The notes under the pieces were generated by a model, which was not told where the DNA came from, made no database searches, and was given only the letters and a program-made list of their open reading frames with translations. A DNA stretch of 64,000 nucleotides, from IMG/VR virus record IMGVR_UViG_3300009093_000034, positions 62,001-126,000 of that record. One strand, 5' to 3'. This document shows, in pieces, positions 1-64,000 of this stretch (within the stretch, counting starts at the first letter, position 1; each line of letters starts with the position of its first letter). The position numbers were made by a program, and so were the translations under genes.

Positions 1-10
1 ACTTTGTGCA

Positions 11-199
11 GTGTTTCTTAACATTGCTCTAGGAATTGCTTTCTATGGCGTGGCTGTTCCGTATGCAGTCAATGAGCTTCCAGGAGGCTCTGGTTTCATC
101 TTGGTCGGAGTAGGAATCATCCTACAGCTCTGGATCAACTGGACCATTTTCAAGAAGCCTCTCAAGGCTCTTGGTGAAAAGATTAAGGAGGACTTCTAA
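11..199 (+). CDS. small membrane protein
   Basis: 62-aa ORF with two hydrophobic segments, directly upstream of the SPFH gene. Confidence 0.6.
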   Translation: MFLNIALGIAFYGVAVPYAVNELPGGSGFILVGVGIILQLWINWTIFKKPLKALGEKIKEDF

Positions 200-202
200 A
201 AT

Positions 203-1066
203 ATGAGAAGTTTCAAGTTCATTTCGTTGCTGGCAGTTGTTCTGTTGGCACTGGCAAGCTGTTCTCAGCTCCAGGTTAAGGCAGGTCACGTTGGTATCAT
301 CGTTGACCAGTACGGATCTGGTTCTGGTGTTGAACAGCAGGTCGTAGGTGTAGGTTATCACAGTCTTGGCTGGAATCAGCAAGGATATGACTACCCGATC
401 TATAAGATCCAGTACCAGTTCAAGAACAATGGCAAAGAAGGAGTGGATGAATCGATCCCCTTCCAATCTAAGGAAGGTGTGAAGTGCTCGGCTGATGTGG
501 CCATTCAGGTCCAGGTCGAGAACGATAACAAGTCGATCATCAACTTGTTCACCAGTTACCGAGAGGACATCGAGACCGTCGTCCATACCCAGGTTCATAA
601 TCGACTTCGTGACTACATGGGTCTCTACGCATCCAAGATGACCGTAGATGATCTGTATGGAAACAAGCGCTTTGACATGTTGATTGATGTTACCAAGGCC
701 CTAGCGGACGAGTTCTCCAAGCAAGGTCTGATCATTGACAACCTTAGCTTCTTGGGTGTTGTTGAGTTCCCTGAGACTATCAAGTCTGCCATTGATGCAA
801 AGATGGCTGCTACTCAAAAGGCTCAGCAGAGAGACAACGAGATCGCGACTGCTCAGGCAAGTGCTGCTATCCAGGTCACCCAGGCTAAAGGTGAGGCCGA
901 TTCTAACCGAATCTTGGCTGCTTCGATCAGTCCTGAGATCCTGAAGCTCAAGGAGCTCCAGAACCAAGAGAAGTTCATCGAGGCTCTTTCCACAGGAAAG
1001 GCTACGATGCCTACCACGTATGTGGCAGGTGGTTCTAACTCCCAGACCTTCATTCCTTTGAAGTAA
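203..1066 (+). CDS. SPFH/band-7 (prohibitin-like) membrane protein with lipoprotein-type signal
   Basis: Signal ending LALASC; VKAGHVGIIVD...G start; Ala-rich coiled coil (AIDAKMAATQKAQQ...AKGEADSNRILAASISPEIL) typical of band-7 proteins. Confidence 0.85.
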   Translation: MRSFKFISLLAVVLLALASCSQLQVKAGHVGIIVDQYGSGSGVEQQVVGVGYHSLGWNQQGYDYPIYKIQYQFKNNGKEGVDESIPFQSKEGVKCSADVAIQVQVENDNKSIINLFTSYREDIETVVHTQVHNRLRDYMGLYASKMTVDDLYGNKRFDMLIDVTKALADEFSKQGLIIDNLSFLGVVEFPETIKSAIDAKMAATQKAQQRDNEIATAQASAAIQVTQAKGEADSNRILAASISPEILKLKELQNQEKFIEALSTGKATMPTTYVAGGSNSQTFIPLK

Positions 1067-1085
1067 GTCATTTGATTTACTGATC

Positions 1086-1110
1086 AAGGCCCTCGTAAGA
1101 GGGCCTTTTT
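1086..1110 (+). terminator. intrinsic terminator
   Basis: GGCCCTC-GTAA-GAGGGCC hairpin followed by TTTTT. Confidence 0.85.
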
Positions 1111-1114
1111 ATTT

Positions 1115-1121
1115 ACTAATT
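1115..1121 (+). promoter_or_regulatory. ACTAA(T/C)T putative phage late promoter (first of many copies on both strands)
   Basis: Recurs directly upstream of structural, lysis and head genes and some tRNAs; nine copies lie exactly 4 nt before an ATG. Confidence 0.75.
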
Positions 1122-1125
1122 GATC

Positions 1126-1894
1126 ATGCCATTCAAGAAATCTTTAGACGTTCCTATCATCATTCGAAGAGCAACCTCGCTTTATCATCAGATCTCTGAG
1201 AAATTTCCAAATGAGTCCGGAGTCTACAGCACAGCCTTCTTTCAATATGGTCTTCAAGTAGATGTGATGTTTGAGCCAGCTGAAGGTAAAGACTCTCCTG
1301 CAATTGAAGCTTGGGGAATTTATACTGTAAAGAGAAAGAATGGAAAAGGTTACACGTCTGGGACCTTCCCCATCTTCTATCCTGAAGCTTACAAGCTAGG
1401 TATAGTTCCAAGAGACGAGGCAGTAAATGTCCATGAACAGCTCCCTGTGGGAGCACACAGCTAAAATGAAAAAAGCTGCCGATAAATGGGCAGCTAAACA
1501 AAAACCCCAATGGGGTGATGAAAAATGGCAAAGAGATCTAGACGAGTTTGGTGGTCTTGGTTACGATATCGTTCAAGACATAGTAGATGATCTAGATCGG
1601 AAGCACCAAAAGAGTGAAGACAACAAGAAGAGCATCTTCTACGAGTCTAAGTTGATCCACAAACTTGATGATAGTTTGTTCTGGGCTTTAGATAATAAAT
1701 TACCTGTTGGATGGGTAGAAGTCTCACCTGATGTTTGGGATGGTTTACAACTAAGTCCTAACTTTGTTAGGCTTGATTCAACCATGGCCAATTATAGAGG
1801 CTTTGTCATTTACAGAGTGAATGAAGGAAAAGAGCTTTGTTCTCTTCATCCTGGAGATGAAGCTCCCCCAGGATTTCAATTACAGAAACAGTGA
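1126..1894 (+). CDS. two hypothetical proteins (1126-1464 and 1466-1894)
   Basis: ORF track with starts adjusted to ATG; first ATG lies 4 nt after an ACTAATT motif. Confidence 0.6.
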
Positions 1895-2134
1895 TTACCT
1901 ACTGAAACTTCTAGCTAGAACATCTACGAACCAATCGCAAGCTTGTTCATACTCACGTTCGTTAGAAACTTTATCTAGTCTCATTCTTAGTTGAGGAACT
2001 ATGTTAGAGTCGATAGCGTAGACAGTATCTAAAATAACTCTGATGACTTCTTCATTGACCTCGTTTGAATCAAATCCTTCGAGTTGATCAAGGTCTTCTT
2101 CTAATTTCTTCAAAGTCTGAATGGGATCTTTCAT
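1895..2134 (-). CDS. hypothetical acidic protein
   Basis: 79-aa ORF, last gene of the minus-strand run. Confidence 0.6.
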   Translation of the reverse strand: MKDPIQTLKKLEEDLDQLEGFDSNEVNEEVIRVILDTVYAIDSNIVPQLRMRLDKVSNEREYEQACDWFVDVLARSFSR

Positions 2135-2136
2135 TC

Positions 2137-3528
2137 TTATAATACCTCTAATTGATCAGCAATGGTTCTAAAAAATTGTTTCAAAGTTGATATGTACTTG
2201 TCTCTTGGTTCATTTTTAACCGTAAGAACATCACTACCCTCATAATGAAGATCAATGAACTCTTCAGCATCTTTGTCGTATTCTTCTTTGAAGAAGTTAA
2301 AAAAGGAACCTTGAGGATCATCAGAAGCCTTTTCTGCGGCAGAAACTAATACCTTTAGAATATTTACACCTGCCCAAACTTCACCATCTCCCATCATGTC
2401 TCTAGCATTTTCTAGAGGCAGTAATATAGAAACGTTCTCTTCATCAAAAAGTGCTGGAGTATCTCCTTTCTCAGGATCTTCAATGATGTTTCCCTTTGTA
2501 GTTGCTTTGGATACATCATAGTCTACTCTATTAAGAACTTCATCCAATCTGTTCAGTACGTTAATCATCTTGTTCATTTTGCTTTCCTTTAGGTATGGGT
2601 TATCTTTAACCTTTGTAGCCATGTCCTCAATCTCTTCATCAGACATCCAGTCTGCCCAAAAGACCTTAGAGTTTACATCTTTGATGATCTCAGGAATAGA
2701 AGTTCCTCTTCTGACTTCATCGGCGATGAACTTTTGAAGTCTGTCTAGATTTTCAGTAACATCTTTTTTGAAGTCTTCACTCTCAAAATCCATGTAGTCG
2801 ATAGTCTTTCCTAGGATCTTCTTAAGCTCTGAGCGAGAAAACTTGTACTTCTTCTCAAGACGATCAAGGATATCTTCTCGTGGAAAACCTTCATCAATCA
2901 AACCTTCGAACTCATCTTCAATTTGACCGTTCGTGATCTCTTTGTTCTTTGGATCACGATCATTTAACCAATCATTGTAAGCTTCCATAGCACTAGACAT
3001 CTCAGAACCCATGAGATCTTGTAGAGCGATAAGCATGTCCTCTCTATCGTAACCACCACGCTTCATATCGTCGAGGATCTCGTTTAGTTCGTCTTGATAA
3101 GTCATACTTTCCTCCAGTTTAGAGTTCTCTTTAAGAGAAGAATTCCACGTAGAACTACCTTCTTTCTTCCAAGACCAATCAATTTTTCCAGTGGTCTCGT
3201 TTTGAATTCCTCTGTAGATGAAGTCACATAGACTGTAGAACTCGATACCTTTGATACTTGGAAGTTTAGTGGTTCTTGGGCTATCAGGAGCCTTATCCAT
3301 TATATCCCGATAAGGATCATCATTGTTGTAGTAGTGGATGAAGTTAGGGTGTTCTTCAATACCTGCGCAGTCTCCCCCTGAGATCAACTTATCTGCTTTT
3401 TTTGCAGATATATAGTACTTGGTGAGAATCCTATAAGTAAATTCAGGAAAACCGTCTCCATGAGAATAGATAGATTTATAACTATCCCAATCTTTCAGTT
3501 TTAAGAAGATCGCTGCTCTTGTTGCCAT
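2137..3528 (-). CDS. multi-domain acidic phage protein, possible head-packaged internal protein
   Basis: N-terminal MATRAAI...SIYSHGDGFP motif seen in phage hypotheticals; domains separated by LKEN/LEES/LKES linkers. Confidence 0.6.
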   Translation of the reverse strand: MATRAAIFLKLKDWDSYKSIYSHGDGFPEFTYRILTKYYISAKKADKLISGGDCAGIEEHPNFIHYYNNDDPYRDIMDKAPDSPRTTKLPSIKGIEFYSLCDFIYRGIQNETTGKIDWSWKKEGSSTWNSSLKENSKLEESMTYQDELNEILDDMKRGGYDREDMLIALQDLMGSEMSSAMEAYNDWLNDRDPKNKEITNGQIEDEFEGLIDEGFPREDILDRLEKKYKFSRSELKKILGKTIDYMDFESEDFKKDVTENLDRLQKFIADEVRRGTSIPEIIKDVNSKVFWADWMSDEEIEDMATKVKDNPYLKESKMNKMINVLNRLDEVLNRVDYDVSKATTKGNIIEDPEKGDTPALFDEENVSILLPLENARDMMGDGEVWAGVNILKVLVSAAEKASDDPQGSFFNFFKEEYDKDAEEFIDLHYEGSDVLTVKNEPRDKYISTLKQFFRTIADQLEVL

Positions 3529-5003
3529 TATTCAGTTCCTTCTGGGTTTTGAATATAGTTCTCAAGAATGTTTCTAGTGTAAGAGTCTCCGCCTATTGTT
3601 TCAACGAACTCTTGGTTCTCTTGGAAGGTCTTAAGATCTTTCTCATAAGAGATGAAAGCTCTTTCCAAAGACTCTTTGTACTCTTTGGACTCCATCTTCT
3701 CACCACAATCTGGGCAAACGTAAGTTCCGCCACCTTCATTCAAGAAGTCTTGAAGAAGTCCGGCACAACCTGGGCAAGCACCTTCATTCTTGAAAAACTT
3801 GGTGTCGTGATTGAAGACCTTATCTTCTGGAGCAGATGGATAATGTGGATCATCCCAATGAGACTTAGACTTGAGAAGTTTTTCATTCAACTTGCTCTTT
3901 TTGGCTTGACTAAGAACTGATTCTGCGAAGGACACGTCATCTGCATCCCAAAGTACCAAACTTGGTTCAAACTCTTTGGTGATGAACTCAGAGGCCTTAG
4001 TAGCTGGCCAACCAAGACCATTCATAAGAAGTTGCTTGGCTCTTTCAATCACGATGTCCACATCTTCAGGAGAGACTTTCAAAGCTTCTGTTAAAGAAAC
4101 AGATTCGTTGATCTCGTTTACTTTTTTAGCAAGATTCTTGATGACCTTGTTTCTACCTTGAGCAGAAACATATCGTTGAATATAAAAAGGGTTGTATTCT
4201 TTCTTCAAAGAATCTTCTAACTTGTTAGCTAGATCCCCTGTAACTCCAAGTTCATTCAAGATTCCTTGAATGATCTCCTCATATAACTTTTGTGTCTTCT
4301 CGTCTGCTTTGATTGTTTCGGTAATAGGACCATGAGTTTCTGGATAGTTGATCTCAGCTAATCCTCCTGGAGAGTTCCAGGGATCACTGTTAGTGTCTTC
4401 TCTGTCTTGTAATTTTTCTTTAACAGATTCAACCCAATCGTTGATCTGATAAACAACATCTTCAAAGGATGCGTTAAAACTTTCTGGGTATCCTTCATTT
4501 AAGATGTTATTAATACCGTCGCCTAAGGATCCTTCAGCAGTATCAAAAGCAAGTGAAGCCCAGAATCCGTTGACCTCAAAAGCAGCAGAAGCAAAATTTT
4601 CTAAAGCTTCAACCAATTCAGGAATTCTTTCTTTATCAAATATGTCAAACGAGGGATTAAAACTAGATTCCTTAAGAGGACTTTTCTTTTTACTTCCCTG
4701 GTACTCATCGTACCAAGAGAGAACACCTTCAAGGATTTTGTAAGGAGACTTCTTAGCCTCTTCGTTCAAGTTCACTCGAACAGGCATCTTGTCGTTGGTG
4801 ATCCAAGAGCTAACAGCTTCTAAAACCTTATCTAGGTCCGTCTCTGTCTTACTAGCTTTCTCAACAACCTTGATTAGAGAAGCAACACCTCTCCAATCCA
4901 TTCCCCACTCTTTGAACTTTCCTAGATCTTTACCTGAGTTCTTAAACTCAAAGGTGAGACCGTTGATCTTGTCTACTAAAATATTTCCGCTATCACTTGG
5001 CAT
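3528..5003 (-). CDS. multi-domain acidic phage protein, possible head-packaged internal protein
   Basis: Repeated (L/I)xE linkers; CPGC/CPDC Zn-finger near C-terminus; ACTAATT motif and RBS upstream. Confidence 0.6.
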   Translation of the reverse strand: MPSDSGNILVDKINGLTFEFKNSGKDLGKFKEWGMDWRGVASLIKVVEKASKTETDLDKVLEAVSSWITNDKMPVRVNLNEEAKKSPYKILEGVLSWYDEYQGSKKKSPLKESSFNPSFDIFDKERIPELVEALENFASAAFEVNGFWASLAFDTAEGSLGDGINNILNEGYPESFNASFEDVVYQINDWVESVKEKLQDREDTNSDPWNSPGGLAEINYPETHGPITETIKADEKTQKLYEEIIQGILNELGVTGDLANKLEDSLKKEYNPFYIQRYVSAQGRNKVIKNLAKKVNEINESVSLTEALKVSPEDVDIVIERAKQLLMNGLGWPATKASEFITKEFEPSLVLWDADDVSFAESVLSQAKKSKLNEKLLKSKSHWDDPHYPSAPEDKVFNHDTKFFKNEGACPGCAGLLQDFLNEGGGTYVCPDCGEKMESKEYKESLERAFISYEKDLKTFQENQEFVETIGGDSYTRNILENYIQNPEGTE

Positions 5004-5068
5004 GGATTCATTCCTCCGAGATTCTTTATCAATTAGTGCAAATAACTCGTAAGTTTATAGGAACGCAT

Positions 5069-5096
5069 AAAAAAAGCACCCCGAAGGGTGCTTTTT
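5069..5096. terminator. bidirectional intrinsic terminator
   Basis: A7-GCACCC-CGAA-GGGTGC-T5. Confidence 0.85.
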
Positions 5097-5113
5097 CAAT
5101 CGAAAGAGATTGA

Positions 5114-5644
5114 TTAGATCTCAAGAGCGGTTGCGGTAACTCCGGTGACGGTAACCGTACCACCCGTAACAGCGAGCTGAGAGAAGTCGAACCAGTAAGA
5201 GGTACCTGGAACAACGGTAGCAAAACCGTGAAGAACGAATCCGACGGTTTGAGCAGCGACGGCCTCGACGAAGGTCTGAGCAATACCAACCAAGGTACCA
5301 GCGACTGCGGCACCGTTAGCAGGAGCAGCACCAGTTCCAATTCTGGCATCAAGAGTTGCACCATCAGAGATGGTTCCGTTCTTAACAACACCAGTGATGG
5401 TGATCTCTACCTGAGTAGAGAAAGCTGGGGTGATGGATCCTGCAAGTCCACCCATGACTGCGGTAGCAGAGGTAGTTCCGGCTGGTGAAGCTGCGGTTAC
5501 CTGAGCTGCGACTCTTCCGGAAGCTGGACCAAAGGCTGGTGACCATCTACCAACCTCGCCACCTTGGTTCTGCAAGAACATACCAATGTGGAGATCACTT
5601 GCTGCCTCAACAACTGTTGGGACTAAAGACTGTACTTGTGACAT
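5114..5644 (-). CDS. putative virion structural protein
   Basis: Ala/Thr/Val/Gly-rich beta-type sequence; RBS AAGGAG; next to tail-fibre genes. Confidence 0.6.
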   Translation of the reverse strand: MSQVQSLVPTVVEAASDLHIGMFLQNQGGEVGRWSPAFGPASGRVAAQVTAASPAGTTSATAVMGGLAGSITPAFSTQVEITITGVVKNGTISDGATLDARIGTGAAPANGAAVAGTLVGIAQTFVEAVAAQTVGFVLHGFATVVPGTSYWFDFSQLAVTGGTVTVTGVTATALEI

Positions 5645-5693
5645 AAAGACTCCTTAGAAAATCTCCATGTTACTCATGGGTTTTCTACCCTAG

Positions 5694-5894
5694 TTAGTGG
5701 GAAGGGGTCACTACGGTTCGGTCTAAAAACTCGCTTCTAGCAGTTTGCATAAGAATATTCACTTCACCTTCGTCATAAAAACGATTCTTCTTGGCATAGG
5801 TCTTAACCCAAGAGTAAACCGTCCAATAATACACGAAAGGTTGTTGGTGAAATTCTTTGATAAAGAGATCGATCTGATCTTTTGAGACACTCAT
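5694..5894 (-). CDS. hypothetical protein
   Basis: 66-aa ORF; ATG 4 nt after ACTAACT. Confidence 0.6.
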   Translation of the reverse strand: MSVSKDQIDLFIKEFHQQPFVYYWTVYSWVKTYAKKNRFYDEGEVNILMQTARSEFLDRTVVTPSH

Positions 5895-5900
5895 GATAAG

Positions 5901-7898
5901 TTAGTTTCCTAGTCTAGTGATTTGAGCCCAGTCGTTAGATCCACCACCATTTGTTCCGGTGATGTCCCTAAATTGGATTGCATCTCCTGCTAAGAGCTGG
6001 AGTTTTATTGCACTGTGGTAAGTTCCAGTGGTTGGAGGACTCATCATAACTCTTAAGTTAGATCCATTCTTCACAAGCTCAATAACGTGGTTAGTAGTAG
6101 TTCCGTTCACAATGGAACATTCATATAATCCTGAGACCGGTATGGTAAAAGTACCGGCGCTATACATGTTATGAGTATCTACTACTTTGGTAGTATACAA
6201 GATCGGGTTGTTAATCGTTGCAGCAGAAGACCCAATGTAGTCTGCATGAACAAGAGCTGGTTGTTCTGCTGTGTTTCCATTAGAGATCTTTCTGATTCTC
6301 CAGAGAAAAGTTGAGAAAGTTGACCAATCGTCTCCTGCTCCACCATAAGCAGCACCAGAAGCAGGTCTTGCATAACGAGCAAAGCCAACTGTGACGTCAG
6401 TTCCTGTGATTCCGTTGAACCTAGTTCCAAAGTCAACCGTGTTTTGTCTCAAGTAATAAAGACCTAAGTTTCCTCTATCAGCACTGACCCAAGTTTTTCC
6501 AGAGTCAACAGAGTACTCAAAGGTTAGAATGTCACTAGGTTGAACATTTCTTTGAAATCTAACCACTTTGCTTCTAGCAACTGTCAATGTTACAGGGAAC
6601 AAAGATCCTGCTGGACCAGGAACTGATGTAGAAACTGTTGCGTCAGAGTCAGCAGTAGCTGAGTTAGATGCGTACTCAGTAAAGTCTGTGTAAAGATTTA
6701 TATTGACTGGCCAAGTAGAGATAGGTATGGTACACTCAAGAGAAACTCGAATCACAGTAGTTGATAGCGCAAAGTTTGCACTGTTCCAATAACCAAGACC
6801 AACAGCAGACCCGTTTGTGTTAAGATCGGAGATCAACAATCTTGTTGAATCAAAAGCGCTAACTGAACCACTTCCGTAAGACGTACCATTGAAGATCTTA
6901 ACAGCTCCAAGAACTGTACCGTTAAAGTTTACACCATCATCCAACACAATGTTTGTGGTGTCTATCGTGTATCCAGAAGGAAGAGAGATGAGATAAACAC
7001 CTGAACCTGCAGAGCCTGCTGCTGTTTGATTCAAAGTCCAGAACAATCTCATTTTAGAACCAATTCGACTCCAAGAAGCTTTTTGAGTGTTTGTTCCAAG
7101 AGTAGGGTTGCTTGTTACTCCTGTGAGAGTTGGAGTGTAAGTACTTTCTGATCCAATGGCAGCAGCTTGAATTTGAACGTAAGAGCTAACCTGGATCTTA
7201 GCTAAGTTCACTGTATAAGCTAAAGCAGAGGTTGAGGCCACATGGAAGATAACACGATAACTTAAAGAAGATGATGCAAAGAACGAACAAGAGAACTTAG
7301 CTGGTTGAGTAGCTGTGCTAGGTAGAGATGACAATGAAAGAGGAATTAAGACTGAGTTTGTGATGTCATATAAAAAGACGGCCATGTCATTGTCAGCATA
7401 ATTTGAAGAGGTCTTGTAAGACAATGTGAAGGTAAGTTGTTGACCTCTATCTGAGTTTGAGATTTGGAAGGTCTCAGAGACACCTTGACCTTGACGATTC
7501 GCCGCATCTTTAGTAAAGAGAAAATCACTTGTGAGATCTAGAGGAGTTGTGGTGTTGACAGCCACTGTCACGTTTGGAGAACCACCGGTACCATCAACTG
7601 GAGAAGTCGATGCAGCGTCGGCGTAAGTTGAGACGTTTGTTAAACCTTGACCACCTGAAGGGTTTGAAATGTATCCAGTTGATCCTGATCCACTTGAGAC
7701 TGTGGTCCAATAAGTTTGAGAGGTATCTAAGAGAGGGTCTTGTCCTGTGTTTGCTTGAACAGCTTCGAACAAAGATCCGTTTCTGTTGACAATGGCTTGA
7801 ATTGGATAAGGAACTCCAGCGGACCAGAGAGCAACTTGAATGTCTGATTGCCTGATAGCAGGAGAAAGGGCAATTGGCCAACCTAAGGATCTTGACAT
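5901..7898 (-). CDS. tail fibre / receptor-binding protein with C-terminal C1q-like domain
   Basis: Ser/Thr-rich; paralogous to the C-terminal part of 8293-12711 (TKDAANRQGQG, DFTEYASN, RKISNGNTAEQP); ends ...FTIPVSGLY...QITRLGN. Confidence 0.75.
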   Translation of the reverse strand: MSRSLGWPIALSPAIRQSDIQVALWSAGVPYPIQAIVNRNGSLFEAVQANTGQDPLLDTSQTYWTTVSSGSGSTGYISNPSGGQGLTNVSTYADAASTSPVDGTGGSPNVTVAVNTTTPLDLTSDFLFTKDAANRQGQGVSETFQISNSDRGQQLTFTLSYKTSSNYADNDMAVFLYDITNSVLIPLSLSSLPSTATQPAKFSCSFFASSSLSYRVIFHVASTSALAYTVNLAKIQVSSYVQIQAAAIGSESTYTPTLTGVTSNPTLGTNTQKASWSRIGSKMRLFWTLNQTAAGSAGSGVYLISLPSGYTIDTTNIVLDDGVNFNGTVLGAVKIFNGTSYGSGSVSAFDSTRLLISDLNTNGSAVGLGYWNSANFALSTTVIRVSLECTIPISTWPVNINLYTDFTEYASNSATADSDATVSTSVPGPAGSLFPVTLTVARSKVVRFQRNVQPSDILTFEYSVDSGKTWVSADRGNLGLYYLRQNTVDFGTRFNGITGTDVTVGFARYARPASGAAYGGAGDDWSTFSTFLWRIRKISNGNTAEQPALVHADYIGSSAATINNPILYTTKVVDTHNMYSAGTFTIPVSGLYECSIVNGTTTNHVIELVKNGSNLRVMMSPPTTGTYHSAIKLQLLAGDAIQFRDITGTNGGGSNDWAQITRLGN

Positions 7899-8293
7899 TA
7901 TGAACCTATCCTAGTGATCTGAATATAGCTGGCCGTAGGACTGCTTGACGCAGTTCCTGTAGTGTCACGCACATCGATAGTATCATTGACTGCCAGACGA
8001 ACAGTCGTCACCAATTGTACACGACCTGAACTACTACCGTCAGAGCCTTGCTTGAATGCACTACCATTTTTGTAAAGAGTCACAATATGACCTGACGATA
8101 CTATGCAAAGAGCTGTGATTTGATACACACCAGCTTTAGGCGCGGTAAACTTCCAGGTACCTGTACCTGTGGTTACACATGAATCTGTATCTTCAACGAG
8201 TGTGGACCAGTTGATCGGAGTGTTAATTGTTGCTGCATCTGAGTTTGAATACTCAGCACGAATGAGGGATGTTTCCATCCATAGTTTAGCCAT
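7898..8293 (-). CDS. stand-alone C1q-like tail-fibre tip domain
   Basis: WKFTAPKAGVYQI...VRLAVNDTIDV...QITRIGS, matching the C-termini of both flanking fibres. Confidence 0.7.
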   Translation of the reverse strand: MAKLWMETSLIRAEYSNSDAATINTPINWSTLVEDTDSCVTTGTGTWKFTAPKAGVYQITALCIVSSGHIVTLYKNGSAFKQGSDGSSSGRVQLVTTVRLAVNDTIDVRDTTGTASSSPTASYIQITRIGS

Positions 8294-11200
8294 TAGCTAC
8301 CGATCCTTGTGATCTGGATCCACACGTTAACGTCTGATGGTTGAGAAGCAGCACTGTCGTTTTGAAGCCAGATCTGATCTCCTACTACCAATCGAAGAGT
8401 GATGTTTGAAGAACCAGAGGTTGCTGTTACTGGAGTGGTACCAAAGTACCTCCATCTAGAACCATTCTTAAAGATCTGACAGTTACCTGCTGTTCCTGTG
8501 GTATAGGAGTTGGTTTCTACCAAATAGAGTCCAGCAACTGGACAAACGAACTTCCAGCTTGCTCCTGTTGTGACAGCACTGTGAGTATCTTCCACTTTCG
8601 TTTGAAAGTTAAGAACTACGTTAGTTGCCGTGGAAGGAACAGAGATGTACTCAGCTCTAACCATGGATGGTTGTTCAGCCATGTTTCCATTGCTGACTTT
8701 TCTAACTCGCCACTTAACAGTAGAAAACGCACTCCAAGCTGAACCGTTATTGGTTCCATAAGTTGATCCAGGATAAATACCGCTGTTTCCTATTTCTACT
8801 AGAGCTCGTTTCTTGTTGGTTGTGTCTCGTCTTACTTGAACACCATATCTGGCGTTACCTTGAACAGCAAATTCCATAAAAGCATAAAGAGGTCCCCAAC
8901 CTATTCCGTTATCGTTTATCTCTAGAATAAGTTGGTCTGTAGATTGAATCTCTCTAGCAAAGTCAACAGCGTACTTTGTGGAGAATCCGTTAGAGAAGTC
9001 TGTACTGACAACAGCAACAAAAGCACTTCCATCTTGACCAGTTTTTTGTCCTGTGGTAAAGGTGGTGTTGGTAGTTGTTCCTCCAGATCCATCGTTAGAT
9101 GCATACTCTGTGAAATCGCTTGCTAGGTTTACATTTGACGACCATTGAGAGATCTTAGCCTGGAAGTAAACTGTGATGACGTCTGTAGACGCCCATGTGA
9201 TTGGGGTGGTTGCTGTCCATGCTGTAGCTCCGTTACCACCAAAGGGGTAACGATACTCCAAGTTAAATCCGATTCCTCCGCCTAGAAGACCAGGAGATAA
9301 ATCACCACCATAACGTGAAGATGAGTGGGTTCCTATTGCATATCCAACAGGCCTGAAGGTTGAGGTTAATCCTGAAGGGAAAAGAACGTTGATCTGACCA
9401 GTAACTGCTCCAGATAAGGTGATAGCTATGACACCTTCCAAAAGATCGCCTTTACGCCAAACGTGAGAGTTTGCTAGGTCGATAGTTCCAGGAACGTTTT
9501 GGAAAGACATTTGACCGGCGTACTCTCCACCAATTGCTGCTCCAAGAACTGGAATGAATGGAGTGATAGTAACTTGATCGATGTTCATGGTCCAAGCAAG
9601 AGCGTTTGTTGTGGCAACATGGAAAACCAAACGATAACTTGTTGATGTCGAAGCTGGCCAGAAGGTAGCTGAGAAATAGGTTCCAGCTGAAGCAGTTGGA
9701 AGAGAGTTTATTGAGATCGGAATGAAGTTCGAGTTTGTCTTATCATATAGATAGGCTAGAATGTCTCCTGCAGCGTAGTTTGTTGATGTCTTGAAGTAGA
9801 AGGACAAACCTAGAGTGGAACCTAGAACAGCCGGATCCAAGGTAAAGTCATATGAGATTCCTTGACCTTGTCTGTTGGCAGCATCTTTGGTAATTAGACC
9901 ATCGCCTGTTCCAATGAGAGGTGTTGTTCCATTTCTAGCTAGAGTAAGGACAGCTGTTCCACCAGTTCCATCAACTGGCGTTGCTGAAGCTCCATCGTTG
10001 TATGTTGCCCAGCCAGAGATATCACTCTCAAATGTTCCATTAGAAATGTAGTTCAATCCACTGGACGGGTTGGTGAAGATGACGCTAGGGTTGTTCAACA
10101 AAACTGTATCAGGGAAAGCTTGAACTGTCCAAAAAGAGATCACTGTTCCAGTTGAGTCTTTTACACTTAAAGAGGAAAGATCTGGAATGTTAAAGGTGGT
10201 TGAACCATCTCCAACTCCATAAGAAGTTCCCCACAATGAGAACAACTGAGAATAAAAAGATCTACCAACAGCAGCTCCGTTCAATTGTAAGAGGTTTCCT
10301 GGAAGAGATCCAACAGAACCTGTCCAAAGAGTTGTTCTTCCAAGTCCTACAAGAGCCGTTGTTCCTGTGATGACTTGAACAGGCTCACCAATGGTGATCA
10401 AGAGGTCGGTGGCGTTGACAGCGATACCGATAGCAACTCTGAAGCTTCCAATGGTGATGGTGTTAGGATCTGTGATGACTTGGCCATTTGTACCAAGATA
10501 GTAAAAGGTTCCAGGTGTCATTCCTGATCCGAAACCAACCATGATCGAGCCAGAGGCTTGCCAAACAATGGTAGCTGCAGAAGCTCCTCCATTGAAAGCT
10601 ATTCCAATAGCAGTAGCTGTTGTCTCGGTGTCGTTGCTAGCGTGTTGAAGTGTTCCAGAGGACGTGATGTAGACCACTCTCTTGGTGGTGACTGCGTTTG
10701 TTCCTACGGTTCCTGTAGATGAAGCAGAACCTCCAACAGGAGTCCAGTTTGCGTGGGTTGTGTCTGTTGATGGATCGTGGTTTAGGTTACCGTTGGCGTT
10801 AGAAGAATAGGCAACACCTAATCTGTTGATGATCGCGTATTGGGTGTAGGTAACGTTTGATTGCCAAAGAGGAAGAGACGAGATTCTAAAAGCTTCTTTG
10901 ACTGAAGCTTGAGAAGGCGGTTGAGTAGTGGAGTTTGATGCGAAGGTAGCATCATCTATGGCAGCAAGACCAGACAAAGCTGAACTGAGACCCGTGACAT
11001 TAGCTATGACTACGTTAGCAAACACTCCTGAAGCTGATAAAAATTTACCTGCTGCAGTATCACCAGAAGCTGGTGCAGGAACCACACCTTGAGTTCCACC
11101 AGATCCTGAATCTCCTATGAAAGTAGGAAGATGAACCATAACTGAAGAAGGACTGTTAGCTTGAGGAATAGCAGAACTTCCTGAAAAGTTACTGAGGATA

Positions 11201-12711
11201 GCATTGTTTGGTATGCTAGCCATCTTAGTAAGAGTTACTGCTCCGTTTGAGATCGTTGTAGAAAGAGATCCGGCAGAGTTTGTTACATCTCCAGTTAAGG
11301 CAGGAAACTGAGCAGCCTGTAAGGTTCCTGATACATCAGAGCTAAGAGAGATAGACAAGAGGGTCTTAACTTGAGAAGGCGTTAATGCGGCTGGAGTGGC
11401 TGGAGATCCCGTGTTGTTTCCGATGATAGAGTTGGCTGCCAGGTTTGCCATCTTGGAAAGACCAACTGCTCCAGCAGAGATGGTAACAGACAATGAGCCT
11501 GATGTTGTGGTAGCATCTCCTGTTAAGGCCGGAAATTGAGCAGCTTGAAGAGTTCCAGAGACATCTGTAGAAAGAGAGATCGCTAGTAAGGTTTTAACTT
11601 GAGTTGAGGTCAACTCAGATGGTGCTGCTGAAGAACCTGAAACGTTGCCTAAGATCGATGAGTTGGAGATGTTAGCCAACATTGACAAGGTGACTTGACT
11701 AGCTCCGATTGAGAACTGAGTTCCAGTAAGTGTTAAACCAGAGCCTGCTGTGTAACTAGGAACAGCGGAGAACTGGACGAAAGTGATGTTTGTGGTTCCT
11801 ACGGTCAAACCTGAAGTAGGTGTTGTACAAACCCATCCTGTTGAAGCATTTATTGTACCAGAAAGAACTAGAGAGAAAGCACCGAAGAACTCCGTAGGAG
11901 CATCCATACCAACAGATCTTGTAAGAACTACAAAGAGTCCAGCTCCACCGGCGTTGGTGACTGTATAAAGACCATTGTGAGGTTGATTTCCTCCTGTCTC
12001 GTTCTTAACTAGAACAACATCGCCTAACGAAAGAACAACGCCATCTATGGTTAAGGTTCCACTTCCGTTCATGGTGATCGTAGCACCGACTCCTGAGGTT
12101 CCGTTGGAGTAGGTGTTGGAAGGAAGAGCCGTTGTTGTGGCTACTTTAGCAGAAGATTTGACAGACAAGCCTTGAGCTGTCATGTCAACGTAGTTCTTGG
12201 TAGCGATGTCTTGAGCAGCAGAAGGATCAACGACTTGAGCTCGGCCAGATCCATCTCTTAGAACTGGTTGGTTTACTGTTGCTGAAGAGGTTCCTACTAC
12301 CACCCAAGTTCCACCAGCTGATAAGAACTTATGACTAGAGAAATCTCCAGAGGCTGGAGCTGGAACTAGACCAGCTGTTCCTCCAGAACCTGAGTCTCCA
12401 ACCAAGATAGAAAGGTAAGCTGTGATGGCTGAGATCGCTGTAGCGACAGGTATTGCTGGAGACCCTGTGACGTTGGCTAGAACAGTGTGAGACGCTATGT
12501 TTCCTAGACCACCTGCTGCTAAAGCATCTTCTAGGTCTGGGATATCTGAGATCTGAGGATAAGGTTGGTTGTCTCTCTTGATCCCGTTCTCAGGATCAAA
12601 CTCCATGGACCTACCATTCTGAGAAATGGTGATCTTAGCTCCGGCCGTGATCTGTCCGGTTGTTTTGAGAGTACCGGTAAGGATGGATGGAACTAGGAGA
12701 GGATTTGCCAT
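8293..12711 (-). CDS. long tail fibre with tail-collar domain and C1q-like tip
   Basis: 1472 aa; tail-collar motif NLLQLNGAAVGRSFYSQLFSLWGTSYGVGDGSTTFNIPDL; internal repeats (SDVSGTLQAAQFPALTGD x2; GDSGSGGT..VPAPASGD x2). Confidence 0.85.
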   Translation of the reverse strand: MANPLLVPSILTGTLKTTGQITAGAKITISQNGRSMEFDPENGIKRDNQPYPQISDIPDLEDALAAGGLGNIASHTVLANVTGSPAIPVATAISAITAYLSILVGDSGSGGTAGLVPAPASGDFSSHKFLSAGGTWVVVGTSSATVNQPVLRDGSGRAQVVDPSAAQDIATKNYVDMTAQGLSVKSSAKVATTTALPSNTYSNGTSGVGATITMNGSGTLTIDGVVLSLGDVVLVKNETGGNQPHNGLYTVTNAGGAGLFVVLTRSVGMDAPTEFFGAFSLVLSGTINASTGWVCTTPTSGLTVGTTNITFVQFSAVPSYTAGSGLTLTGTQFSIGASQVTLSMLANISNSSILGNVSGSSAAPSELTSTQVKTLLAISLSTDVSGTLQAAQFPALTGDATTTSGSLSVTISAGAVGLSKMANLAANSIIGNNTGSPATPAALTPSQVKTLLSISLSSDVSGTLQAAQFPALTGDVTNSAGSLSTTISNGAVTLTKMASIPNNAILSNFSGSSAIPQANSPSSVMVHLPTFIGDSGSGGTQGVVPAPASGDTAAGKFLSASGVFANVVIANVTGLSSALSGLAAIDDATFASNSTTQPPSQASVKEAFRISSLPLWQSNVTYTQYAIINRLGVAYSSNANGNLNHDPSTDTTHANWTPVGGSASSTGTVGTNAVTTKRVVYITSSGTLQHASNDTETTATAIGIAFNGGASAATIVWQASGSIMVGFGSGMTPGTFYYLGTNGQVITDPNTITIGSFRVAIGIAVNATDLLITIGEPVQVITGTTALVGLGRTTLWTGSVGSLPGNLLQLNGAAVGRSFYSQLFSLWGTSYGVGDGSTTFNIPDLSSLSVKDSTGTVISFWTVQAFPDTVLLNNPSVIFTNPSSGLNYISNGTFESDISGWATYNDGASATPVDGTGGTAVLTLARNGTTPLIGTGDGLITKDAANRQGQGISYDFTLDPAVLGSTLGLSFYFKTSTNYAAGDILAYLYDKTNSNFIPISINSLPTASAGTYFSATFWPASTSTSYRLVFHVATTNALAWTMNIDQVTITPFIPVLGAAIGGEYAGQMSFQNVPGTIDLANSHVWRKGDLLEGVIAITLSGAVTGQINVLFPSGLTSTFRPVGYAIGTHSSSRYGGDLSPGLLGGGIGFNLEYRYPFGGNGATAWTATTPITWASTDVITVYFQAKISQWSSNVNLASDFTEYASNDGSGGTTTNTTFTTGQKTGQDGSAFVAVVSTDFSNGFSTKYAVDFAREIQSTDQLILEINDNGIGWGPLYAFMEFAVQGNARYGVQVRRDTTNKKRALVEIGNSGIYPGSTYGTNNGSAWSAFSTVKWRVRKVSNGNMAEQPSMVRAEYISVPSTATNVVLNFQTKVEDTHSAVTTGASWKFVCPVAGLYLVETNSYTTGTAGNCQIFKNGSRWRYFGTTPVTATSGSSNITLRLVVGDQIWLQNDSAASQPSDVNVWIQITRIGS

Positions 12712-12735
12712 AACTTTGATAATTAGTCAAATTTT

Positions 12736-12744
12736 TGAGATATT
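12736..12744 (+). promoter_or_regulatory. TGAGATATT extended -10-like promoter (copies also at 24888, 45908, 52851, 53469, 55410)
   Basis: Identical 9-mer in six intergenic positions at the head of transcription units; in several copies a TTT-rich hexamer lies 17 nt upstream of GATATT. Confidence 0.7.
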
Positions 12745-12766
12745 TTAGACGAAAGAGGTACGCTAA

Positions 12767-13446
12767 ATGATCCGTACTGAGCGCGAGCTCTGCTCATACA
12801 TCCACAATGAGATGAACTTTAATCTCAATGCCCAGTTCGGTGACTTCAAGAGAGTCGTCCTTCAGAAGGATCACTCTATTGATGACAACGAGATCAAGAT
12901 CACGTACTCATCCAATGACTCCAAGACCAAGAGAACCATCGATACTCTGATCGCCAAGAAGAAACCTTACGGAGAGTACATTCTCCAGATCAAGGATCTT
13001 CCGTCGGCGATTTACTTCCTCAGCTGCATCAACGAGTTTGATACTCTTGATGAAAAGCATCGGGTGAGCATGATCGACCAGCTCTTTAGGAGCGTTCAAT
13101 GATTCAATCAGAAGCTGACCTTTGCCGGTTTATCCGTTTCGGTCAGATGCCTTCTTGGCCTGCTGGACGCTTTCAAACCTATTTTGAAAGCAATAATCTT
13201 TTGATCGTAACTTACCATCCTTACCATCCTCAGGCAAGTTCAGATCTTATTAAAGTACTATCTATCGAGTATTTTCCAAGCGAGTTTGCTTCTGGAATCC
13301 TTGGTGGTTGTCGTCTCTCTGTTCATGACAAAGCCAGTGCTATGATCTTCTTGACTCAAGTGAATTCAATGCAAGAGCCTCTTTACCTGGAAGAAGAAAT
13401 CAAGCGTCTTAAGGACATCTCTGATCTTTTTGAGAGTGTAAAATGA
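12767..13446 (+). CDS. pair of paralogous hypothetical proteins (12767-13102, 13099-13446)
   Basis: Similar N-termini (MIRTERELCSYI / MIQSEADLCRFI) and C-terminal helices. Confidence 0.6.
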
Positions 13447-14222
13447 GCTCAGAACTTGCTAACCTCGCAGTCTATAACGCTGGCATGAAGAAGTCGATGA
13501 TGGACAAGATGTTCTTCATCGACAAAGTCGATGCCCATGTTTTCATCGACTATGGCTGTGCCGACGGAACTCTCATTCACTTTCTTCGAGGTCTCTTTCC
13601 TGAGTTCATCTACTATGGCTTTGACATCTCTGAAGACATGATCCAGGAAGCCAAGAAGAAGAACCCTGAGATCGCTCACAACTTCACCTCCGACTGGAGT
13701 TACATCTCTGACAGAATTCCTTCTCTTAGAGGAGAGGGAAAGATCTCTGTTCTCTTGTCCTCGATCATCCACGAGGTCTACAGCTACGGAACCGGAAACG
13801 ATGTTGAGACTTTCTGGGATCGAATCTTCAATGATGGTTTTGACTACATCGTTATCAGAGACATGATGCCCAGCACGAGTATGAACCGCCAGGCTGACAT
13901 CAACGACGTAGCCAAGATCTACCGTAAGGCTGATAAAGAAAAGCTCTACGAGTTCCAGCAGACTTGGGGTTCTATCGAGAACAACAAGAGCATGATCCAC
14001 TGGTTCCTCAAGTATCGTTACGACGACAACTGGGAACGTGAAGTCAAAGAGAACTATCTCCCTTTGAATCGGGAACAGTTCTTGAGCATGCTTCCAGACA
14101 ACTACGACATCACCTTTCATGAGCACTTCATTCTTCCTTACCTCCTCACTCAGGTTCAGAAAGACTTTGGAGTCGTGATCAAGGATAACACTCACTTGAA
14201 ATTGATCTTAAGGAAAGCATGA
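13443..14222 (+). CDS. class I SAM-dependent methyltransferase-like protein
   Basis: Motif I FIDYGCADG followed by YYGFDISEDM. Confidence 0.7.
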   Translation: MSSELANLAVYNAGMKKSMMDKMFFIDKVDAHVFIDYGCADGTLIHFLRGLFPEFIYYGFDISEDMIQEAKKKNPEIAHNFTSDWSYISDRIPSLRGEGKISVLLSSIIHEVYSYGTGNDVETFWDRIFNDGFDYIVIRDMMPSTSMNRQADINDVAKIYRKADKEKLYEFQQTWGSIENNKSMIHWFLKYRYDDNWEREVKENYLPLNREQFLSMLPDNYDITFHEHFILPYLLTQVQKDFGVVIKDNTHLKLILRKA

Positions 14223-15205
14223 TGGAAGTAGGAATTTTCATAGTGATCTTGTCTGCGGCTTTCCTAGTTTGTGTTCTTCTTTGCGTTGTTGCCACGTGCT
14301 CAGGTAACATCAAAAAATTTTATGAAAAAGAAGAAAAAGAACTTAAGGATAAGATTCTACTTTTATTGTCCTCTGGTCTAAAAGAAGAAGCTTTCCAAAA
14401 GTTCTGGTGGGATAGTCCGGAATGTATGGTGTTGAGTCCGGACATTTACAACCCCACTGACAAGATCTCAGAAGATGAAGCTAAAGAACTCTTTTTCCAA
14501 AAGTACAATGTGAGATTTTCGTGAAGAACAATGATGAACTCTTGAGACTTTTGATGTCTGCCAACCAAGGCTTAGGCGGACAAATCTTTGAAAAAGCTAT
14601 CGTCAACATTCAGGTAGGACTTTGTCCTACTTGTGGAGAAGCTTACAAAGGTTTTAGAGATCGAGCATCTATTGAAGAGTACAGAATCAGTAGAATGTGT
14701 CAGGATTGTCAAGACTCCGTTTTCAAAGAGCCTGACGATGACGAAATGTTTTACGATCCTCCGGAAAATTAAGATGGTTACAAGAAAAATTTGGCGTTTT
14801 GAAAACGAAAAAGGTGAAGGTCCTTATAACGGACACCCTAGTCCAAAATTTCTCTTTAAGTCTACTCATGACGGAGAGTCTAAGAAACATCCTCATCCCA
14901 AGTATGACTTTAAGAACTCTAAGATCATTAGATTCTTAAACAACATGAACACTAAAGATCACTTTAGATGTGGATTTTCTACAAAGAAACAGGCATTTGA
15001 GTGGTTTACTGAACGAGAAAGAAAGATCTTGAAAAATAATGGCTACAATTTAGTCCGTAAAAATGCAGATAGAATCTTTAAAGGAAACAAACAAGTTATC
15101 TATATTCGTGAAGGTCATTTAGAAGAACTTGTTAAAGTTTTTCGTTTTGATCATTCTGTTCCAAAAACATTAACATCAATATATTCAATCAGGAGCTCAA
15201 CATGA
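14219..15205 (+). CDS. run of small hypothetical proteins (14219-14524; 14521-14772 with two CxxC; one ORF ending 15205)
   Basis: Tightly coupled ORFs with overlapping stop/start codons. Confidence 0.55.
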
Positions 15206-15753
15206 TGCTACAGACCATTGAAGGAAACCTAATCACTCTCGCCCTTGAAGGCAAGTTCGACATGATCGCTCATGGTTGTAACTGCTTCCATACCATGGGA
15301 GGAGGGATCGCCAAGTCTATTTCTGAGACTTTTCCTGAAGCTCTTCAAGCCGACAGGGTCTTTGGAGAAAGAGGAAACGTTTGGAAGCTTGGTCAGGCTT
15401 CCAAGGCTACGATCTTTCGTGGAGACACTCAGTTTGTTGTGGTGAACCTCTATACTCAGTTTGAGCCTGGAGCCAACTTTGAATACTTGGCCTTGATCAA
15501 CTCTTTAGAGCATCTCAAGAAATACTTGGATATTCATCTCTACGATCGAGTGTCCGATAAACCTTACCGTCTTGGTTTTCCCAAGATCGGAGCTGGTATT
15601 GGTGGTGGAGATTGGGACCAGATCTACCAGATCATTGACCAGTCTCTTGACGAGAAGTATCGTGAGGAACAGGGAGTCGAAATCACGGTTGTCGAGTTCA
15701 TTCCTCCTAATCCTCTTCAGGAGATCGTTGTTCGTTCTCTTCAGAAGAAGTAA
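15202..15753 (+). CDS. macro domain (ADP-ribose-binding/hydrolase) protein
   Basis: IEGNLI...IAHGCNCFHTMGGGIAK...VVNLYTQ...FPKIGAGIGGGDW. Confidence 0.9.
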   Translation: MMLQTIEGNLITLALEGKFDMIAHGCNCFHTMGGGIAKSISETFPEALQADRVFGERGNVWKLGQASKATIFRGDTQFVVVNLYTQFEPGANFEYLALINSLEHLKKYLDIHLYDRVSDKPYRLGFPKIGAGIGGGDWDQIYQIIDQSLDEKYREEQGVEITVVEFIPPNPLQEIVVRSLQKK

Positions 15754-15917
15754 GCCATGGAAACAATAGAAGAACAGATTGAAAATATGCTCATCATGGC
15801 CTCGGCTATGAGAGTTTCCAATCTTCCTATCTCAATCAAGATTGCAGCACTCGAAGTTGAAGTAGCCCTTAGAAAATTAGGGCTAGAGATTCTCAAAGCA
15901 AAGGTAGAAGAACCTGT

Positions 15918-16223
15918 ATGAAAAAGATCATTACTCTTTTGATCCTCTTGGTAGGACTCACTCTCTCCGTTGGAGCTGAAAAGGCTGATATCAGTGGAAC
16001 TGTGTCTAGACCTGGATATAGTTCTTACGACTATCATCTAGATATTACTCAGGTTCCTCAGGCTCCTGCTGAGTACAAGCTCGTAGAAGCCAAGGATGCT
16101 GCTGAGCTCACTCATTTGATCACCGAGATGGTGAAGATCGGTTGGGTTCCTCTTGGTCAGGCGTTTATGAGCAACACTGGAAACCACTTTTACCAGACCA
16201 TGGTGAAGTACGGAAGGTACTAA
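15918..16223 (+). CDS. secreted protein with DUF1737-like C-terminus
   Basis: Signal peptide; YKLVEAKDAAELTHLITEMVKIGWVPLG. Confidence 0.5.
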   Translation: MKKIITLLILLVGLTLSVGAEKADISGTVSRPGYSSYDYHLDITQVPQAPAEYKLVEAKDAAELTHLITEMVKIGWVPLGQAFMSNTGNHFYQTMVKYGRY

Positions 16224-16224
16224 C

Positions 16225-18167
16225 ATGCCCCCAGAATTCGATTCAATCAAAAGGTACTCCGAGATCGAAGATGGTATCGTAGATAGAATGGCCGTCTCAG
16301 CTTTTGGAGAAGCCACAACTCGAATGGAGAAAGATGGAGACGATGCCTCAGAGTGGCTCGCTCTTGATCTTTCAGATTCTCTACTCTATCTTCTCAAGTC
16401 TGACTCGATCCTCAAGAAACTTAAGAAGGCTCTCGGGACTCCTTTCAATGAAGAGCTTTATCTTGATCAGTTAGAAGCCATCAGAGACCAGGTGAGACAA
16501 TTTTACGAGATCATGTAATGTCCACCGAAAAAGAGTTCTCCGACATCATCAAGAAGACTCAAGAAGACGAAGCGACTTACCAATTTTTGAAGTCAAGAAA
16601 TAAGGCTCAAAGGATCTACGTTTGGAACTGGATCTATCGAGGTTTTTGTTTTCTTCCACTTCAAGCTGTTGCTCCTTTCATGTTTTGGTTTGTCTTTTTA
16701 TCAAATCATGGAATGTTTCAAAACCCTGAAGACATAAATTGGTTCGGGCCGTTCTCATGCTCTTGATGTTAGGTGTTTTAGCTTTCTTTGTCGGATGGAT
16801 GTGTATCGATGGCCTTCGTAAGATCATGATGGACTCTTTCTTGGAAAGATTCGATGACGTTGATGACGATGATGATGTCGAGGATGCAGATTTTGTTTGG
16901 CCAGACTATAAAGCTCCTGATAGAAAAGTTTCTTTCTTGGGAAAACAGTTCTCAGCTACAAATGCCATGCTTTGGTTGACAGCTAGACAAGAAAGAATTC
17001 CAGCTGAAAAACGTCAAAGACAGATTGAACGAGATGTCAAGAGAAACCAAAGAAATGCAGAGCTCATGCGAAAGCAGGAGTTGTTGAGTGCTAAACAAAA
17101 GGTCCGAAATGAAGAGAAAAGAATCTTCAAAACCTCTAGAAAACGAAAAGCTGTTCTTGAGTGGATCAAAGAAGTCGGTGCTATCAACGATCCTGAGATC
17201 TACAAGAAAGTTATCAATGATCTAAAGATCGCTTTGAACGAAGGAAAAGAAAATGTGGGTCAAACAAGTCAGTCCTGATCCGAAACTAGTGTTGTATCAC
17301 GGAATCTGTGATTACTGCGGTGATCCTAACGCTCAGGTCTATCGAGCACATGTTTCTGCTGGAGGGCCTTTAAGGTACGACTCATCTAACCACGATGATA
17401 TCAAAAGATGCCTTCATTATCTCAAGAAAAGAGTAGAGTCTTTAGAGAAAAATCAAAAAGACTAATTCCTTATGCACCAAAATCTTAGCTATCTCAAATG
17501 GTGGTTCAAGTACCGTCCGAGCGTCTTCTGGTTTAGCATCAGGGACGCTTTCAAGTATCCAAAACATACCATAAGAAATCTTATCACCTTCTTCTCAAAC
17601 GATGGAGTCCGTCACTCAGATTCTTGGAGTCCATACTCTGCTCTGTCTGAGAAATTCTTGAGGATGACCAAGACTTTTAGACAAAAAGTTCATGGGTACC
17701 CTGGAATCGAAGGTGACTCAAACTGTGATACTTACGAGCACTGGCAAGACACCATCAAGAAGATCAGACTTGCACACTTTTGGATTTGGTGGCAGGACAA
17801 CGATCCATCTTGGATGATCGAGTCTTCTGAAGATCGTAAGAATGTCTATCTCTGGTTAAAGAAAAAGTACCCTTTTGCTGCAGAGTTCATAACTCCAAGG
17901 TTCTTGAAAAGATGGCACACCGATGTGCATCTTGAGTGGAACTTGGAGATCGATTGGAACGAGATAGAAGATCACACGGTTGAAGGCACTTATTATCACT
18001 CTGATTTTAAGTTTATCAACAAGAAAACTGGTGAGATCTTTCCTTGCGTCAATGCTCTAGATGAACCTGATGGTTGGGGAAACAACGAACTTCGTCAAGA
18101 GATGGAGAAAAAGTACTTAGAAGGGAGTGATCTCTTTCATAAGTACTACAGGAACCTTTGGGACTAA
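16225..18167 (+). CDS. run of hypothetical proteins (16225-16518, 16518-16766, 16739-17278, 17253-17465, 17472-18167)
   Basis: Consecutive coupled ORFs; no recognisable family. Confidence 0.55.
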
Positions 18168-18173
18168 CTTTCA

Positions 18174-18761
18174 ATGGGAAAGACTGCAGTTTTTACATTT
18201 GCAAGAATGAATCCTCCAACTTTAGGTCATGAACTATTGCTCTCAGAACTTGTCATTCAAGCCTTAGAAAAGAAAGCTGATCCATTTCTTTTCCTTTCCC
18301 ACACAGAAGACTCTAAGAAAAACCCTATTCCTTACGGGAACAAAGTTAAATTTGTCAAAGAACTTTTCAAAGATAAGTTCCCTGAACTCCATATCTACTC
18401 AGGAGAGAGCTGCAAGAACCCTAGAGAAGCTCTCTCTTTCCTTTACAATCTTGACGATTACTCTGAGGTGATTGGAGTCTTTGGTAGTGATCGAGTGGAT
18501 GACATGTACGATCTTATGACCAGAGGAAACGGAAAAGAAGGTCTTTCATCTGGTTTCTATCTCTTCAACAAACTCTCTGTCACATCAGCCGGAGAACGAG
18601 ACCCAGAACAAGATGGAGTTGAAGGTGTTTCTGCCACTAAACTCCGTGAGTACGCTCTAGAAAATGACTTTGAGTCCTTCAAAAAAGGTCTTCCAGAGGC
18701 TGACGAAACACTAATTAATAACATCTTTCTAACGACCCAACGAGGACTTGAACGTGCCTGA
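18174..18761 (+). CDS. HIGH-superfamily cytidyltransferase-like nucleotidyltransferase
   Basis: VFTFARMNPPTLGHE...VFGSDRV...SAGERDPEQDGVEGVSATKLRE, as in T4-like phage cytidyltransferases. Confidence 0.85.
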   Translation: MGKTAVFTFARMNPPTLGHELLLSELVIQALEKKADPFLFLSHTEDSKKNPIPYGNKVKFVKELFKDKFPELHIYSGESCKNPREALSFLYNLDDYSEVIGVFGSDRVDDMYDLMTRGNGKEGLSSGFYLFNKLSVTSAGERDPEQDGVEGVSATKLREYALENDFESFKKGLPEADETLINNIFLTTQRGLERA

Positions 18762-20892
18762 AAAAACTATCCCTAACTCTGGAGCGGTCTCTTCTGATCG
18801 AATCCTTCAAAAGAACGTTTTTCCAACCATTGAGGTCTTTGTTGATAAGATCTTGAACTTGGTTCCTCACCAGAAGTATGGCGTGATCGGATCTACTGGA
18901 AAGAAACAAGACAACGGAGATATCGACCTAGGCCTTGAAACCTCTTTGACCTTAGATCAAGTGAGTGCTGTCCTAAACGACCTTGACGTTGATCATGTGG
19001 TTCAAAAAGGACTTAATGAGATCAATTGTCGATTTCCTCAGTATGAGAACGGAGCTCACAAGTTAGATCTTTGGGTTCAGGTTGACTTGATGTTAGGAAA
19101 TTTGGATTGGTTGGAGTTCGTGTTCTACGTGGACAAGGACACCAAGTACAAGCCGATGGCTAGAACTGGTCTTCTCTTCGGTCTACTCAAAGTAGCTGCT
19201 ATGCCTATCGCTGGCCAAAACACACCTCAAGGTCCATCTAATGAAGTTTGGTCTTTTGCTCCTACTCGTGGTATGTTCACCAAGGTTGGAACCAAAAGAA
19301 CTAACAGAAAAGGTGAAGAAGTCATCGATTGGACCAACTCGTCTTCTTATACCCCTGACCCAAACAAGTTTTGTGAGATCGCCTTTGAACAAGCTAGGCG
19401 CGCTGTAAAACCCTCTGAACTAGAAACTTCCTTTGAAGGTTGTTGGAAGGTTATGACAGACGTTTTCTCTAACAACCCTACTCTCTTAGGTCAACTCGCA
19501 GAGTATGTCATGAACTTCTGTAAGGACAAGGGAGTCTCACCGGTTCCTGAGCTTGAACAATGGACCAAAGCCTTGAAGGTTCAAGAGTCTATTGAACAAC
19601 TTCTTGAATACGTTGAGTACATCAAGGGTCACAAAAACTCCTCTGGAGAATCTGCTCCTTGGGTCATCAAACAACATAACACTGGAAAGATCCTCTCAAG
19701 CCACTCCTCTGAGGCCAAGGCTAAGGCTCACCTCGGTCAGATGGAGATGCACAAACATCTGGAAGAAAAGTATGACACTAGGGATGACGGAAGTGAGCTC
19801 GCTAGTTTCCTTCTTGATCCTCGTGTCATCCAAGAACTTCGTAGATCATCAGAGCCTTTGAGAACTTTGGTGGTCGACGGACTCAGACAATTTGGTATCT
19901 CTGTCAAAGACTCTACTAAGAGTGAAGACTCCGACTTTATCTACCCAGACGTAGGTATTGAAGGCGGAGTGATGTATCCTAATGGAAAACTTCAGATCAT
20001 CATTGACGTTGATCAAGTTGAGGAAATTCTTGCTGGTCTTAGGTTTGATGGTCTAGATCAATACAAGAAGTTCATTAGGTATCTAGCAGCTGTCTACGCT
20101 CATGAAAAGATTCATGATGCCCAGTACAAAGCATCAGGTGAAGAATATACTTTGAGAAAAAAAGATCTCTTATCTCTCACAGGAGACGACAGAGATTATC
20201 TCTCGAACGAAAGAGAGATTCATGCTCAGGCTTCCAGTGCAGTAGATGAATGGATAGCCGAAGGTTATGCTCCAGAACAAATTAGAAAATGGTTAACTAA
20301 CACAGTTGAGTTGATCCGTCATGCTAAAGATGCTCCTGCTATTATGGACTATTGGAAAGGTTTTGGCATCTACAAGAGTGAAGAAAGTCAAAAGGTCTGG
20401 CGACAGTTCTTGAAGCAGGTTTATGACTTTACTCAACAAAAGATGATCAAAGAATCCACAGATAGTGACAAGATCGCAATGTTCATCAACAGGCCTTCTG
20501 AAGCCATCAAAGAAGGAAAGTTCTATTGGCAAGATCCTACCAACGATGAGATCCACGGTGGAAAGATCATTAGTGTTGATGCTCCTGACTTCATCGTTGA
20601 GGTCGAGTGTGAACTCTGTGGAAAGACTTGTTACACAGACAACTTCAGAGACTCACAAGATAAAGAATGGTGGATCAAAGCTCAAAAGCTCTTAGAAGGT
20701 GTTTCTCAAAGTGCTATTCAAGCTTATCAACAGCAAAAGAACTCCCCTGAGAAACATAAGGTAGATATTGTCTCAACTGAGATGGCAGCTCCAGAGAACG
20801 GGGTGAACTTCTTGGCTGGAGGTGGAAGACCTCAAGATCTTCAACCTGCCACGGTTAGGTATGACTCAAATGGAAAACTCAGAAACGAATGA
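18748..20892 (+). CDS. Pol-beta-superfamily nucleotidyltransferase fused to a zincin-like metallopeptidase domain
   Basis: IGSTGKKQDNGDIDLG and VQVDLM NTase motifs; later HEKIH (HExxH) with downstream EREIHAQA. Confidence 0.7.
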   Translation: MNVPEKTIPNSGAVSSDRILQKNVFPTIEVFVDKILNLVPHQKYGVIGSTGKKQDNGDIDLGLETSLTLDQVSAVLNDLDVDHVVQKGLNEINCRFPQYENGAHKLDLWVQVDLMLGNLDWLEFVFYVDKDTKYKPMARTGLLFGLLKVAAMPIAGQNTPQGPSNEVWSFAPTRGMFTKVGTKRTNRKGEEVIDWTNSSSYTPDPNKFCEIAFEQARRAVKPSELETSFEGCWKVMTDVFSNNPTLLGQLAEYVMNFCKDKGVSPVPELEQWTKALKVQESIEQLLEYVEYIKGHKNSSGESAPWVIKQHNTGKILSSHSSEAKAKAHLGQMEMHKHLEEKYDTRDDGSELASFLLDPRVIQELRRSSEPLRTLVVDGLRQFGISVKDSTKSEDSDFIYPDVGIEGGVMYPNGKLQIIIDVDQVEEILAGLRFDGLDQYKKFIRYLAAVYAHEKIHDAQYKASGEEYTLRKKDLLSLTGDDRDYLSNEREIHAQASSAVDEWIAEGYAPEQIRKWLTNTVELIRHAKDAPAIMDYWKGFGIYKSEESQKVWRQFLKQVYDFTQQKMIKESTDSDKIAMFINRPSEAIKEGKFYWQDPTNDEIHGGKIISVDAPDFIVEVECELCGKTCYTDNFRDSQDKEWWIKAQKLLEGVSQSAIQAYQQQKNSPEKHKVDIVSTEMAAPENGVNFLAGGGRPQDLQPATVRYDSNGKLRNE

Positions 20893-21431
20893 GCATGTCC
20901 AACTGGTTAAGAGGAAATGCTTTTCAAGAGAAAGACGAATACTATACGCCTAAAATTTTAGTAGATATAATTGTTCCTTATGTGCCTGCTGGATCAACAG
21001 TATGGCTCCCATTTGATACTGAAGACTCCGAGTTTGTTCATGCGTTTAAGCACACACATGAGGTAGTCTTCTCTCACATCTGGGAAGGAAAAGACTTCTT
21101 TGATTTCATTCCAGACAAAGTTGACTACGTCATCAGTAATCCTCCCTATTCTAGAAAGATGGATGTTTTGAAGAGACTCTATGACTTAGATTTTCCTTTC
21201 GCTATGGTTCTCCCTCTTCCTTGTTTAAACTATCAAGAGGTTGGAAAGTTCTTTTTAGATCGAGAACTTCAGCTCTTGATCCCAGACAAGAAAGTCTCTT
21301 TTAATGGAAACACAGCGTCTTTCAACAGTACCTTCTTTTGTCACAAACTTCTACCTTCCAACTTGATGTTTGCTCACTTAGAACACAACAATACTGGGAA
21401 GAACTTTGTTGGAAGTAGAATGATCTCTTAA
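20889..21431 (+). CDS. N6-adenine DNA methyltransferase-like protein
   Basis: DEYYTP...VWLPFD...VISNPPYS motif. Confidence 0.75.
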   Translation: MSMSNWLRGNAFQEKDEYYTPKILVDIIVPYVPAGSTVWLPFDTEDSEFVHAFKHTHEVVFSHIWEGKDFFDFIPDKVDYVISNPPYSRKMDVLKRLYDLDFPFAMVLPLPCLNYQEVGKFFLDRELQLLIPDKKVSFNGNTASFNSTFFCHKLLPSNLMFAHLEHNNTGKNFVGSRMIS

Positions 21432-21462
21432 ATTTCTAAGATATATTATCAGTAGGTTCAAT

Positions 21463-22674
21463 ATGCCAAACACAGACAAAAATCACTCCACTCACATTGA
21501 AGACTCTGTCCTACAAGGTCCGAAGAAGATCCAAATGGCGATCCTCTTCTTTGAAGGTCTTCTCAACAACTCGTCTAGTCTAACCAAGAGTCTCAAGATC
21601 GACGGAGCTCCCGTTGTCTTGGCAGGTTCCAACGCTGTTGGGATCACCAGGCCTTTTGTTGCAGCCAAGTCCTTCTTGAACAACGGTAAGGTCGCGACCA
21701 ACGAGGATGAGATCCAAGAGCTCTTTGGAGATCGTCCTGGTCTTGCTTCCAAGATGAAGAAGCTTCTTGAGCTCCTTCCAGAACTTCAGATCCCTGAAGG
21801 AGAGATTTGGAGAGGAGACTTGCTCTTCTCTAAAGACACTCTTCAAAACGAAGGTGGAAACAACTACTTCCACCCTAACACTCTTGTTTATGCTCCAAAC
21901 TCCCAATCTGAGATTGATGCTGTCAATCAAGCAGACATCGGAATCATCTGGCACACCTACTACACAGGGGAGACACTTACGTCTCTCACAGCTCATGCCG
22001 ATCTCGATGTCTACCGATTGAAACCTTCTACATCTGTTTTTACTCTGAGTCCTCTCTTCAAACAAGAAGAGCTCTCCATTGAGGAAACCTTCTTGATCAA
22101 GAGTACATTGGCAACAGTCAAGGAAAGATTCAGAGGTCTGATGGCTGGTTCTGTTGGAGCTACGTACGCCGAAGTTCTTAAGAACAAGGTGTTTCTTGAA
22201 CACCTCACAACCTACCTCAATCACTTGATCAGACAAGGAAAAGGAATCTACCAGTTCTCTCCTACGGATCTTGCTTACAGCTGGATCCCTCAACGATATG
22301 AGCAAAAGATCGAAGGTCTTAAGACTGAGAAGTTCAAGACCAAGTGGAAGAACGAACGAGACTCCTACATCGATGCTGCTAGGTTCATTGAACCTGTCCT
22401 TGGTCAGATGATCTCCTTGATGAAAGCCCTTGTTCACGTCAAGGCTTTGTTCATCCAAAACTTCAACTCTTTGAAAGATCTTCCTTTCATGACCTTCTAC
22501 AAAAAGAAGATCGATGATCGGGCTGTGTTGGTCAAGACTGCTCATGAAGGCTTTGTCATCACGGACAAGAAAGGAAACTCTTTTAAGCTTGTTGACCGAG
22601 AAGAGTTCACGAAGATCAACTTTGGAGTTGATACTGTTCGCGGATGGAAGGAAGAGTCGAAACAAGTCCAATGA
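21463..22674 (+). CDS. DUF6267-like (RNA-ligase-like) phage protein
   Basis: NHSTHIED...KIDGAPVVLAG...WRGDLLF...HPNTLVY...HEGFV...KLVDREEF. Confidence 0.7.
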   Translation: MPNTDKNHSTHIEDSVLQGPKKIQMAILFFEGLLNNSSSLTKSLKIDGAPVVLAGSNAVGITRPFVAAKSFLNNGKVATNEDEIQELFGDRPGLASKMKKLLELLPELQIPEGEIWRGDLLFSKDTLQNEGGNNYFHPNTLVYAPNSQSEIDAVNQADIGIIWHTYYTGETLTSLTAHADLDVYRLKPSTSVFTLSPLFKQEELSIEETFLIKSTLATVKERFRGLMAGSVGATYAEVLKNKVFLEHLTTYLNHLIRQGKGIYQFSPTDLAYSWIPQRYEQKIEGLKTEKFKTKWKNERDSYIDAARFIEPVLGQMISLMKALVHVKALFIQNFNSLKDLPFMTFYKKKIDDRAVLVKTAHEGFVITDKKGNSFKLVDREEFTKINFGVDTVRGWKEESKQVQ

Positions 22675-22684
22675 CTAATTGGGC

Positions 22685-24871
22685 ATGAGCACTAACAGCC
22701 TCCAGTTCTTAGGACCATGGGATCCCACCTCTGGTGCCTTTCCAATCATTCCCAGCAACGCAACGAGTGCTTACTACTTCGTTGACCATGCTGGTACTTT
22801 TAACTCTTTCAACTTTGAAGTAGGAGATTGGCTTCTCTTCATAGAAGATTCTGTTGGAAACGGAACGTGGTACCAAACAACTGGTGGTGTCATCCAGATC
22901 GCTCTAAGTCATAGCGATTTCCATGGACACTCTTACACTCACGGACCTGTTGATCCTGTAGGCCAAACCATAGGCGGAGTTGTTCTTCCTAACCTACAAG
23001 TTGAGATCAAGCAAGCTCTTGGAACCTTGTTCCAAAATCCTTCTGGAAACCCAGTTGTTTTCACGTATGATCCTGTAGCTAACACAGTTGTTGCTACGGT
23101 CAAACACGATGACACTCTAGATATAACAAATGCAGGACAACTTAGAGTTGTTTCTTCTGGCGGTTCTTCTCAACCTAGTGAGATCACACCTGACGACATC
23201 GTTGGTTTTGATGCAGCTGTCATTGCTGCTGTCGGTGCCAACCAATTTGCTTCTCCCTCCTCTAAAGCAGTTCAGTTCGCTTTTGACCCAAATACTAGTT
23301 CGGTCTCTGCTGATGTCAAGATCGACGGCAGCTCAATCACCAAGAACAATCTTGGACAACTCCAGTCTAATCCTGTAGGAGCTCAACTTGCTGCTCCTCA
23401 ACAGATCATAGGCCTTCCAACCTCTGGAAATTATGACGATGGAGCCGAGAACTTGGCTAACATGAAGATCGTCGATGCTGTTGCTACATTGAACAGATTG
23501 ATCAAAGTCATGGAAGCTGCACTAGATGTTGCTGAAGCTGCTCCTTCTTTGAACCTTGGGGACTACACCTTAACCTTTGCAGGAACCACAGTTACCGCTA
23601 AAGCAGTTTCTGATGGAACTGACATTCAAGTTTACACGATAGCTCCTACTGTTCCTCAAGTTGGTCCATTCAAGAGAGTCAATGGAAACCTCAATGTTTT
23701 CTTAGACAGTACTCTTGTAGGAACTCTTGTTATTGACACAGCTGACTTAACCGGTCAAGTCAATGGGGACTTGACCGTTGTCCATGACACTGACCTTTAC
23801 GAAGACATTCCTTTCTTCTTCGGAAGATACAAGGTCTTGGATGCTTTGGTCACCATCCTAGATTCCTTAACTGAAGGGACTCACGAGATCATCCTTCAGA
23901 GTACCGGAGATAACCAGTCTGTTTCGAACGTCTTCAATTTTGCTGATACAAACGTTACAGGTTCCATTGATGAAGAGAGTTCAACTATCATCACCTTCGG
24001 TGCTGGTGAACATCTCTCCGGAGTTCCAGTTCTTTCTACTCCAAACGTTTTGGTCGGGCCTCTTTTCGTAGATAACGTAGCTAAGCAGTTCTATCAAGGA
24101 ACAGACATTGTTGAGCTGGCAAGCCCATCACTTCACTTTGACGTAGCTACTCCTACTTCTGAACCTACAGAGGATAACTTCACCGTTCTTGAGACCAACT
24201 CTTTGAGTGGAACTCTTCCTGGTTCCTTCTTCAGTTCTGTCTCTTTGGACTTCACGATCTTTACAATAGGACACAAGAATGTAGGAACTCAGAATGTCAC
24301 CATTCCTAAGAGATGGGACGCTTCTATTGTTCTTGAAACTTCAGGAAATCCAATAGCAAGAATTGATTCAGGAAGCGGAGATTTTGATTTCACTGGTTCA
24401 GACTATGATTCTACAGTAAGTCTTGTGGACAACACAGAACTTCAGATTGAGAACAGAAAGATCAAGTTCCCTACTCAAGACTATACCACTTTGAGTGGAC
24501 CAGATTACTCTGGTATCGTCCAAGGTTCTGCTTTTAGATATTGTACCTTGGTAGAAACTTCAGGGGTCACTAGTGCTACAGGTTTTGACTTGGATCTCAG
24601 AGGACTCACCACCATCAATGGATCTAATCCTCTCAAGGTTCTCATCAAGGTTGGTTCCAACCCAGTTGTAGATGCTACACTTCCGTACAACTCAGGAAAC
24701 ACTTGGCAAGATGGAGTTCCTGGTTGGGACCAAACTGCCACAGGACTTCCTGCTAATGTTAGAAGAATCACCTTCGGTTCTCACACCTTGACCGGTCCTC
24801 TTTACATCAAGGTCGCATACAAGGGAGCAGATTACGAGTTAACTGTTCCTACTTCTTGGATCTTTATCTAA
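22685..24871 (+). CDS. putative virion structural / tail-associated protein
   Basis: N-terminal FLGPWDP...YYFV..AGT...GDWL fibre-anchor-like motif; Thr/Ser/Val/Asp-rich; ATG 4 nt after ACTAATT. Confidence 0.6.
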   Translation: MSTNSLQFLGPWDPTSGAFPIIPSNATSAYYFVDHAGTFNSFNFEVGDWLLFIEDSVGNGTWYQTTGGVIQIALSHSDFHGHSYTHGPVDPVGQTIGGVVLPNLQVEIKQALGTLFQNPSGNPVVFTYDPVANTVVATVKHDDTLDITNAGQLRVVSSGGSSQPSEITPDDIVGFDAAVIAAVGANQFASPSSKAVQFAFDPNTSSVSADVKIDGSSITKNNLGQLQSNPVGAQLAAPQQIIGLPTSGNYDDGAENLANMKIVDAVATLNRLIKVMEAALDVAEAAPSLNLGDYTLTFAGTTVTAKAVSDGTDIQVYTIAPTVPQVGPFKRVNGNLNVFLDSTLVGTLVIDTADLTGQVNGDLTVVHDTDLYEDIPFFFGRYKVLDALVTILDSLTEGTHEIILQSTGDNQSVSNVFNFADTNVTGSIDEESSTIITFGAGEHLSGVPVLSTPNVLVGPLFVDNVAKQFYQGTDIVELASPSLHFDVATPTSEPTEDNFTVLETNSLSGTLPGSFFSSVSLDFTIFTIGHKNVGTQNVTIPKRWDASIVLETSGNPIARIDSGSGDFDFTGSDYDSTVSLVDNTELQIENRKIKFPTQDYTTLSGPDYSGIVQGSAFRYCTLVETSGVTSATGFDLDLRGLTTINGSNPLKVLIKVGSNPVVDATLPYNSGNTWQDGVPGWDQTATGLPANVRRITFGSHTLTGPLYIKVAYKGADYELTVPTSWIFI

Positions 24872-24918
24872 CAATTGTAAAATCTTTTGAGATATTGTAG
24901 ATATCTCAGGAGAGTATC

Positions 24919-25119
24919 ATGATTCAGACCCTAGCTGGCATCTGGCTGTTTGGTTGGATGCTTGCAGTTGCTACGGTTCTTCTAGACTACCCTAAGAAGG
25001 GAGCTCTGAAAGGCTGGCAGGAAACAGTCTCCATCCTTCTCTACTGTCTGGTTTTGATCCTTCTTTGGCCTCGTCGTGTTTACTGGCTTGGCAAGCAGAT
25101 CTTGAAAGGTAACCCCTAA
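24919..25119 (+). CDS. small membrane protein
   Basis: Two TM segments; RBS AGGAG; TGAGATATT promoter upstream. Confidence 0.6.
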   Translation: MIQTLAGIWLFGWMLAVATVLLDYPKKGALKGWQETVSILLYCLVLILLWPRRVYWLGKQILKGNP

Positions 25120-25120
25120 A

Positions 25121-26218
25121 ATGCAGAACCTTCTCGTCCTCAAGTTCATTCAGGAACATCCCAACGATTGGGAGCAGATCCTCTCTGCTGAGCCTTACCA
25201 CATGTCAGTCAAGCACTACGATGGTAAGGAACTCATCAACCAGAACTTGGTGATGCTCTCCTACAACCAGATCTTCTCCGACTTCCACAACCCGATCGTT
25301 CGTGAGTGCCGAGGTATCATCATCGACAAGGTCACCATGAAGGCTGTCTGTGTTCCGTTCTTCAAGTTCGGAAACCAGGGAGAGAGCTATGCTGACAAGA
25401 TCGATTGGTCCACAGCTCATGTTCTCCAGAAGATCGATGGTTCTCTGATCAAGCTCTATTTCTACAATGGAACCTGGCGAATCGCCACCAATGGAACCAT
25501 CAACGCTCTCGAGTGTGATCTTCCTTCGGACCTTGGTCCTTCGAAGACCTTCGGTGAGTTGTTCTTGAACAACATCCCTGTGGACAGCTTCCTCGACATC
25601 GCCGACAAAGACTACACTTACATGTTTGAGATCTGCTCTCCTTGGAACCGGGTGGTAACTCCCTGGCAGACCACCGAGATCTTCTTCTTGGGCATGCGTC
25701 ACAACGAGACCCTTCAGGAAACTCTTCCTGATGACCGGTTCATGCCGATCCTTCCTCCGAAGATGTATCCTCTGACCTCTTTGGCTGAGGTCGAAGCTGC
25801 TTCCAAAGAGCTTCCCTTCCAGGATGAAGGTTATGTCGTCGTTGACGCTGACTTCAAGCGTGTCAAGATCAAGGGTCCGGCTTACGTCAAGATCCACCAT
25901 CTCCGTTCTGAAGGGCCCTTCACCATGAAGCGTGCCTTCGAGTTGGTTCAGGCCAATGAAGTTGGTGAGTTTCTTTCGTACTATCCCGAGTATACTAACG
26001 TTGTAGAAGGTGTTCGTTCCAAATTGGACGTCATCAAGGAAGCTCTGAAGGAACAGGAAACTCTTGTTTTCTCCCAGAACTTCCTTAGCCGAAAGGACTA
26101 CGCTCTCTTTGTCAAGGACTTCCAGTACAAGTCTTACTTCTTCTCGAAGTTGGATGGCAAGGTGTCTGGCATCGACGAGTACGTTTCTAAACTCAAGTTC
26201 GATCAGGTTCAACTGTGA
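25121..26218 (+). CDS. T4 Rnl1-like RNA ligase
   Basis: RECRGIII...PFFKFGN...motif I KIDGSLI...TYMFE...EGYVV...VKIKGPAY. Confidence 0.88.
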   Translation: MQNLLVLKFIQEHPNDWEQILSAEPYHMSVKHYDGKELINQNLVMLSYNQIFSDFHNPIVRECRGIIIDKVTMKAVCVPFFKFGNQGESYADKIDWSTAHVLQKIDGSLIKLYFYNGTWRIATNGTINALECDLPSDLGPSKTFGELFLNNIPVDSFLDIADKDYTYMFEICSPWNRVVTPWQTTEIFFLGMRHNETLQETLPDDRFMPILPPKMYPLTSLAEVEAASKELPFQDEGYVVVDADFKRVKIKGPAYVKIHHLRSEGPFTMKRAFELVQANEVGEFLSYYPEYTNVVEGVRSKLDVIKEALKEQETLVFSQNFLSRKDYALFVKDFQYKSYFFSKLDGKVSGIDEYVSKLKFDQVQL

Positions 26219-27184
26219 AAAAAGAAAAGCCTTTATATCGAATCCTAGAAAAACACAGTAAGTTCTACCCTCAATGGCGAGGGTGGTTTTTCTGGAATTA
26301 TTTTGAAGCAGATCCTGACACCGGAGAAGTTAAAGTTTGGAAAGAAACTTTAACTGCTGCCAAGCAGTACATCAAGTTCCACATTCAAGCTGTAAAAGAA
26401 GTTGAAGAAATGTGGAACCCTAAGATCGTGATCCATAGTTTTGAATAGGAGTACATCATAAGAGTATGAACAAAATTTTCACAAATGCAAACGTCTCAGC
26501 AATGGCCTCGGGCTTATCCTTAGTGGAAAATCCTGAGGCTATTTCTATTGTGGTCCAAAAGGATCCGTCATCTTTTCATCGATCTTCTGAGTTCTTGGAG
26601 TTTACCAAGAAAGCCTTTCAGATGATGGTTGACTCTGAAGTCCCAGTCCTTTCCTCTGTTGAGGTTAGTGAGTTTCCGGTTGAGGGAAATAATGGAGACT
26701 GGTTTCTCTGGTGGCACAAGACCCGCCAGCCTATCGTCTGTCTTAGTCCTACCTTCTACATCACCAAGAGAGTCTCAAGGTCCAACAAGCACATTCGTTG
26801 GGATCGCGCTGCCCACAATGCCTTCAGTGGCATCAATGGTTACGCTCCTAGCATCAGAGCTGTTTGGTACGAGTTCGATGTTGATGGAAAGTTGGTCAAG
26901 TCTTTCAAGGATCTTGTCAAGGATGAAGCAGCAGACTTCCAAAGAGGAACTCTTCTTCTTAGAGGAAAGCTAAAGTGATCACCACAATCTCTTTCCTTTG
27001 GCTGATGGGATTCCTTGGTTGTCTAGTTCATTTCACTTTGGAAAAGATCAAGTTCGTTAGGTTCGACGAGTTTGGATGGGAGTGGTTTCACTCTGCTCAC
27101 TGGCTAGTTTGTTCTGTTGTCTTGTTCTTTATCTGGCCAGCTTATGGCTTGATCCCAAAGTTTCGTCTCATCAGTAAAATGTAA
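26215..27184 (+). CDS. three hypothetical proteins (26215-26448, 26466-26978, 26975-27184 membrane)
   Basis: ORF track. Confidence 0.55.
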
Positions 27185-27189
27185 ATAAA

Positions 27190-27381
27190 GGGAACTCTGT
27201 TTCAGCGTAACAACCGAAGTTAGCGCCGACAAAATGAGATGATGCGAAAGGCCTTGGGGAGCACAAGGTACCAACGAGTAGCTACCATCTCACGTACTGT
27301 CTCTCATGCCCCTGAGAGAACTTCCGTTTTAAGAAGCGACCACGAATTGCTTCCCAGGTTGCGGAAGAACAAATAGTTCCC
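27190..27381 (+). ncRNA. candidate structured RNA of ~190 nt
   Basis: Closed by GGGAACT/AGTTCCC; internal helices TGAGATG/CATCTCA, CCTTG/CAAGG, CTCTCA/TGAGAG, CTTCCG/CGGAAG; no ORF. Confidence 0.5.
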
Positions 27382-27382
27382 G

Positions 27383-27456
27383 AGCAAAGTAGTGTAACGG
27401 TTTCGCACGACCAGTGTCTACTGGTTAGTTCTAGGATCATCCCCTAGACTTTGCTA
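27383..27456 (+). tRNA. degenerate tRNA-like element (Asp-like GTC in a 6-nt loop, non-canonical T loop)
   Basis: Acceptor AGCAAAG/CTTTGCT, D arm TAGTGTAACGG..GCAC, stem ACCAG/CTGGT, T stem CTAGG/CCTAG. Confidence 0.5.
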
Positions 27457-27550
27457 TTGCTCTTGAATTCCACGTAAAGGAGGTTAACCATTCACATGAA
27501 TTCCAAGGACAACTTTCACACTTCACACATCATAAGGTCTTCTCACGAAA

Positions 27551-28225
27551 ATGAAAACTATCGAAAGCAGTCCGCTCAACGACCGAGACTTGATCTACGA
27601 GATCAAGAACAACCAGGAAACATCTAGTAAAAACAGGTGGATCCTTTTCAAACGCTATGAGAATCTGATACATAAGCACTGGCATGGACTTAGAAATACT
27701 CTAGACAACTCTAGGTATGTCCAAGACGTCAAAGACGACTTTTACAGTGATGCCTTCATCACCTTCTGTAGCGCGTTGGATGCTATCAATCTCGACAAGG
27801 TTCGAGACAACAAGTGGAAGTTCCTAGGGTACTTTGGCTGGTACCTTTCAAATCAAAGGAACTCTTCAGCCAGACGAATCATCAAGAAGCACCAGAAAGA
27901 AACTGCGATTGAGATTGCAGTTGAGAACCCAAGATCTTCTAGACCAAAGAACATCTATATCACAGATAGTTTCGATCATCTGTCTTCTCTTTCTACAGAG
28001 GAAGAAGTGATCAAGAACGATGAGTCACAGAGATTTTGGACGGCTTTGAACAGGTGCAAGACCAAGATTTGGTCTTCAGTAGAATCTGAGATCTTCGATC
28101 GAAGAGAGAAAGGAGAATCGATCGGAACCATCGGACAGTCGATGAAGTTGTCAACTCCCATCATTAGAAAAACGTTATCTTCCATGCTATCAACTCTTAA
28201 GGTGGAAGCAGAGAAATCATTCTAA
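27551..28225 (+). CDS. sigma70-like phage RNA polymerase sigma factor
   Basis: Region-2-like helices (LFKRYENLIHKHW...DFYSDAFITF..A...KFLGYFGWYL) and C-terminal HTH (RREKGESIGTIGQSMKLS). Confidence 0.65.
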   Translation: MKTIESSPLNDRDLIYEIKNNQETSSKNRWILFKRYENLIHKHWHGLRNTLDNSRYVQDVKDDFYSDAFITFCSALDAINLDKVRDNKWKFLGYFGWYLSNQRNSSARRIIKKHQKETAIEIAVENPRSSRPKNIYITDSFDHLSSLSTEEEVIKNDESQRFWTALNRCKTKIWSSVESEIFDRREKGESIGTIGQSMKLSTPIIRKTLSSMLSTLKVEAEKSF

Positions 28226-28269
28226 CCAGAAACGATCTTGCGTTAAAGCAAGGGATCTGAGTCCCAAAG

Positions 28270-28296
28270 AAAAAGCCCTCTTTCGAGGGCTTTTTT
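28270..28296. terminator. bidirectional terminator between convergent genes
   Basis: A5-GCCCTC-TTTC-GAGGGC-T6. Confidence 0.85.
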
Positions 28297-28510
28297 ATTT
28301 TCTGATGATTTGAACTTGTTTACCATCAGGTTTTTCAATCAAGATCTTTGATCCTTTTTGTTCTTGTCTGATCAAGTATTGACAGTACTCAAGATCTTTT
28401 CTAAAGATCTCAGAGACAGCCAAGTTCACACTCTGATTTGATTCTTTAAGTCTTCTCATAAGACTTCGTGGCAAGGTCACGACAACCGTGACCCTATCAG
28501 GATCTTCCAT
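28295..28510 (-). CDS. small ribbon-helix-helix-like protein
   Basis: RVTVVVTLPRSLMRRLKE strand-helix pattern; RBS AGGAGAG. Confidence 0.45.
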   Translation of the reverse strand: MEDPDRVTVVVTLPRSLMRRLKESNQSVNLAVSEIFRKDLEYCQYLIRQEQKGSKILIEKPDGKQVQIIRK

Positions 28511-28521
28511 TGTTCTCTCCT

Positions 28522-30603
28522 TTATGCAAAAACCAACTCATCTTCAGGCTTGAGAGAGTAAGCGGGTTTGACTCCCTTGGTGGTCTTCACAGGATCAAAG
28601 GTGTTGAACGTGTAGGTTTTTCCTGTGGTTTCATCTAACACCTCGTAAAGAACTGGTAGGTCCAACTCTTTTCCTAGAGCGAAGACGTTGAAGGCAGTGA
28701 GACTGTGAAGGTCTGCTCCCATCTTTGGGTCTGTGTAAACTCCATACAAGGTTCTATCTCTACCAGCATTGTTCAAGCTTGTGTCGATAGCTGCAATTCT
28801 TGCTTGAAGAGAAGCGTAGTCAACCGTGGCCAACAGATAGTCTTCTGTGTTTGGAGACGTGATACATCTCTTAACCAGTTCAGCCAAGTCTCCGTGAGCA
28901 GGGATGTTTTGAAGGTTTGGGTTACTGCATCGGCCTCGGCCAGACTCAGTCAACATGACACCGTAGTTAGGATGCATTCTGAAACTGTTGTCTTCAGGAT
29001 GGTACTTGATGTACTGCTCCCAACCCTTTTCACTATCTTCTGAGCTTGAGATAAACGCCTTGAGGATTGTTTTCAACGATCTGAGCTCTTGAAGTTCTTC
29101 AGCTCCAGCTCTTCCTTTTTGCTTCCAACGTTCTAGACAAGCATCGTCCGTGATGTACAGACCAACCTTGGTTCTACCGAGCTCTTCCCAACCCATGGAC
29201 TCAAAAAGTCGACCTAGAGCATGAGTACTGTTGAAGTCAAAGTCTCTAGTGATGTTCCAAAGTCCAGCCAACTTGGCCTCTAGTCTTTCAACCTCACCAA
29301 GAATTCTTGCTCTTGAACTTTGAAGCTCCGTCTTATTGACGTAGACACCTCGGTACTCTATCTCAGCGAACACTCGGTAAGCTGGCATCATGATCTCGTT
29401 GTAGTAACGTTCCATAGACCATGAAGGATCTTTCTCGTTTGGATATCTTTCATCCAACTCTCTGAGTTGGGACAATTGAGCAAAGTACACTCTGAATGCC
29501 AGGATGGCGTCTTTTGTAGCATAAGGAAAACAAATGTGCTTTGGGATCAACGAGTAGTCTTCAACTCCAGTCTTCTCTTTGTAAAGGTCCAACTCTCTGT
29601 CATACCCTCCGAATGGGGTGTAGTAGTAAGTGGAAGGTTTAAGACCATTGTATCTCTGTTCATTGATGACGTGGCCGAGCTCGACAGTATCCCCGTAAAC
29701 ACAAGCAAAGGGAACTCCCTCTTGCCAAAGCCACTTAACGTCGAACTTGAGGTTAGCACCGATCTGTCTCTTCTTCTTGAGAAGTCTGTTCAGTGTTGGT
29801 TTATCAACTAGATGCCAAGGAACATAGTAACCAGTCTCTCCGTCAAATGAGAACGTAAAACAAACAATTTTGTTTCCAAAGAAACTAAGACTGTTGGTTT
29901 CCAAGTCCCAAGAGAGGAAGGGATATCGATCATCGTCTTCATATCTTTCACAGATCTCAATGAACTCTTCCGTAGTTTGAATATCAACTAGCTTCAGTTC
30001 AGGAATATCAGGAGGAGAGAGATCATAGTCTTGAGCCCAACTGAACTGATACTCAGCGAACCTTGTCTTGTACGTATCAACAGGAAACTCAGGATTTGAT
30101 GGGACATTGTTCTTCCTCATGACTGGAACAAAGATCTCAAGGAAGGAGTCTAGAGGAAAGACCCACGTGTTAGCATCTGGAGACCAAAAGTAAGTCTTAT
30201 TGAAAATGATGTCTCTAAAACAATCGATGGTGATGTCTGCACTTTTGTTGATAGCATAAAGAGCAGAACCTACTGCAAAGATAGCACGAGCACCTTCTGA
30301 GTACTTTTTCCAATTGGTTTGATTTGACCTATAAAACTTAGCCAAACCTCCAGTGATCTCCTCTTTTTTAACGTCTACGTTCAAACTATACAAAATCTTG
30401 AAGCTTCTAATTCCATTCTTGAGAACAAACTTCTCGATCCTCTTAAGTTTCACAGGGGAGTAAAGTTCATCCAATAGAATGACATAAAAAGGTTCGTCTG
30501 GTTGAATATGATCAAGTGCTAATGCATCATGAACCATGTCAGCAGCAAGAACTTTCTTTGTTGCAGATGTGTTAAGTCCACCAAAACTAAAACTAAAACT
30601 CAT
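28522..30603 (-). CDS. polA: family-A DNA polymerase, N-terminal fragment (3'-5' exonuclease plus motif A; motifs B and C absent)
   Basis: Exo I WDLETN, Exo II GANLKFD, Exo III YATKDA; TESGRGRCSNPNLQNIP; motif A VDYASLQARI; DLHSLTA then a ~45-aa tail and stop. Confidence 0.85.
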   Translation of the reverse strand: MSFSFSFGGLNTSATKKVLAADMVHDALALDHIQPDEPFYVILLDELYSPVKLKRIEKFVLKNGIRSFKILYSLNVDVKKEEITGGLAKFYRSNQTNWKKYSEGARAIFAVGSALYAINKSADITIDCFRDIIFNKTYFWSPDANTWVFPLDSFLEIFVPVMRKNNVPSNPEFPVDTYKTRFAEYQFSWAQDYDLSPPDIPELKLVDIQTTEEFIEICERYEDDDRYPFLSWDLETNSLSFFGNKIVCFTFSFDGETGYYVPWHLVDKPTLNRLLKKKRQIGANLKFDVKWLWQEGVPFACVYGDTVELGHVINEQRYNGLKPSTYYYTPFGGYDRELDLYKEKTGVEDYSLIPKHICFPYATKDAILAFRVYFAQLSQLRELDERYPNEKDPSWSMERYYNEIMMPAYRVFAEIEYRGVYVNKTELQSSRARILGEVERLEAKLAGLWNITRDFDFNSTHALGRLFESMGWEELGRTKVGLYITDDACLERWKQKGRAGAEELQELRSLKTILKAFISSSEDSEKGWEQYIKYHPEDNSFRMHPNYGVMLTESGRGRCSNPNLQNIPAHGDLAELVKRCITSPNTEDYLLATVDYASLQARIAAIDTSLNNAGRDRTLYGVYTDPKMGADLHSLTAFNVFALGKELDLPVLYEVLDETTGKTYTFNTFDPVKTTKGVKPAYSLKPEDELVFA

Positions 30604-30841
30604 TATTTTCCTTCTTTATCAAAAGTAATATATAGACTAATGTGCAAATTTACTCACCAATGCAAATAAGAAAAAGTTAATATGGATTCCTAGATTGTTC
30701 ATTTTGAACAGTGTGTAAAATGAGCAGCATATATAAGAATCTAACATAATAAGAATCTTAGTACTTAGGGTCAAACCCGGATCAACAAGAGGTTGATTGG
30801 AGTTCATGAAGTTTTTACTGGACCATGTTATACTTGTTTGT

Positions 30842-32485
30842 ATGGCAAAAGAACTCCGATACTCAAACGATTCCAGACAACGCATGTTCAAGGGAGTTGA
30901 CAAGCTTGCAAAAGCTGTCATGACGACTCTTGGCCCAAGAGGACGAACAGTCATCATTCAAAAGACCTTCGGGTCTCCTTTGATCACAAAGGACGGTGTG
31001 ACCGTCGCTAGAGAAATAGAACTTCCAGATCCTTATGAGAACCTAGGTGCTCAGTTGATCAAGGAAGCTGCGATCAGAACTAATGATCTCGCAGGAGACG
31101 GTACCACAACGGCAACAACGTTGGCCTACTCCTTGATCAATCAAGGTCTTAAGAAGATCTCCGAGGGTTTTGACCCGATTGAGATCAAGAAAGGAATGGA
31201 AGAAGCTACTCTTAGAGCTCAGAAACACCTTCAGTCTTTTAAGATGGATGTTCAGGATACCAAAGACATCAGGCATGTTGCAACCATCTCAGCCAACAAC
31301 GATGCAGAACTTGGTGGCCTTCTGGCTGAAGCCTTTGATCACATTGGAAATGACGGAATTGTGACAGTAGAGGATTCTCCAAATCGACAGACCTTTGTCT
31401 CATATTCCGAAGGACTCGAGTATGATGAAGGATACGCAACTCCGTTCATTATCAACGACCCTAGAGGAATTGTTACTTATCAGAACCCAAGGTTCTTGCT
31501 CATTGATAGTGAGCTGAACAGCTTTCACATCATAGTCAAGATACTCGAGAAGTGGACGAGAGACGGTTGTAAGTATCCTTTCGTCATTGTTGCTACTGGG
31601 TTTTCTAACGAAGTTCTGACGACTATCGGTCAGAATGTTCAAGGTGGAAAAAGACCTATAGCTTGTTTCAAAGCTCCAGGTTTTGGAGAGAAGAAACAGG
31701 TTTACTTGAAGGACTTGGCTGCTGCTTTGGGAGCATCCATCTTTACACAACAAGAGGTTGGTCTTCAACTAGCTCAGTTCCAAGAAGAACACCTTGGAAA
31801 AGCTGGTTCCTTGAAGCTTACCTCAAACAGAACAACCATCGTTGATCCTAAGGGAGACGGAGAGGCATTTGAAAAACATGTTCAAGAACTTAGAGAGATG
31901 GAAGCAGAGTCTACTTCAGGCTTTGAAAAAGAACTTCTCCAAGAGCGACTCGCTAAACTCGCTGGTGGAGTTGCTGTGGTTCACGTTGGTGCTTCAACCG
32001 AAGTTGAACTCAAGGAAAAGAAACACAGGGTTGAAGACGCTCTGAATGCAACTAGAGCTGCTCTAGAAGAAGGTATTGTCATCGGTGGAGGAAACACACT
32101 CCTTAGAGTGGCAAAGCTTCTTTCTCAAAACATCAAGAACCTTGGATCACCAGGTTTTATGGCTGGTTACAACGCAGTGGTAAGAGGTCTTAGAGAACCA
32201 TTCTATCAGATCGCTTATAACGCTGGAAAGTCTCTAGAAGATATCGTCGAAGCCGTTCCAATCATTACCAAGACTGGAAGCACCAACATGGGTTGGAACG
32301 CTTTGACTGATACCTTTGGAGACCTATATGAAGAGGGAGTTATCGACCCCATCAAGGTCACTCGATATGCCTTAGAACACGCAGCTTCTGTTGCTGCTAT
32401 CTTCATGGTGGTTGAGTGTGCTATCATCGATCAAGGAAACATCCGTGTCGTACCTAATGGCTCGGAGTTAATGGGAGAATTCTAA
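30842..32485 (+). CDS. groEL: chaperonin GroEL (phage-encoded)
   Basis: MAKELRY...TLGPRGR...TKDGVTVAREI...AGDGTTTAT...ERLAKLAGGVAV...GGG; start set at MAKE. Confidence 0.97.
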   Translation: MAKELRYSNDSRQRMFKGVDKLAKAVMTTLGPRGRTVIIQKTFGSPLITKDGVTVAREIELPDPYENLGAQLIKEAAIRTNDLAGDGTTTATTLAYSLINQGLKKISEGFDPIEIKKGMEEATLRAQKHLQSFKMDVQDTKDIRHVATISANNDAELGGLLAEAFDHIGNDGIVTVEDSPNRQTFVSYSEGLEYDEGYATPFIINDPRGIVTYQNPRFLLIDSELNSFHIIVKILEKWTRDGCKYPFVIVATGFSNEVLTTIGQNVQGGKRPIACFKAPGFGEKKQVYLKDLAAALGASIFTQQEVGLQLAQFQEEHLGKAGSLKLTSNRTTIVDPKGDGEAFEKHVQELREMEAESTSGFEKELLQERLAKLAGGVAVVHVGASTEVELKEKKHRVEDALNATRAALEEGIVIGGGNTLLRVAKLLSQNIKNLGSPGFMAGYNAVVRGLREPFYQIAYNAGKSLEDIVEAVPIITKTGSTNMGWNALTDTFGDLYEEGVIDPIKVTRYALEHAASVAAIFMVVECAIIDQGNIRVVPNGSELMGEF

Positions 32486-32486
32486 A

Positions 32487-32768
32487 ATGGCAAAAGACGT
32501 GATTGAGACTAGAGGTCTCTTTCAAGTAAGAATCACACCTACCCTCAAGTGGCCGTTCAAGACCATGCCTATTTTTTATGATTCTAGGCACGTGTTCTTG
32601 AACACCAAAGACGCTGAGGCTTATAAGCCCTCCTTTGTTGAAGCGGCCATCGAGGCCGGGTTGATCATTGAACCCAATGACAAACAAAAGAAAAAGGGAA
32701 TTGAGACCTTCACTGTCACGGTGATTCCTCTAGAACTTGTAATCAGAGAAGGATCTTTGAAGTCATGA
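32487..32768 (+). CDS. hypothetical protein (not GroES-like)
   Basis: No GroES PLxDRV or mobile-loop motif. Confidence 0.55.
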   Translation: MAKDVIETRGLFQVRITPTLKWPFKTMPIFYDSRHVFLNTKDAEAYKPSFVEAAIEAGLIIEPNDKQKKKGIETFTVTVIPLELVIREGSLKS

Positions 32769-33172
32769 GCAACGATGTAGAACAAGGATACAACAACTTC
32801 ACGAACTATGATCTAGTTCAAGATGAAACCAAGAAGAGTGTTGACATGTCCTTTCCAGTCCTTTACTCAAAGGCCATGAATGAACTTTGCAACTTCTACA
32901 GCGTTCCATTAGATCTTCAGAAGATTCTTCAAGACAAGAGAGATTTTGGACTTAAAAAGTACGGAGAAAGATCTTTCCAAGGTAGTCTTGAAAACACACT
33001 AAGTGTCCCAATTTGGCTTCATCTTCATGATGAACTCGTGGACGCAATCAACTACTCCCTTCACTACATCTATCGGATTGGTCTAGCAGGTGAAGAAGGA
33101 AAAAGAGAAAAGCTTGAAGAAATTCTCAAGATTCTTCTTGATTTGATCGGAAATAAGCTTGAAAGACTCTAA
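32765..33172 (+). CDS. all-alpha NTP pyrophosphohydrolase-like protein
   Basis: KRDFGLKKYG...WLHLHDELVDAINY pattern. Confidence 0.5.
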   Translation: MSNDVEQGYNNFTNYDLVQDETKKSVDMSFPVLYSKAMNELCNFYSVPLDLQKILQDKRDFGLKKYGERSFQGSLENTLSVPIWLHLHDELVDAINYSLHYIYRIGLAGEEGKREKLEEILKILLDLIGNKLERL

Positions 33173-33437
33173 TCCTTTCAAGATTGGAGATATTGTATTC
33201 ATGAGACAGGCTGGTCTCAAGAGCATGATCTACTATGCCGAGAAAGGCCGAAAGTGGGAGTGTCCATGTACTTGGCACGGCATCACTGCTCCAATCACAA
33301 ACATTCAAGGTGATTTTTGTACTCTGGAACCTGAGACTGGAAGGACATCTGTCTTTCACAGATCAGACTTGGCCAGATCTATACAAGAGTCTCCAACAAG
33401 ACCTGAAGAAGTCTTCAGCTGTGAAGACCCAGACTGA
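33159..33437 (+). CDS. hypothetical protein
   Basis: ORF track; SH3-like FKIGDIV start. Confidence 0.5.
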   Translation: MKDSNPFKIGDIVFMRQAGLKSMIYYAEKGRKWECPCTWHGITAPITNIQGDFCTLEPETGRTSVFHRSDLARSIQESPTRPEEVFSCEDPD

Positions 33438-33463
33438 CTAATTTCTTCAAGGAATCAAAAACC

Positions 33464-33937
33464 ATGAAGAAGAGTAAAGAGAACTACCTAATCGTTGGTG
33501 GTAAAGAACTTAGTGCAGGTGTCGTTCTAACAGATGGCTCCTACATTTTAGGTTGTCTTCCCTTTGGTAGATCCTCTGGACCTAGACAATATGATCTTCC
33601 AAAAGGTCACGTTGAGGTTGGAGAGAAACCTAAAGAAGCTGCCATTCGAGAGATGGCAGAAGAAACTGGAATTCATCAACAAGAAGATTGGTTGATCGAT
33701 GTAGGTCAAATGGCTTACACTCCAAAGAAGAACCTTCATCTCTTCTTAAGTCTTCCAGATGCTCTTCCAGCCACAAAAGATCTTCGATGTAGTACCTACT
33801 TTGAGATTGGAGAAAAGGGAAAACAAGTACCTGAGATCATCGGATACAAGTGGATTCCGACTAATGAGCTTCATTGGTTCTTCCCAAGACTCGAACCTCT
33901 AGTTGCAACTGCTCTTAGAAAACTAGAGAATTTGTAA
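33464..33937 (+). CDS. NUDIX hydrolase
   Basis: Nudix box PKGHVEVGEKPKEAAIREMAEETG. Confidence 0.92.
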   Translation: MKKSKENYLIVGGKELSAGVVLTDGSYILGCLPFGRSSGPRQYDLPKGHVEVGEKPKEAAIREMAEETGIHQQEDWLIDVGQMAYTPKKNLHLFLSLPDALPATKDLRCSTYFEIGEKGKQVPEIIGYKWIPTNELHWFFPRLEPLVATALRKLENL

Positions 33938-33959
33938 AAGTCATGACAAGGAAAATAAA

Positions 33960-34637
33960 ATGTCCCAAGATAACATTCTCTCTCAAGATGAGATTGATGA
34001 ACTTCTAACAGCCATATCTGTTGGAGGTTATGAAGATCAGGATTCTACAGAGCCTCCTTTTAGAGACATGTATGGTGATAAACATAAGAGGATCAAGATC
34101 TATGACTTCAAGAGACCTGACGTTCTAACTAAGGAACAAATCAGGATCCTAAGTAAGATCCATGAGCAAGCTTCAAGAGAGCTTCAGAAAACTCTTGCCC
34201 AGAGTTTTGATACTGAGGTCTTTAGGATCGCAGTAGCATCAGTAGACCAACTTCAGTACGAAGAATACACTAGAAGTATTAACAACCCGTCCCTAAACTA
34301 TTTCTTTGACGTCAATGATCTTGTTACCAATGTATCGTTGGAACTAGATCTCAAGTTCATCACAAAGTTCATAGTTAGAAGTATGGATGGCATAGCCAAA
34401 GATAAGTTCATTGACTACAATGAACATCACATCATTCGTGATGATGAATACGCTGAGTTTATTAAAGACAGAGACGTTGTATTAAAAGTTGTGAACCAAA
34501 TTTGGGAAACTCTTGATGTCCATTGGAACACATCTCTAGGAAGATCTAGAGATGATCAAGATCCTTCTTCTAACAAAGTCCAAATCGATGCAAACCCTCA
34601 GTTTCTTACTAACCTCTCTCTCCTGAAGAGATGTTAG
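33960..34637 (+). CDS. fliM: FliM-like protein, N-terminal and middle domains (frameshifted at a CT tract)
   Basis: ILSQDEIDELLTAIS (CheY-P binding), IKIYDFKRPD..TKEQIR, VASVDQLQYEEYTRSI, IDANPQF. Confidence 0.88.
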   Translation: MSQDNILSQDEIDELLTAISVGGYEDQDSTEPPFRDMYGDKHKRIKIYDFKRPDVLTKEQIRILSKIHEQASRELQKTLAQSFDTEVFRIAVASVDQLQYEEYTRSINNPSLNYFFDVNDLVTNVSLELDLKFITKFIVRSMDGIAKDKFIDYNEHHIIRDDEYAEFIKDRDVVLKVVNQIWETLDVHWNTSLGRSRDDQDPSSNKVQIDANPQFLTNLSLLKRC

Positions 34638-35098
34638 TTCTAATTACCTATGAGATCTCTATCAAAGATAGACAAGATCTTGATCAGGAACCAGACGAGT
34701 TCATGATGTGCATAGCTTATCCAAGAACCATGTTTACCAAAGAGGTACTGGAGTTACTCCAACCTGATTGGATGAATCAACGATTAGGATTAAATAACAA
34801 AAAACCTAAGAAGGTACAAAAAATGTCACTTAGCGAAGACGCTACAAAGAACTTCAAGCTTATTCAAGGAACAGAGCTTCCTATTGAGGTCCGTCTGGGA
34901 AAGACCAGTAAACCTCTTCAAGATGTCCTGAAGATTGGTGAAGGAACTATTCTGTCACTTGACAAGCTTGCGGGAGAAGCTGTTGATGTTTTTGTCAACG
35001 GAGTTCTCTTTGCAAAAGGCGAAGTGGTTGTTATCGACGAGAACTTTGGTGTTCGAGTAACCGAGGTTCTTGGAGACCAAGATGGAACGTCTGAATAA
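34631..35098 (+). CDS. fliN: end of the FliM middle domain plus FliN/FliY-type SpoA domain
   Basis: EEMLVLITYE...MMCIAYP then IEVRLGKT...GEGTILSLDKLAGEAVDVFVNGVLFAKGEVVVIDENFGVRVTE. Confidence 0.9.
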   Translation: MLVLITYEISIKDRQDLDQEPDEFMMCIAYPRTMFTKEVLELLQPDWMNQRLGLNNKKPKKVQKMSLSEDATKNFKLIQGTELPIEVRLGKTSKPLQDVLKIGEGTILSLDKLAGEAVDVFVNGVLFAKGEVVVIDENFGVRVTEVLGDQDGTSE

Positions 35099-36259
35099 AA
35101 AGATCTTTATGGAAGCATATCCTATTGTTAGGAAGGATTTTCCTAACTCTGTAAAAGACAAGATCAAATCAGAGTTTGCTATAATTCATTCAAAGACCGT
35201 AGAAGTTAAACCAGTCCAAGAGATACAAATCTACGATCCTAGACGGGTCATGTACGGTCCTGATCTTGGTTATGGTAGAGATGATCCACGAGATAAGGTC
35301 CAGATTCGTAGAGTGGTGAAGCTAGTTCCGGTAGAAAAACTAGATGAAAGTATCTATTCATTGATTTATTGTCATACCATTGAAGTTATCAAAGAGTATA
35401 CTTTTCTTGAGTGGGATTCAGTTTTGGATCCAAAACGCTACATCTAAGGAAACATCATGTTAACGGAAGAGGAAGAGCTCGTAGCCGAGATCGTTTCTCG
35501 TTACGCAACTCGAATGGCCAGAAATGGCATTGCTATCCCCATGGGAGAAGCTTCTATTGAACTTTTGACCTGGAACAAAACCAAGCCATTGAATCTTTGG
35601 GGTCTCTTGGAAGCTTCAGAAGAAGACATTGTACATGACGTTGGCGGAATCCGTGTCAATTGGAAAGGCTCTAAGAAAATTGGACATTTCCAACCAATCT
35701 TTGAACCAATCTACGCTTAAAGGAAAATGAAATGAGTGGAAACTCAGGCGGACTTTATCAAGGACAGGTTGTCCTTCACAAAGGTAAAGAAAAGACAATC
35801 AAGAACTGGCACTTTATCGGAGATCCACAAGGTGGACATAACTCCGACATCATCTTCATTCAGTTCAAAGATGGAACTGACACCAAGCAAGAAGGTTTTA
35901 CTCACATTGAGTACACCGGAAAAGAGAAAGAAGAACAGGTTCGTCGCCACAATGAGTGGAAAGAAGAACAAGAGAACAAACCTGGAATCTTCGAACGATT
36001 TCTTCTTGAAAGATATAACAAAAAGGTTGAGAAGAAACTTTTTGGTCTTTGGGAAACTAGAGACTTGATTGGATCAATGGTTGTTGTCTCTCACTTTAAG
36101 GATTTTGATCTAGCAGATCAGGTCCAAGTGGGTATCTTGGAAAGAATTGACGGTAAGTACTTTTACCTTCAAGGAAGTAAGAGAGGCTGGAGACATTGCC
36201 GAGTGGTAGAGAAGCAAGAGGTTTTCTTGGTCAAAGACCAAGATGAAGACGATGAGTAA
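35070..36259 (+). CDS. hypothetical proteins (35070-35447; 35457-35720 DUF6874-like; 35732-36259)
   Basis: PLNLWGLLEASEEDIVHDVGGI resembles DUF6874; others unassigned. Confidence 0.5.
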
Positions 36260-36533
36260 ATGCACTCTTTGTGGTCGAGAAGGTGACTCTCAGTATTTTG
36301 AGGAACATCATCTTACTCCGGCCTCGATGAGAAAGACAAGTGACACGATCACTGTTGATCATCAGTGTGGAGACCAGATCCATCAACTCTTCGAAAACTA
36401 TCAACTAAAGACTCAATACAACACTCTTGAAAAACTTCTATCTTCTGATAAGGTTCAGAACTGGGTGAAGTGGGTTAGAAAACAACCTCTTGAAAAGAGA
36501 GTTGTGATGGCTCAAAAGAAAAGAAAGAAATGA
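36243..36533 (+). CDS. HNH-like small protein
   Basis: CTLCGR...EEHHLTP...HQCGDQIH. Confidence 0.6.
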   Translation: MKTMSKCTLCGREGDSQYFEEHHLTPASMRKTSDTITVDHQCGDQIHQLFENYQLKTQYNTLEKLLSSDKVQNWVKWVRKQPLEKRVVMAQKKRKK

Positions 36534-36787
36534 GTTTCATAGATAAATTGAAAGATGGTAAGATGGTTCAAGTCAAACTCGAGAAGAAGTATGGCGAAGA
36601 AATCATAACTACCACAGCATGGGTGGATGTTTCTGAACGATCTAAAAGGATCAAAGTAGGAGACACCATCACGATTTCTACTCACCCAGACCCAGAAGGG
36701 AGATGGTTAGTAAAAGAGATCTTCTCTGAAGACCAAAATATTGGACGATCAGACCTTCATACGGATTGGCCTGTCGGAGGCTTGTGA
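36530..36787 (+). CDS. hypothetical protein
   Basis: Coupled ORF. Confidence 0.5.
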   Translation: MSFIDKLKDGKMVQVKLEKKYGEEIITTTAWVDVSERSKRIKVGDTITISTHPDPEGRWLVKEIFSEDQNIGRSDLHTDWPVGGL

Positions 36788-37062
36788 TGCCAAGAGTCTT
36801 GAACCTTCTTAAAGAAGGAAGACCAAGGGGTTCTGTATACATTGGGAGACCAAGTGTGTACGGGAACCCCTTTATTCTTGATGTTCATGGAACCAGAGAA
36901 GAGGTCATCAAGAAGTATGAAGATTGGGTAGTGACTCAACCTGATATGATCTATTCGATCAAAAAAGAATTAAAAGGAAAAGATCTAGTTTGTTTTTGTG
37001 CCCCTCTTCCATGTCATGGGGACATCTTACTGAAGATCGCAAATGAGGATCAAAATGAGTAG
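36787..37062 (+). CDS. DUF4326 family protein
   Basis: VYIGRPSVYGNPF...LKGKDLVCFCAPLPCHGDIL. Confidence 0.85.
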   Translation: MPRVLNLLKEGRPRGSVYIGRPSVYGNPFILDVHGTREEVIKKYEDWVVTQPDMIYSIKKELKGKDLVCFCAPLPCHGDILLKIANEDQNE

Positions 37063-37537
37063 TCCATTAGAAGAGTATCTTTCACCTGGAGTTTTTAAGA
37101 CAGCATATGCTATTCTTAGAAATGCCTCAGATGAAGTTCAAAAGATTGTTGTCGAACACATTGACACTCACAAGTACTTTCTAAATCTTAATGTTCAGTC
37201 TAGAGAGATCTCTCCTTCTGAAGCCTATTCTAGCTGGGTGGAGTATGTCTTTGAACCTCACTATCAAGTGTCTCAAAAAACATCTCCCAAGGTAAGTGGA
37301 GACATCAGAATCAAGGAGACCCTTGCTCTTTGTACGATCTCGTTCTTTCTAAAAAGATATCTTCCAAAAGAACAAATCGAGGTTCATCCTAAGTTGTCTA
37401 TGGCTTACTTAGATAGCTATTGTGGGCTAGGAAGATTTGGATTTTTCTGGGAACATCTCTTGAGAGCCAAAACCAAGAGATGGTCCGGATACTCTGTTTT
37501 GAAAGAACTTGACAAAAAGTTTGTTGAACGATTATAG
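37055..37537 (+). CDS. DUF4032-like protein
   Basis: VEHIDTHKYFLN...EAYSSWVEYVFEP resembles the DUF4032 C-terminal region. Confidence 0.5.
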   Translation: MSSPLEEYLSPGVFKTAYAILRNASDEVQKIVVEHIDTHKYFLNLNVQSREISPSEAYSSWVEYVFEPHYQVSQKTSPKVSGDIRIKETLALCTISFFLKRYLPKEQIEVHPKLSMAYLDSYCGLGRFGFFWEHLLRAKTKRWSGYSVLKELDKKFVERL

Positions 37538-37602
37538 ATAAAAATCTATCAAATAAAATCTGAGTAGCATGTACTAATTCCTTTAAATGGAGGAATTTTT
37601 AT

Positions 37603-38145
37603 ATGCTTACTCTTGTTTGGAAACGAGGGGATAAGTTCCTTTACGTATACAAAGGCTACGGAGTAGCTGGTGAGACTCAGGTGGTTTTAACTGTACCTGT
37701 GTTTAACATTGTTCGTAATGAGATAGACCCGGATCATCCTAGACCACTTCACGACCCTAGTGACGTGGTAACGACCGAGCCAGAAGGAGACTCTCAAGCC
37801 CATCCTTTCATGCCTCGATACTTTCCAAGTGGAACGTGGAAGATCATCACGATCCTCGCTCACCCTAAAGAAGAACCTTATCTCTATCCATTCTTCATCG
37901 CCACTGAAGCTTGGCAAAAGCTCCCAGTTTGGGCTACCGATGCAGCAGGTGGATATGACCATGTTACTGACCAACTAGTCGTAGACGTTGGCTATGGTCT
38001 TCACAACTCGAGTTCAAGTACGACCCTTGGTTGCATCAGAATCGGAGATGTGAATGATCCAAGTTATCTTCTTCAAGTTGTCAATCTTCTCAAGCCAGCC
38101 TTAGCTGATGGTGGAGAAGGAGCTCAGATAAAGGTCACAGATTAA
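37603..38145 (+). CDS. L,D-transpeptidase/YkuD-like peptidoglycan enzyme, endolysin candidate
   Basis: FPSGTWKI...GYGLHNSSSSTTLGCIRI (His...GC catalytic pattern). Confidence 0.6.
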   Translation: MLTLVWKRGDKFLYVYKGYGVAGETQVVLTVPVFNIVRNEIDPDHPRPLHDPSDVVTTEPEGDSQAHPFMPRYFPSGTWKIITILAHPKEEPYLYPFFIATEAWQKLPVWATDAAGGYDHVTDQLVVDVGYGLHNSSSSTTLGCIRIGDVNDPSYLLQVVNLLKPALADGGEGAQIKVTD

Positions 38146-38154
38146 GGAGAATCT

Positions 38155-38517
38155 ATGTCAGATAACAAAACCCCTGCTCCTGTAGCAGACGCACAAAAAG
38201 TAGCTGAAGGTATCGGAGGATTCATCACCAAAGAGATCCACGATAAAAGATTCAAGCAGACCATTCTTTGGTTTGGATCTTTGATCCTTGCCTTAGCAGT
38301 TCTTTTCATTGGATATGAAAAGTTGGTCACAGAACCAGCTCAACAGAAGCTTGTAGCTCAAAGCCAACAAGTTCTTCAAGATGCCAAGAACACCCAAGCT
38401 TTAACTCAAGCTTTGGCAGACACCTGGAAGTCACAGAACAAGACCTACGCCACTACCTTTGACAACAACCTCAAAGCTGCCGGTTTTACCAAATCAACAG
38501 ATGGAGGAAACAAGTAA
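38155..38517 (+). CDS. single-TM coiled-coil membrane protein (spanin-like)
   Basis: One TM helix followed by a Gln/Ala-rich coil; downstream of the endolysin candidate. Confidence 0.45.
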   Translation: MSDNKTPAPVADAQKVAEGIGGFITKEIHDKRFKQTILWFGSLILALAVLFIGYEKLVTEPAQQKLVAQSQQVLQDAKNTQALTQALADTWKSQNKTYATTFDNNLKAAGFTKSTDGGNK

Positions 38518-39041
38518 TGAATAAACTTCTTCTTTCTGTTCTTTTCTTTCTTTGTTTAGGAGCTTTTGGTTTTAGCCAAGACGTACCAGCACCTGTTGAT
38601 GCTCCTAACCTTACCATAGTGGTAGGGTCAGACCATTACACCAGAGACCTTCCTTCTACTCTTGCTGAGTCTCAGAGTTTGAACATTCAGCTTGTCAGTT
38701 TGATCAATCAACTTGTGGTTCTTTACACAGCGAACGATCAACAAAATGTAGAGAAGATCAACGCTCTTTTGACTGGAGCTCAGAAAACAGTTGAAGCTGC
38801 AACCACAGAGAACAAAACATTGTCTCAAACAGCCTTTGCTAGGGTTAAGACCTTTGCTCTAGGCGGATATGTTCTAATTAATCCGTTCCCTTCTATTGGT
38901 GGTTTCAATTACGGTTTCGGTCCACAAGCAACTCTTAACATCTTCAACACCTTTTTATTGAATGCTGGTGTTGGTCTTGAGATTGATGCAAAGGATCTTC
39001 GACCACAGTTTCAAGTTAGCTTAAGCACTTGGCTCTTCTAA
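38517..39041 (+). CDS. secreted protein with C-terminal outer-membrane beta-strand signature
   Basis: Signal peptide, coiled coil, amphipathic strands ending ...QVSLSTWLF. Confidence 0.5.
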   Translation: MNKLLLSVLFFLCLGAFGFSQDVPAPVDAPNLTIVVGSDHYTRDLPSTLAESQSLNIQLVSLINQLVVLYTANDQQNVEKINALLTGAQKTVEAATTENKTLSQTAFARVKTFALGGYVLINPFPSIGGFNYGFGPQATLNIFNTFLLNAGVGLEIDAKDLRPQFQVSLSTWLF

Positions 39042-39057
39042 TCAATTTCTTAAAAAC

Positions 39058-39084
39058 AAAAGGGACCAATTTGGTCCCTTTTTT
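39058..39084. terminator. intrinsic terminator
   Basis: AAAAGGGACC-AATTT-GGTCCCTTTTTT. Confidence 0.85.
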
Positions 39085-39107
39085 ATTGTCTTTGTGACTA
39101 ATTGTTC

Positions 39108-39275
39108 ATGCTACCTTACATGACAAGCGACACCCCAAAAGACATACAAGAAATTTATGAATCTCTCAAAAAGCTCGGATGGATAGTGTTGTCTCATCAT
39201 AGCCTATCTCAAGAAGATGGACCATTTGCTAGATTATTGCTTGTTGTAGGAAAAGACAAAGAGTTAGAAAAGTAA
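39108..39275 (+). CDS. small hypothetical protein (55 aa, not in ORF track)
   Basis: ATG 4 nt after ACTAATT; open frame MLPYMTSD...KELEK. Confidence 0.55.
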   Translation: MLPYMTSDTPKDIQEIYESLKKLGWIVLSHHSLSQEDGPFARLLLVVGKDKELEK

Positions 39276-39276
39276 C

Positions 39277-40428
39277 TTACTTTTCTTCGTATTTCCATCC
39301 ACGTTCTTGAAGAATATTAACGACAAAACAACTTGGCCCACATGCCTTATGGATCACTTGTTTCTGAGTAAAAGATCTAACAATTTCTTTCTTGTTGGTA
39401 AAGATCGACTCTAAGGAATCTTTTGTTAGATCTCCTAAGTACTCCCTATTTTCACAACAAATGAACGACCAAATGTTTCCTTCTTGAGAGTACTCGAAGT
39501 AGATGTTCTGCAAGAAAGGACAATTATATCTATCGAAACTGAGAACCCAAGATCTTTTAGCATCATTCGATAAGATCGAGATGGTGTTTAAGATCTCTTT
39601 GGTTTGTTCTTTTTCCATCTTGATCAAACCAACAATAGCGGAGATATCAGAGAACGGAACCTTGATCTTTCTATCTTTGTGGGTAGAAACAAGAGCGTTG
39701 ACGTCTTCTTTGATTGCTTGGATCAACAATTCATCTTGTGGATGTTTGGAAAAAACCTCTTCATCACTATAGTCCGGATTGGTGTCGTTCTTATTAAAGA
39801 TGACTGTTAACCTAGACTTTTCTTCATCAGAGAACTCTTCTTCAACAAAATCAAGGATCTTGATGACATAGTGCTCTAAGATGGTCTTTGGACTCATAAC
39901 AAATGAAACAGTTGTAGATAGTTGAGCCTTTAAAAGCTCATGAACAGTGTTGACTGCAGCTTTCCATGCGTTAGGAACTCTCATTCTGGTCATGTGAGTC
40001 TCAGCGTTGTAGCCGTTTAGAGAGACTTGAATGCCTGTTCCTCTACTCGAGATCTTTAGGAAATCTATCCAAGACTTTGTCAGTCTGATACCATTGGTGA
40101 TCAATGAGTAAGAAATATTTGGAGCTTGTTCATACCAAGACTTGAAGATCTCAAGGTTGTGAGGGTTCATTGTGACCTCGCCGCCTTTGATGTTGACGTG
40201 AAAAGTTCCACCAAAGGCTATAGCAGCACCGACGACAGTTTTGGTTAGGATGTCCAAAACCTCTTTGTCCTTAGAGATCTCCATTCCTCTGTTTCCTTTA
40301 TAATTTCTTAAGGACGGAGGAAGATAACAAAACTCACAACTTGCATTGCAGTGGAGGTTATCCAAGCTGACTTGCATAGTTGTGGTTCTATGGTGTTTGA
40401 AGAAGTCGATGTAATAGTCTAAGTCCAT
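39277..40428 (-). CDS. radical SAM protein with SPASM/twitch-like C-terminus
   Basis: CNASCEFC (CxxxCxxC), GGEVT, ITNG, VSLNG; Cys cluster near the C-terminus. Confidence 0.9.
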   Translation of the reverse strand: MDLDYYIDFFKHHRTTTMQVSLDNLHCNASCEFCYLPPSLRNYKGNRGMEISKDKEVLDILTKTVVGAAIAFGGTFHVNIKGGEVTMNPHNLEIFKSWYEQAPNISYSLITNGIRLTKSWIDFLKISSRGTGIQVSLNGYNAETHMTRMRVPNAWKAAVNTVHELLKAQLSTTVSFVMSPKTILEHYVIKILDFVEEEFSDEEKSRLTVIFNKNDTNPDYSDEEVFSKHPQDELLIQAIKEDVNALVSTHKDRKIKVPFSDISAIVGLIKMEKEQTKEILNTISILSNDAKRSWVLSFDRYNCPFLQNIYFEYSQEGNIWSFICCENREYLGDLTKDSLESIFTNKKEIVRSFTQKQVIHKACGPSCFVVNILQERGWKYEEK

Positions 40429-40446
40429 TTGATCATTTAGTGGAAA

Positions 40447-42222
40447 TTAAAGAGCCCCACGGATGACAGCAACCTTTGGAAGTTCTGCCCAAGACTTATC
40501 GACCCCGTCTTCAAGTTCCTTGGCTCGACTGATGAATCCTGAGAAGTCTAAAGCTCCTGGAAGGTCAGCTTTAACTTGACTTCTTAACATACCAAAGGCT
40601 CTGAGAACTTTGGCAGTAGCTAGTTTTCTGACGTCGTTCAATCTATCAAAGTGGATAGCTCTCCAATCATTAGAAGCCATAGCCCAGTGAATCTCAACAG
40701 GTCCAATCTTGTTGGAGTAACCAACCAGAACCTGCTTGTCCTTTTTCAACTCAATGTGGAACTCAATACGAGTAGAGTAGTTGATCATACCTTGACGCGC
40801 TGCTCTATCCAATGCCATGACGCTGAAACCTTGAAGGTTAGCGTAGCCTGGTGAGTTTTGAGAGTTGTTTCTATTTGGAGACCAAGAAGAACCAAAGCCA
40901 GAAGCAGCAACCTCAGTAGCATAGAAGAAGAATGGAGATGATCCTGCACCACCCTTACCTACTGAACCTTGGTTGACGAAGGCACGAAGAGCACCGTAAG
41001 CTCCTTCAGGAAGAGGGATCTCAAACTGATTGTAACCAACATAACTGATGTTGGTGTAGAGTTTTGGTTTTGAGATTGGAAAGAACTTAAAATACTCTTG
41101 CATTGCAGGTTTGATCATGTTGTTCAAGATCTTAGAACGAGAGAACTCCAACTCTTCATATAAGAAGAATGGAACTCCAACTTCTGTCATGATGATCTCA
41201 AGTTCCTCATCGGAGATGTTGATGTCTGAGGTCTCGTCGTTCGAGTAAGGAACAAAGCTGAAGTCTGTCTCTATAGCAGAGACGTTCAAGAGCTCTTGAG
41301 CTGTCATCAAAAGTCTGAAGTGTGGAGTGATGATGTTGTTGTTGAAACAGAAGAAACCTTGATTCTCATCGCTGATGAAGGCACTGTCCCATGGAAGAGG
41401 ATCTTTACTATAAAGAGACGCCTCGCAGTAGATCAAAGCTCCTTCCAATTCGAACTGAGGAAGAGGAGGCAATGGAGGGACTGGTGGAGGAGGATAAGGT
41501 GGAGGCTGAACAGAAGCAGGGGTTGTATAGCTTGTGACCAAAGAAGGAGCTGACTCTGTTCCAGGAGAAAGAGTCTTGGTCATCACGAAGTAATATGTTG
41601 TGCTAGCATCAAGTCCGTTTATAGCAACTGGACTTGTAACGTTTGAGATCTTGGTGCTTAGAAGGGTGACAGGTTGAGTACTAGACCAATAGATGTTGTA
41701 CGTAGCTCCTACGTCTGCTGTGAAAGTAACGTTTACATCTGTTGGTGTCACTTGTGTAACAGTAGGAGCAGGTGGAGTGGTCGTGACGGTGGTTAGAGGA
41801 GTACCTGACATCTGAGAGGTCTGTCCAGACTCTCCAGTTGGAGCGATAGCTGTGACAATGTAAAAGTACTCTGTGCCATTGATCAATCCAGCATGATTGA
41901 AAGGAGGTTGGAGTTGAACGATCTTGTTAGCAGACTCTGGAAGAACAACTCCAGGGGTGGTAGACCAGTAGACGTTGTAAGAGACGGCGTCTGGAACTAG
42001 ATCCCACGAAAGGGTGTTTTGTCCATTTCCAGGAGTAACAACAAAGTTAGAAGGAGGGCTTGGAACAGACAACTGAACCAAGTAAATCATGTCTTTGACA
42101 TAGGTTCTTGACTGAGGGGTGATGATGGCCGAGCCTAAACTGGCCCAAGCATCTCTTACCTTAGAAGGAAAACCATAGTCTTTGTATTGCTTGAGAACGT
42201 CGTAGTTAGTTAACTGAGGCAT
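40447..42222 (-). CDS. virion structural protein with two fibronectin type III domains
   Basis: PSNFVVTPGNGQNTLSWDLVPDAVSYNVYW...NGTEYFYIVTA and a second FN3; Pro-rich linker; C-terminal neck/adaptor-like domain. Confidence 0.7.
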   Translation of the reverse strand: MPQLTNYDVLKQYKDYGFPSKVRDAWASLGSAIITPQSRTYVKDMIYLVQLSVPSPPSNFVVTPGNGQNTLSWDLVPDAVSYNVYWSTTPGVVLPESANKIVQLQPPFNHAGLINGTEYFYIVTAIAPTGESGQTSQMSGTPLTTVTTTPPAPTVTQVTPTDVNVTFTADVGATYNIYWSSTQPVTLLSTKISNVTSPVAINGLDASTTYYFVMTKTLSPGTESAPSLVTSYTTPASVQPPPYPPPPVPPLPPLPQFELEGALIYCEASLYSKDPLPWDSAFISDENQGFFCFNNNIITPHFRLLMTAQELLNVSAIETDFSFVPYSNDETSDINISDEELEIIMTEVGVPFFLYEELEFSRSKILNNMIKPAMQEYFKFFPISKPKLYTNISYVGYNQFEIPLPEGAYGALRAFVNQGSVGKGGAGSSPFFFYATEVAASGFGSSWSPNRNNSQNSPGYANLQGFSVMALDRAARQGMINYSTRIEFHIELKKDKQVLVGYSNKIGPVEIHWAMASNDWRAIHFDRLNDVRKLATAKVLRAFGMLRSQVKADLPGALDFSGFISRAKELEDGVDKSWAELPKVAVIRGAL

Positions 42223-42676
42223 TGGTCTGAGCCTCCAATGAAGAAGCCATCAAGGTATATGAGAACACAACTTGACCCGTAGAGAAGTTGAACTGAACAG
42301 CTTGTTGACCCCAAATAGCGGTCTTTCCAGCTGACTTTAACCTTTGGAGAATGATTTGTCTATCATGCTCAACAGCTTGTGGGTTTCCACTGAAACCTTT
42401 GAAGTCTGGAACGTCATAGACCGATGTAACACCAAAGCCGAGAAGAACTTCTTGTTGATCTAGGATTGGATGAATCTGACCAGCGTTCTTTTTGAAGCTA
42501 TTGTCATTTCCTAGTAGATCTAACATAGAAGCATAAATCAGAGGCTCAATTGTTCTTGTCATGGTATCCCAAAGTGTTGAGATTCCACCATAAAACAGCT
42601 GAGTCCATCTTTCAATGTTACCGTTTGGGTAACCACTTAAGCTCTTAGGTTTTGGCGTTTGTGCTGGCTGGTCCAT
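42206..42676 (-). CDS. hypothetical protein (late-motif gene)
   Basis: ATG 4 nt after ACTAATT on the minus strand. Confidence 0.6.
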   Translation of the reverse strand: MDQPAQTPKPKSLSGYPNGNIERWTQLFYGGISTLWDTMTRTIEPLIYASMLDLLGNDNSFKKNAGQIHPILDQQEVLLGFGVTSVYDVPDFKGFSGNPQAVEHDRQIILQRLKSAGKTAIWGQQAVQFNFSTGQVVFSYTLMASSLEAQTNASVN

Positions 42677-42707
42677 GAATAATTAGTGCTTTCTAGAATT
42701 ATACTAA

Positions 42708-44318
42708 GTGATTAGGAGAGTTATCTTGCCTGACCTTCAAAAAGAAGACCAGAAGAAAGACAAAAAAGAAAAGAAGCCATTTAAGTGGTCAGTTCTTTTT
42801 ATTGTATTGAAGTACACGGCTTTTGCTATCTTCTCCATCGTGTCTTTTCTTCTATCACTAAACATGTTCAGACAGCTTTCAAGCGAGCCATTTGAACAAC
42901 TTCTACTGACCTGTGTTACTGTTGCCCTTGAGGGTTTTAAGATCTTTGTGTTGATTAGAGCCAACACTTTATTTCGTCTAAAGTTCAAAAAACCTGCTAG
43001 AAGATCATACTTGATGTATGCTATTCTAGCTATGATGTCCATCTTGGCTGCTTATGGAACAACTAGAACCATCATTGAAAGATCTGCTGCTACAGAAAGT
43101 ACCAACGAATACGTTCTCAAGATCGCAGATAAGCAAGCTGAGATCACAGCTTTAGAGAAAGCAACAGCTACTTTAACAAACGACATTGAGACCTTAAAAG
43201 CTCGTCAAGCTAAGTTACCTGACGATTTTTCTGGAGAGTTCAACACTCTACAAAATGGAATCAACAAAGACGCGTCTAAGATCGCTGATAACGACAATGC
43301 TAAGTCCATCAAGAACAATGAACTTACTGCTCTAAAGTTGCTCTCTTCGAAACAGAGTAACATTACAAGATCTAGCGTTGGAATGTTCCCTCTCATGGCT
43401 TCAGACTTTCACATCCCTGTGAACTTCTTGACCTTGTTCATTCTTCTGTTGATCTCAATCTTGATTGAGCTAGGAATCATCTCGACCTCACCAACCATCA
43501 AAGTTGACAAGGAACACTTGTCTCACTTCTTAGATGAGTTCTCTCATGAAGCAGCTTCTCAAGCTGAACAAGAAGAGGAAACCAAAAAAGAAGAGTCTAA
43601 AGTTGAAGAAACTATGGTTGAACCTCCTCAGGAAGAACCACCAAAGGTTTCAAAGAAAAGATCTCCTTCCAAGAAGTCTCAAAGTAAGAAAGTAACAAAG
43701 TCTCCAGTCCAAAAGATCAAAGAGGAACCTATTGTTCCTCCTCAGGTTCCTGAAGAGACGATTCCTGAACCTGAAGAACCTACTGTTGAAGCTTCTCCTT
43801 CAGAAGAAGCTGAACCTACTCCATCTCCTGAAGTAGCAGAGACCAAAGAGGAAATAAAACAACCGGACCCTTCTACTGAAGGTCCAAAACCTGTTGTTTT
43901 TAGAGGCGTACCCAAGTCTGTCGTTCCTTTGACTGAACAACCTTCTGCCTTTGCTTCGGATCTTGTTGTTACAAGAAAGAAGCCTACAACAAACGCTGTT
44001 TCTCCGACTGAGGTTTCCAAGTTGTACAGGTTTGGAAAAACCACCGAAGCAGTTAAGAATGCCTTTGTTGAGTTTGTGAAAGAGATCTTCAAGGATGGAA
44101 AAGCTGACCTGTCCAGAACTGCAGACATCGCTCAGTCTTTGAAGCTAAAGCCTGGAATTGGAGCAGTTTTTGCTTCTAGACTTAGAGAAACTAGGGACCC
44201 AAACGGAGATCCTTTGGTTGTTCAACACAGCACACAAGAAGGAAATTTCTTAGTTCCCAAATTTCCAATTGATTACATCATAGAGTACAGCACACAAGAA
44301 ACAGGAGCTAACACGTGA
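42708..44318 (+). CDS. polytopic membrane protein with coiled coil and Pro/Glu-rich tail
   Basis: Three N-terminal TM helices, long coil, fourth TM, low-complexity C-terminal half. Confidence 0.65.
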   Translation: MIRRVILPDLQKEDQKKDKKEKKPFKWSVLFIVLKYTAFAIFSIVSFLLSLNMFRQLSSEPFEQLLLTCVTVALEGFKIFVLIRANTLFRLKFKKPARRSYLMYAILAMMSILAAYGTTRTIIERSAATESTNEYVLKIADKQAEITALEKATATLTNDIETLKARQAKLPDDFSGEFNTLQNGINKDASKIADNDNAKSIKNNELTALKLLSSKQSNITRSSVGMFPLMASDFHIPVNFLTLFILLLISILIELGIISTSPTIKVDKEHLSHFLDEFSHEAASQAEQEEETKKEESKVEETMVEPPQEEPPKVSKKRSPSKKSQSKKVTKSPVQKIKEEPIVPPQVPEETIPEPEEPTVEASPSEEAEPTPSPEVAETKEEIKQPDPSTEGPKPVVFRGVPKSVVPLTEQPSAFASDLVVTRKKPTTNAVSPTEVSKLYRFGKTTEAVKNAFVEFVKEIFKDGKADLSRTADIAQSLKLKPGIGAVFASRLRETRDPNGDPLVVQHSTQEGNFLVPKFPIDYIIEYSTQETGANT

Positions 44319-44683
44319 ATCTCAAGTTAGATGATCAGACCAAAAGCCTTATTGAAGACGTCTCAGCTCTCTCAGGTTACCATAAAGACGTTGTCAGAGA
44401 GATCTGGGAACTGACACTTTACCGTTGGTTAGAAGACATCACAAGAAACCCTAAAGGGTTAAACCATCTCAACGTCCCATTCTTGGGAACAGTCGGAGTT
44501 AAGTACTCAGGAGATCTCAGAAAAGAAGATGGAACCTTTGTTCCTCAAGTTGAGAACTTCGTGTCATTGTCCGACAAGTTCAAGTCTCTTGTAGGAGAGA
44601 TCTACTCAGAAGGGAACCTTGTTCTAGCCTCATTGTTTGAAAGCAAGATTGAACAAGCCATCCTCTCAGCAGCTAAAGGTTAA
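44315..44683 (+). CDS. HU/IHF-like DNA-binding protein
   Basis: SLIEDVSALSGYHKDVVREIW...LNVPFLGTVGV pattern. Confidence 0.5.
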   Translation: MNLKLDDQTKSLIEDVSALSGYHKDVVREIWELTLYRWLEDITRNPKGLNHLNVPFLGTVGVKYSGDLRKEDGTFVPQVENFVSLSDKFKSLVGEIYSEGNLVLASLFESKIEQAILSAAKG

Positions 44684-44699
44684 ATTTTACTAATTGAAC

Positions 44700-44987
44700 A
44701 TGATGAGTGATGGACAAGATCTATACGAACGCCTCCTTAAGATAAATGAACCTTTCTACAAAGAGTTCAAAGAGTATGTCGAAAAAGAATTCCACTGCGA
44801 TCTTTCTTCTTTTTTGGAAGATCTTTGGCCAAAGACCGAAGATTATGCCCACGAAGATGATGATTTTTGGATGACCCTTTCTGAAACATACCCAGATCCT
44901 AAGGTAGCAGTTAATGATCTCTTCCAAGAGTCTGAAGGCGTCAGGGTACAATCAATGATGGCAACACACTACATCAGACATCACTAA
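44700..44987 (+). CDS. hypothetical protein
   Basis: ATG 4 nt after ACTAATT. Confidence 0.55.
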   Translation: MMSDGQDLYERLLKINEPFYKEFKEYVEKEFHCDLSSFLEDLWPKTEDYAHEDDDFWMTLSETYPDPKVAVNDLFQESEGVRVQSMMATHYIRHH

Positions 44988-45012
44988 TTGTAGTAACATA
45001 GGAGAATCCTTT

Positions 45013-45879
45013 ATGGCCAATCGACGTTCATCTAGTGCTAACATCAACGATCTTTACCTTTCTCTTGACACCGTCAAGCAGATGCTAGGTGAGGTCATCA
45101 GAACTCTTGAAGATGCATCTAGCGTTGCAGAGAGACTAGGTGCTGATGTTGCATCCAAGCTCGTCCCCCTTCTTAAGACCAACCTTCCAGCCAAAGTCAG
45201 AGACATGGTTGAAGGACAAAACGGCGACAGCATCTATTCCATGCTTGACTACTTAGACGCTCTTCCAGTTGGAGCAATCAGAGACAGAGGAGACGAAGCA
45301 ATCTTCGGAGCTTCTCCAGGTGCAGCCGCTGCCCCAGGTGAAGAAGATCTTTCTTCTAGATTTGGTGCAAGACCAGCCGGAGGCGTAGCTCTTCCAGGAC
45401 AAGGCGGAGCTCCAGTTGAGACTCAGACCCCTGAGTTTACTCCTAGAGACTCTCAGTCTGAGATTCAGAGAGTTGCTGCTTCTACCAAGAACGATCTCTC
45501 AAGAGTTATGAGAGAGACTCAAGAAGAAGAGAGCGCAGCTCCAATCTACGAAGGTAGATTAGACTTCAAGGAACTCAAGAGAAAGGAGAACTTCCAGGAG
45601 TCTCTTTCTTCTGGTGTTTCTAGCGATGACAGATACTATCAGTCCTTGCTTGAGCAAAGCACACACTCTCCAAGAGAGGATGTTACTGGTGCCATCTCCT
45701 TGAAAGAAGACATCTTGATGGGAACCTCTACTAAGCCTCTCTACGACTCTAAGTCTAAGTTCAGAGATGAACCTACCAAGGAGTCAGCTGATTGGGGAGA
45801 TTGGAAGAACTTGGTTGACGACAACCCAATCAAGGGTATGGACGCAGCCGACCTTGCTTCTGCTCTTACAAGAATGTAA
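45013..45879 (+). CDS. hypothetical protein (late-motif gene, possible head/scaffold component)
   Basis: ACTAATT motif and AGGAG RBS; IYEG/FQES/LKED linkers. Confidence 0.6.
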   Translation: MANRRSSSANINDLYLSLDTVKQMLGEVIRTLEDASSVAERLGADVASKLVPLLKTNLPAKVRDMVEGQNGDSIYSMLDYLDALPVGAIRDRGDEAIFGASPGAAAAPGEEDLSSRFGARPAGGVALPGQGGAPVETQTPEFTPRDSQSEIQRVAASTKNDLSRVMRETQEEESAAPIYEGRLDFKELKRKENFQESLSSGVSSDDRYYQSLLEQSTHSPREDVTGAISLKEDILMGTSTKPLYDSKSKFRDEPTKESADWGDWKNLVDDNPIKGMDAADLASALTRM

Positions 45880-46096
45880 GGAAAAACTTTACTTCCAGCC
45901 GGGAAGGTGAGATATTATCAATACAACGGTGAGTAACTCAGTTCTCATAGAGAATTCGGGTATTCGAAGTGGTTTAGTATTTCACCTGCCCCAGTGGTTC
46001 TTCGAAGCCCTGGAAGGGGCCAGTAGCTTTTAGTTCCCCGAGGTTTCTAAGAGCATTCAAAGCAGTAATCAGCCCGCCTGCGCCCAACCTCGTTAT

Positions 46097-46169
46097 GCTG
46101 ACATAGCTCCAATGGTAGAGCACAACCATGGTAAGGTTGTTGTTCCCGGTTCGAGTCCGGGTGTCAGCT
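46097..46169 (+). tRNA. tRNA-Thr(GGT)
   Basis: Full cloverleaf; CAACC-ATGGTAA-GGTTG; TTCGAGT T loop. Confidence 0.9.
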
Positions 46170-46170
46170 C

Positions 46171-46563
46171 TTGAAAAAGAGAAATGGTACTTGCATCCAA
46201 TGTGGAGAACCACTACATGCAGGTGATAAATACTGTAGTAGTACTTGTCAAAATCGATTCCAAACTAAAACTTTGATTTTGAATTGGTTAAACTACGGTT
46301 TACCTAAGAAATATGCCAGTCCCCGTAGAGGACTGGCTTTACCTACCTATGTTTCTTCTTATATTAAAGAACAACAACACGATTGTTGTTCTCTCTGTAA
46401 TAGAGAAGCAATTTGGGAAAATAAACCACTCAATATGGTTTTAGACCATATTGACGGAGATGCATCAAATAATCTAAGATCTAATCTTAGATTAATTTGT
46501 CCAAACTGTAACTCTCAAACTTCTACTTTTTCAGGTAGAAATAGAGGAAACGGTAAAAGATAA
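46171..46563 (+). mobile_element. free-standing HNH endonuclease between tRNA genes
   Basis: LDHIDGDASNNLRSNLRLICPNCNSQT; locally AT-richer; wedged between tRNA-Thr and tRNA-Ala. Confidence 0.8.
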
Positions 46564-46636
46564 GGGGCCTTAGTGACATCGGTAGCACACCTCTATGGCA
46601 TGGAGGAAGGGCGGGTTCGACTCTCCGCAGGTTCCA
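46564..46636 (+). tRNA. tRNA-Ala(GGC)
   Basis: GGGGCCT acceptor; CCTCT-ATGGCAT-GGAGG. Confidence 0.8.
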
Positions 46637-46652
46637 GTGTTTAAGTTTTATT

Positions 46653-46724
46653 GGGCCGTTCGTTCAACGGATAGGACAGGATACTTCTAATATTCTAATG
46701 TGGGTTCGATTCCTGCACGGCTCG
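46653..46724 (+). tRNA. tRNA-Arg(TCT)
   Basis: GGATA-CTTCTAA-TATTC; TTCGATT. Confidence 0.85.
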
Positions 46725-46738
46725 TAGAAGGTATAAAA

Positions 46739-47194
46739 ATGATCAAGAATGTGGCCATGATCTTCATGGCAGCTGTTTTGTTCTCTTGTACTCCAGAGGT
46801 AAAAGTTGAGGTCGTTCCTAGTCCTCAGCCTACTCTGACTCAGGCAGAAGTGACTGCTGAACCTCAGCATCTTCATGTTGATCTTCTCGGTGTTCACACT
46901 GTGAAGCCCAAGGATACTCTTTGGGGTATCAGTGGACTTTGGTACAACGACTACGTTTTGTGGCCGGCTATCTACCAAATCAACAAGGGTCAGATCAAAG
47001 ATCCGGACCTGATCTACACTGGTCAGAAGTTCGATATTCCTAAGCTTTCTGGTACCGATCTTTCTACTTTGTCCGATGGTGATAAGTCCCTTCTTTCTGA
47101 AGGTTACTTGGAAGCCTATCGTGTCTACAAAGACAAGGGTCGTGCCGACGCTGAAGACTATCACAAGTCTGGTGAAGACTTGATCAACAAGTAA
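46739..47194 (+). CDS. LysM-domain lipoprotein
   Basis: Lipobox VLFSC; HTVKPKDTLWGIS...WPAIYQINKGQIKDPDLIYTGQKFDIP. Confidence 0.88.
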   Translation: MIKNVAMIFMAAVLFSCTPEVKVEVVPSPQPTLTQAEVTAEPQHLHVDLLGVHTVKPKDTLWGISGLWYNDYVLWPAIYQINKGQIKDPDLIYTGQKFDIPKLSGTDLSTLSDGDKSLLSEGYLEAYRVYKDKGRADAEDYHKSGEDLINK

Positions 47195-47573
47195 TCAAGT
47201 CTAAGGAAAGGAAAATGACCTTTGCTGTTGGAGCAATTTGTTTAGGGATCGGTTTGATCCTTGGAGTAGCTTTGAGAAAAAGTCCTAAGAAGGATTACGA
47301 AGCTGTTCCAGAACCAGGTTCAGAATGGCTGTAATTCCTGATGATGCTTTCGTCTCATGGATGGATAAGGAAGGAGTTTGGTACTGTACCACCAAGGATT
47401 CACATCTGGTAGGTTCAGGACCTAGCATGCTTCATGCTAGACTTTCTTACTTAGAACTTTTGAAAAACGAGAATAGTTAAGTCGAGGCGGCTGCCCTAAA
47501 GTCGGAGAAATAACGCGTGTCCAGTTCGAAGCGCTCCGCACCTTACACTGGAGAGGGTAACTATTCTTTATAC

Positions 47574-47656
47574 GCACTTGTGGCGGAACGGTATACGCGC
47601 TAGTTTGAGGTACTAGTGGGCGCAAGCTCGTGAGGGTTCAAATCCCTCCAAGTGCA
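47574..47656 (+). tRNA. tRNA-Leu(GAG), canonical type II
   Basis: CTAGT-TTGAGGT-ACTAG; variable arm GGGC-GCAA-GCTC. Confidence 0.92.
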
Positions 47657-47668
47657 TAAGGTAAGAAA

Positions 47669-48779
47669 ATGAAACACTTGTTTTGTAAGATCTTTCACAA
47701 GCCTACGTTTGTGAAACAGTGGGAGAGCGAAGGTAAAAAGCATTTAGATGCTTGGCCTTATAATCCTCTTGTTCTTCATCCAGATCTGAGTTACAACTTC
47801 CTTCATTTCATGTGTCCAAAGTGCAAGGAAGAATGGGACGAGTTCAAAGGCGATCCTTTCCCAAGGGTTCTTCGTCCGAGATATTATAGAAAAAGTGAGA
47901 CCGACACTACAGATACAATCTGGAGTTAAGTCTAAAACATGGTGGAGTTGCCAGAGAGGTTATTGGCCCTGACTGTGAATCAGGTGGTCGCGGGTTCGAG
48001 TCCCGTACTTCACCCTTTCTTAGGAGCATCAAATGCTGGTTAATCCGTTGATCTCTGTTCCGTGCAAACATTGCCAACAGACTACTACGATCAACGTCAA
48101 GTCTATCTCAAGTCTAAACACAGAGAATGAAAGACTCCAGCGAGAGTTAGATGAAGCCAACAAGAAGATCAAGTTGTTAGAACTTGCTGCTGGTTGGGGA
48201 AAGTCAGACTCAGGTGGCTTTGATGGTATGTTTGGAGATCTCTTCTCTACAAAGAAGAGAAACGAATATTGATGAAAGTAAAACTTCCATCTAGAGGACG
48301 AGGTCTCTTTAGAGAAGAGTACTATTCAATTTGCTCAGCTCACCAAGAGTTCAATCAAGAGTGTTCTACTTGCAAGATTGGTTCTTGGCATAATGTGTGG
48401 TTAGGTGTTGCTAATAGCGTTCTTTTCAAAGTTTGGCCAGCTCTTTGGATCTGGAATGCCAATCGTCCAAAGAACAAAACCAAGTGGCTCAAGTCCATCA
48501 ACGCTAAGAATAATTTCCCAAATCTAAGGTAAGAAAATGAAATTCTCAATTTTGGTCTTGTCATTCTGTCTTCTAACTGGTTGTAGCGCTGCTTACAATG
48601 GCGGAATGAACAACAGCTATTCTCCTTCCCTGTTTTCAATCCCAGAAGGATTGGAGTACGGAAAAGAAGTGGGAAAGAACTGGTTCGAAGGAACCTACAA
48701 AGGTGACAAGGTTTTGATCCATCAGACCGTTTCATACGGTGGATATTGGGAAGTTACCTTTATGTACGTGAAGAAGTAA
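47669..48779 (+). CDS. small hypothetical proteins (47669-47929, 48033-48272, 48269-48532, 48537-48779 lipoprotein)
   Basis: ORF track; the last has lipobox LLTGC. Confidence 0.55.
47941..48015 (+). tRNA. tRNA-His(GTG)
   Basis: CCTGA-CTGTGAA-TCAGG; C73. Confidence 0.88.
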
Positions 48780-48796
48780 GATCGTATATTAGATGA

Positions 48797-49408
48797 ATGC
48801 CTCAATTCACCGACGACCAAACCTTCTTACTGAAAAAGTCCTTTGAAAAGTTCTTGAAGAACTCAACTGGAAAGTTCGTTGTTTTTGACCTTGAGACAAA
48901 CGGTTTTCATGGTTCTAGTGTTCTTTCCATCTCAGCACAAAAGTGCCTCTTTGTAAGAGGAAAGAAAGTCTCTGTTCTTGGGGACTACAATCGTTTCTAC
49001 TTTCCTGTAGAGAAGTTCAATTGGCAGGCCATCAAGATCAACGGTCTTGGAAGAACTGCAGTGACAGCAAAAAGAGGTTCAGCTACTTACGCTCAGAACT
49101 TTATCGACGACATTACTGCCTTCAAACGATGGTGTGAAGGAATCGAACACTTTGTAGGTCACAACATCATCAAGTTCGATTGTGAGTTCTTTCCAAAGGA
49201 CTTCAAGTTCACACACGTGTTTGACACCATGTTAGAAACTGTGGAACTTTGTAAGATATTGAGAGATGACGGTAAGAACAAGTTCCCTAAGTTGAGGGAA
49301 GCCGCAGAGTTCTTTGAGATTGATATTTCTGAGGGAATTCTTCACACGTCTAGTTTTGACGTAGATGTGACCACTCAACTGTTTGAGAAATTGTACTCAC
49401 TAACTTAA
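48797..49408 (+). CDS. DEDDh 3'-5' exonuclease (DnaQ-like)
   Basis: VVFDLETNG...VGHNIIKFD...DTM...PKLREAAE...HTSSFDV. Confidence 0.9.
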   Translation: MPQFTDDQTFLLKKSFEKFLKNSTGKFVVFDLETNGFHGSSVLSISAQKCLFVRGKKVSVLGDYNRFYFPVEKFNWQAIKINGLGRTAVTAKRGSATYAQNFIDDITAFKRWCEGIEHFVGHNIIKFDCEFFPKDFKFTHVFDTMLETVELCKILRDDGKNKFPKLREAAEFFEIDISEGILHTSSFDVDVTTQLFEKLYSLT

Positions 49409-49581
49409 GGAGTGATCGTGACTGCAAGTATCATTTTCTTGTGTATCTTTTTTGCAGTAGCCGTTTTTTGGCTTGGTTACACTGTTGGTTGGTCGTCTAA
49501 CGATAACTCATTCAACAAACAAATGCGTCGACGAAGACAAATTGATATCCAGAACACCATTGAGAGTTTTGGAAGAACTAC

Positions 49582-49662
49582 GCGGAAGTGACCTCAGAGC
49601 GAATGGCACAGCTCGGAGTCTTAAACACTTTGGTTTTGGGGGTTCGAGTCCCCTCTTCCGTA
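49582..49662 (+). tRNA. atypical tRNA-Leu(TAA) with extra helix and no variable arm
   Basis: Acceptor GCGGAAG/CTTCCGT+A; D loop GAATGGCACA; loop CTTAAAC. Confidence 0.8.
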
Positions 49663-49817
49663 GAAAGGTAGAGTCAAACCTTGAGGGTTAAATTCTTCAA
49701 AATGACGAAGGTTGATTTCAGCAACCACCTAATGCACAGGTCTTGGGATAAACGTGGCGCGACGATTATACCTGGGAACAGGGTAGCCCCGATGAAAAGG
49801 GACTGAATGTGCTACAT

Positions 49818-49889
49818 GCTTCCATCGACTAGCGGCTAGGTCGACTCCCTCTCAAGGAGTAAACGCGGGTTCGATTCCCGCTGGAAGTA
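49818..49889 (+). tRNA. tRNA-Glu(CTC)
   Basis: ACTCC-CTCTCAA-GGAGT. Confidence 0.9.
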
Positions 49890-49894
49890 TACAC

Positions 49895-49967
49895 GCTCTA
49901 GTCGTCTACTGGATAGGATGCCTGACTTTCAATCAGGAAGACGTGGGTTCGAATCCCACCTAGAGTA
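49895..49967 (+). tRNA. tRNA-Glu(TTC)
   Basis: CCTGA-CTTTCAA-TCAGG. Confidence 0.9.
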
Positions 49968-49973
49968 TACATA

Positions 49974-50060
49974 GGCTCGGTGGCAGAATAGTTATGCAGC
50001 GGTCTGCAAAACCGTATAGGTTTGAAAGAACCTAAGTGGGTGCAAGTCCCATCTGGGCCT
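49974..50060 (+). tRNA. tRNA-Cys(GCA) with a long variable arm
   Basis: GCGGT-CTGCAAA-ACCGT; extra hairpin TAGGTT-TGAAAG-AACCTA; U73. Confidence 0.8.
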
Positions 50061-50371
50061 CTAGGTTTGATAGAAGGGAAGCATAAGACTTCTGTATTGA
50101 GAACCTTACAAAGGAGAGTGGTGCGTATACGCGTATCGCTAATATCGTAGAGAAGGAAGTCCAATGTTTTGGTCAGCCTTCGACCTACATCACGGTCTTT
50201 GTAGATGAGAATGGTCAAGAGATTGAGCATATTGAGTCTAGAGAGATTGAAGAGTTTGAATACCGTCTTGAGGAGCAACTTTTGCTTCTTAGGATCACCC
50301 AGGAAGAACGCGAACGCCAGTTGATAAAGACTGAAGCGTTCTTCAAGGACCTTCAACAGGTCGGGTAATAG

Positions 50372-50445
50372 GCTGATGTGCATCGACTAGTAAAGTGGCC
50401 GCTCTCATAAGGCGGATTATGTGGGAGCGTTACCCACCATCAGCA
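50372..50445 (+). tRNA. tRNA-Met/Ile2(CAT), variant T loop
   Basis: GCTGATG/CATCAGC; CCGCT-CTCATAA-GGCGG; T loop AGCGTTA. Confidence 0.75.
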
Positions 50446-50534
50446 TCCCTAAAGAAAAGTCAACTGTCCCTGGCCGCGAGTTGTCGTGAGACTTCCGCAT
50501 GCCCACCATAGTTGACTTTTCTTTTTAGAAAGGA

Positions 50535-50849
50535 ATGAAAATGAAGAAATTTCTTTTGGCTGCTCTTGTAGCCATGCTTTTGTTCTCTTGTACGGGAGAG
50601 TTCAAAGAAACTGACATTGCCCCACAGTGGGCTCACAGTTCATCAACGAACTATGTTTTTACTGAACTTACCAACTACGATCGTTACAACTTTCGTGTGT
50701 ACAATTGGGTCTTGACTCCTATGAATGGTAAGGTCAAGCAGGATGCTGTTCTCTATCTTGAGAAACTTTATCCTGGAGACTCTGTTTACAACGAGAGTGA
50801 TTCTTTGATCGTGATCTCTGAAATGAAACCTATTCCGATAACCAAGTAA
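50535..50849 (+). CDS. lipoprotein
   Basis: MKKFLLAALVAMLLFSC lipobox. Confidence 0.7.
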   Translation: MKMKKFLLAALVAMLLFSCTGEFKETDIAPQWAHSSSTNYVFTELTNYDRYNFRVYNWVLTPMNGKVKQDAVLYLEKLYPGDSVYNESDSLIVISEMKPIPITK

Positions 50850-51141
50850 AAGAAACGTGTGAAAAGACTTATGGCGTCGGGAGATACACCACAACCTATG
50901 ACTACTGGAAGCGTGACCTAGAGCACGTAGCCGCCCCAAAAGAATAAAGGCAGTATCTGTCAACTACAGAGGCGGACTCAGAAGGTAGCAATGGAACTTC
51001 TAAACGACAGGTAAGATGGATAAAGGCCCTGTTTTGGAAGACAGACGGAATAATTGGCCGTCAACTTCGGTGAAAGAGATCCAGGTAAATAACCGAGGAA
51101 AAGAAGTGTGAAAAAGTTCCCCACATGTTTATATTTGAATC

Positions 51142-51441
51142 ATGAGTAAGTACTTAGTTCTTAAGGAACAACTAGAAACTATTGGGACAGGTGAGATGAC
51201 CTGTTTTGGAAATTCTATGACCCCAATTTTATCTAGTGGTTCCAGATTACTCTTTCAAAAATGTGATGACTACGAAGTTGGAGACATCGTCTTTTGTAAG
51301 ATCAAAGGACGATTCATAGATGCTCACTTGGTCACTAAGAAAGACAAAGGTTCTAAGAGATGGATGATCTCTAACAATCATGGCCATGAAAATGGTTGGA
51401 CTCATACGATCTATGGTAAGGTCGTGAAGGTGCTTAGTTAA
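51142..51441 (+). CDS. S24/S26 peptidase-like protein
   Basis: GNSMTPIL...EVGDIVFCK...AHLV. Confidence 0.7.
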   Translation: MSKYLVLKEQLETIGTGEMTCFGNSMTPILSSGSRLLFQKCDDYEVGDIVFCKIKGRFIDAHLVTKKDKGSKRWMISNNHGHENGWTHTIYGKVVKVLS

Positions 51442-51442
51442 A

Positions 51443-51981
51443 ATGGTTACTGTCTACATGTCCAAAGAAGACGAACAAATTCTAAAAGATCTCAATGAAA
51501 ACGTTGATCTAGCTACACAGGTTAGAGAAGATTTCTTAGACAAGATGCTTTTGAAGTACTCAAAGTTCAAAGACAGAGATAGGATGTATTTTGAAAATGG
51601 ACGAGTTGAAAAGTTTGAGTCTGTTCGTAGAAATAAAGATAATCCCAGGCATCTTGAACTCACATACTACTACATGAGGACAGGAAACCACGATTATCCT
51701 CTTGGTGAGGAACCAATCAAAGATCAACTCTACACCAAACAAGAACTGATTGAGAGATTGACATCCCATCTAGAGTCTCTTAAGCGATGACTCTATCTTG
51801 GCATCTTACTGATGAACAGGTTCAAAAACTAGTGGAATGGAAGAAAACTCTTTCTCCAGAACCGAGGACTGCTATAGGTGGAGCTTTTACCTATAGTTTC
51901 ACTGATACGTCTATCGGAACCGTGATCAAGGTTAAGTACTGGGATGGTCAAGAGATTGATCTCACAGACTATGATTTTTAG
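51443..51981 (+). CDS. two hypothetical proteins (51443-51790, 51787-51981)
   Basis: Coupled ORFs. Confidence 0.55.
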
Positions 51982-51996
51982 TTACTAATTTTATAC

Positions 51997-52072
51997 GCGT
52001 CGGAAACGGAGCTGGTGGCAGCCGCGCGAGCTTATATCTCGCTGTAGGAGAGTTCGATTCTCTCACGACGTA
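51997..52072 (+). tRNA. tRNA-Ile(TAT)
   Basis: GCGAG-CTTATAT-CTCGC; TTCGATT. Confidence 0.78.
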
Positions 52073-52193
52073 GAAAACAAGAAGGCCTTCACGGCGGACC
52101 AGGTCGCTCCTGGTTTGGTTTATGATCTTCGTCAGTACTGAAACGACACCGGAAAAGCTGACGAAATCTTTCTTGTGATTTTACTAACTCTCT

Positions 52194-52826
52194 ATGACAA
52201 GAGACAACGCTCGACACATGGTTTTGTCCATAGCAAATAGTATGGGGATAAAGCTCTCTTCTGAAGAGGAAGAGAAGCACATCAATGATGTCATAAAGAG
52301 CACAGATGAGTGGTTAGAGAATAATGGTCCAGATCTTCCAGAAGAGGAGATCTCAGACGAAGATGCTTTTCCCATCACTGATGTTTCTAGCGATGAGAGA
52401 AAGGTCTTGAACAGCTATAGAAACTATGGTTATGAGACTATCAATAAGTTCTTGAGGTTCGGAAACTCTGAGTCTTTGTCTCAACACAAAGACATGATTG
52501 AGTTTCGAATAGCTACGATCGATGACGTCATAGAAAGGAATCATTCCTTATCTGACGGAGTGGTCTATAGAATTGTTGAAGATGAAGGTTTTCTAAAAAG
52601 TTCGTTCACTGAACCAGCTTTTTTATCAACTTCATTTGATCACAGTTATATTGATTCACAGACGGAGAACTATGAGAACCCAGAGATTCTGGTGATTCAT
52701 GTTCCAAAAGGAACTCCGTACGCAAGAGTGGCAGAACATGCCATGGATGATTTTGAAGGTGAGGTTCTTCTTCCAAGAGGAGGAACCTTGACAAAGCAAG
52801 GAGATCATTGGAACTTTTCTTGCTAA
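52194..52826 (+). CDS. ADP-ribosyltransferase (Alt/VIP2-like, R-S-E clade)
   Basis: YRNYGYETINKFLR...VVYR...FLSTS...EGEVLLPRG. Confidence 0.9.
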   Translation: MTRDNARHMVLSIANSMGIKLSSEEEEKHINDVIKSTDEWLENNGPDLPEEEISDEDAFPITDVSSDERKVLNSYRNYGYETINKFLRFGNSESLSQHKDMIEFRIATIDDVIERNHSLSDGVVYRIVEDEGFLKSSFTEPAFLSTSFDHSYIDSQTENYENPEILVIHVPKGTPYARVAEHAMDDFEGEVLLPRGGTLTKQGDHWNFSC

Positions 52827-52869
52827 AAAGTTTTCAAAAGGATAAGATCGTGAGATATTATTCTTTACA

Positions 52870-53066
52870 AGGGCTTGTACAGTTTCGACGGCTGTTGTAA
52901 TAAGGTTCAACGAAATGCCCATGCACCCGAACGAACCTGTTCCCTTTAAACAAGGGACGTATAGCAAGCCGGACCCGATGTCAAAGTCGGCAGGTCCATT
53001 GGGATAAGGGTTCCCCGCATGACCGTACCGGGGAGTAAGAGCAAAGGTCATAAATCATGACACCCT
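52870..53066 (+). ncRNA. tmRNA-like structured RNA with no recognisable tmRNA 3' end
   Basis: Begins GGGCTTGTACAGTTTCGACGG just after a TGAGATATT promoter; hairpins and two possible pseudoknots. Confidence 0.4.
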
Positions 53067-53080
53067 GTATCTTTTATTCT

Positions 53081-53152
<72 letters not shown>

Positions 53153-53171
53153 TCTCTTTTATACTCTCACT

Positions 53172-53248
53172 ACCGAGTGAGCTCAGCTGGTTGCTGAGAC
53201 CCGTCTGATAAGCGGTTACAGGACGTGTTCGATTCACTCCACTCGGAT
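53172..53248 (+). tRNA. tRNA-Ile(GAT)
   Basis: CCCGT-CTGATAA-GCGGT; imperfect T stem. Confidence 0.65.
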
Positions 53249-53276
53249 AACTCGCGTTGGTGCTATGACTTACTTC

Positions 53277-53352
53277 GGAAAATTCGCCTAGCTGGTCAAG
53301 GCAAAATCATTTGAGATTTCTATCGCTGGTTCAACTCCAGCATTTTTCACCA
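53277..53352 (+). tRNA. degenerate tRNA-Gln-like (TTG in a 6-nt loop), encoded CCA
   Basis: GGAAAAT/ATTTTTC-A-CCA; AAATC-ATTTGA-GATTT. Confidence 0.55.
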
Positions 53353-53483
53353 CAAAACAGTTGTGGCAGAAGTTACCGAGTTACTTTGAATCAAACCAAC
53401 CAGTTCCCACGGTTAAGTAGTTGATTCCTGGAAACTTTTGAAAAAAAGTTTTCAAAAACCAAAAGCTTTGAGATATTAAATAA

Positions 53484-54050
53484 GCAAACTGACGCTGAGT
53501 CAGTTCTAAAGTTTAACTTAGTTGAGAGCAAAAACTAAGATGCGTGCTTAAAACCTTCTCCACGAAAGTGGATCCCCCCGGAAGCAGAGGCTGTTGTAGG
53601 TAACCTGAAGGCCTCCTCGATGCATCGCTCTCCCTGGAAGATCTTACGACGATCGTTGATCCTAGTAAGTTATTCTAGAACCAAGTTCGTTGAACTTGGG
53701 AGCCGGACAAGTTGGATAAGTAAACACCTAATGGTGACGCGAATCTGACTTCAGTGCACACTGAAAACCCTCCTTTGGAACCGAAACGTTCTGAAGATTC
53801 ACCCCAGGTGAGGCTGTTGTGGGTATCCTGAAGGCCTCCATCGTGCACGGTATGTCTTGGCCGCTTTTGGCGGCGCCTGAGACCTTTTAGACAGGACTCG
53901 GGGAGGTGAAAACCTGGCAGTTTATGTGAGTTCGCTATTTGCGTTGGCGCGCACCGGGAACAACCCTCGCCAAAGGGGATCTGAGTAGGAATCCAGTTAG
54001 GATCGAAAGGATAAACGTGGCTGCTTTCTCATTCCAACTCTTTGAGTTGG
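53484..54050 (+). ncRNA. candidate large ornate ncRNA (~570 nt)
   Basis: ORF-free, GC-elevated, own promoter, many hairpins, duplicated 30-nt module. Confidence 0.65.
53587..53839 (+). repeat. direct repeat GAGGCTGTTGT(A/G)GGTA(A/T)CCTGAAGGCCTCC at 53587-53616 and 53810-53839
   Basis: 28 of 30 positions identical by eye. Confidence 0.9.
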
Positions 54051-54052
54051 GG

Positions 54053-54147
54053 AACCATCTAGTGTAACGGTGGCACACCGCCTGACGATAGGTCGTAGAG
54101 ACTGACAATAAGGGGGCAGATTGAGGTTCAACTCCTCTCGATGGAAT
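54053..54147 (+). tRNA. tRNA-like element with an expanded anticodon arm
   Basis: D arm TAGTGTAACGGTGGCAC, T loop TTCAACT, CCATC/GATGG acceptor; ~20 extra nt in the anticodon region. Confidence 0.45.
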
Positions 54148-54242
54148 CAGTAGATTTTTGAGAATCAAGATCTTGCGGGGTTAAGAGGATCAACGAACTG
54201 ACGTATCATGAAATCTAGCCGCAAACGGAAAGTAGAGATGCG

Positions 54243-54315
54243 GTTCCCATCGTCTAGTCGGATAGGACACCGGCCGTGCAGGCCGGAAACACGGGTTCGA
54301 GCCCCGTTGGGGATA
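54243..54315 (+). tRNA. tRNA with Glu/Asp-like body and a TGC-centred loop (identity uncertain)
   Basis: CGTCTAGTCGGATAGGAC D arm; CCGGC-CGTGCAG-GCCGG; U3-G70. Confidence 0.6.
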
Positions 54316-54341
54316 ACGTACTAACTAAAAGTACAACACAT

Positions 54342-54411
54342 TGCGAGTTGGTGTAATAGCAGCATCAAAGTCTCATAAGCTTTAGGTCCCGTGCAATTCG
54401 GTGGCTCGCGT
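54342..54411 (+). tRNA. tRNA(CAT), variant T arm
   Basis: AAAGT-CTCATAA-GCTTT; GCGAGT/GCTCGC. Confidence 0.6.
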
Positions 54412-54574
54412 CTAACCCACAGCGGTGGAATGTCTTACTTCGGTCTAGAAAAAACAGACAGTCCGATTATTCTTGGGTTTATTTTCATATCAGGCGTGCT
54501 TCACAACGTCTCAGAAGTCTATCGTAGTGGTAGAAAGAGTGATCGGAATTGTCGTGACCGTCCTATCGACCTAC

Positions 54575-54646
54575 GGGCTGATCGTATAACGGTTATTACA
54601 GTAGCTTTGCAAGCTTCGAATCAGGGTTCGATTCCCTGTTGGTCCA
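54575..54646 (+). tRNA. tRNA-Ala(TGC)
   Basis: G3-U70, A73; loop TTTGCAA. Confidence 0.85.
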
Positions 54647-54701
54647 GTGAAGATGTATAGAAACAGATTGGTAAGAATCCGTTCTCCATTCTGATAAAAA
54701 C

Positions 54702-54776
54702 GGGTCATTAGCTCAGTCCAGTAGAGCAACTCACTTGCAATGAGAAGGTCATCGGAGCGAAGCCGATATGTATCCA
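54702..54776 (+). tRNA. tRNA-Ala(TGC), variant T loop
   Basis: CTCA-CTTGCAA-TGAG; T loop AGCGAAG. Confidence 0.7.
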
Positions 54777-54884
54777 ACAAACAAAAGAGGAAGAGTGATG
54801 AAACAGAAACTATTCCTCGGCAATCTCTAATAGCCATCCAGCTAAGAATTGTCCGAGGTTAAACAAGAAAAATTGGATAACCTT

Positions 54885-54956
54885 GGGCTCTTGGCAGATC
54901 GGTATTGCAGCTGACTTTTAATCAGTTATAGGTGGGTTCGACTCCTACAGGGCTTA
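54885..54956 (+). tRNA. tRNA-Lys(TTT)
   Basis: GCTGA-CTTTTAA-TCAGT. Confidence 0.88.
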
Positions 54957-54960
54957 TTTT

Positions 54961-55032
54961 CGGCGGCTAGCTCAATGGTAGAGCAAGAGCCTTTTAATCT
55001 CTAGGTTCAGGGTTCGAGTCCCTGGTCGCTGA
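54961..55032 (+). tRNA. tRNA-Lys(TTT)
   Basis: Canonical D and T arms; loop CTTTTAA. Confidence 0.85.
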
Positions 55033-55036
55033 TAAC

Positions 55037-55109
55037 GGACCCTTAGCTCAATAGGTAGAGCGGCAGACTCTTAATCTGTAGGTCCTCGGTTCGATTCCGA
55101 GAGGGTTCA
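55037..55109 (+). tRNA. tRNA-Lys(CTT)
   Basis: GCAGA-CTCTTAA-TCTGT. Confidence 0.92.
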
Positions 55110-55113
55110 TCAC

Positions 55114-55186
55114 GGGCAGTTGACAGAATGGGATTGTGACTGGCTCTTACCCAGTTTTTGAGGGAGTTCGATCCTCCCACTGCTCA
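55114..55186 (+). tRNA. tRNA-Lys(CTT)
   Basis: ACTGG-CTCTTAC-CCAGT. Confidence 0.82.
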
Positions 55187-55309
55187 CTAATTAGAGGTCC
55201 AGTAAATGGATGTTAGTCGTTAAACTCGATGAAGTTGGTGGTGAAGCCCAACACGGTTTTGACAATACGACTGATGCCTCTTCGGTAACGTACGCATCAG
55301 TTATCATAT

Positions 55310-55382
55310 TCTTTCGTAGCTCAGTCGGTAGAGCGGCGCACTGTTAATGCGATGGTCGGCGGTTCGAGTCCGTCCGAGGGAG
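55310..55382 (+). tRNA. tRNA-Asn(GTT)
   Basis: CGCA-CTGTTAA-TGCG; G73. Confidence 0.9.
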
Positions 55383-55436
55383 TAATTTGTTTCTGTTTGG
55401 TGAATCTTTTGAGATATTTCTATTTCAGAGGTTAAT

Positions 55437-55757
55437 ATGATCACTAACACAGTTACAGTCAAGGCTAAGTACATGAATGTAACTTGTTACTTTCTAGTTA
55501 CTGGTCAAGACGCAGCTTCTATCATTAGATCAGAACTTTTAGGAAGAAATCATTATGATAGACATTCAAGATCTTGGATGGCTTATCGTCTTGAAGGATC
55601 TAAAAGAATTCACACTACTCTTGCAAGAAAAATTTGCATTGAAGGTTATGATCTAAAGATCGAAAATGACAAAGTTTTTAGAGGAAGAGATAATACTCCA
55701 ACTAAGGATTGTTATTTTGACTTTAGAAAGGACACCTTGGAAAAGGTGATCAAATGA
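55437..55757 (+). CDS. hypothetical protein
   Basis: RBS GAGG; TGAGATATT promoter upstream. Confidence 0.6.
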   Translation: MITNTVTVKAKYMNVTCYFLVTGQDAASIIRSELLGRNHYDRHSRSWMAYRLEGSKRIHTTLARKICIEGYDLKIENDKVFRGRDNTPTKDCYFDFRKDTLEKVIK

Positions 55758-55761
55758 ACAT

Positions 55762-55837
55762 TCTGGAGAGAGCCGTTCGGTAGGCTGCCTGCCTGTTAAG
55801 CAGAGAGATCTTGTGGGTTCGAATCCCACCTCCAGAG
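55762..55837 (+). tRNA. tRNA-Asn(GTT)
   Basis: TCTGGAG/CTCCAGA; loop CTGTTAA. Confidence 0.85.
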
Positions 55838-56001
55838 TACGCTTTATATTATCATCAACTCTCTATCAAGGAGCCTTTGACATGGACGACTTTGATGATG
55901 ACTTTGATGATCTCAACATGACATCCCTTGTGGATGGCGAGTGGGACAAGAATGATCTTGTGGGTAGCGACCCATGGGAAGATGATGAAGAAGAGTAAAA
56001 T

Positions 56002-56078
56002 GCTGGGACAGCTCGGTGAAGGAGCAAGGGCCCTTTAAGCCCATAAGGTCGGTGGTTCAAGTCCATCTCCCGGCACCA
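56002..56078 (+). tRNA. tRNA-Lys(TTT) with C33, encoded CCA
   Basis: GGGC-CCTTTAA-GCCC. Confidence 0.75.
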
Positions 56079-56081
56079 TTT

Positions 56082-56152
56082 CGGCCGTTAGTTTATTAGT
56101 AGAACACTAGTCTGTCTAACTTGAGGGAGGGGAGCGTAACCCCTACGGCTGG
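56082..56152 (+). tRNA. tRNA-Asp(GTC), variant T loop
   Basis: CGGCCGT/ACGGCTG; loop CTGTCTA; T loop AGCGTAA. Confidence 0.65.
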
Positions 56153-56158
56153 TAACAT

Positions 56159-56231
56159 ACCGACGAAGATCAACAGCATGGTCGTCTCCCTGTCACGGAG
56201 AAGGAAGCGGGGGCAGCACCCGTCGTTGGTG
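56159..56231 (+). tRNA. tRNA-Asp(GTC), variant T loop
   Basis: TCTCC-CTGTCAC-GGAGA; T loop GGCAGCA; G73. Confidence 0.78.
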
Positions 56232-56258
56232 TAAAAAAGAAGCGGTGGTCGAAAGACT

Positions 56259-56329
56259 TACTTCGTAGCTCAATGGTCGAGCATTTGTCAGAAAAACAAA
56301 CCGTGCTGGTTCGATTCCAGTCGATTCCG
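56259..56329 (+). tRNA. degenerate tRNA-Phe-like (GAA)
   Basis: Good D and T arms, TTTGT-CAGAAAA-ACAAA, mismatched acceptor. Confidence 0.45.
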
Positions 56330-56382
56330 AAAGGAATTTTAGTTTTTCGAAGCGATCCCTTCTTTTATTTTAAGGATGCTGT

Positions 56383-56560
56383 CATGGGAAAGAAGAAAGC
56401 AGTCTCTAAGAACGCTCGACGTGAAGGAGCTCAAAAGCTCATGTCTCGTTGGGGTGGAGAAATCAAGATGAAGTCTGTTTTTGAAGATGGACGACTTCGC
56501 CATGAAGCTTACTGCACTGTTTCAGGAAACACGGCTAGAAAGCCACGCGACCTGATGTAA
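56383..56560 (+). CDS. small basic hypothetical protein
   Basis: MGKKKAVSK...; RBS AAGGA. Confidence 0.55.
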
Positions 56561-56721
56561 CTAGTAACCAAATCGAAGGCTGTCGGAGCTCTCCATGCAG
56601 AGGTTCGTCTTAGTCAAGTGAGGAGCTCACAACCTTGCTTGGTGAAGTTCTTTTTGGCTGGCACCTTAGAGAATGGTTAGTTGTTCTGCCAGGAACAAAT
56701 CGACCAAAAAGTGGGACACAT

Positions 56722-56792
56722 TTCGAGTTAGTTTAACGGTAAAACGCGAGCCTTTGGAACTCGCTTCGTGGGTTCGACTCCTACACTCGAAG
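56722..56792 (+). tRNA. tRNA-Gln(TTG)
   Basis: TTCGAGT/ACTCGAA; loop CTTTGGA. Confidence 0.82.
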
Positions 56793-56828
56793 TACTTTCT
56801 TACCACTAATTGTAGTAAGAGGATGAAC

Positions 56829-57407
56829 ATGAGTCTTGACAAAACACTAGAACAGCTTAACCAAGCTGCTAAGGCATTGAGAGAATCTCAAGTGTCTGCT
56901 CAGTACGATGAAGAGTACAACATGTTCGTTCCAGTCTTGCACAAGGGAGTCAAGTTCCTTGTGGGAACGTTGATCGAATCAGCTAACCCTGATTACAGCG
57001 TTCGAGAGATTAGAGCAGAAAACTTGAAGCCTACCTTAGGTTACATCTCTCCAGATGGAAAGACCTACGGTGAAGAAGTTTCTGGTCCTGCTGCTCTACG
57101 ATCTGAGATTTTGTCTGAGTTGGTTAGGCTAGCAGCTGGTTTCCAAGACGATGCAGTTTTGGTTTCTTCTGAAACTCAAGCAGCCGGAAAAGATTGGATC
57201 ATCGACCAGGGAACTGGTTGGGCTCCTGGTGAGCCTAACTTTAGAGATGGTGGATGGTTGACTGAAGATGAGTGGCCAATTGTGGAAGGTCTTAAGCTTC
57301 CAGTAGAGTGTCTTGAGGATGGAACAAAGCCTAAGGACATCACGAGTTGGGTCACTAAAGAGTATCTTGATCTTCTCAGTGAAGAACTTTTCTCTGACGA
57401 TTACTAA
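56829..57407 (+). CDS. hypothetical protein (late-motif gene)
   Basis: ACTAATT motif and RBS; LRES/LIES linkers; the ORF-track 5' extension overlaps tRNA-Gln. Confidence 0.6.
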   Translation: MSLDKTLEQLNQAAKALRESQVSAQYDEEYNMFVPVLHKGVKFLVGTLIESANPDYSVREIRAENLKPTLGYISPDGKTYGEEVSGPAALRSEILSELVRLAAGFQDDAVLVSSETQAAGKDWIIDQGTGWAPGEPNFRDGGWLTEDEWPIVEGLKLPVECLEDGTKPKDITSWVTKEYLDLLSEELFSDDY

Positions 57408-57429
57408 GATATTGAGTTGAATAGAACAT

Positions 57430-57503
57430 TGAGATTGCGCATAACGGCTGGTGCGGCTGCCTCTGAAGCAGCTTTTTAGTAGGTTCGACTCCTACAGTCT
57501 CAG
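57430..57503 (+). tRNA. tRNA-Gln(CTG)
   Basis: GCTGC-CTCTGAA-GCAGC. Confidence 0.85.
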
Positions 57504-57534
57504 GAAAAAGAAGAATGTGACTGAATATCCTTCC

Positions 57535-57865
57535 ACAGAAGGAAAAGTCGAGTGGCCGTGAAGAGCGGTTGTTCGGATAAGTCATATCCCTTGGTCAAGG
57601 CCCAAAGTAAGGACGGTTGGGGGTTGCGCAACCCTTGAGGTGCTTGCTCTCGCAAGAGAACAGGTTACAGCCGTGAAAGGGTGGTGTGGTATAAATCCTT
57701 GAGCTATACATTATGGCTATGTGATACCGCGCCCTGAAGGTAACCAATCCTTCCATCACTCCTTTAGTGGAGAAGTTTCAGACCCGACGGGGTTAGAAAC
57801 GGTGTGGCTGAATAGACTGGGAGAACATGATAAGTTGGGGGTAATAAGCTAATCCCTCCTTTCTT
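57535..57865 (+). ncRNA. candidate structured ncRNA (~330 nt)
   Basis: ORF-free, GC-elevated; hairpins with GCAA/GTGA-type loops. Confidence 0.45.
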
Positions 57866-57939
57866 CTTTTATTTTGACACTCATCCACCCATGGTGGAAG
57901 GAGATGAGGGCTCGTTTAACACACGAATCCCTTTTATAT

Positions 57940-58012
57940 CGGATAGTGGCTCAGCGGCAACAGCTCCTGATTTCCAATCAGGTACACGAGAGTTCGAGTC
58001 TCTCCTATCCGA
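57940..58012 (+). tRNA. tRNA-Gly(TCC)
   Basis: CCTGA-TTTCCAA-TCAGG. Confidence 0.82.
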
Positions 58013-58191
58013 GATCCTTTAAGGAGTTCATCGTGAGTATCGGAGTTCATTTTGATGATGAAGACACTGATGACTCTGGTTGGGATCACGGCATCATGTG
58101 GCGCGATGACTACGATGAAGACTGGACAGGTTTTTGGAATAGAACCCCTAAAGAGGATGAGAAACCAAGACCTGTGAGAAATGAAGAATAA

Positions 58192-58263
58192 CAGCCATTA
58201 GCGCAGCGGTAGCGCATCGCGTTTGGGACGCGAGGGTCGTCTGTTCAATCCAGACATGGCTGA
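58192..58263 (+). tRNA. tRNA-Pro(TGG)
   Basis: TCGCG-TTTGGGA-CGCGA. Confidence 0.9.
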
Positions 58264-58371
58264 TATCGGGGAAGCCAAACCCTTCAAATACGGATAGGTG
58301 GGAGACCGGCGAGTTATCAGGTCTTGGGCGGGCTAAGAAACCCTATAGTGTGGCCAACTCCACACTCGTTA

Positions 58372-58444
58372 CAGCCGGTGCAGTGCTACGGGAGACACAT
58401 CTGCTTTGGGAGCAGAGGAAGCGGTTCGAATCCGACGTCGGCTA
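58372..58444 (+). tRNA. tRNA-Pro(TGG), weak T stem
   Basis: TCTGC-TTTGGGA-GCAGA. Confidence 0.65.
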
Positions 58445-58454
58445 AATGTTTTAA

Positions 58455-58528
58455 CAGGATGTGGAGGAGCGGTCAACCTTACGATCTTCGGACGATCGGG
58501 CGCGTGGGTTCGAGTCCCACCATCCTGA
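58455..58528 (+). tRNA. tRNA-Pro(CGG)
   Basis: CGATC-TTCGGAC-GATCG. Confidence 0.88.
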
Positions 58529-58701
58529 TAATTAAATCCCAGAATCAACCAGTAATGGTTGCGAGGTTGCTTGAAAGAGCATCACGTTGTTCCGGTGAGA
58601 CGGTTCCGCGCCCCTGCATGCGAGGGAACTATCGGTCATTAGAACCGTTTGATTGGTGGATAAAAGGAACACCCAAGTGGAGTGGGAAGCTCTACAACAA
58701 C

Positions 58702-58775
58702 GCCGGGTGGGCAGGCTGGAGAATGCACCACTCCTACAAAGTGGCACCCGCTGGGTTCGATCCCCAGGCCCGGCA
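58702..58775 (+). tRNA. tRNA-Val(TAC) with C33
   Basis: CCACT-CCTACAA-AGTGG. Confidence 0.8.
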
Positions 58776-58809
58776 TCTCATGGTTATAACTGAACCTAAA
58801 GTTAAAAAT

Positions 58810-58890
58810 GCCAGGGTGGATAACATCGAATAGCACAGATGCCTGCCTTAGAAGCAGTGATCTTTGGGGGTGCAACTCCCCTCCCTGGTA
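58810..58890 (+). tRNA. atypical tRNA-Leu(TAG) with extra helix and no variable arm
   Basis: GCCAGGG/CCCTGGT+A; D loop GAATAGCACA; loop CTTAGAA. Confidence 0.8.
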
Positions 58891-59004
58891 CTTTAGAATC
58901 TTTTCTTGGAGGAAATGATGAATCTATTTATCGTCCTCCCCTCATTAGCTAGCTAACGATTTCGGCATGAGGGCGAGGTGAAACATTCACTGATCGTTTA
59001 TCAT

Positions 59005-59075
59005 GCCGTCCTAGCGTAAAGGTAGCGCACCCGATTGAAGATCGGTGGGACAGAGTTCAATTCTCTGGGTCGGCA
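59005..59075 (+). tRNA. tRNA-Phe(GAA)
   Basis: CCGA-TTGAAGA-TCGG. Confidence 0.82.
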
Positions 59076-59081
59076 CTTTTC

Positions 59082-59153
59082 GCCTTCGTAGCGTAAATGG
59101 TAGCGCACCAGACTGAAAATCTGAGGGAGAGGATTCGAGCGCCTCCGATGGCA
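59082..59153 (+). tRNA. tRNA-Phe(GAA)
   Basis: CAGA-CTGAAAA-TCTG. Confidence 0.8.
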
Positions 59154-59423
59154 TAGTGGAGACTTTTAATGTCACAAGAATTTCCTAGTGATCCTGAGAT
59201 TCGATATGATAGTGAAGGATTCTTGGAGCATGTTTGGCCAGATTCTGACACTGGGGAGTTAAAACCTCGCCACCAAGAAATTAGGAATGGTAAAGTTGTG
59301 GGTAAAGAAGAAACCATAACAATCATCATTCGTAGATAAATAGAAATTTGGTCTTTTATTTCAAAGTAGAATACTGTCCATTTGGGACGGAGATACTGAT
59401 TCACGACCAGTAGAGACCACCAT

Positions 59424-59499
59424 GGGCCTGTCGTATAATGTAAATTTCGCCTGGAATCGACTCTTGGAGATAGTGGTTCAAATCCACTCTGGCCTACCA
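59424..59499 (+). tRNA. tRNA-like gene with ambiguous anticodon, encoded CCA
   Basis: Good T arm (TTCAAAT) and ACCA end; irregular anticodon arm. Confidence 0.5.
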
Positions 59500-59511
59500 T
59501 TTGAAAACATC

Positions 59512-59584
59512 GGGGCGTTAGTATAACGCTATTATACCGATCATTGGACCGGAGAAGGTTGTTCAACTCAGCCACGCCCCACCA
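59512..59584 (+). tRNA. tRNA-like gene with ambiguous anticodon, encoded CCA
   Basis: Perfect GGGGCGT/ACGCCCC acceptor plus ACCA; irregular anticodon arm CCGATCATTGGACCGG. Confidence 0.55.
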
Positions 59585-59585
59585 T

Positions 59586-60221
59586 TTACTTACTATGAGT
59601 CAAACTCCAAGTAAGTTGGAAGATATCAAAAGCACCTTGACCAAGCAATCCCCAAAATAAAGTATCATCAGTTTTCTTGACTTGAGTTTCTATCTTGACA
59701 AGATTCTTTGGCTCTTGGTTTGTTACGTTAATGATCGGAACTGGAATCTTAGTGATCTGATCCTTGGTAGCATCTACCTTTGATCCTAGATCAACAACAG
59801 AGCCTTTGACATCAGAAATTGATTGATCAAGTTTACTGACTTTACCTTGAGTAGTTTCAATTGATGAACTTAGATCTGAGATCTTGTCATCAAGGTTTGA
59901 GATGGCAGAGAGTGAAAGAGTTTGGTTGTTCTTGACCTCTTCTTTGAGTTCTTGGACGGCTGCACTAAGAGCTTGAACTTTGCCTCTGTTAGCATTAGCC
60001 TTAGTCTCATCATCGCAACCTTTTAAAGTAAGACCTGCTGAAAGAGTTAGAGCAACTAGGAAGGTTGTGAGAGCGTGTTTGACGTAGTCTTCAAGAAAGT
60101 CTTTGAAGATATCCACAAAAAAATCTCTGATGGCTTCCCAACAATGTTGTAGAAAAGTCAAAACACCTTTGATCTCTGTTCTTTTTCTTTTTTCTTTTGG
60201 TTTCTTAGTCTCTTCACTCAT
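59586..60221 (-). CDS. membrane-anchored coiled-coil protein
   Basis: Hydrophobic helix then heptad coil; ATG 4 nt after ACTAATT. Confidence 0.6.
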   Translation of the reverse strand: MSEETKKPKEKRKRTEIKGVLTFLQHCWEAIRDFFVDIFKDFLEDYVKHALTTFLVALTLSAGLTLKGCDDETKANANRGKVQALSAAVQELKEEVKNNQTLSLSAISNLDDKISDLSSSIETTQGKVSKLDQSISDVKGSVVDLGSKVDATKDQITKIPVPIINVTNQEPKNLVKIETQVKKTDDTLFWGLLGQGAFDIFQLTWSLTHSK

Positions 60222-60273
60222 AAATAATTAGTCGAGCGCTTTATACTAACTTGAGTGTAAGGAGGACTCATTC

Positions 60274-60540
60274 ATGGCAGACGAACCACAGAAAGATGAA
60301 GGTCCAGTAGAAGATACCAAGGCCATTGCGTCTAAGATCATCGATGACGTTGTAGCTGGATACAACACAGTTGCAACTGACACAAAGAAAGTAGTTGAGA
60401 CCGTTAAGAAGGACGAGAAGATCCTTCAGGACAACATTGAAAAAGACGTAAGTTTCGTTAAGACAAATTGGGGATGGATCGGACCATTGGTTGGTTTCAT
60501 CGTTGGTTTTGGTTTAGCACTCTTGCTTCTAGCAAAGTAA
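60274..60540 (+). CDS. small protein with C-terminal TM helix
   Basis: ACTAACT motif and AAGGAGG RBS. Confidence 0.65.
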   Translation: MADEPQKDEGPVEDTKAIASKIIDDVVAGYNTVATDTKKVVETVKKDEKILQDNIEKDVSFVKTNWGWIGPLVGFIVGFGLALLLLAK

Positions 60541-60635
60541 ATAAAAGAAAGTCGCAGTGGTGGTAAGAGTTACTTCGCTGGTTGAAAGACCTGCCCATAA
60601 AGCTCACTCTCACCTAGCAATCTCGATTTTCATAT

Positions 60636-60716
60636 GCCGGAGTGGTTTATCGGGAATAGCAGACCGACCTGATTCAAAACCAGTGAGCCTTGGGAGTGCA
60701 ACTCTCCTCTCCGGTA
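60636..60716 (+). tRNA. atypical tRNA-Leu(CAA) with extra helix and no variable arm
   Basis: GCCGGAG/CTCCGGT+A; D loop GAATAGCAGA; loop TTCAAAA. Confidence 0.75.
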
Positions 60717-60720
60717 TACT

Positions 60721-60750
60721 AAGCCCTGTGAAAGCAGGGCTTTTCTTTTT
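60721..60750 (+). terminator. intrinsic terminator
   Basis: AAGCCCTG-TGAAAG-CAGGGCTT plus T run. Confidence 0.85.
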
Positions 60751-60759
60751 TGGAGCATC

Positions 60760-62019
60760 ATGAGTCAGAACTTAGAAACATCAGAGACGTTTAAGAGTCT
60801 ACTGAAGAAACACCAGAACCAAGGTTTAGACAAAGCTAACTTCTGGAGGAACGGCCACTTAGGACCAATTCCTCCTGATGTCCATAACAGTCTATCTAAC
60901 CAGATCAAGGACCAAAGAGAGTTCTTTGATCTACCAAAACCAGACATGTACGTTTGGTTGGTCTTTGGTGGCTACGACGATCTAGATAGTTTTCTAGACT
61001 ACTATTCCAAAGTTCTTCCAGAGAAAACGTACTTAATCTTCCTCTTAGATAAAAACCCTCCTTTGTCTATCCCAGAGTTGAAGAGTCGACTCTCTCCTAT
61101 CTTCCAACAAATTCTATTTCTCAAAATTCCTGATACCAGCTTGCACAGCTACGTAAAGGTTCAACTCCATTATTTCAGTGCGATCTACGCTAGACTGGGA
61201 TCTAATGCGTGGAATCTATTCGTAGATCTAGATGAATTTCTTCCACTTCCAAAAGAGTATCCCACCTTTCAAACCTTCTGTTCTATGTTGGAAGAGAAGA
61301 AGATCCTTCAACTCACCACTCTTATGGTCGATGCGTGGGAACTACAGTCTCATGGTCAAACAGACTTTTACTTTGACTCTCTTGGTCCTGATAAGAGTAA
61401 ATTTTTAACTAAACATCTTAAGAACAACTACATGATGGATAACGTTCTCAAGGACGAGAGCTACTTCATCTCCCCTGAAGGCATTCGATGTATGTTGTTC
61501 AACTTCTCAAGGAATGAACTCCTTGGGATCTTCTCTACGAGAATGGAAGAGACCGGCCAGAAGGTTGTGTTGATTAAGCCAAAGAACATGTCTTATGCTT
61601 ATCCAGTTTCTAGCCATGAACCTCACTTCGTCTATAGCTCTGTGAAAGAAGCTCTGGTGAAGTATCCGTTGATCCACAAGAAGTTTGTCAAGAAGTTCTA
61701 CACCAATGCCTTGGCCTCTGTTTATTCCAAAGAGAAACAGATCAAGGACGCAGGAAAAACCTCGTTTGGTTGGCCTGTAGAGATGAACTGGGTAGAGGAG
61801 ACTGAGAAGCTCTACTCCTCTTTGGATGGTTATGGACCCTACAAACTTCTAGGAGACCACGATGATGATCACTTCTTGGATCTCTTCAAAGATAGGTTCT
61901 TGAAGTTGTCAGAACTCGTAGACGATAAACTTCAACTTTCCTTATCAGATAACCAGTTCGGTTTGAAGTCAGGAGACAAGACCATGTATCCATTTCTACA
62001 CTTGGACCCTCTACTATGA
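60760..62019 (+). CDS. GT-A (family-2-like) glycosyltransferase paralogue 1
   Basis: WNLFVDLDEFL DxD motif. Confidence 0.6.
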   Translation: MSQNLETSETFKSLLKKHQNQGLDKANFWRNGHLGPIPPDVHNSLSNQIKDQREFFDLPKPDMYVWLVFGGYDDLDSFLDYYSKVLPEKTYLIFLLDKNPPLSIPELKSRLSPIFQQILFLKIPDTSLHSYVKVQLHYFSAIYARLGSNAWNLFVDLDEFLPLPKEYPTFQTFCSMLEEKKILQLTTLMVDAWELQSHGQTDFYFDSLGPDKSKFLTKHLKNNYMMDNVLKDESYFISPEGIRCMLFNFSRNELLGIFSTRMEETGQKVVLIKPKNMSYAYPVSSHEPHFVYSSVKEALVKYPLIHKKFVKKFYTNALASVYSKEKQIKDAGKTSFGWPVEMNWVEETEKLYSSLDGYGPYKLLGDHDDDHFLDLFKDRFLKLSELVDDKLQLSLSDNQFGLKSGDKTMYPFLHLDPLL

Positions 62020-63227
62020 ATCTAAAAGATTACTTGATCAAGAACCAAGAGTTGGGTCTTCCTTACGCCAACTACTACAGAAAAGACTTTGATGAGGTTC
62101 CTCTTCCAGAGGATATCAAACTTCAGATGGACTCCCAACTAAGAGACCAAAAACATATCATGAACCTTCTAGCTCCCGAGGCTTTCATCTGGATTGTCTA
62201 CTCAGGAGTTGAGGACATCACTGAGTTCTTATCTTACTATTCTAGAGTTCTCCCAAAGAACACTCGAGCCATTGTTCTGTTGGATCGATTGTCTCCTAAG
62301 CCAGCTAAAGAAGTCAAAGATCTTTTTGAAGCTGTTTGGACCACTTTATTTCTTGAGATCCCTGAGAACTGTACTTACAGTTTTGTCAGGGTCCAACTCT
62401 ATTACTTCTCCTATCTCTTCAACAGGCTAGGAAAGTGGACTTGGAACTTGTTCGTGGACGTGGATGAGTTTCTACCTTTACCTAAAGAACATCCAACTTT
62501 CTCTAGTTTGTTTCAACTACTGGACTCTAAGAACATCACTCAGCTTTGTACCACCCTGTTGGATACTTGGGAGCTTAGAAAAAATGGGATCTCAGATATG
62601 TACTTTGATTCCATGGAGGAAGAGGAGTTACAGAACAACTTAGACCTTCATCTCTCAAAGGGATGGTGGCTAACAGATAACCAAGATCTTCCTTTCTTAG
62701 AAACTGATGGAAAGAGACGTGTGTTTTACAACTTCTTCAGAAACAAGGTTCTTGGGATCACTAGTTACGATGACATCCTTCAGAAGACTGTCTTGGTCAA
62801 AAGAACAGACAACAACTACTTGTACTCATTGAGCAACCATGAACCTTTCTCTTTCTATCGTTCTGAGAATGAGTTTCTTGTTCGATATCCTTTGATCCAC
62901 AAGAAGTTCTTGAGAGACATTTATCCAAAAGCTCTTGCTTCTGTCTTCAAGAAAGAAAAACAGATCAAAGAACTTGGAAGAAACACCAACGCCTGGGCCG
63001 ATCACTTTTACTGGGTGGATGCTCTTGAAGAGCTCAATAAACAAGTAGGTGAAGGTTTCGGACCTTACAAGGTGTTAGGAGATCACGATGACGACTCTCT
63101 TTTTAGAGCTCATGGCTTTCACTTGTCCAAGTTGAGTGAACTAGTAGACAACGATCTTACGTTCTCTCTTAAAGATTTTCCTTACCAATCAATGTATCCG
63201 TTTCTCAATGTGGATCCTCTACTATGA
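62016..63227 (+). CDS. GT-A (family-2-like) glycosyltransferase paralogue 2
   Basis: WNLFVDVDEFL; colinear with paralogue 1, both ending YPFLxxDPLL. Confidence 0.6.
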   Translation: MNLKDYLIKNQELGLPYANYYRKDFDEVPLPEDIKLQMDSQLRDQKHIMNLLAPEAFIWIVYSGVEDITEFLSYYSRVLPKNTRAIVLLDRLSPKPAKEVKDLFEAVWTTLFLEIPENCTYSFVRVQLYYFSYLFNRLGKWTWNLFVDVDEFLPLPKEHPTFSSLFQLLDSKNITQLCTTLLDTWELRKNGISDMYFDSMEEEELQNNLDLHLSKGWWLTDNQDLPFLETDGKRRVFYNFFRNKVLGITSYDDILQKTVLVKRTDNNYLYSLSNHEPFSFYRSENEFLVRYPLIHKKFLRDIYPKALASVFKKEKQIKELGRNTNAWADHFYWVDALEELNKQVGEGFGPYKVLGDHDDDSLFRAHGFHLSKLSELVDNDLTFSLKDFPYQSMYPFLNVDPLL

Positions 63228-64000
63228 CCATAGATCTTGATGCTATTCAACGAAGGCTCAGACAAAATCAAGATAGGTTGGAGTTTCCTTACGATAGCAT
63301 TCATCCATGGAATCAGGCTTACTCGATCATAGATGAACTCAAAGTTGAACTAGACAAGCAGTTAAAAGGACAGCAAGACTTCTTCAAACGACTAAAACCG
63401 AAGATGTATCTTTGGGTGGTGATTGGAGAGAACGATGATCACAAGAAGTTCATTTCTTACTATTCCAAGATCCTTCCTAGAGATACCGAAGCCATCTTGT
63501 TGTTTGACCATGTGAGTGAGGCAACTAAGAAACAGTTTCTAAAAGCGTGGCCTAACTCTCTTATCTTGAACGTTCCTGATTTTAATTATCACTATGATAA
63601 GGTCAGGTTCACTTTTTTCTCGTCTCTCTATCCTAAGTTAGGTGAGGACGTTTGGAACTTGTTTCTAGATCTAGATGAGTTCTTACCTTTGTTCTCAGAT
63701 CACTATGACATTGAAGGTCTTTGCGAGTTGTTGGAGAGAAAGAAGATCACCCAACTCACTTCGATCATGCTAGATGTTTGGGAGCTCCAAAAATGTGGAC
63801 AAAGAGATTTGTACTTTGATTCCTTTGGAGACAAAGGTCATCAGATTGCCAGAGAGAACTATTACTTGAATCATCGATACGACCCTGTGGTTCAGTACGA
63901 GAAAGACGTCTTGTTCGGGGTAGATCTCAACAAAGGCGAGAACTTCTTCATCAAAGAGAACGGATTTAGAGTAATGAACTTTCAACATCTAAGAGGAAAG
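63224..64000 (+). CDS. GT-A-like paralogue 3, truncated by the window end (not in ORF track)
   Basis: Open frame from ATG 63224 encoding WNLFLDLDEFLP. Confidence 0.6.
   Translation, partial: MTIDLDAIQRRLRQNQDRLEFPYDSIHPWNQAYSIIDELKVELDKQLKGQQDFFKRLKPKMYLWVVIGENDDHKKFISYYSKILPRDTEAILLFDHVSEATKKQFLKAWPNSLILNVPDFNYHYDKVRFTFFSSLYPKLGEDVWNLFLDLDEFLPLFSDHYDIEGLCELLERKKITQLTSIMLDVWELQKCGQRDLYFDSFGDKGHQIARENYYLNHRYDPVVQYEKDVLFGVDLNKGENFFIKENGFRVMNFQHLRGK

What the first reader, a model, noticed from the sequence alone, without database searches (positions are those of the whole stretch)
28522..28660. Split family-A DNA polymerase whose N-half ends in a Hint/intein-like stub lacking catalytic residues
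Seen: the gene stops ~50 aa after DLHSLTA, before motifs B and C; the next gene is unrelated, so the C-half is not adjacent. The tail YEVLDETTGKTYTFNTFDPVKTTKGVKPAYSLKPEDELVFA follows the spacing of N-intein strands (V.EI...G..I..T.DH.F.T..GW..A..L..GD.I), but has no preceding Cys/Ser block A and no block-B His. Established: phage polymerases can be fractured and rejoined by split inteins. Inference: a non-splicing Hint-derived module may hold two polymerase halves together non-covalently.
Basis: partly seen in the sequence, partly recalled or inferred. Interest (0 to 1): 0.68.

Follow-up and report, generated by a model that had tools for sequence, protein, structure and literature searches.

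The report
Split polymerase zipped by intein remnant
A 306-kb soil phage encodes its only DNA polymerase as two distant genes whose broken ends carry a shrunken, chemically dead remnant of a split intein that probably docks the halves without splicing; the same remnant sits on other broken phage replication genes.

Summary
The gene at 28522-30603 (-) encodes 693 aa: a 3'-5' exonuclease domain plus the first half of a family-A polymerase. It stops 56 aa after DLHSLTA.

The missing half (318 aa, motifs B and C, own Shine-Dalgarno site and TTG start) lies 206 kb away, or 96 kb across the ends of the record. About 35 metagenomic relatives are split at the same residue. One 989-aa relative is unsplit but nests inside the split clade, so it is a secondary re-fusion.

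A profile of the ~50-aa tail hits the NrdJ-1 split intein in the PDB (E 1.4e-4). In 1.84 billion proteins it hits 63 true split-intein N-pieces, aligned from block B to their C-terminal ends. Three fold searches return almost only Hint domains.

Block A, the TxxH of block B, and blocks F and G are absent, so splicing is excluded. The acidic tail and the basic, conserved 13-aa head of the C-half are predicted to touch (complex score 0.78, best control 0.00). Whether the pair is needed for assembly is inferred, not shown.

Similar dead tails end split Rnl1, UvsW, PolB, DnaE and RNR genes.

The parts
28522..30603 (-). N-half of the split family-A DNA polymerase (693 aa, protein P0001), stop codon included. 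Its partner, the C-half (318 aa, TTG start), lies outside the window at G000:C1:298926-299882 (+) = L003:1453-2409.
   Evidence: ORF list. Pfam PF01612 and PF00476 HMM 3-197/381. C-half found by PF00476 HMM 192-358.
29485..29982 (-). 3'-5' exonuclease domain (residues 208-373).
   Evidence: Pfam PF01612, E 1.9e-6.
28675..29328 (-). Thumb, palm motif A and first fingers helices of the polymerase domain (residues 426-643). Includes the invariant motif-A Asp595 and DLHSLTA (631-637).
   Evidence: Pfam PF00476. Alignment to Taq and Klenow structures. Invariant columns of the family alignment.
28525..28674 (-). Hint-remnant tail (residues 644-693). It is homologous to the C-terminal ~40 residues of a split-intein N-piece, from block B to the split point. 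It lacks block A and the Thr/His of block B.
   Evidence: Profile hits to NrdJ-1 and to 63 true N-inteins. Collinear alignment. Fold of this very tail, pLDDT 77.6: 25 of 28 chains with Z>=2 are Hint domains.
28522..28524 (-). TAA stop codon at the conserved break point, which corresponds to the natural split site of split inteins.
   Evidence: Sequence. All N-halves end 0-6 residues after the D-x-L motif. 56 of 63 matched true N-inteins end within 8 residues of the same aligned column.

Best explanation
The phage makes its only DNA polymerase from two separately translated polypeptides. The N-half carries the exonuclease, thumb, palm motif A and the first fingers helices. The C-half carries the O-helix (motif B) and motif C, and is encoded 96 to 206 kb away.

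The break lies in the fingers, between helix N and helix O. At that point both ends carry leftovers of a phage-type split intein. The N-half ends in about 45 residues that correspond to an N-intein from just before block B to its natural C-terminus. The C-half starts with about 13 basic residues that take the place of the first strand of a C-intein.

Everything needed for splicing has been lost: the block A nucleophile, TxxH, block F, the block G His-Asn and the +1 nucleophile. The halves therefore stay separate proteins.

The acidic tail and the basic head most likely form one small five-stranded sheet, the central part of a Hint fold. This would capture and register the two halves while the palm sheet and fingers helices dock into a normal Pol I fold.

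Shown: the split, the homology, the absence of catalytic residues and the conservation. Inferred: that the remnant contributes to assembly.
For: **Split and completeness.** The two halves cover HMM positions 3-197 and 192-358. Motifs B and C are invariant in the C-half family. No PolB or Pol III alpha is detected in the genome.

**Independent translation.** AAGGAG precedes the TTG start, and a conserved 'MLKI' start is seen in all C-halves. No intron-like RNA lies near either half.

**Age.** About 35 N-halves and about 30 C-halves exist, down to 36-41% identity. They co-occur on contigs of 274, 292 and 306 kb.

**Re-fusion.** The unsplit P0032 nests with the split P0035/P0036 (SH-aLRT 100) inside a split clade (99). 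It carries tail and head contiguously.

**Homology to inteins.**
- NrdJ-1 intein: E 1.4e-4 and 1.3e-3, aligned over TPDH...DDDELV.
- 126 hits at E<=1e-3 in 1.84e9 proteins; 63 have T/S..H at the block B columns, and 56 of those 63 end within 8 residues of the match end.
- Pfam confirms Intein_splicing/Hint on these hits.

**Fold.**
- Module model, pLDDT 84: about 23 of 30 chains with Z>=2 are Hint domains, best Z 4.3 (53 residues aligned, rmsd 3.5 A).
- ESM Atlas best match is a PT-HINT cluster, TM 0.76, rmsd 1.7 A over 57 residues.
- Window tail model: best Z 4.9 (49 residues aligned, rmsd 4.0 A). The alignment ends near the last residues of the Npu DnaE, gp41-1 and NrdJ-1 N-pieces.

**Contact.** Complex ipSAE 0.78 against a best control of 0.00. 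That mark was reached by 58 of 80 solved complexes and 2 of 110 mismatched pairs. The runs agree in at least 88% of contacts and the partner pLDDT is at least 70. Tail residues 640-659 and 682-690 and head residues 1-17 are in the interface.

**Constraint.** Tail columns are 42-44% identical and head columns 59%, against 36% and 45% for the whole proteins. Net charge is -4.5 for tails and +4.4 for heads.
Against: - Pfam intein and Hint models do not see the tail at E<=10. The window's own tail as a single sequence hits nothing in the PDB.
- The structural Z-scores are low (at most 4.9). Foldseek gives no E<=0.001. The models come from AlphaFold2, which may lean on the same sequence signal.
- The head is too short for any statistical test of homology.
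- The complex prediction may simply recall the single-chain Pol I fold. Its lowest-error contacts are palm and fingers, not tail and head.
- In the one tested precedent, Aeh1 NrdA, the tails were not needed for heterodimer formation (PMC3045599).
- No intact intein was found at this site in any family-A polymerase, so the ancestor is inferred.
- The re-fused relative still keeps the module. This could mean the module has a role other than tethering.
Confidence: 0.7

Rival explanations
1. The tail and head are only an evolutionary scar of a lost split intein. They have no role in assembly, and the large polymerase interface alone holds the halves together.
For: About 370 predicted contacts, with the most confident ones in the palm sheet and fingers helices. 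Aeh1 NrdA fragments heterodimerise without their tails (PMC3045599).
Against: Tail and head are more conserved than the rest of their proteins across about 35 lineages. Their opposite charges are kept. Similar tails persist on several other split genes. A useless 60-residue appendage would be expected to erode.
Confidence: 0.17
2. The ~60-residue module is an ordinary lineage-specific insertion in the fingers, for example a DNA- or partner-binding hairpin. Its likeness to Hint is convergent or a modelling artefact, and the gene happened to break beside it.
For: The unsplit relative carries it as an internal insertion. Z-scores are low and Foldseek E-values are not significant. Pfam sees nothing.
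Against: Profile hits to true split N-inteins reach E 7.7e-8 after correction for 1.84e9 proteins. They are aligned collinearly up to the very C-terminus of those proteins. There is an independent PDB hit to NrdJ-1. The unsplit form is derived, not ancestral.
Confidence: 0.07
3. It is an unusual but active trans-splicing split intein, or the halves are joined by RNA splicing or DNA rearrangement. In either case a single polypeptide is made.
For: Phage replication genes are often fractured by true split inteins (PMC2677866). The break coincides with the natural split site.
Against: There is no Cys or His in the tail. The columns of the block B Thr and His hold Leu/Phe and Glu/Gln. The head is 13 residues with no block F or G and no conserved Asn plus Cys/Ser/Thr. 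No intron family lies near either half. No joints appear in contigs (contigs only, so weak evidence). The re-fused relative keeps the module in the mature protein.
Confidence: 0.03
4. The gene is a pseudogene or a misassembly.
For: None beyond the truncated appearance.
Against: The break point is conserved in about 35 relatives, and both halves sit on the same long contigs. Contigs from three studies agree over the stretches they cover. It is the only polymerase in a complete 306-kb genome.
Confidence: 0.01

Closest known systems
Natural split inteins of phage 'fractured genes' (NrdJ-1, gp41-1, IMPDH-1 class; Dassa et al. 2009, PMC2677866; PDB 8ubs, 6riz)
   Same: The tail matches the N-intein from block B to its end, with 33% identity to NrdJ-1 over 51 structurally aligned residues. 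The polypeptide stops at the natural split site. The N piece is acidic and the C piece basic. The host is a phage replication enzyme.
   Different: Only about 45 + 13 residues remain of about 105 + 40. Block A, TxxH and blocks F and G are absent, so no splicing is possible. The halves are 96-206 kb apart with no homing endonuclease between them.
Assembly tails of the mobE-split NrdA-a/NrdA-b of Aeromonas phage Aeh1 (Crona et al. 2011, PMC3045599)
   Same: An essential replication-related enzyme is split inside its catalytic core. [quoted passage not shown] The authors speculated that the tails are remnants of a degenerate split intein and that such tails may be general.
   Different: No homology to inteins was shown there. 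Those tails drive dimer-of-heterodimer assembly rather than heterodimer formation, and the genes are adjacent around mobE. Here homology to inteins is statistically supported, but function is untested.
Other split DNA polymerases: T4-like gp43A/B, Methanothermobacter PolB1/B2, Nanoarchaeum PolB and cyanobacterial DnaE with active split inteins, and clade-B T7-like cyanophage PolA (exonuclease and polymerase as separate ORFs; PMC12695635)
   Same: A replicative polymerase is assembled from two gene products.
   Different: The cyanophage family-A split lies at the exonuclease/polymerase domain boundary. The Nanoarchaeum PolB and cyanobacterial DnaE cases splice. None is described with a truncated, non-splicing Hint remnant inside the fingers of a family-A enzyme.
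Domesticated, non-splicing Hint domains (yeast HO endonuclease, bacterial intein-like domains, Hedgehog Hint)
   Same: Hint-derived sequence retained by the host for a purpose other than canonical protein splicing.
   Different: Those keep a complete Hint fold, and most keep some cleavage chemistry. This one is a central fragment shared between two polypeptides.

Membership tests
Family A DNA polymerase (Pfam PF00476 with PF01612) | 3'-5' exonuclease domain and palm motif A with the catalytic Asp | tested here: met
   PF01612 E 1.9e-6 and PF00476 E 1.8e-19. Asp595 is invariant in 35 sequences.
Family A DNA polymerase (Pfam PF00476 with PF01612) | Motif B (O-helix R..K..F...Y/F-G) and motif C (H-D-E/S) | tested here: met
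   Absent from the window gene. Present and invariant in the separate C-half (R32, K36, F40, F44; H211, D212).
Family A DNA polymerase (Pfam PF00476 with PF01612) | Catalytic core on one polypeptide | tested here: not met
   Two genes 206 kb apart, each with its own start and stop.
Intein (self-splicing Hint domain) | Block A with an N-terminal Cys/Ser nucleophile | tested here: not met
   The tail starts inside the region that follows block A. There is no Cys in the tail and no room for the first ~50 intein residues.
Intein (self-splicing Hint domain) | Block B TxxH | tested here: not met
   The aligned columns hold Leu/Phe and Glu/Gln in the polymerases, against T/S..H in 63 true N-inteins.
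Intein (self-splicing Hint domain) | Blocks F and G with terminal His-Asn and a +1 Cys/Ser/Thr | tested here: not met
   The C-half head is 13 residues and runs straight into the polymerase helix. There is no conserved Asn-Cys/Ser/Thr. Compare the true C-inteins in L018.
Hint superfamily (homology and fold) | Significant sequence similarity to Hint domains | tested here: met
   E 1.4e-4 to NrdJ-1 in the PDB. E 7.7e-8 to 1e-3 to Pfam-confirmed N-inteins in 1.84e9 proteins.
Hint superfamily (homology and fold) | Complete Hint fold of about 130-150 residues | tested here: not met
   Only about 55-60 residues, which align to the central part (about residues 40-125) of mini-inteins.
Naturally split intein | N piece ends and C piece begins at the canonical split / endonuclease-insertion site | tested here: met
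   Tail ends align with the ends of true N-inteins. The fused module spans the endonuclease insertion of PI-PfuI, chain range 40..428.
Naturally split intein | Protein trans-splicing of the two products | not testable with these tools
   No experiment was possible. The residue pattern argues against it (rows above).
Fractured gene arrangement (Dassa 2009) | The two halves are adjacent and separated by a free-standing homing endonuclease gene | tested here: not met
   The halves are 96/206 kb apart here and about 100/193 kb apart in a 292-kb relative. The arrangement is met by the UvsW example in L015.
Aeh1 NrdA-type assembly tails | Tails at the break are required for activity | not testable with these tools
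   Only indirect evidence: conservation, charge complementarity and predicted contact.

The most novel reading that the evidence does not exclude
The polymerase pair is one member of a widespread and so far undescribed class of non-splicing 'zipper' cassettes derived from split inteins: an acidic tail of about 40 residues plus a basic head of about 13. These cassettes would let homing endonucleases or rearrangements break essential phage replication genes (PolA, PolB, DnaE, UvsW, Rnl1, RNR) without any need for protein splicing. They may spread as units. In this lineage the pair works well enough that the halves have drifted 100-200 kb apart.
Probability: 0.4. Interest if true: 0.88.

Novelty: new variant of a known kind. 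Interest (0 to 1): 0.78.

Why it matters
It gives the first sequence- and fold-level support I could find for an idea raised only as speculation in 2011: that the tails on fragmented phage genes are decayed split inteins reused as protein-protein docking pieces.

It shows one possible end state of intein evolution. The splicing chemistry is lost, while the 'capture' part of the split-intein interface is kept and fixed in the host enzyme.

It makes several questions directly testable:
- Can a polymerase active site be rebuilt from two chains joined only by a Hint fragment?
- How far can a Hint fold be trimmed and still pair?
- Are such pairs orthogonal between genes?

Short natural heterodimerising tags that do not splice would also be useful tools.

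For annotation, truncated-looking polymerase, helicase, ligase and reductase genes with this tail should be read as halves of working enzymes, not as pseudogenes.

Tried and rejected
**Searches that found nothing or were uninformative**
- Pfam on ten tails at E<=10: no Hint or intein family.
- Pfam intein and Hint_2 models on the whole genome: nothing.
- The window's tail as a single sequence against the PDB: nothing.
- Profile of the C-half head against the PDB, and against ORFs of three loci: not significant, because the head is too short.
- Protein-atlas feature search on the module: only weak polymerase fragments.
- Foldseek on both models: no E<=0.001, although inteins dominate the lists.
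- Tail profile on all six frames of the genome: no second copy.
- Rfam on the window and the C-half locus: tRNAs only, no intron.
- Five literature searches (of ten allowed): no description of this module.

**Leads that proved false or limited**
- tblastn alignments of T5-like polymerases seemed to reach into the tail. Pairwise comparison showed a spurious extension onto their motif B; T5-like enzymes have no insertion here.
- A first alignment mixing tails and heads was misaligned and was discarded.
- Cultured phages hold no close relative; the best is about 25% identity. Viral-contig pattern scans found only one distant locus and one near-identical locus.
- Long metagenome contigs could not be searched as genomes, so co-occurrence was shown through exact-protein look-ups instead.
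- Read laying used contigs only. It cannot exclude rare rearranged molecules, and no RNA run was on record among the listed holders.

- The large profile search was used because the family scans left the tail open and the claim involved absence of intact-intein relatives.
- No alternative genetic code was used.
- Read laying was given 3,401 letters.
Full report
**1. What is in the window**

The finding lies at the 3' end of a minus-strand ORF, 28522..30603, of 693 aa. Pfam finds a 3'-5' exonuclease domain over residues 208-373 and a family-A polymerase domain over residues 426-643. The polymerase match covers only HMM positions 3-197 of 381.

DLHSLTA is residues 631-637. The downstream 71-aa gene is unrelated.

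The window is bases 62001-126000 of a 305,833-bp viral record. Its ends repeat 123 bp and it is judged complete. Run metadata point to rhizosphere and soil metagenomes.

A 24-kb contig from the probable source run spans the gene end without a difference. Contigs from two other studies cover parts of it with no joint; only the soil one reaches the stop codon. These are contigs only, so rare rearranged forms cannot be excluded.

**2. The other half**

A six-frame search of the whole genome with PF00476 finds one more place, at 298,926-299,882 (+). It matches HMM positions 192-358. The ORF is 318 aa. It starts at a TTG eight bases after AAGGAG and carries motif B and motif C.

The public gene call of 291 aa starts too late. 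All relatives begin with a conserved 'MLKIxKxTVxRxIT' that matches the TTG start.

The halves are 206 kb apart, or 96 kb across the record's ends, and lie on opposite strands. No family-B or Pol III alpha polymerase is detectable. This split enzyme is therefore presumably the replicase.

**3. A conserved, old split**

A word search returned about 37 relatives of the N-half at 36-73% identity. Nearly all are 684-749 aa and end at the same aligned position. A second search returned about 30 free-standing C-halves of 266-311 aa.

N- and C-halves co-occur on contigs of 292 kb and 274 kb. In the 292-kb contig they are about 193 kb apart, or about 100 kb if the genome is circular.

One relative, P0032 (989 aa, on two contigs), is unsplit. 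It carries the tail, then the head, then motif B in one frame.

In a tree rooted with bacterial Pol I, P0032 groups with the split P0035 and P0036 (SH-aLRT 100). That group lies inside a split clade (99), and the basal branches are also split. The tree left out three short fragments and the aberrant P0038. The parsimonious reading is one secondary re-fusion. This also shows that the two broken ends lie next to each other in the assembled enzyme.

**4. What the tail is**

Compared with Taq, Klenow and T5-like enzymes, the family has an insertion of about 55-60 residues between fingers helix N and the O-helix. In split members the break falls inside this insertion.

Standard tools see nothing in it. 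A profile of 30 tails, however, hits one PDB sequence significantly: the NrdJ-1 split intein (E 1.4e-4; next hit 0.19). The alignment runs over 'VKTIRCTPDHPVYTKNRGYVRADELTDDDELV', that is from block B onward. A broader 39-tail profile repeats the hit at E 1.3e-3.

The same profile was run against 1.84 billion representative proteins and gave 126 hits at E<=1e-3. My tally is:

| Class | Count | Note |
|---|---|---|
| True N-inteins with T/S..H at the block B columns | 63 | 56 end within 8 residues of the match end |
| Polymerase N-halves | 24 | this family |
| Dead tails in other sequence contexts | 34 | some are polymerase fragments |
| Repeat proteins | 5 | unrelated |

Pfam confirms Intein_splicing, PT-HINT and Hint at the C-termini of the tested members of the first class. 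Their hosts are ribonucleotide reductases and a SAM synthetase, and their E-values reach 7.7e-8. A joint alignment is collinear up to the last residues.

**5. Fold**

AlphaFold2 models were made of two pieces.

- *Fused module (P0032:656-714).* The model has pLDDT 84, with four strands, a short helix and a final long strand that corresponds to the C-half head.
  - An aligner run over 48,161 representative chains gave 30 chains with Z>=2, about 23 of them inteins or Hedgehog Hint. The best was PI-PfuI: Z 4.3, 53 residues aligned, rmsd 3.5 A. The matched ranges span the endonuclease insertion site.
  - In the ESM Atlas search all ten rows carry Hint or inteins. The best is a PT-HINT cluster with TM 0.76 and rmsd 1.7 A over 57 residues.
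- *The window's own tail.* The model has pLDDT 77.6.
  - 25 of 28 chains with Z>=2 are Hint domains. The best is the MchDnaB-1 intein: Z 4.9, 49 residues aligned, rmsd 4.0 A.
  - The alignments end near the ends of natural N-pieces: Npu DnaE N-chain 46..97 of 101, gp41-1 37..87, and NrdJ-1 52..107 with 33% identity.

Foldseek E-values are not significant, although inteins dominate its lists.

Both models may draw on the same sequence signal, so I count the fold as supporting evidence, not independent proof.

**6. Why it cannot splice**

- The tail has no Cys or His.
- The block B Thr and His columns hold Leu/Phe and Glu/Gln.
- There is no room for the first ~50 intein residues, because the preceding sequence aligns to polymerase helices.
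- The head is 13 residues and runs directly into the helix before motif B. It has no block F or G and no conserved Asn plus nucleophile.

True C-inteins on a fractured reductase contig begin in a similar way ('MLKITRIQVPE...', 'MKTKKITAIRY...') but continue to '...VVVHN|C'. The likeness of the head to that first strand rests on position, charge and the fold model. It is too short to test statistically.

**7. How it probably works**

A complex prediction used N-half residues 400-693 and the C-half.
- ipSAE was 0.78, against 0.00 for the best of three controls.
- The mark was reached by 58 of 80 solved complexes and 2 of 110 mismatched pairs.
- The runs agree in at least 88% of contacts, and the partner pLDDT is at least 70.
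- My own alignments were used, so the calibration counts hold only roughly.

The most confident contacts rebuild the palm sheet (motif A strand with motif C hairpin) and the fingers helices. Tail residues 640-659 and 682-690 and head residues 1-17 are also in the interface. Because Pol I is a known single-chain fold, this pass may be recall rather than evidence of binding.

Independent hints of function:
- Tail and head columns are more conserved (42-44% and 59%) than their proteins overall (36% and 45%).
- Tails are acidic (mean -4.5; this one -2) and heads are basic (mean +4.4; this one +4). This echoes the electrostatic pairing described for split inteins (PMC2677866).

[quoted passage not shown] These are exactly the segments retained in this polymerase.

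**8. A wider pattern**

The tail profile also ends the N-pieces of other split genes that have no Pfam Hint hit: Rnl1-type RNA ligases, UvsW helicases, a family-B polymerase and DnaE. A reductase (P0175) carries the same dead tail at its C-terminus but also holds a separate Pfam-detected intein further upstream.
- On a T4-like contig, UvsW is cut into three pieces by two endonuclease-like genes. Its first piece ends '...DLRSDDELV', and the later pieces start with the basic heads 'MKIKSIEKIQL...' and 'MKPTKIEKTVAD...'.
- A split RNA ligase has the tail, and its partner begins 'MAKINKITKKSKI...'.

This suggests a class of dead split-intein remnants on fractured phage genes. I did not establish whether they arose once or many times.

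**9. Comparison with what is known**

Split inteins in fractured phage genes are known (PMC2677866). So are split polymerases of other kinds (PMC12695635, PMC7824862, PMC6892783).

The closest precedent is the Aeh1 NrdA case. There the tails at the break are essential for activity, and the authors speculated that they might be remnants of a degenerate split intein and might be general (PMC3045599).

I found no paper showing such homology, and none describing this family-A polymerase family. The library does not include most subscription journals.

I therefore rate this as a new variant of a known kind. It is not an intein by membership, because the catalytic features were tested and not met. 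It is Hint-derived, and it plausibly works like the association step of a split intein.

**10. Limits**

Everything is computational. The need for the module in assembly, the timing of expression of the two genes and the host are all unknown.

Noticed in passing
window 46097-59496 (+): A cluster of 28 tRNA genes, all on the plus strand (Rfam gathering threshold).
   Followed up: no
window 33960-34637 (+): A phage-encoded protein matching the N-terminal half of the flagellar switch protein FliM (PF02154, E 8.5e-15, HMM 1-99 of 192). This is unusual for a phage.
   Followed up: no
window 30797-32485 (+) and 32487-32768 (+): A GroEL-type chaperonin (PF00118, E 2e-66) is transcribed divergently from the polymerase N-half. 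It is followed by a 93-aa ORF without a Pfam hit that could be a co-chaperonin.
   Followed up: no
window 25121-26218 (+): An intact Rnl1-type RNA ligase (PF09511). In other phages the same family is found split and carrying the same dead intein tail (P0186, P0203, P0206).
   Followed up: partly
L003:1-2409 (G000:C1:297474-299882) versus L007, L008, L009, L014: In relatives the N-half sits divergently beside the DnaG-type primase and a ~160-aa gene. In this genome the C-half occupies that place and the N-half sits beside the chaperonin. The two halves are also on opposite strands here, but on the same strand in the 292-kb relative. This points to a rearrangement.
   Followed up: partly
L015:4001-7339: On a T4-like contig, UvsW helicase is cut into three ORFs by two homing-endonuclease-like genes. 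The first piece ends in the dead intein tail (35.6 bits). The second ends in a weak tail-like sequence (7 bits). The second and third pieces begin with basic heads.
   Followed up: partly
L018:2073-8013: A ribonucleotide reductase is fractured into four pieces by true split inteins and two large intervening ORFs. It was useful as a reference for intact N- and C-intein ends.
   Followed up: partly
P0038 (718 aa, relative of the N-half): This relative departs from the family exactly at motif A and continues with about 120 residues of unrelated sequence. It could be another kind of break, an insertion or a chimeric contig. It was left out of the tree.
   Followed up: no
L003:1453-1533 (G000:C1:298926-299006): The public gene call for the C-half (P0121, 291 aa) starts at an internal ATG. 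It misses the conserved 27-residue N-terminus, which includes the head. The true start is a TTG with a strong Shine-Dalgarno site.
   Followed up: yes
window 28266-28303: A ~35-bp stretch just downstream of the 71-aa gene recurs in many unrelated contigs of four metagenomes with loose ends on both sides. It is probably a short repeat or a terminator-like element.
   Followed up: no

What the first reader, a model, noticed from the sequence alone, without database searches (positions are those of the whole stretch)
33960..35098. Phage-encoded flagellar switch chimera: FliM N and middle domains joined to a FliN/FliY SpoA domain
Seen: the protein carries the CheY-P-binding peptide LSQDEIDELL, the spirochaete-style YDFKRPD..TKEQIR and VASVDQL.YEE..RSI FliM segments, and then a FliN/FliY-type C-terminus (LDKLAGEAVDVFVNG...KGEVVVIDENFGVRVTE) rather than the FliM SpoA domain. 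No other flagellar gene is nearby; neighbours are phage NUDIX and hypotheticals. Established: FliM and FliN form the C-ring and FliM binds CheY-P to switch rotation; SpoA domains are also the core of type III export sorting. Inference: the phage may titrate CheY-P or poison or retune the host C-ring, controlling motility or chemotaxis or blocking flagellotropic superinfection.
Basis: partly seen in the sequence, partly recalled or inferred. Interest (0 to 1): 0.88.

Follow-up and report, generated by a model that had tools for sequence, protein, structure and literature searches.

The report
Broken phage FliM–FliN motor-switch gene
A roughly 306-kb phage, probably of spirochaetes, carries a fast-evolving, frameshifted copy of a natural FliM–FliN flagellar switch fusion that has lost its FliG-docking loop. 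Intact relatives sit in related phages and in Treponema chromosomes, so phages seem to have taken parts of the host flagellar motor switch.

Summary
The motifs are real and the architecture holds: a FliM CheY-P-binding peptide and FliM middle domain, followed by a FliN-type (not FliM-type) SpoA domain.

- **The window copy is not one gene.** It is two ORFs (33960-34637 and 34631-35098), separated by a frame change in a C/T run at 34613-34623. The same split occurs on four contigs.
- **It is not a unique chimera.** More than 110 protein clusters of natural FliM–FliN fusions exist. Some are in Treponema chromosomes and jumbo phages, next to a FliG paralogue, and keep the GGXG FliG-binding loop. 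Others are "solo" phage copies like this one. The seven solo copies with known context, including an intact 371-aa orthologue in a syntenic phage contig, lack GGXG and lack a FliG neighbour.
- **A conserved internal start exists.** An SD-like motif plus ATG lies 9-10 codons before the SpoA domain (window 34823). This suggests an SctQ/Spa33-like second product, a free FliN-like protein that the frameshift does not affect.

Best reading: a phage-borne switch decoy that binds CheY-P and is uncoupled from FliG, broken or split in this genome. Identity is firm. The mechanism is inferred. No paper describing this was found.

The parts
33960..34637 (+). ORF A, 225 aa. FliM N-terminal peptide plus most of the FliM middle domain. 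It ends 8 codons after the frame change.
   Evidence: Pfam FliM 55.6 bits (residues 48-147). PDB best match is the H. pylori FliM middle domain 4fq0, E 6.5e-11, over residues 39-212. 38.9% identical to P0002 residues 4-219.
33978..34007 (+). CheY-P-binding peptide LSQDEIDELL (residues 7-16).
   Evidence: Read directly. The same peptide is kept in P0002, P0135, P0182, the L012 protein and canonical spirochaete FliMs.
34383..34394 (+). Position of the canonical FliM GGXG (FliG-binding) loop. Here it reads M-D-G-I, so the motif is lost.
   Evidence: Alignment to H. pylori FliM, family alignment and motif scan.
34613..34623 (+). 11-base C/T run where the reading frame changes. The downstream part is in the -1 (= +2) frame relative to ORF A.
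   Evidence: frame 3 to frame 2. The same 225-aa and 155-aa products are recorded on 4 contigs, including a MEGAHIT contig of 305,853 bp that is identical over 6.7 kb.
34631..35098 (+). ORF B, 155 aa (frame open from 34613). Last strands and helices of the FliM middle domain, a linker, and the FliN-type SpoA domain.
   Evidence: 44.2% identical to P0002 residues 213-357. Its ATG overlaps the ORF A stop.
34808..34825 (+). Candidate internal ribosome-binding site (AAGAAGG, 8-nt spacer) and ATG at 34823. It would give a 91-aa free FliN-like protein (34823-35098).
   Evidence: An SD-like motif plus in-frame ATG lies 9-10 codons before the SpoA domain in 7 of 13 family genes, phage and bacterial. 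ATGs in that zone carry an SD-like motif in 10 of 26 cases, against 6 of 96 elsewhere (Fisher p 1.3e-4).
34847..35080 (+). FliN-type SpoA domain, with the GEVVVID hydrophobic-patch segment.
33464..33937 (+). NUDIX hydrolase gene, the conserved upstream neighbour. It marks the syntenic position of the switch gene.
   Evidence: 86% aa identity to the L007 NUDIX gene, which also directly precedes the intact orthologue.

Best explanation
**What it is (shown).** The locus is the "solo" phage form of a natural FliM–FliN fusion gene family that originated in spirochaete switch-complex paralogues.

Intact members such as the syntenic 371-aa orthologue P0002 keep three modules:
- the N-terminal CheY-P-binding peptide;
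- a FliM-fold middle domain;
- a C-terminal FliN-type SpoA domain, which replaces the FliM-type one.

They have lost the GGXG loop that canonical FliM uses to hold FliG. They also have no FliG gene beside them.

**How it probably works (inferred).**
- The protein still captures CheY-P.
- Through its FliN-type SpoA domain it still pairs with host FliN, FliM_C or FliH.
- It cannot pass the signal to FliG.
- It therefore acts as a decoy or dominant-negative subunit. This would uncouple the host's periplasmic flagellar motors from chemotaxis signalling, or disturb C-ring and export function, during infection.
- The gene probably makes two products, as SctQ/Spa33 does: the full-length protein, and a free FliN-like SpoA protein from a conserved internal SD+ATG.

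**In this genome.**
- A frame change in a C/T run splits the gene, so ordinary translation cannot make the full-length protein.
- What can still be made is a 225-aa CheY-P-binding fragment lacking the last two core strands of the middle domain.
- The 91-aa FliN-like product from 34823, and possibly the 155-aa ORF B, can also still be made.
- So the copy is either newly disabled or tolerated as a split.
For: **Architecture**
-.

**Intact orthologue in a collinear phage contig**
-.
- Its AlphaFold model (pLDDT 69.6; middle-domain core 85-94) matches Salmonella FliM in C-ring cryo-EM structures. It matches FliM middle-domain crystals with TM 0.76-0.82 normalised to the target.

**Phage setting**
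-.

**GGXG loss**
- GGXG is absent in the window copy, P0002, P0135, P0182, P0132 and the L012 protein, and in P0151 and P0360.
- It is present in canonical FliMs and in the fusions that have a FliG neighbour.

**FliG neighbour**
- None of 7 GG-less loci has one: window, L007, L008, L012, L026, L027, L028.
- 5 of 6 GGXG-keeping loci have one directly upstream: L005, L016, L020, L022, L024. In L021 a FliG_C-domain protein lies about 9 kb upstream.
- Fisher p 0.005. The loci are not phylogenetically independent.

**Selection signs**
- The CheY peptide and the SpoA domain (64-65% identical to P0002's, 55-57% between P0002's and T. maritima FliN) stay conserved. The rest diverges fast: end branch 1.5 against a median of 0.19, and 39% identity where neighbouring genes reach 57-86%.

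**Internal start**
-.
- Precedent: Spa33/SctQ behaves as a FliM–FliN fusion plus free FliN. A Salmonella FliM–FliN fusion mutant needs free FliN (PMC4832279).

**Frameshift is real**
-.
Against: - No experiment and no multimer model supports binding to CheY-P, FliN, FliH or FliG.
- The host is not identified. Spirochaetota is inferred only from the nearest FliM relatives (33-37% identity) and from Treponema-named family members.
- The window copy is broken, so in this phage the function may be gone.
- The very long branch and the lost GGXG loop could reflect decay rather than specialisation.
- The bacterial FliG + fusion modules lie outside flagellar operons. The whole paralogue family may therefore have a non-motor role.
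- The internal SD+ATG could be a relic of the former fliN start.
- The second large assembly may come from the same reads.
Confidence: 0.5

Rival explanations
1. Plain pseudogene. In this phage lineage the switch gene is dead and decaying. None of its fragments does anything.
For: - The frame change is present on all 4 contigs that carry the gene.
- ORF A lacks the last two core strands of the middle domain (P0002 model strands 218-240).
- The window has the longest branch class in the FliM-domain tree.
- GGXG is lost.
Against: - There is only one lesion. Both frames are otherwise open over 225 and 161 codons.
- The CheY peptide is a perfect match.
- The SpoA domain scores 110.6 bits against the FliN/Y model.
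- The internal SD+ATG is intact.
- The orthologue is intact.
Confidence: 0.28
2. Non-flagellar scaffold. The fusion family, with or without its FliG paralogue, builds a separate C-ring-like or SctQ-like platform. The phage would use it for its own purposes, for example polar localisation or an export or assembly platform, rather than to interfere with the motor.
For: - Bacterial FliG + fusion pairs lie away from flagellar operons. They sit among housekeeping, TPR and AAA genes.
- Jumbo-phage contigs carry their own FliG + fusion pair. One contig has a FliG with an N-terminal membrane helix.
- Unrelated SpoA fusions exist, such as TIR + 2 SpoA.
Against: - The CheY-P-binding peptide is the best-conserved short segment outside the SpoA domain. 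It is even duplicated in P0182 and in the L005 protein, which points to chemotaxis signalling.
- The solo phage forms lack FliG and the FliG-binding loop, so they cannot build a FliG-based ring on their own.
Confidence: 0.12
3. Regulated recoding or phase variation. The C/T run allows ribosomal or polymerase slippage, or on/off switching by repeat-length change, so some full-length protein is made.
For: - The frame change lies exactly in a dinucleotide-type run.
- It is the only lesion.
- It is reproducible across contigs.
Against: - There is no canonical slippery heptamer.
- The downstream RNA folds no better than shuffled sequence (z -1.18).
- All other family members seen are in one frame.
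- The run is short.
Confidence: 0.07
4. Artefact. Host DNA was mis-assembled into a phage contig, or the frameshift is a sequencing or assembly error.
For: The two INPHARED "phage" records with FliM hits look like bacterial DNA rather than phage. MaAM05 carries murJ, fabI, pomA, fliM and fliY, and a published comment questions that genome (PMC13623518). MT835480 is an unverified, unannotated record.
Against: - The gene has the same neighbours in a related, diverged phage contig.
- GC content is the same as the surroundings.
- Sequence is identical in an independently built MEGAHIT contig that starts at a different point of the genome.
- The split products occur on 4 contigs.
Confidence: 0.03

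Closest known systems
FliM, flagellar motor switch protein (TIGR01397 / PF02154), especially Spirochaetota FliM
   Same: - N-terminal CheY-P-binding peptide.
- The IYDFKRPD and VASVDQL.YEE blocks.
- A CheC-like middle-domain fold, seen in the orthologue model.
- The nearest cellular relatives are spirochaete FliMs.
   Different: - No GGXG loop.
- The second half of the middle domain is highly diverged.
- The FliM-type SpoA is replaced by a FliN-type SpoA.
- Scores lie far below the equivalog cut-off (79 and 31 bits against 219.6).
- It is encoded by a phage, away from any flagellar operon.
- It is split by a frame change here.
FliN (TIGR02480) and the C-terminal domain of FliY
   Same: - The SpoA domain passes the FliN domain cut-off.
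- It is about 55% identical to T. maritima FliN.
- The GEVVVID patch is kept.
   Different: - It is fused behind a FliM-like body.
- There is no CheC-type phosphatase motif, so it is not FliY.
SctQ / Spa33 / YscQ of injectisomes, and the Salmonella FliM–FliN fusion mutant (PMC4832279)
   Same: - One gene combines a FliM-like body with a FliN-like SpoA.
- It has a candidate internal start that would give a free SpoA protein.
   Different: - It is not an SctQ by sequence (TIGR02551 42.6 bits against 100.8).
- The solo phage form has one SpoA domain, not two.
- Internal initiation has not been shown.
Uncharacterised FliG-paralogue + FliM–FliN fusion modules of Treponema chromosomes and jumbo phages (for example P0314, P0298, P0318, L005)
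   Same: Same fusion family: FliM body + FliN-type SpoA, the same CheY peptide, and the same internal SD+ATG.
   Different: - Those keep GGXG.
- They often keep a degenerate FliM_C before the FliN SpoA.
- They have a FliG gene directly upstream.
- The window form has none of these.

Membership tests
FliM (TIGR01397 / PF02154) | N-terminal CheY-P-binding peptide (LSQxEIDxLL) | tested here: met
   LSQDEIDELL at ORF A residues 7-16. Binding itself was not tested.
FliM (TIGR01397 / PF02154) | CheC-like middle domain | tested here: met
   - Pfam FliM 55.6 bits, above the 27-bit cut-off, but only model positions 1-99 of 192.
- The PDB FliM middle-domain alignment spans residues 39-212.
- The orthologue model has TM 0.76-0.82 (normalised to the target) to FliM middle domains.
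- In the window the domain is cut before its last two strands.
FliM (TIGR01397 / PF02154) | GGXG loop that contacts the FliG middle domain | tested here: not met
   No GG.G in ORF A; the aligned position reads MDGI.
FliM (TIGR01397 / PF02154) | FliM-type C-terminal SpoA domain | tested here: not met
   - FliM_C HMM 13.5 bits against FliN/Y HMM 110.6 bits.
- FliM_C forms a separate clade with 100/100 support, and the window's domain lies on the other side.
FliM (TIGR01397 / PF02154) | Whole-protein score above the equivalog cut-off (219.6 bits), and one intact ORF | tested here: not met
   79.2 and 31.1 bits for the two pieces. The gene is split by a frame change.
FliN (TIGR02480 / PF01052) | SpoA domain scoring above the FliN domain cut-off | tested here: met
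   87.7 bits against 84.05. Best PDB matches are FliN chains.
FliN (TIGR02480 / PF01052) | Small stand-alone protein partnering FliM | tested here: inconclusive
   - It is fused in intact relatives.
- A free 91-aa product from the internal SD+ATG at 34823 is predicted, not shown.
FliY (CheC-type phosphatase + FliN domain) | CheC/FliY active-site motif D/S-x3-E-x2-N-x22-P in the middle domain | tested here: not met
   - The motif, and even E..N, is absent in both window pieces and in P0002.
- Fold matches to FliM rank above those to FliY and CheC.
SctQ (TIGR02551) | Score above the family cut-off; two tandem SpoA domains; internal translation product | tested here: not met
   - 42.6 bits against 100.8.
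- One SpoA domain only.
- The internal start is only predicted.
Bacteriophage genome (jumbo phage) | Virion and replication genes, size, independent replicon | tested here: met
   - Tail-collar protein of 1471 aa, T4-type RNA ligase, PolA and DUF6267.
- 30 tRNA genes.
- IMG/VR contig of 305,833 bp, plus a differently permuted 305,853-bp assembly.
- Capsid and terminase genes were not seen inside this 64-kb window.

The most novel reading that the evidence does not exclude
Large phages of spirochaetes carry their own flagellar C-ring parts. Some carry FliG + FliM–FliN pairs. Others carry solo FliM–FliN proteins that have shed FliG binding. The phages would use these parts to take over or silence the host's periplasmic flagellar motors and chemotaxis output during infection. 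Each gene would make two products, like an injectisome SctQ. These would be the first viral flagellar-motor components. They would also be a natural set of dominant-negative switch variants.
Probability: 0.35. Interest if true: 0.85.

Novelty: new variant of a known kind. Interest (0 to 1): 0.68.

Why it matters
- Phages are known to use flagella as receptors, but I found no report of phage-encoded rotor or switch proteins.
- A virus-borne FliM–FliN that keeps the CheY-P and SpoA modules but drops FliG coupling would be a new way to control host behaviour.
- It offers a natural dissection of which FliM surfaces are needed for which contact.
- It links flagellar C-ring genes to the one-gene, two-product logic of injectisome SctQ.
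- The related FliG + fusion modules in Treponema chromosomes are uncharacterised. They may explain extra switch paralogues in spirochaetes.
- It is also a caution for annotation: "FliM" calls in viral bins can be real phage genes (here) or bacterial DNA (MaAM05).

Tried and rejected
1. **Known phage relatives.** Megablast of 14 kb against 50,697 phage records found nothing. The tblastn hits in that set, MaAM05 and MT835480, look like bacterial DNA.
2. **FliG in the window or its contig.** tblastn and a FliG pattern scan of IMG/VR found none. The scan used only two peptide patterns, so a very diverged FliG elsewhere in the 306 kb could be missed.
3. **FliY or CheC phosphatase reading.** Rejected, because the active-site motif is absent.
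4. **Programmed frameshift.** There is no slippery heptamer and no significant downstream structure.
5. **AU tests placing the window's SpoA with FliM_C.** Not rejected (p 0.81 and 0.60), but uninformative. On an unrooted tree the constraint only asks that the window branch sit next to the long FliM_C stem, and the FliN side is poorly resolved with 78 columns. The HMM scores and identities decide the type instead.
6. **Deep phylogeny of the FliM part.** Unresolved, with long-branch warnings. Direction of transfer and the number of phage acquisitions remain open.
7. **Sample origin.** A search for the JGI sample numbers in papers found nothing. My recollection that several of these numbers are termite-gut samples is unverified.
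8. **First alignment scan.** The first alignment-based viral scan failed for lack of conserved stretches and was repeated with fewer sequences.
9. **Joined protein.** I used the two pieces and the intact orthologue instead.
Full report
**1. What is at 33960-35098**

The + strand holds two ORFs, not one: 33960-34637 (225 aa) and 34631-35098 (155 aa). The second frame is open from 34613.

- **First piece.** Pfam calls it FliM (PF02154, 55.6 bits), but only model positions 1-99 of 192 match. NCBIfam's FliM model TIGR01397 gives 79 bits, far below its 219.6-bit cut-off.
- **Second piece.** Pfam calls it FliMN_C (PF01052, 79.9 bits). NCBIfam's best models are the FliY C-terminus (105 bits) and FliN TIGR02480 (87.7 bits, above its 84.05 cut-off). 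The FliM model reaches only 31 bits.

The intact relative P0002 aligns to 33975-34634 in frame 3 and to 34616-35074 in frame 2. The frame therefore changes inside the 11-base C/T run at 34613-34623. ORF A ends eight codons later. The first ATG of ORF B overlaps that stop.

Apart from this one lesion both frames are clean. The chance of open frames this long is about 1e-6 and 5e-5 under the window's base composition.

**2. Is the break real, and is the gene really in a phage?**

- The window is part of IMGVR_UViG_3300009093_000034, 305,833 bp.
- The same 225-aa and 155-aa products are on record for four contigs. One is a MEGAHIT contig of 305,853 bp that starts at a different point of the genome and is identical over the 6.7 kb I could compare. 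So the break is not a slip of one assembler.
- The ENA assemblies look like re-assemblies of the JGI samples. Independence of the reads is therefore not shown.
- The element looks like a jumbo phage:
  - a 1471-aa tail-collar protein, T4-type RNA ligase, family-A DNA polymerase and DUF6267;
  - a GroEL gene;
  - 30 tRNA genes.
- I did not see capsid or terminase genes inside these 64 kb.
- GC content around the gene (0.41) matches the rest of the window.
- The contig L007 (GCA_037025285.1, 13.9 kb) is collinear with window 31.8-43.3 kb. It carries, directly after the same NUDIX gene, an intact 371-aa orthologue, P0002.

That rules out a host-DNA chimera.

Neighbouring genes are 57-86% identical in protein between the two contigs. 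The switch gene is only 39% (front) and 44% (back) identical. It evolves much faster than its surroundings.

**3. Is the C-terminal domain FliN-type? Yes.**

- Against PDB sequences, every hit of piece B is FliN or FliY. The best are T. maritima FliN 1o6a/1yab, E 1e-19.
- I built type-specific HMMs from 34 FliM C-terminal domains and 41 FliN/FliY domains. They score the window domain at 13.5 and 110.6 bits respectively.
- In SpoA-domain trees the FliM_C domains form one clade: 99 SH-aLRT with 81 rows, 100/100 with 38 rows. The window domain lies on the FliN/FliY side, next to those of P0002, P0132, P0135 and P0182.
- AU tests did not reject placing the window next to the FliM_C stem. On an unrooted, poorly resolved 78-column tree, that says nothing about domain type.
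- Caveat: my FliM_C references are nearly all spirochaete-like. The general NCBIfam models agree, however.

**4. The front part is FliM-like, with one telling loss**

- Piece A aligns to the H. pylori FliM middle domain over residues 39-212.
- The AlphaFold model of the intact orthologue has mean pLDDT 69.6, with the middle-domain core at 85-94.
  - Its best matches are full-length Salmonella FliM in C-ring cryo-EM structures.
  - It matches FliM middle-domain crystals with TM 0.76-0.82 normalised to the target. These rank ahead of FliY and CheC.
- No CheC/FliY phosphatase motif is present.
- The GGXG loop is gone. Canonical FliM uses this loop to contact the FliG middle domain (established knowledge from FliG–FliM co-crystal work). 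The window reads M-D-G-I at that place. P0002, P0135, P0182, P0132 and the L012 protein also lack the motif. Canonical spirochaete FliMs have it.
- In the P0002 model the frame change falls just before the β-hairpin at residues 218-240, a high-confidence core element. ORF A therefore lacks the end of the middle domain, and ORF B carries it.

**5. The family is large and not only viral**

A profile of the intact relatives retrieved 2,361 proteins at E ≤ 1e-10. The best 120 listed are almost all 310-490 aa with a FliM domain plus a terminal FliN-type SpoA. Named members come from Treponema sp. R8-4-B8 and a Treponema MAG.

Gene contexts fall into two groups.

- **GGXG-keeping fusions**
  - They often retain a degenerate FliM_C before the FliN SpoA.
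  - A FliG paralogue lies directly upstream.
  - Chromosomal examples: L020 sits among AspRS, glutamine synthetase and an ammonium transporter. L024 sits among acc/fab genes.
  - Jumbo-phage-like examples: L005/L014 (329 kb, flanked by GIY-YIG homing endonucleases), L016, and L022 (328 kb, ORFans and HNH).
  - L021 has only a FliG_C-domain protein about 9 kb upstream.
  - L006 has separate fliM, fliN and a fliG with an N-terminal membrane helix.
- **GG-less, single-SpoA "solo" fusions**
  - They have no FliG in the flanks and lie among small phage-like ORFans.
  - Examples: window, L007, L008, L012, L026, L027, L028.

Counting loci, 0 of 7 solo fusions against 5 of 6 GGXG-keeping fusions have an adjacent FliG (Fisher p 0.005). 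The loci are not independent.

The fusion is therefore not this phage's invention. What the solo phage forms add is loss of FliG coupling.

The FliM-domain tree joins the window to P0002 (support 92) on very long branches (1.5 against a median of 0.19). Deeper nodes are unresolved.

The 80 best genome matches to P0002 are nearly all Spirochaetota at 33-37% identity. This supports a spirochaete source and probably a spirochaete host. It does not prove either.

**6. A second product?**

In 7 of 13 family genes for which I hold DNA, an in-frame ATG lies 9-10 codons before the SpoA domain, with an SD-like motif 5-12 nt upstream. The genes are the window, L007, L005, L016, L020, L022 and L024, so both phage and chromosomal copies.

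- Across the 13 genes, ATGs in the 3-50 codons before the SpoA domain carry an SD-like motif in 10 of 26 cases. Other internal ATGs do so in 6 of 96 cases (p 1.3e-4).
- In the window, 7.8% of internal ATGs and 49% of gene starts have such a motif.
- In the window the site is AAGAAGG (34808-34814), an 8-nt spacer and ATG 34823. It would give a 91-aa FliN-like protein.

This mirrors injectisome SctQ. [quoted passage not shown] A Salmonella FliM–FliN fusion mutant needs free FliN (PMC4832279).

The alternative is that the site is a relic of the old fliN start. Its retention at the same position in genes that are only about 40% identical argues for use, but this remains inference. If the site is used, the frameshift does not touch this product.

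**7. How it most likely works**

*Shown:* the modules, the loss of GGXG, the absence of FliG neighbours, the phage setting, the break, and the conservation pattern.

*Inferred:*
- The intact solo protein binds CheY-P through its N-terminal peptide.
- It docks through its FliN-type SpoA domain to host FliN, FliM_C or FliH.
- It cannot engage FliG.
- It therefore soaks up the chemotaxis signal or sits in the C-ring as a dead subunit.
- Two family members (P0182 and the L005 protein) carry two tandem CheY-type peptides, which fits a sink.
- In this genome only fragments can be made, so the function is reduced, changed or lost.

I give 0.5 to the whole statement: about 0.9 for identity and the break, and about 0.4 for the decoy mechanism.

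Rivals:
- plain pseudogene, 0.28;
- non-flagellar scaffold, 0.12;
- recoding or phase variation at the run, 0.07 (no stimulatory structure, z -1.18);
- artefact, 0.03.

**8. Comparison with known systems, and novelty**

- It works like a FliM/FliN switch unit, and by gene logic like SctQ.
- It is not a FliM by membership. The GGXG loop, the FliM-type SpoA, the equivalog score and an intact ORF all fail.
- Its SpoA domain is a FliN domain by the curated cut-off.
- It is neither FliY nor SctQ.
- Eight literature searches, seven of them on these topics, found no description of phage-encoded FliM, FliN or FliG, or of natural FliM–FliN fusions. The only FliM hits in curated phage records look like bacterial DNA.

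I rate it a new variant of a known kind, with interest 0.68. The family-level finding would surprise specialists and is testable. The copy in this window is broken, and no function has been shown.

Noticed in passing
window 46097-59076 (also 27383-27456): Thirty tRNA genes are predicted, 29 of them in a 13-kb stretch with many duplicates (Lys x5, Pro x3, Ala x3). Two tRNA-like genes have an odd two-base anticodon call.
   Followed up: no
window 30797-32485: A full-length GroEL-type chaperonin (Cpn60_TCP1) is encoded by the phage, just upstream of the small-gene block that holds the switch gene. It is also present in the related contig L007.
   Followed up: partly
L020 8983-11272; L024 8963-11242; L021 10001-11278: Treponema-type chromosomes carry FliG-paralogue + FliM–FliN fusion pairs outside flagellar operons. 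They lie next to housekeeping, TPR and AAA genes. Treponema sp. R8-4-B8 has two such fusions. Their role is unknown.
   Followed up: partly
L006 6342-7556; L016 7300-8004; L022 8451-10004: The phage-borne FliG genes vary. One has an N-terminal transmembrane helix. One is cut down to 234 aa without the N-terminal domain. One is 517 aa with two FliG_N hits.
   Followed up: no
P0125 (405 aa): A protein with an N-terminal TIR domain followed by two FliN-type SpoA domains. This is an unusual pairing that might be a defence or signalling protein.
   Followed up: no
P0182 residues 32-41 and 70-79; L005 protein residues 6-15 and 39-48: Two family members carry two tandem CheY-P-binding-like peptides at the N-terminus.
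   Followed up: partly
L001 (MW495066.1, 'Microcystis phage MaAM05'): This deposited phage genome has murJ, acyl-CoA dehydrogenase, pomA, ompA, fliM, a FliY-like gene, fabI and engB in a row, so it looks like bacterial DNA. A published comment says the same (PMC13623518).
   Followed up: yes
window 39277-40428 versus L007 8142-10448: The related contig has two tandem radical-SAM genes where the window has one.
   Followed up: no
window 8293-12711 (- strand): A 1471-aa protein with a phage tail-collar domain heads a block of large minus-strand ORFs (2137-12711) with almost no family matches. This is probably the tail-fibre or baseplate module.
   Followed up: no
L027 7594-8577: A GGDEF (diguanylate cyclase) gene lies 5.5 kb from the solo FliM–FliN gene on a phage-like contig. 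It is a second possible handle on host motility.
   Followed up: no

What the first reader, a model, noticed from the sequence alone, without database searches (positions are those of the whole stretch)
34605..34640. The fliM-fliN gene is broken by one extra CT unit in a (CT)n tract: possible phase-variable switch
Seen: AAC-CTCTCTCTC-CTGAAGAGATG, tract at 34614-34622. Removing one CT joins the two ORFs as NPQFLTNLSPEEMLVLIT, which matches the length of the FliM consensus as I recall it (NPQFAQIVPPSEMVVLVT). The coding signal is intact on both sides. Inference: slipped-strand ON/OFF variation (full chimera versus FliM-only plus a separately started FliN), a recent inactivation, or a sequencing/assembly error. 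The tract is short, so slippage rates may be low.
Basis: partly seen in the sequence, partly recalled or inferred. Interest (0 to 1): 0.62.

Follow-up and report, generated by a model that had tools for sequence, protein, structure and literature searches.

The report
Frameshifted phage FliM-FliN switch gene
A 306-kb jumbo phage carries a hybrid copy of two bacterial flagellar switch genes (FliM front, FliN back) that is split in this assembly by one extra CT in a short CT repeat, while another soil sample holds the same phage with the gene intact, so the break is a real, recent natural variant and not a proven on/off switch.

Summary
ORF1 (33960-34637, FliM N-half) and ORF2 (34631-35098, rest of the FliM middle domain plus a FliN domain) are one 378-aa gene. 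It is split by a frameshift inside (CT)4C at 34614-34622. Removing one CT gives a protein that aligns without a gap through the junction to an intact 371-aa syntenic relative (E 2e-88).

The split is not an assembly slip. The likely source run carries (CT)4 at depth about 12. A second rhizosphere run holds the same phage, 100% identical over 1.5 kb, with exactly two letters missing at 34614. That is the in-frame (CT)3 allele, but it rests on one 151-nt contig at depth 2.1.

So slipped-strand length polymorphism exists in nature. An evolved phase-variation switch is not shown. The tract is only 3-4 units, 20 equal tracts occur in the genome, the relative has no tract there, and no frameshift signal is present.

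The context is the bigger surprise. The gene sits in a complete 306-kb jumbo myophage with 50 tRNAs and no other flagellar gene. It keeps the CheY-binding motif, lacks FliM's GGXG motif, and ends in a FliN-type rather than FliM-type domain. A few other phage-like contigs carry similar genes.

The parts
33960..34637 (+). ORF1, 225 aa: FliM N-terminal peptide plus the first ~4/5 of the FliM middle domain, ending at a premature TAG caused by the frameshift
   Evidence: Pfam FliM E 8.5e-15; matches the H. pylori FliM middle domain 4fq0, query 39-212 = chain 4-167 of 210.
33975..34007 (+). Codons for ILSQDEIDELL, the conserved FliM N-terminal motif (CheY-P binding peptide in characterised FliM)
   Evidence: these columns are nearly invariant across 41 aligned FliM-type proteins. 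The CheY-binding role is established knowledge for FliM and was not tested here.
34614..34622 (+). (CT)4C tract. One CT unit is extra relative to the in-frame allele and is the site of the frameshift.
   Evidence: sequence; run X2 contig spanning 34564-34716 has 2 letters left out at 34614 and no other difference. (tract statistics).
34613..35098 (+). ORF2 frame (-1 relative to ORF1), first ATG at 34631: last two strands of the FliM middle domain, a linker, and a FliN-type SpoA domain
   Evidence: FliN 1o6a E 1.4e-19; alignment.
34859..35071 (+). FliN-type SpoA domain (GEGTILSLDKLAGEAVDVFVNGVLFAKGEVVVIDENFGVRVTE)
   Evidence: FliMN_C, residues 77-147 of ORF2; it groups with FliN-type, not FliM-type, C-terminal domains; it is the only such domain in the genome.
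34808..34825 (+). AAGAAGG followed 8 nt later by an in-frame ATG (34823): candidate internal start for a 91-aa FliN-only product (inferred only)
   Evidence: the phage's usual ribosome-binding motif is AAGGA 6-9 nt upstream of starts. L005 has AAGAGG before an equivalent internal ATG. L016 has none, so this is weak.
33464..33937 (+). Upstream NUDIX hydrolase gene, syntenic with the relative L005

Best explanation
The locus is one accessory gene of a complete 306-kb jumbo myophage from a rhizosphere metagenome. The gene is a natural hybrid of bacterial flagellar switch proteins, with nearest named relatives in spirochaetes. It has the FliM N-terminal CheY-binding peptide, a divergent FliM middle domain without the GGXG motif, a disordered linker, and a FliN-type SpoA domain. 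It is 378 aa when in frame. In the population that dominates the source sample, replication slippage duplicated one CT in a (CT)3C run. This truncates the protein inside the middle domain and strands the FliN part in the -1 frame. The in-frame ancestral allele still circulates in the same phage elsewhere. This is therefore a very recent, in principle reversible, frameshift variant of a dispensable host-manipulation gene. It is most likely an ordinary loss-of-function allele and not an evolved switch. Shown: the gene's identity, the phage context, the break, both alleles, and the intact syntenic relative. Inferred: that the intact protein enters or titrates parts of the host's flagellar switch (CheY-P through its N-terminus; FliN, FliM-C or FliH through its SpoA domain) to alter host motility during infection. 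Also inferred: that the broken allele loses this activity, apart from a possible FliN-only product from an internal start.
For: Break and repair; the CT-deleted protein against intact P0002 gives E 2e-88, 42% identity, and no gap at the junction.
Alleles. X1 (22-kb contig, depth 11.9) equals the window. X2 has six contigs totalling 1521 nt with no other difference, and the one spanning the tract lacks 2 letters at 34614.
Ancestral state. The syntenic NUDIX-FliM/FliN-small-ORF locus L005 has one intact 371-aa ORF and reads GTTCCTCCT at the site.
Slippage site.
No recoding signal: (downstream RNA fold z 0.16). No X_XXY_YYZ heptamer lies in the 25-nt overlap (read).
Phage identity: terminal repeats, CheckV 100%; rIIA, RNR, DNA polymerase, helicase, phage GroEL, baseplate wedge, tail proteins, major head; 50 tRNAs.
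Lone flagellar gene.
Fold. A model of the relative matches Salmonella C-ring FliM, H. pylori FliM middle domain (TM 0.85), and T. maritima FliN (57% identity).
Hybrid nature and lost GGXG.
Separate lineage from canonical spirochaete FliM: (quick tree only).
Against: The in-frame allele rests on one 151-nt Logan contig at depth 2.1. The tool warns that a difference in a contig under depth 5 may be an error, though a chance error that exactly restores the conserved frame is improbable. X1 and X2 are both 2017 rhizosphere metagenomes and may come from related field samples, so they may not be independent populations. No reads were available to see whether both alleles coexist within one sample. 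Coexistence would favour rapid switching. A recent preprint reports that repeats of only 6 or more bases in T-even phages frameshift at about 3e-4 and act as contingency loci (10.1101/2025.10.21.683753), so a short tract does not exclude a switch. No expression or functional data exist for either allele.
Confidence: 0.68

Rival explanations
1. Evolved contingency locus. The CT tract is kept because reversible (CT)3/(CT)4 slippage lets the phage population hedge between making the full FliM-FliN hybrid (ON) and making no full-length product or only a FliN fragment (OFF).
For: Both alleles occur in nature on otherwise identical sequence. The break lies exactly in a repeat. The same gene holds a second (TC)4 tract at 33977-33984. 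Short repeats have been proposed as phage contingency loci (10.1101/2025.10.21.683753). A possible internal start could keep a FliN-only product in the OFF state.
Against: The tract has only 3-4 units. The genome has 626 tracts of 3 or more units and 20 others of 4 units, and such tracts are depleted, not enriched (21 observed against 92 +/- 8 simulated). The only close relative has no repeat at the site. Only one allele was seen per sample. No benefit of the OFF state is known.
Confidence: 0.17
2. Sequencing or assembly artefact. The phage in the source sample really has (CT)3 and an intact gene.
For: Metagenome assemblies can carry indel errors. All contigs that hold (CT)4 or the split protein probably derive from the same reads.
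Against: The JGI contig and the Logan contig (depth 11.9) both read (CT)4, and the ENA contig encodes the same split 225-aa protein. Short-read platforms rarely make 2-nt indels in a 4-unit dinucleotide repeat, and a consensus over about 12 reads would correct them (general knowledge).
Confidence: 0.07
3. Programmed recoding. The (CT)4 form is the working gene, and full-length protein is made by ribosomal -1/+2 frameshifting or transcriptional slippage on the CT run.
For: The two frames overlap by 25 nt that contain a repeat on which a CUC-decoding tRNA could re-pair 2 nt downstream (read).
Against: No X_XXY_YYZ heptamer lies in the overlap. The downstream RNA folds no better than shuffles (z 0.16). 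An in-frame allele exists. The syntenic relative is a plain single ORF without the tract. A -1 slip would also add a residue relative to the conserved 13-residue spacing.
Confidence: 0.03
4. The record is a bacterial fragment misfiled as a virus, and the gene is an ordinary decaying host fliM.
For: This has been argued for another 'jumbo phage' record with flagellar genes, MW495066 (PMC13623518).
Against: The contig closes on itself (123-bp exact terminal repeat; CheckV 100%). It has phage structural and replication genes, mostly ORFans, and 50 tRNAs. It has no FliG or other SpoA gene. The gene's neighbours are NUDIX and small ORFans, conserved in synteny in L005.
Confidence: 0.03

Closest known systems
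FliM, flagellar C-ring switch protein (Pfam PF02154 + PF01052; e.g. Salmonella FliM in 8umd/8wiw, H. pylori FliM middle domain 4gc8)
   Same: It has the N-terminal LSQxEIDxLL peptide, the KIYDFxRPD start of the middle domain, the middle-domain fold, and overall length and domain order.
   Different: The GGXG motif is absent (MDGIAK in the window). The C-terminal domain is of the FliN type, not the FliM type. The gene is phage-borne, outside any flagellar operon, with no FliG in the genome. It lies on a long branch away from canonical spirochaete FliM.
FliN (PF01052; T. maritima 1o6a/1yab) and the engineered FliM(SpoA)::FliN fusion 4yxb
   Same: The C-terminal 75 residues are a FliN-type SpoA domain (E 1.4e-19 to 1o6a; 50% identical to a FliN in L004). 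They include the EVVVIDENFGVR block.
   Different: Here the domain is fused behind a FliM N-terminus and middle domain in a natural gene, with no separate fliN.
FliY of Bacillus/Thermotoga (CheY-binding peptide + CheC-like domain + FliN domain; 4hyn)
   Same: The three-part architecture and size are the same. The model of the relative also matches T. maritima FliY (rank 16).
   Different: The middle domain scores as FliM, not CheC, by sequence. CheC/FliY phosphatase motifs were not examined.
SctQ (YscQ/SpaO/HrcQ) of injectisomes, with an internal translation start giving SctQ-C (e.g. PMC8553256, PMC4295842)
   Same: It is a single gene combining a FliM-like and a FliN-like part. A Shine-Dalgarno-like motif plus an in-frame ATG lies just before the SpoA domain in the window and in L005.
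   Different: The internal start is only a sequence hint and is not conserved in L016. There is one SpoA domain, not two. There is no secretion-system context.
Simple-sequence-repeat contingency loci, including those recently proposed in T-even phages (bioRxiv 10.1101/2025.10.21.683753)
   Same: A frameshift at a short repeat inside a phage ORF, with both alleles present in nature.
   Different: It is a dinucleotide, not a homopolymer, repeat. No rate was measured and no selective context is known. The repeat is not conserved in the relative.

Membership tests
FliM (PF02154 family) | Significant match to the FliM profile above Pfam's gathering score | tested here: met
   55.6 bits against a cut-off of 27, though only profile positions 1-99 of 192 in ORF1. 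The remainder lies in the other frame and aligns.
FliM (PF02154 family) | N-terminal CheY-P binding motif LSQxEIDxLL | tested here: met
   ILSQDEIDELL at residues 6-16. Binding itself was not tested.
FliM (PF02154 family) | CheC-like middle-domain fold | tested here: met
   Sequence match to 4fq0/4gc8. The model of the intact relative P0002 matches 4gc8_B with TM 0.85. The window's own joined protein was not folded.
FliM (PF02154 family) | GGXG motif of the middle domain (FliG contact in characterised FliM; established knowledge) | tested here: not met
   canonical spirochaete FliM read FGGxGE. The window reads MDGIAK and P0002 reads YGDGPEG.
FliM (PF02154 family) | FliM-type C-terminal SpoA domain, and a place in a flagellar gene cluster with FliG and FliN | tested here: not met
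   The C-terminal domain is FliN-type. The phage genome has no FliG and no second SpoA gene.
FliN (PF01052 SpoA domain) | SpoA domain above the gathering score with FliN-type sequence | tested here: met
   (80 bits against 23.8). (1o6a E 1.4e-19). (57% identity of the relative to 1o6a).
Phase-variable contingency locus | Repeat-length variants that switch the reading frame are found among members of one population or lineage | tested here: inconclusive
   Two alleles were seen in two samples. One rests on a single contig of depth 2.1. Within-sample mixtures could not be seen in contigs.
Phase-variable contingency locus | Tract longer or more frequent than the genomic background, or conserved among relatives | tested here: not met
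   21 tracts of 4 units, none longer, and depleted against simulation; no tract in L005.
Phase-variable contingency locus | Raised, reversible mutation rate with a phenotypic consequence | not testable with these tools
   Needs cultured phage or deep read data.
Programmed ribosomal frameshift site | Slippery heptamer plus downstream stimulatory structure, conserved in relatives | tested here: not met
   No heptamer in 34613-34637. Fold z 0.16. The relative is a single ORF.

The most novel reading that the evidence does not exclude
A lineage of jumbo phages, probably infecting spirochaete-like flagellated bacteria, carries its own flagellar switch protein. It is a FliM-FliN hybrid that keeps the CheY-binding peptide and the FliN assembly domain but has lost the FliG-contact motif. 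The phage would use it to take over or jam the host's motor switch. In this phage, expression would be toggled by reversible slippage at short CT repeats, making it a phage contingency locus controlling host motility.
Probability: 0.12. Interest if true: 0.8.

Novelty: new variant of a known kind. Interest (0 to 1): 0.5.

Why it matters
Viruses are not known to build flagella, so a conserved switch-complex gene in jumbo phages points to direct viral manipulation of host motility or chemotaxis signalling. The library held little on this: no PHROG family matched, and five searches aimed at phage-borne flagellar genes found no description of it. The hybrid is a compact natural probe of C-ring assembly, since it keeps the CheY-binding and FliN parts and lacks the FliG-contact motif. 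The frameshift gives a natural knock-out/wild-type pair of the same phage, which is the contrast needed to test the gene's role. It also adds a field example to the recent claim that short repeats diversify phage populations. As a phase-variation claim on its own, the finding is modest.

Tried and rejected
- **Near-identical DNA:** none in GenBank phages.
- **MaAM05 hits:** tblastn hits to 'Microcystis phage MaAM05' were set aside, because that record carries a bacterial motor cluster and its viral nature is disputed.
- **Exact-pattern scans:** scans with a variable-length tract over JGI metagenome contigs and IMG/VR found only the source contig.
- **Word-based protein searches:** ORF1 found no near-identical 378-aa intact protein. 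A 70-aa piece of the ORF2 frame, meant to catch junction-spanning fragments from short contigs, found nothing.
- **IMG/VR scans:** single proteins gave two loci. The alignment gave four, which include those two contigs.
- **Recoding:** considered and rejected.
- **TAG read-through:** an amber-suppressor-type tRNA exists elsewhere in the genome, but frame 0 meets TAA two codons after the TAG, and TAG still ends 20 of 183 long ORFs. No other code was applied.
- **Motility module:** a search for GGDEF, FliG, a second SpoA domain and CheY found nothing above threshold.
- **Internal start before the FliN domain:** suggestive in two loci and absent in a third.
- **Tree:** the careful tree did not finish. 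Only the quick tree (SH-aLRT, midpoint root, long branches) is reported.
- **Joined protein:** it was used only in local scripts. It was not sent to the fold or database tools, which accept unaltered sequences only. The intact relative P0002 was folded instead.
- **Not used:** the large protein-representative search and complex prediction, since no binding claim rests on them.

Full report
**1. The observation**

The sequence at 34593-34633 reads AAC CTCTCTCTC CTGAAGAGATG, with (CT)4C at 34614-34622.
- ORF1 (33960-34637, 225 aa) ends at TAG 34635-37.
- The next ORF lies in the -1 frame. That frame is open from 34613, has its first ATG at 34631, and ends at 35098.
- Pfam assigns ORF1 to FliM (E 8.5e-15, only profile positions 1-99 of 192) and ORF2 to the FliM/FliN C-terminal SpoA domain (E 1.2e-22).
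- In a local script, deleting one CT joins the two frames into a 378-aa protein. It aligns through the junction, without a gap, to FliM proteins from related loci: window NPQFLTNLSPEEMLVLITYEI, relatives NPQFxxIVPPxEMxVLxT.
- The frame change must fall within the 25-nt overlap 34613-34637. Only 0.22% of 25-nt windows in this genome touch a dinucleotide tract of 4 or more units, so the coincidence of break and repeat is not chance.

**2. Where the gene sits**

The window is positions 62001-126000 of a 305,833-bp IMG/VR virus record with terminal repeats, rated 100% complete by CheckV. The two ends share an exact 123-bp repeat.

The genome encodes:
- rIIA, ribonucleotide reductase, a DNA polymerase, a helicase and a phage-type GroEL;
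- a baseplate wedge subunit, tail proteins and a distant major head protein match;
- 50 tRNA genes, 30 of them in the window.

Most other large ORFs match no phage family. This is a jumbo myophage, not a bacterial flagellar operon. It has no FliG and no second SpoA domain. The neighbours of the gene are a NUDIX hydrolase and small ORFans.

**3. Is the break real, and is it variable?**

The tract was examined in three public runs.
- **X1** is a 2017 rhizosphere metagenome and probably the source. It holds the whole 5-kb stretch in a 22-kb Logan contig at depth 11.9, identical to the window, with (CT)4. The JGI contig shows the same tract, and the ENA 305,853-bp contig encodes the same split 225-aa protein.
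- **X2** is another 2017 rhizosphere sample from a different study code. It has six short contigs, 1521 nt in all, with no substitution relative to the window. The one that spans the tract (34564-34716, 151 nt, depth 2.1) has exactly two letters left out at 34614. That is the (CT)3, in-frame allele.
- **X3** (soil, 2018) does not cover the tract.

Two caveats apply. The in-frame allele rests on one low-depth contig. X1 and X2 may come from related field samples. Even so, an error that precisely restores a conserved reading frame is improbable, and a 2-nt consensus error at depth 12 is equally unlikely. I take the polymorphism as real, with roughly 0.9 confidence.

Since X1 and X2 show no other difference in 1.5 kb, the frameshift is very young. 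This fits the undecayed coding signal on both sides of the break.

**4. Ancestral state**

The nearest protein in the 5.8-billion-sequence collection is P0002 (371 aa, FliM + FliMN_C). Its 13.9-kb contig, L005, is syntenic with the window: NUDIX, then the FliM/FliN gene, then small ORFs including an 87-aa one.
- The CT-deleted window protein matches P0002 end to end (E 2e-88, 42% identity, no gap at the junction).
- At the homologous site L005 reads GTTCCTCCT, with no CT repeat.

The single ORF is therefore ancestral, the split is derived, and the repeat is not a conserved feature.

**5. Switch, mutation or recoding?**

Points against an evolved switch:
- The genome has 626 dinucleotide tracts of 3 or more units, 21 of 4 units and none longer.
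- Four-unit tracts are depleted fourfold relative to a first-order Markov model (21 against 92 +/- 8).
- The ON allele's (CT)3C is therefore commonplace, and the OFF allele's (CT)4C only ties with 20 others.

Points against programmed frameshifting:
- The overlap contains no X_XXY_YYZ heptamer.
- The downstream 100 nt fold no better than shuffles (z 0.16).
- An in-frame allele and an in-frame relative both exist.

One point keeps a switch open. A 2025 preprint reports that homopolymer repeats of only 6 or more bases in T2/T4 frameshift at about 3e-4 and revert about 1000-fold faster than point mutations. Its authors propose them as phage contingency loci (10.1101/2025.10.21.683753). Appreciable reversibility at a 7-9-nt CT run cannot be excluded, and the same gene has a second (TC)4 run at 33977-33984.

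My reading is that slipped-strand mispairing certainly made the allele. Whether selection uses it as a switch is untested, and I rate it less likely (about 0.17) than an ordinary segregating loss-of-function variant.

**6. What the gene is**

The evidence comes from a 41-sequence alignment and an AlphaFold2 model of the intact relative P0002 (mean pLDDT 76). The model shows four parts:
- an N-terminal helix carrying the nearly invariant LSQxEIDxLL motif (ILSQDEIDELL in the window);
- a confident FliM middle domain (residues ~50-250);
- a disordered linker (257-281);
- a SpoA domain (286-355).

Foldseek's best matches are FliM chains of the Salmonella C-ring (8wiw, 8umd, 9n49), the H. pylori FliM middle domain (4gc8_B, TM 0.85), and, for the C-terminus, T. 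maritima FliN (1o6a, 57% identity).

The C-terminal domain of the window protein and its kin is of the FliN type (GEGTIxxLDKLAGExVD...GEVVVIDENFGVRVTE). Canonical spirochaete FliM proteins in the same alignment have the distinct FliM-type C-terminus.

Two further differences from canonical FliM:
- The GGXG motif (FGGxGE in the canonical proteins), which contacts FliG in characterised FliM (established knowledge), is absent. The window reads MDGIAK.
- The branch is long and lies outside the strongly supported clade of 340-aa spirochaete FliM. This comes from a quick tree only, with midpoint root and long branches.

The junction maps just before the last two core strands of the middle domain, and ORF1 reaches only residue 167 of the 210-residue 4fq0 chain. 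The ORF1 product is therefore a truncated domain, not an intact 'FliM-only' protein.

**7. Relatives in other phage-like contigs**

- A 329-kb contig (L003/L014/L015) encodes FliG followed by a 465-aa FliM-FliN fusion, among ORFans, GIY-YIG and HNH endonucleases and a GGDEF protein.
- A 74-kb contig (L016) has a 331-aa version near a GGDEF gene.
- An 8-kb contig (L018) has a 322-aa version near a Phage_Gp15 gene.
- Many 420-490-aa FliM+FliN-type proteins carry Treponema names.
- In IMG/VR only four contigs besides the window's own hold such a gene.
- PHROGs has no family for it.
- Five searches of the paper library aimed at phage-borne flagellar genes found no description of phage-borne FliM-FliN genes. 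That library lacks most subscription journals.
- The GenBank 'phage' MaAM05, which has a motor gene cluster, is disputed as a bacterial fragment (PMC13623518) and is not a precedent.

**8. How it most likely works (inference)**

The intact protein keeps the two parts that let FliM and FliN plug into the switch: the CheY-P docking peptide and a FliN SpoA domain. In known systems that domain pairs with FliM-C or FliN and binds FliH. The protein lacks the FliG-contact motif.

The simplest model is a phage-made subunit that either enters the host C-ring base or titrates CheY-P, FliN or FliH, changing rotation, switching or flagellar export during infection. The host is unknown. The nearest named homologues are from Spirochaetota.

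In the (CT)4 allele this function is probably lost. A FliN-only product of 91 aa might still arise from ATG 34823, which is preceded by AAGAAGG at the spacing this phage uses. L005 has an equivalent AAGAGG-ATG. The feature is missing in L016, so I give it little weight.

**9. Verdict**

The slippage origin and natural length polymorphism are supported, an artefact is unlikely, and a switch is unproven.
- The frameshift itself is an ordinary kind of event.
- The gene it hits, a jumbo-phage FliM-FliN hybrid with a natural knock-out/wild-type allele pair, is the part worth following up.

Noticed in passing
window 27383-59076 and G000:C1:128028-159849: The phage carries 50 predicted tRNA genes, 30 of them in the window. 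Two are odd calls with two-base 'anticodons' (window 27383-27456 and 53277-53352). Outside the window there is a tRNA with anticodon CTA, the amber-suppressor type (G000:159775-159849). TAG still ends 20 of 183 long ORFs, so stop-codon recoding is not evident.
   Followed up: partly
window 33977-33984: A second four-unit dinucleotide tract, (TC)4, lies in the same gene inside the codons for the CheY-binding motif (ATT CTC TCT CAA = ILSQ). Two of the genome's 21 such tracts fall in this 1.1-kb gene.
   Followed up: partly
window 34808-34825; L005:3031-3053: A Shine-Dalgarno-like AAGAAGG lies 8 nt before an in-frame ATG just upstream of the FliN domain, and L005 has AAGAGG 6 nt before its own. 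This recalls the internal start that yields SctQ-C in injectisomes. It is not seen in L016.
   Followed up: partly
L014/L015 10001-11398 and 8797-10008; L016 1075-2070; L018 479-1447: Other phage-like contigs (329 kb, 74 kb, 8 kb) carry FliM-FliN hybrids. One also has a full FliG. Two have GGDEF genes nearby, and homing endonucleases and ORFans surround them. This hints at a wider, undescribed set of phage genes aimed at host motility.
   Followed up: partly
window 30797-32485: A phage-type GroEL chaperonin (phrog_5725, E 9e-141) lies 1.5 kb upstream of the FliM-FliN gene.
   Followed up: no
L019:1495-1860 (G000:C1:221559-221924): A 121-aa ORF gives a weak receiver-domain match (18.5 bits, below Pfam's cut-off of 30.2). 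It is the only hint of a CheY-like protein in the phage.
   Followed up: partly
L001 (MW495066.1 104597-113034): The GenBank record 'Microcystis phage MaAM05' has pomA, ompA-like, fliM, and a downstream 'hypothetical protein' with a FliN match, among fatty-acid genes. This agrees with the published doubt that the record is viral (PMC13623518).
   Followed up: partly
whole genome G000: Dinucleotide repeats of 4 or more units are about fourfold rarer than a first-order Markov model predicts (21 against 92 +/- 8), and none exceeds 4 units. There are 201 homopolymers of 6 or more bases, the longest being 9.
   Followed up: yes
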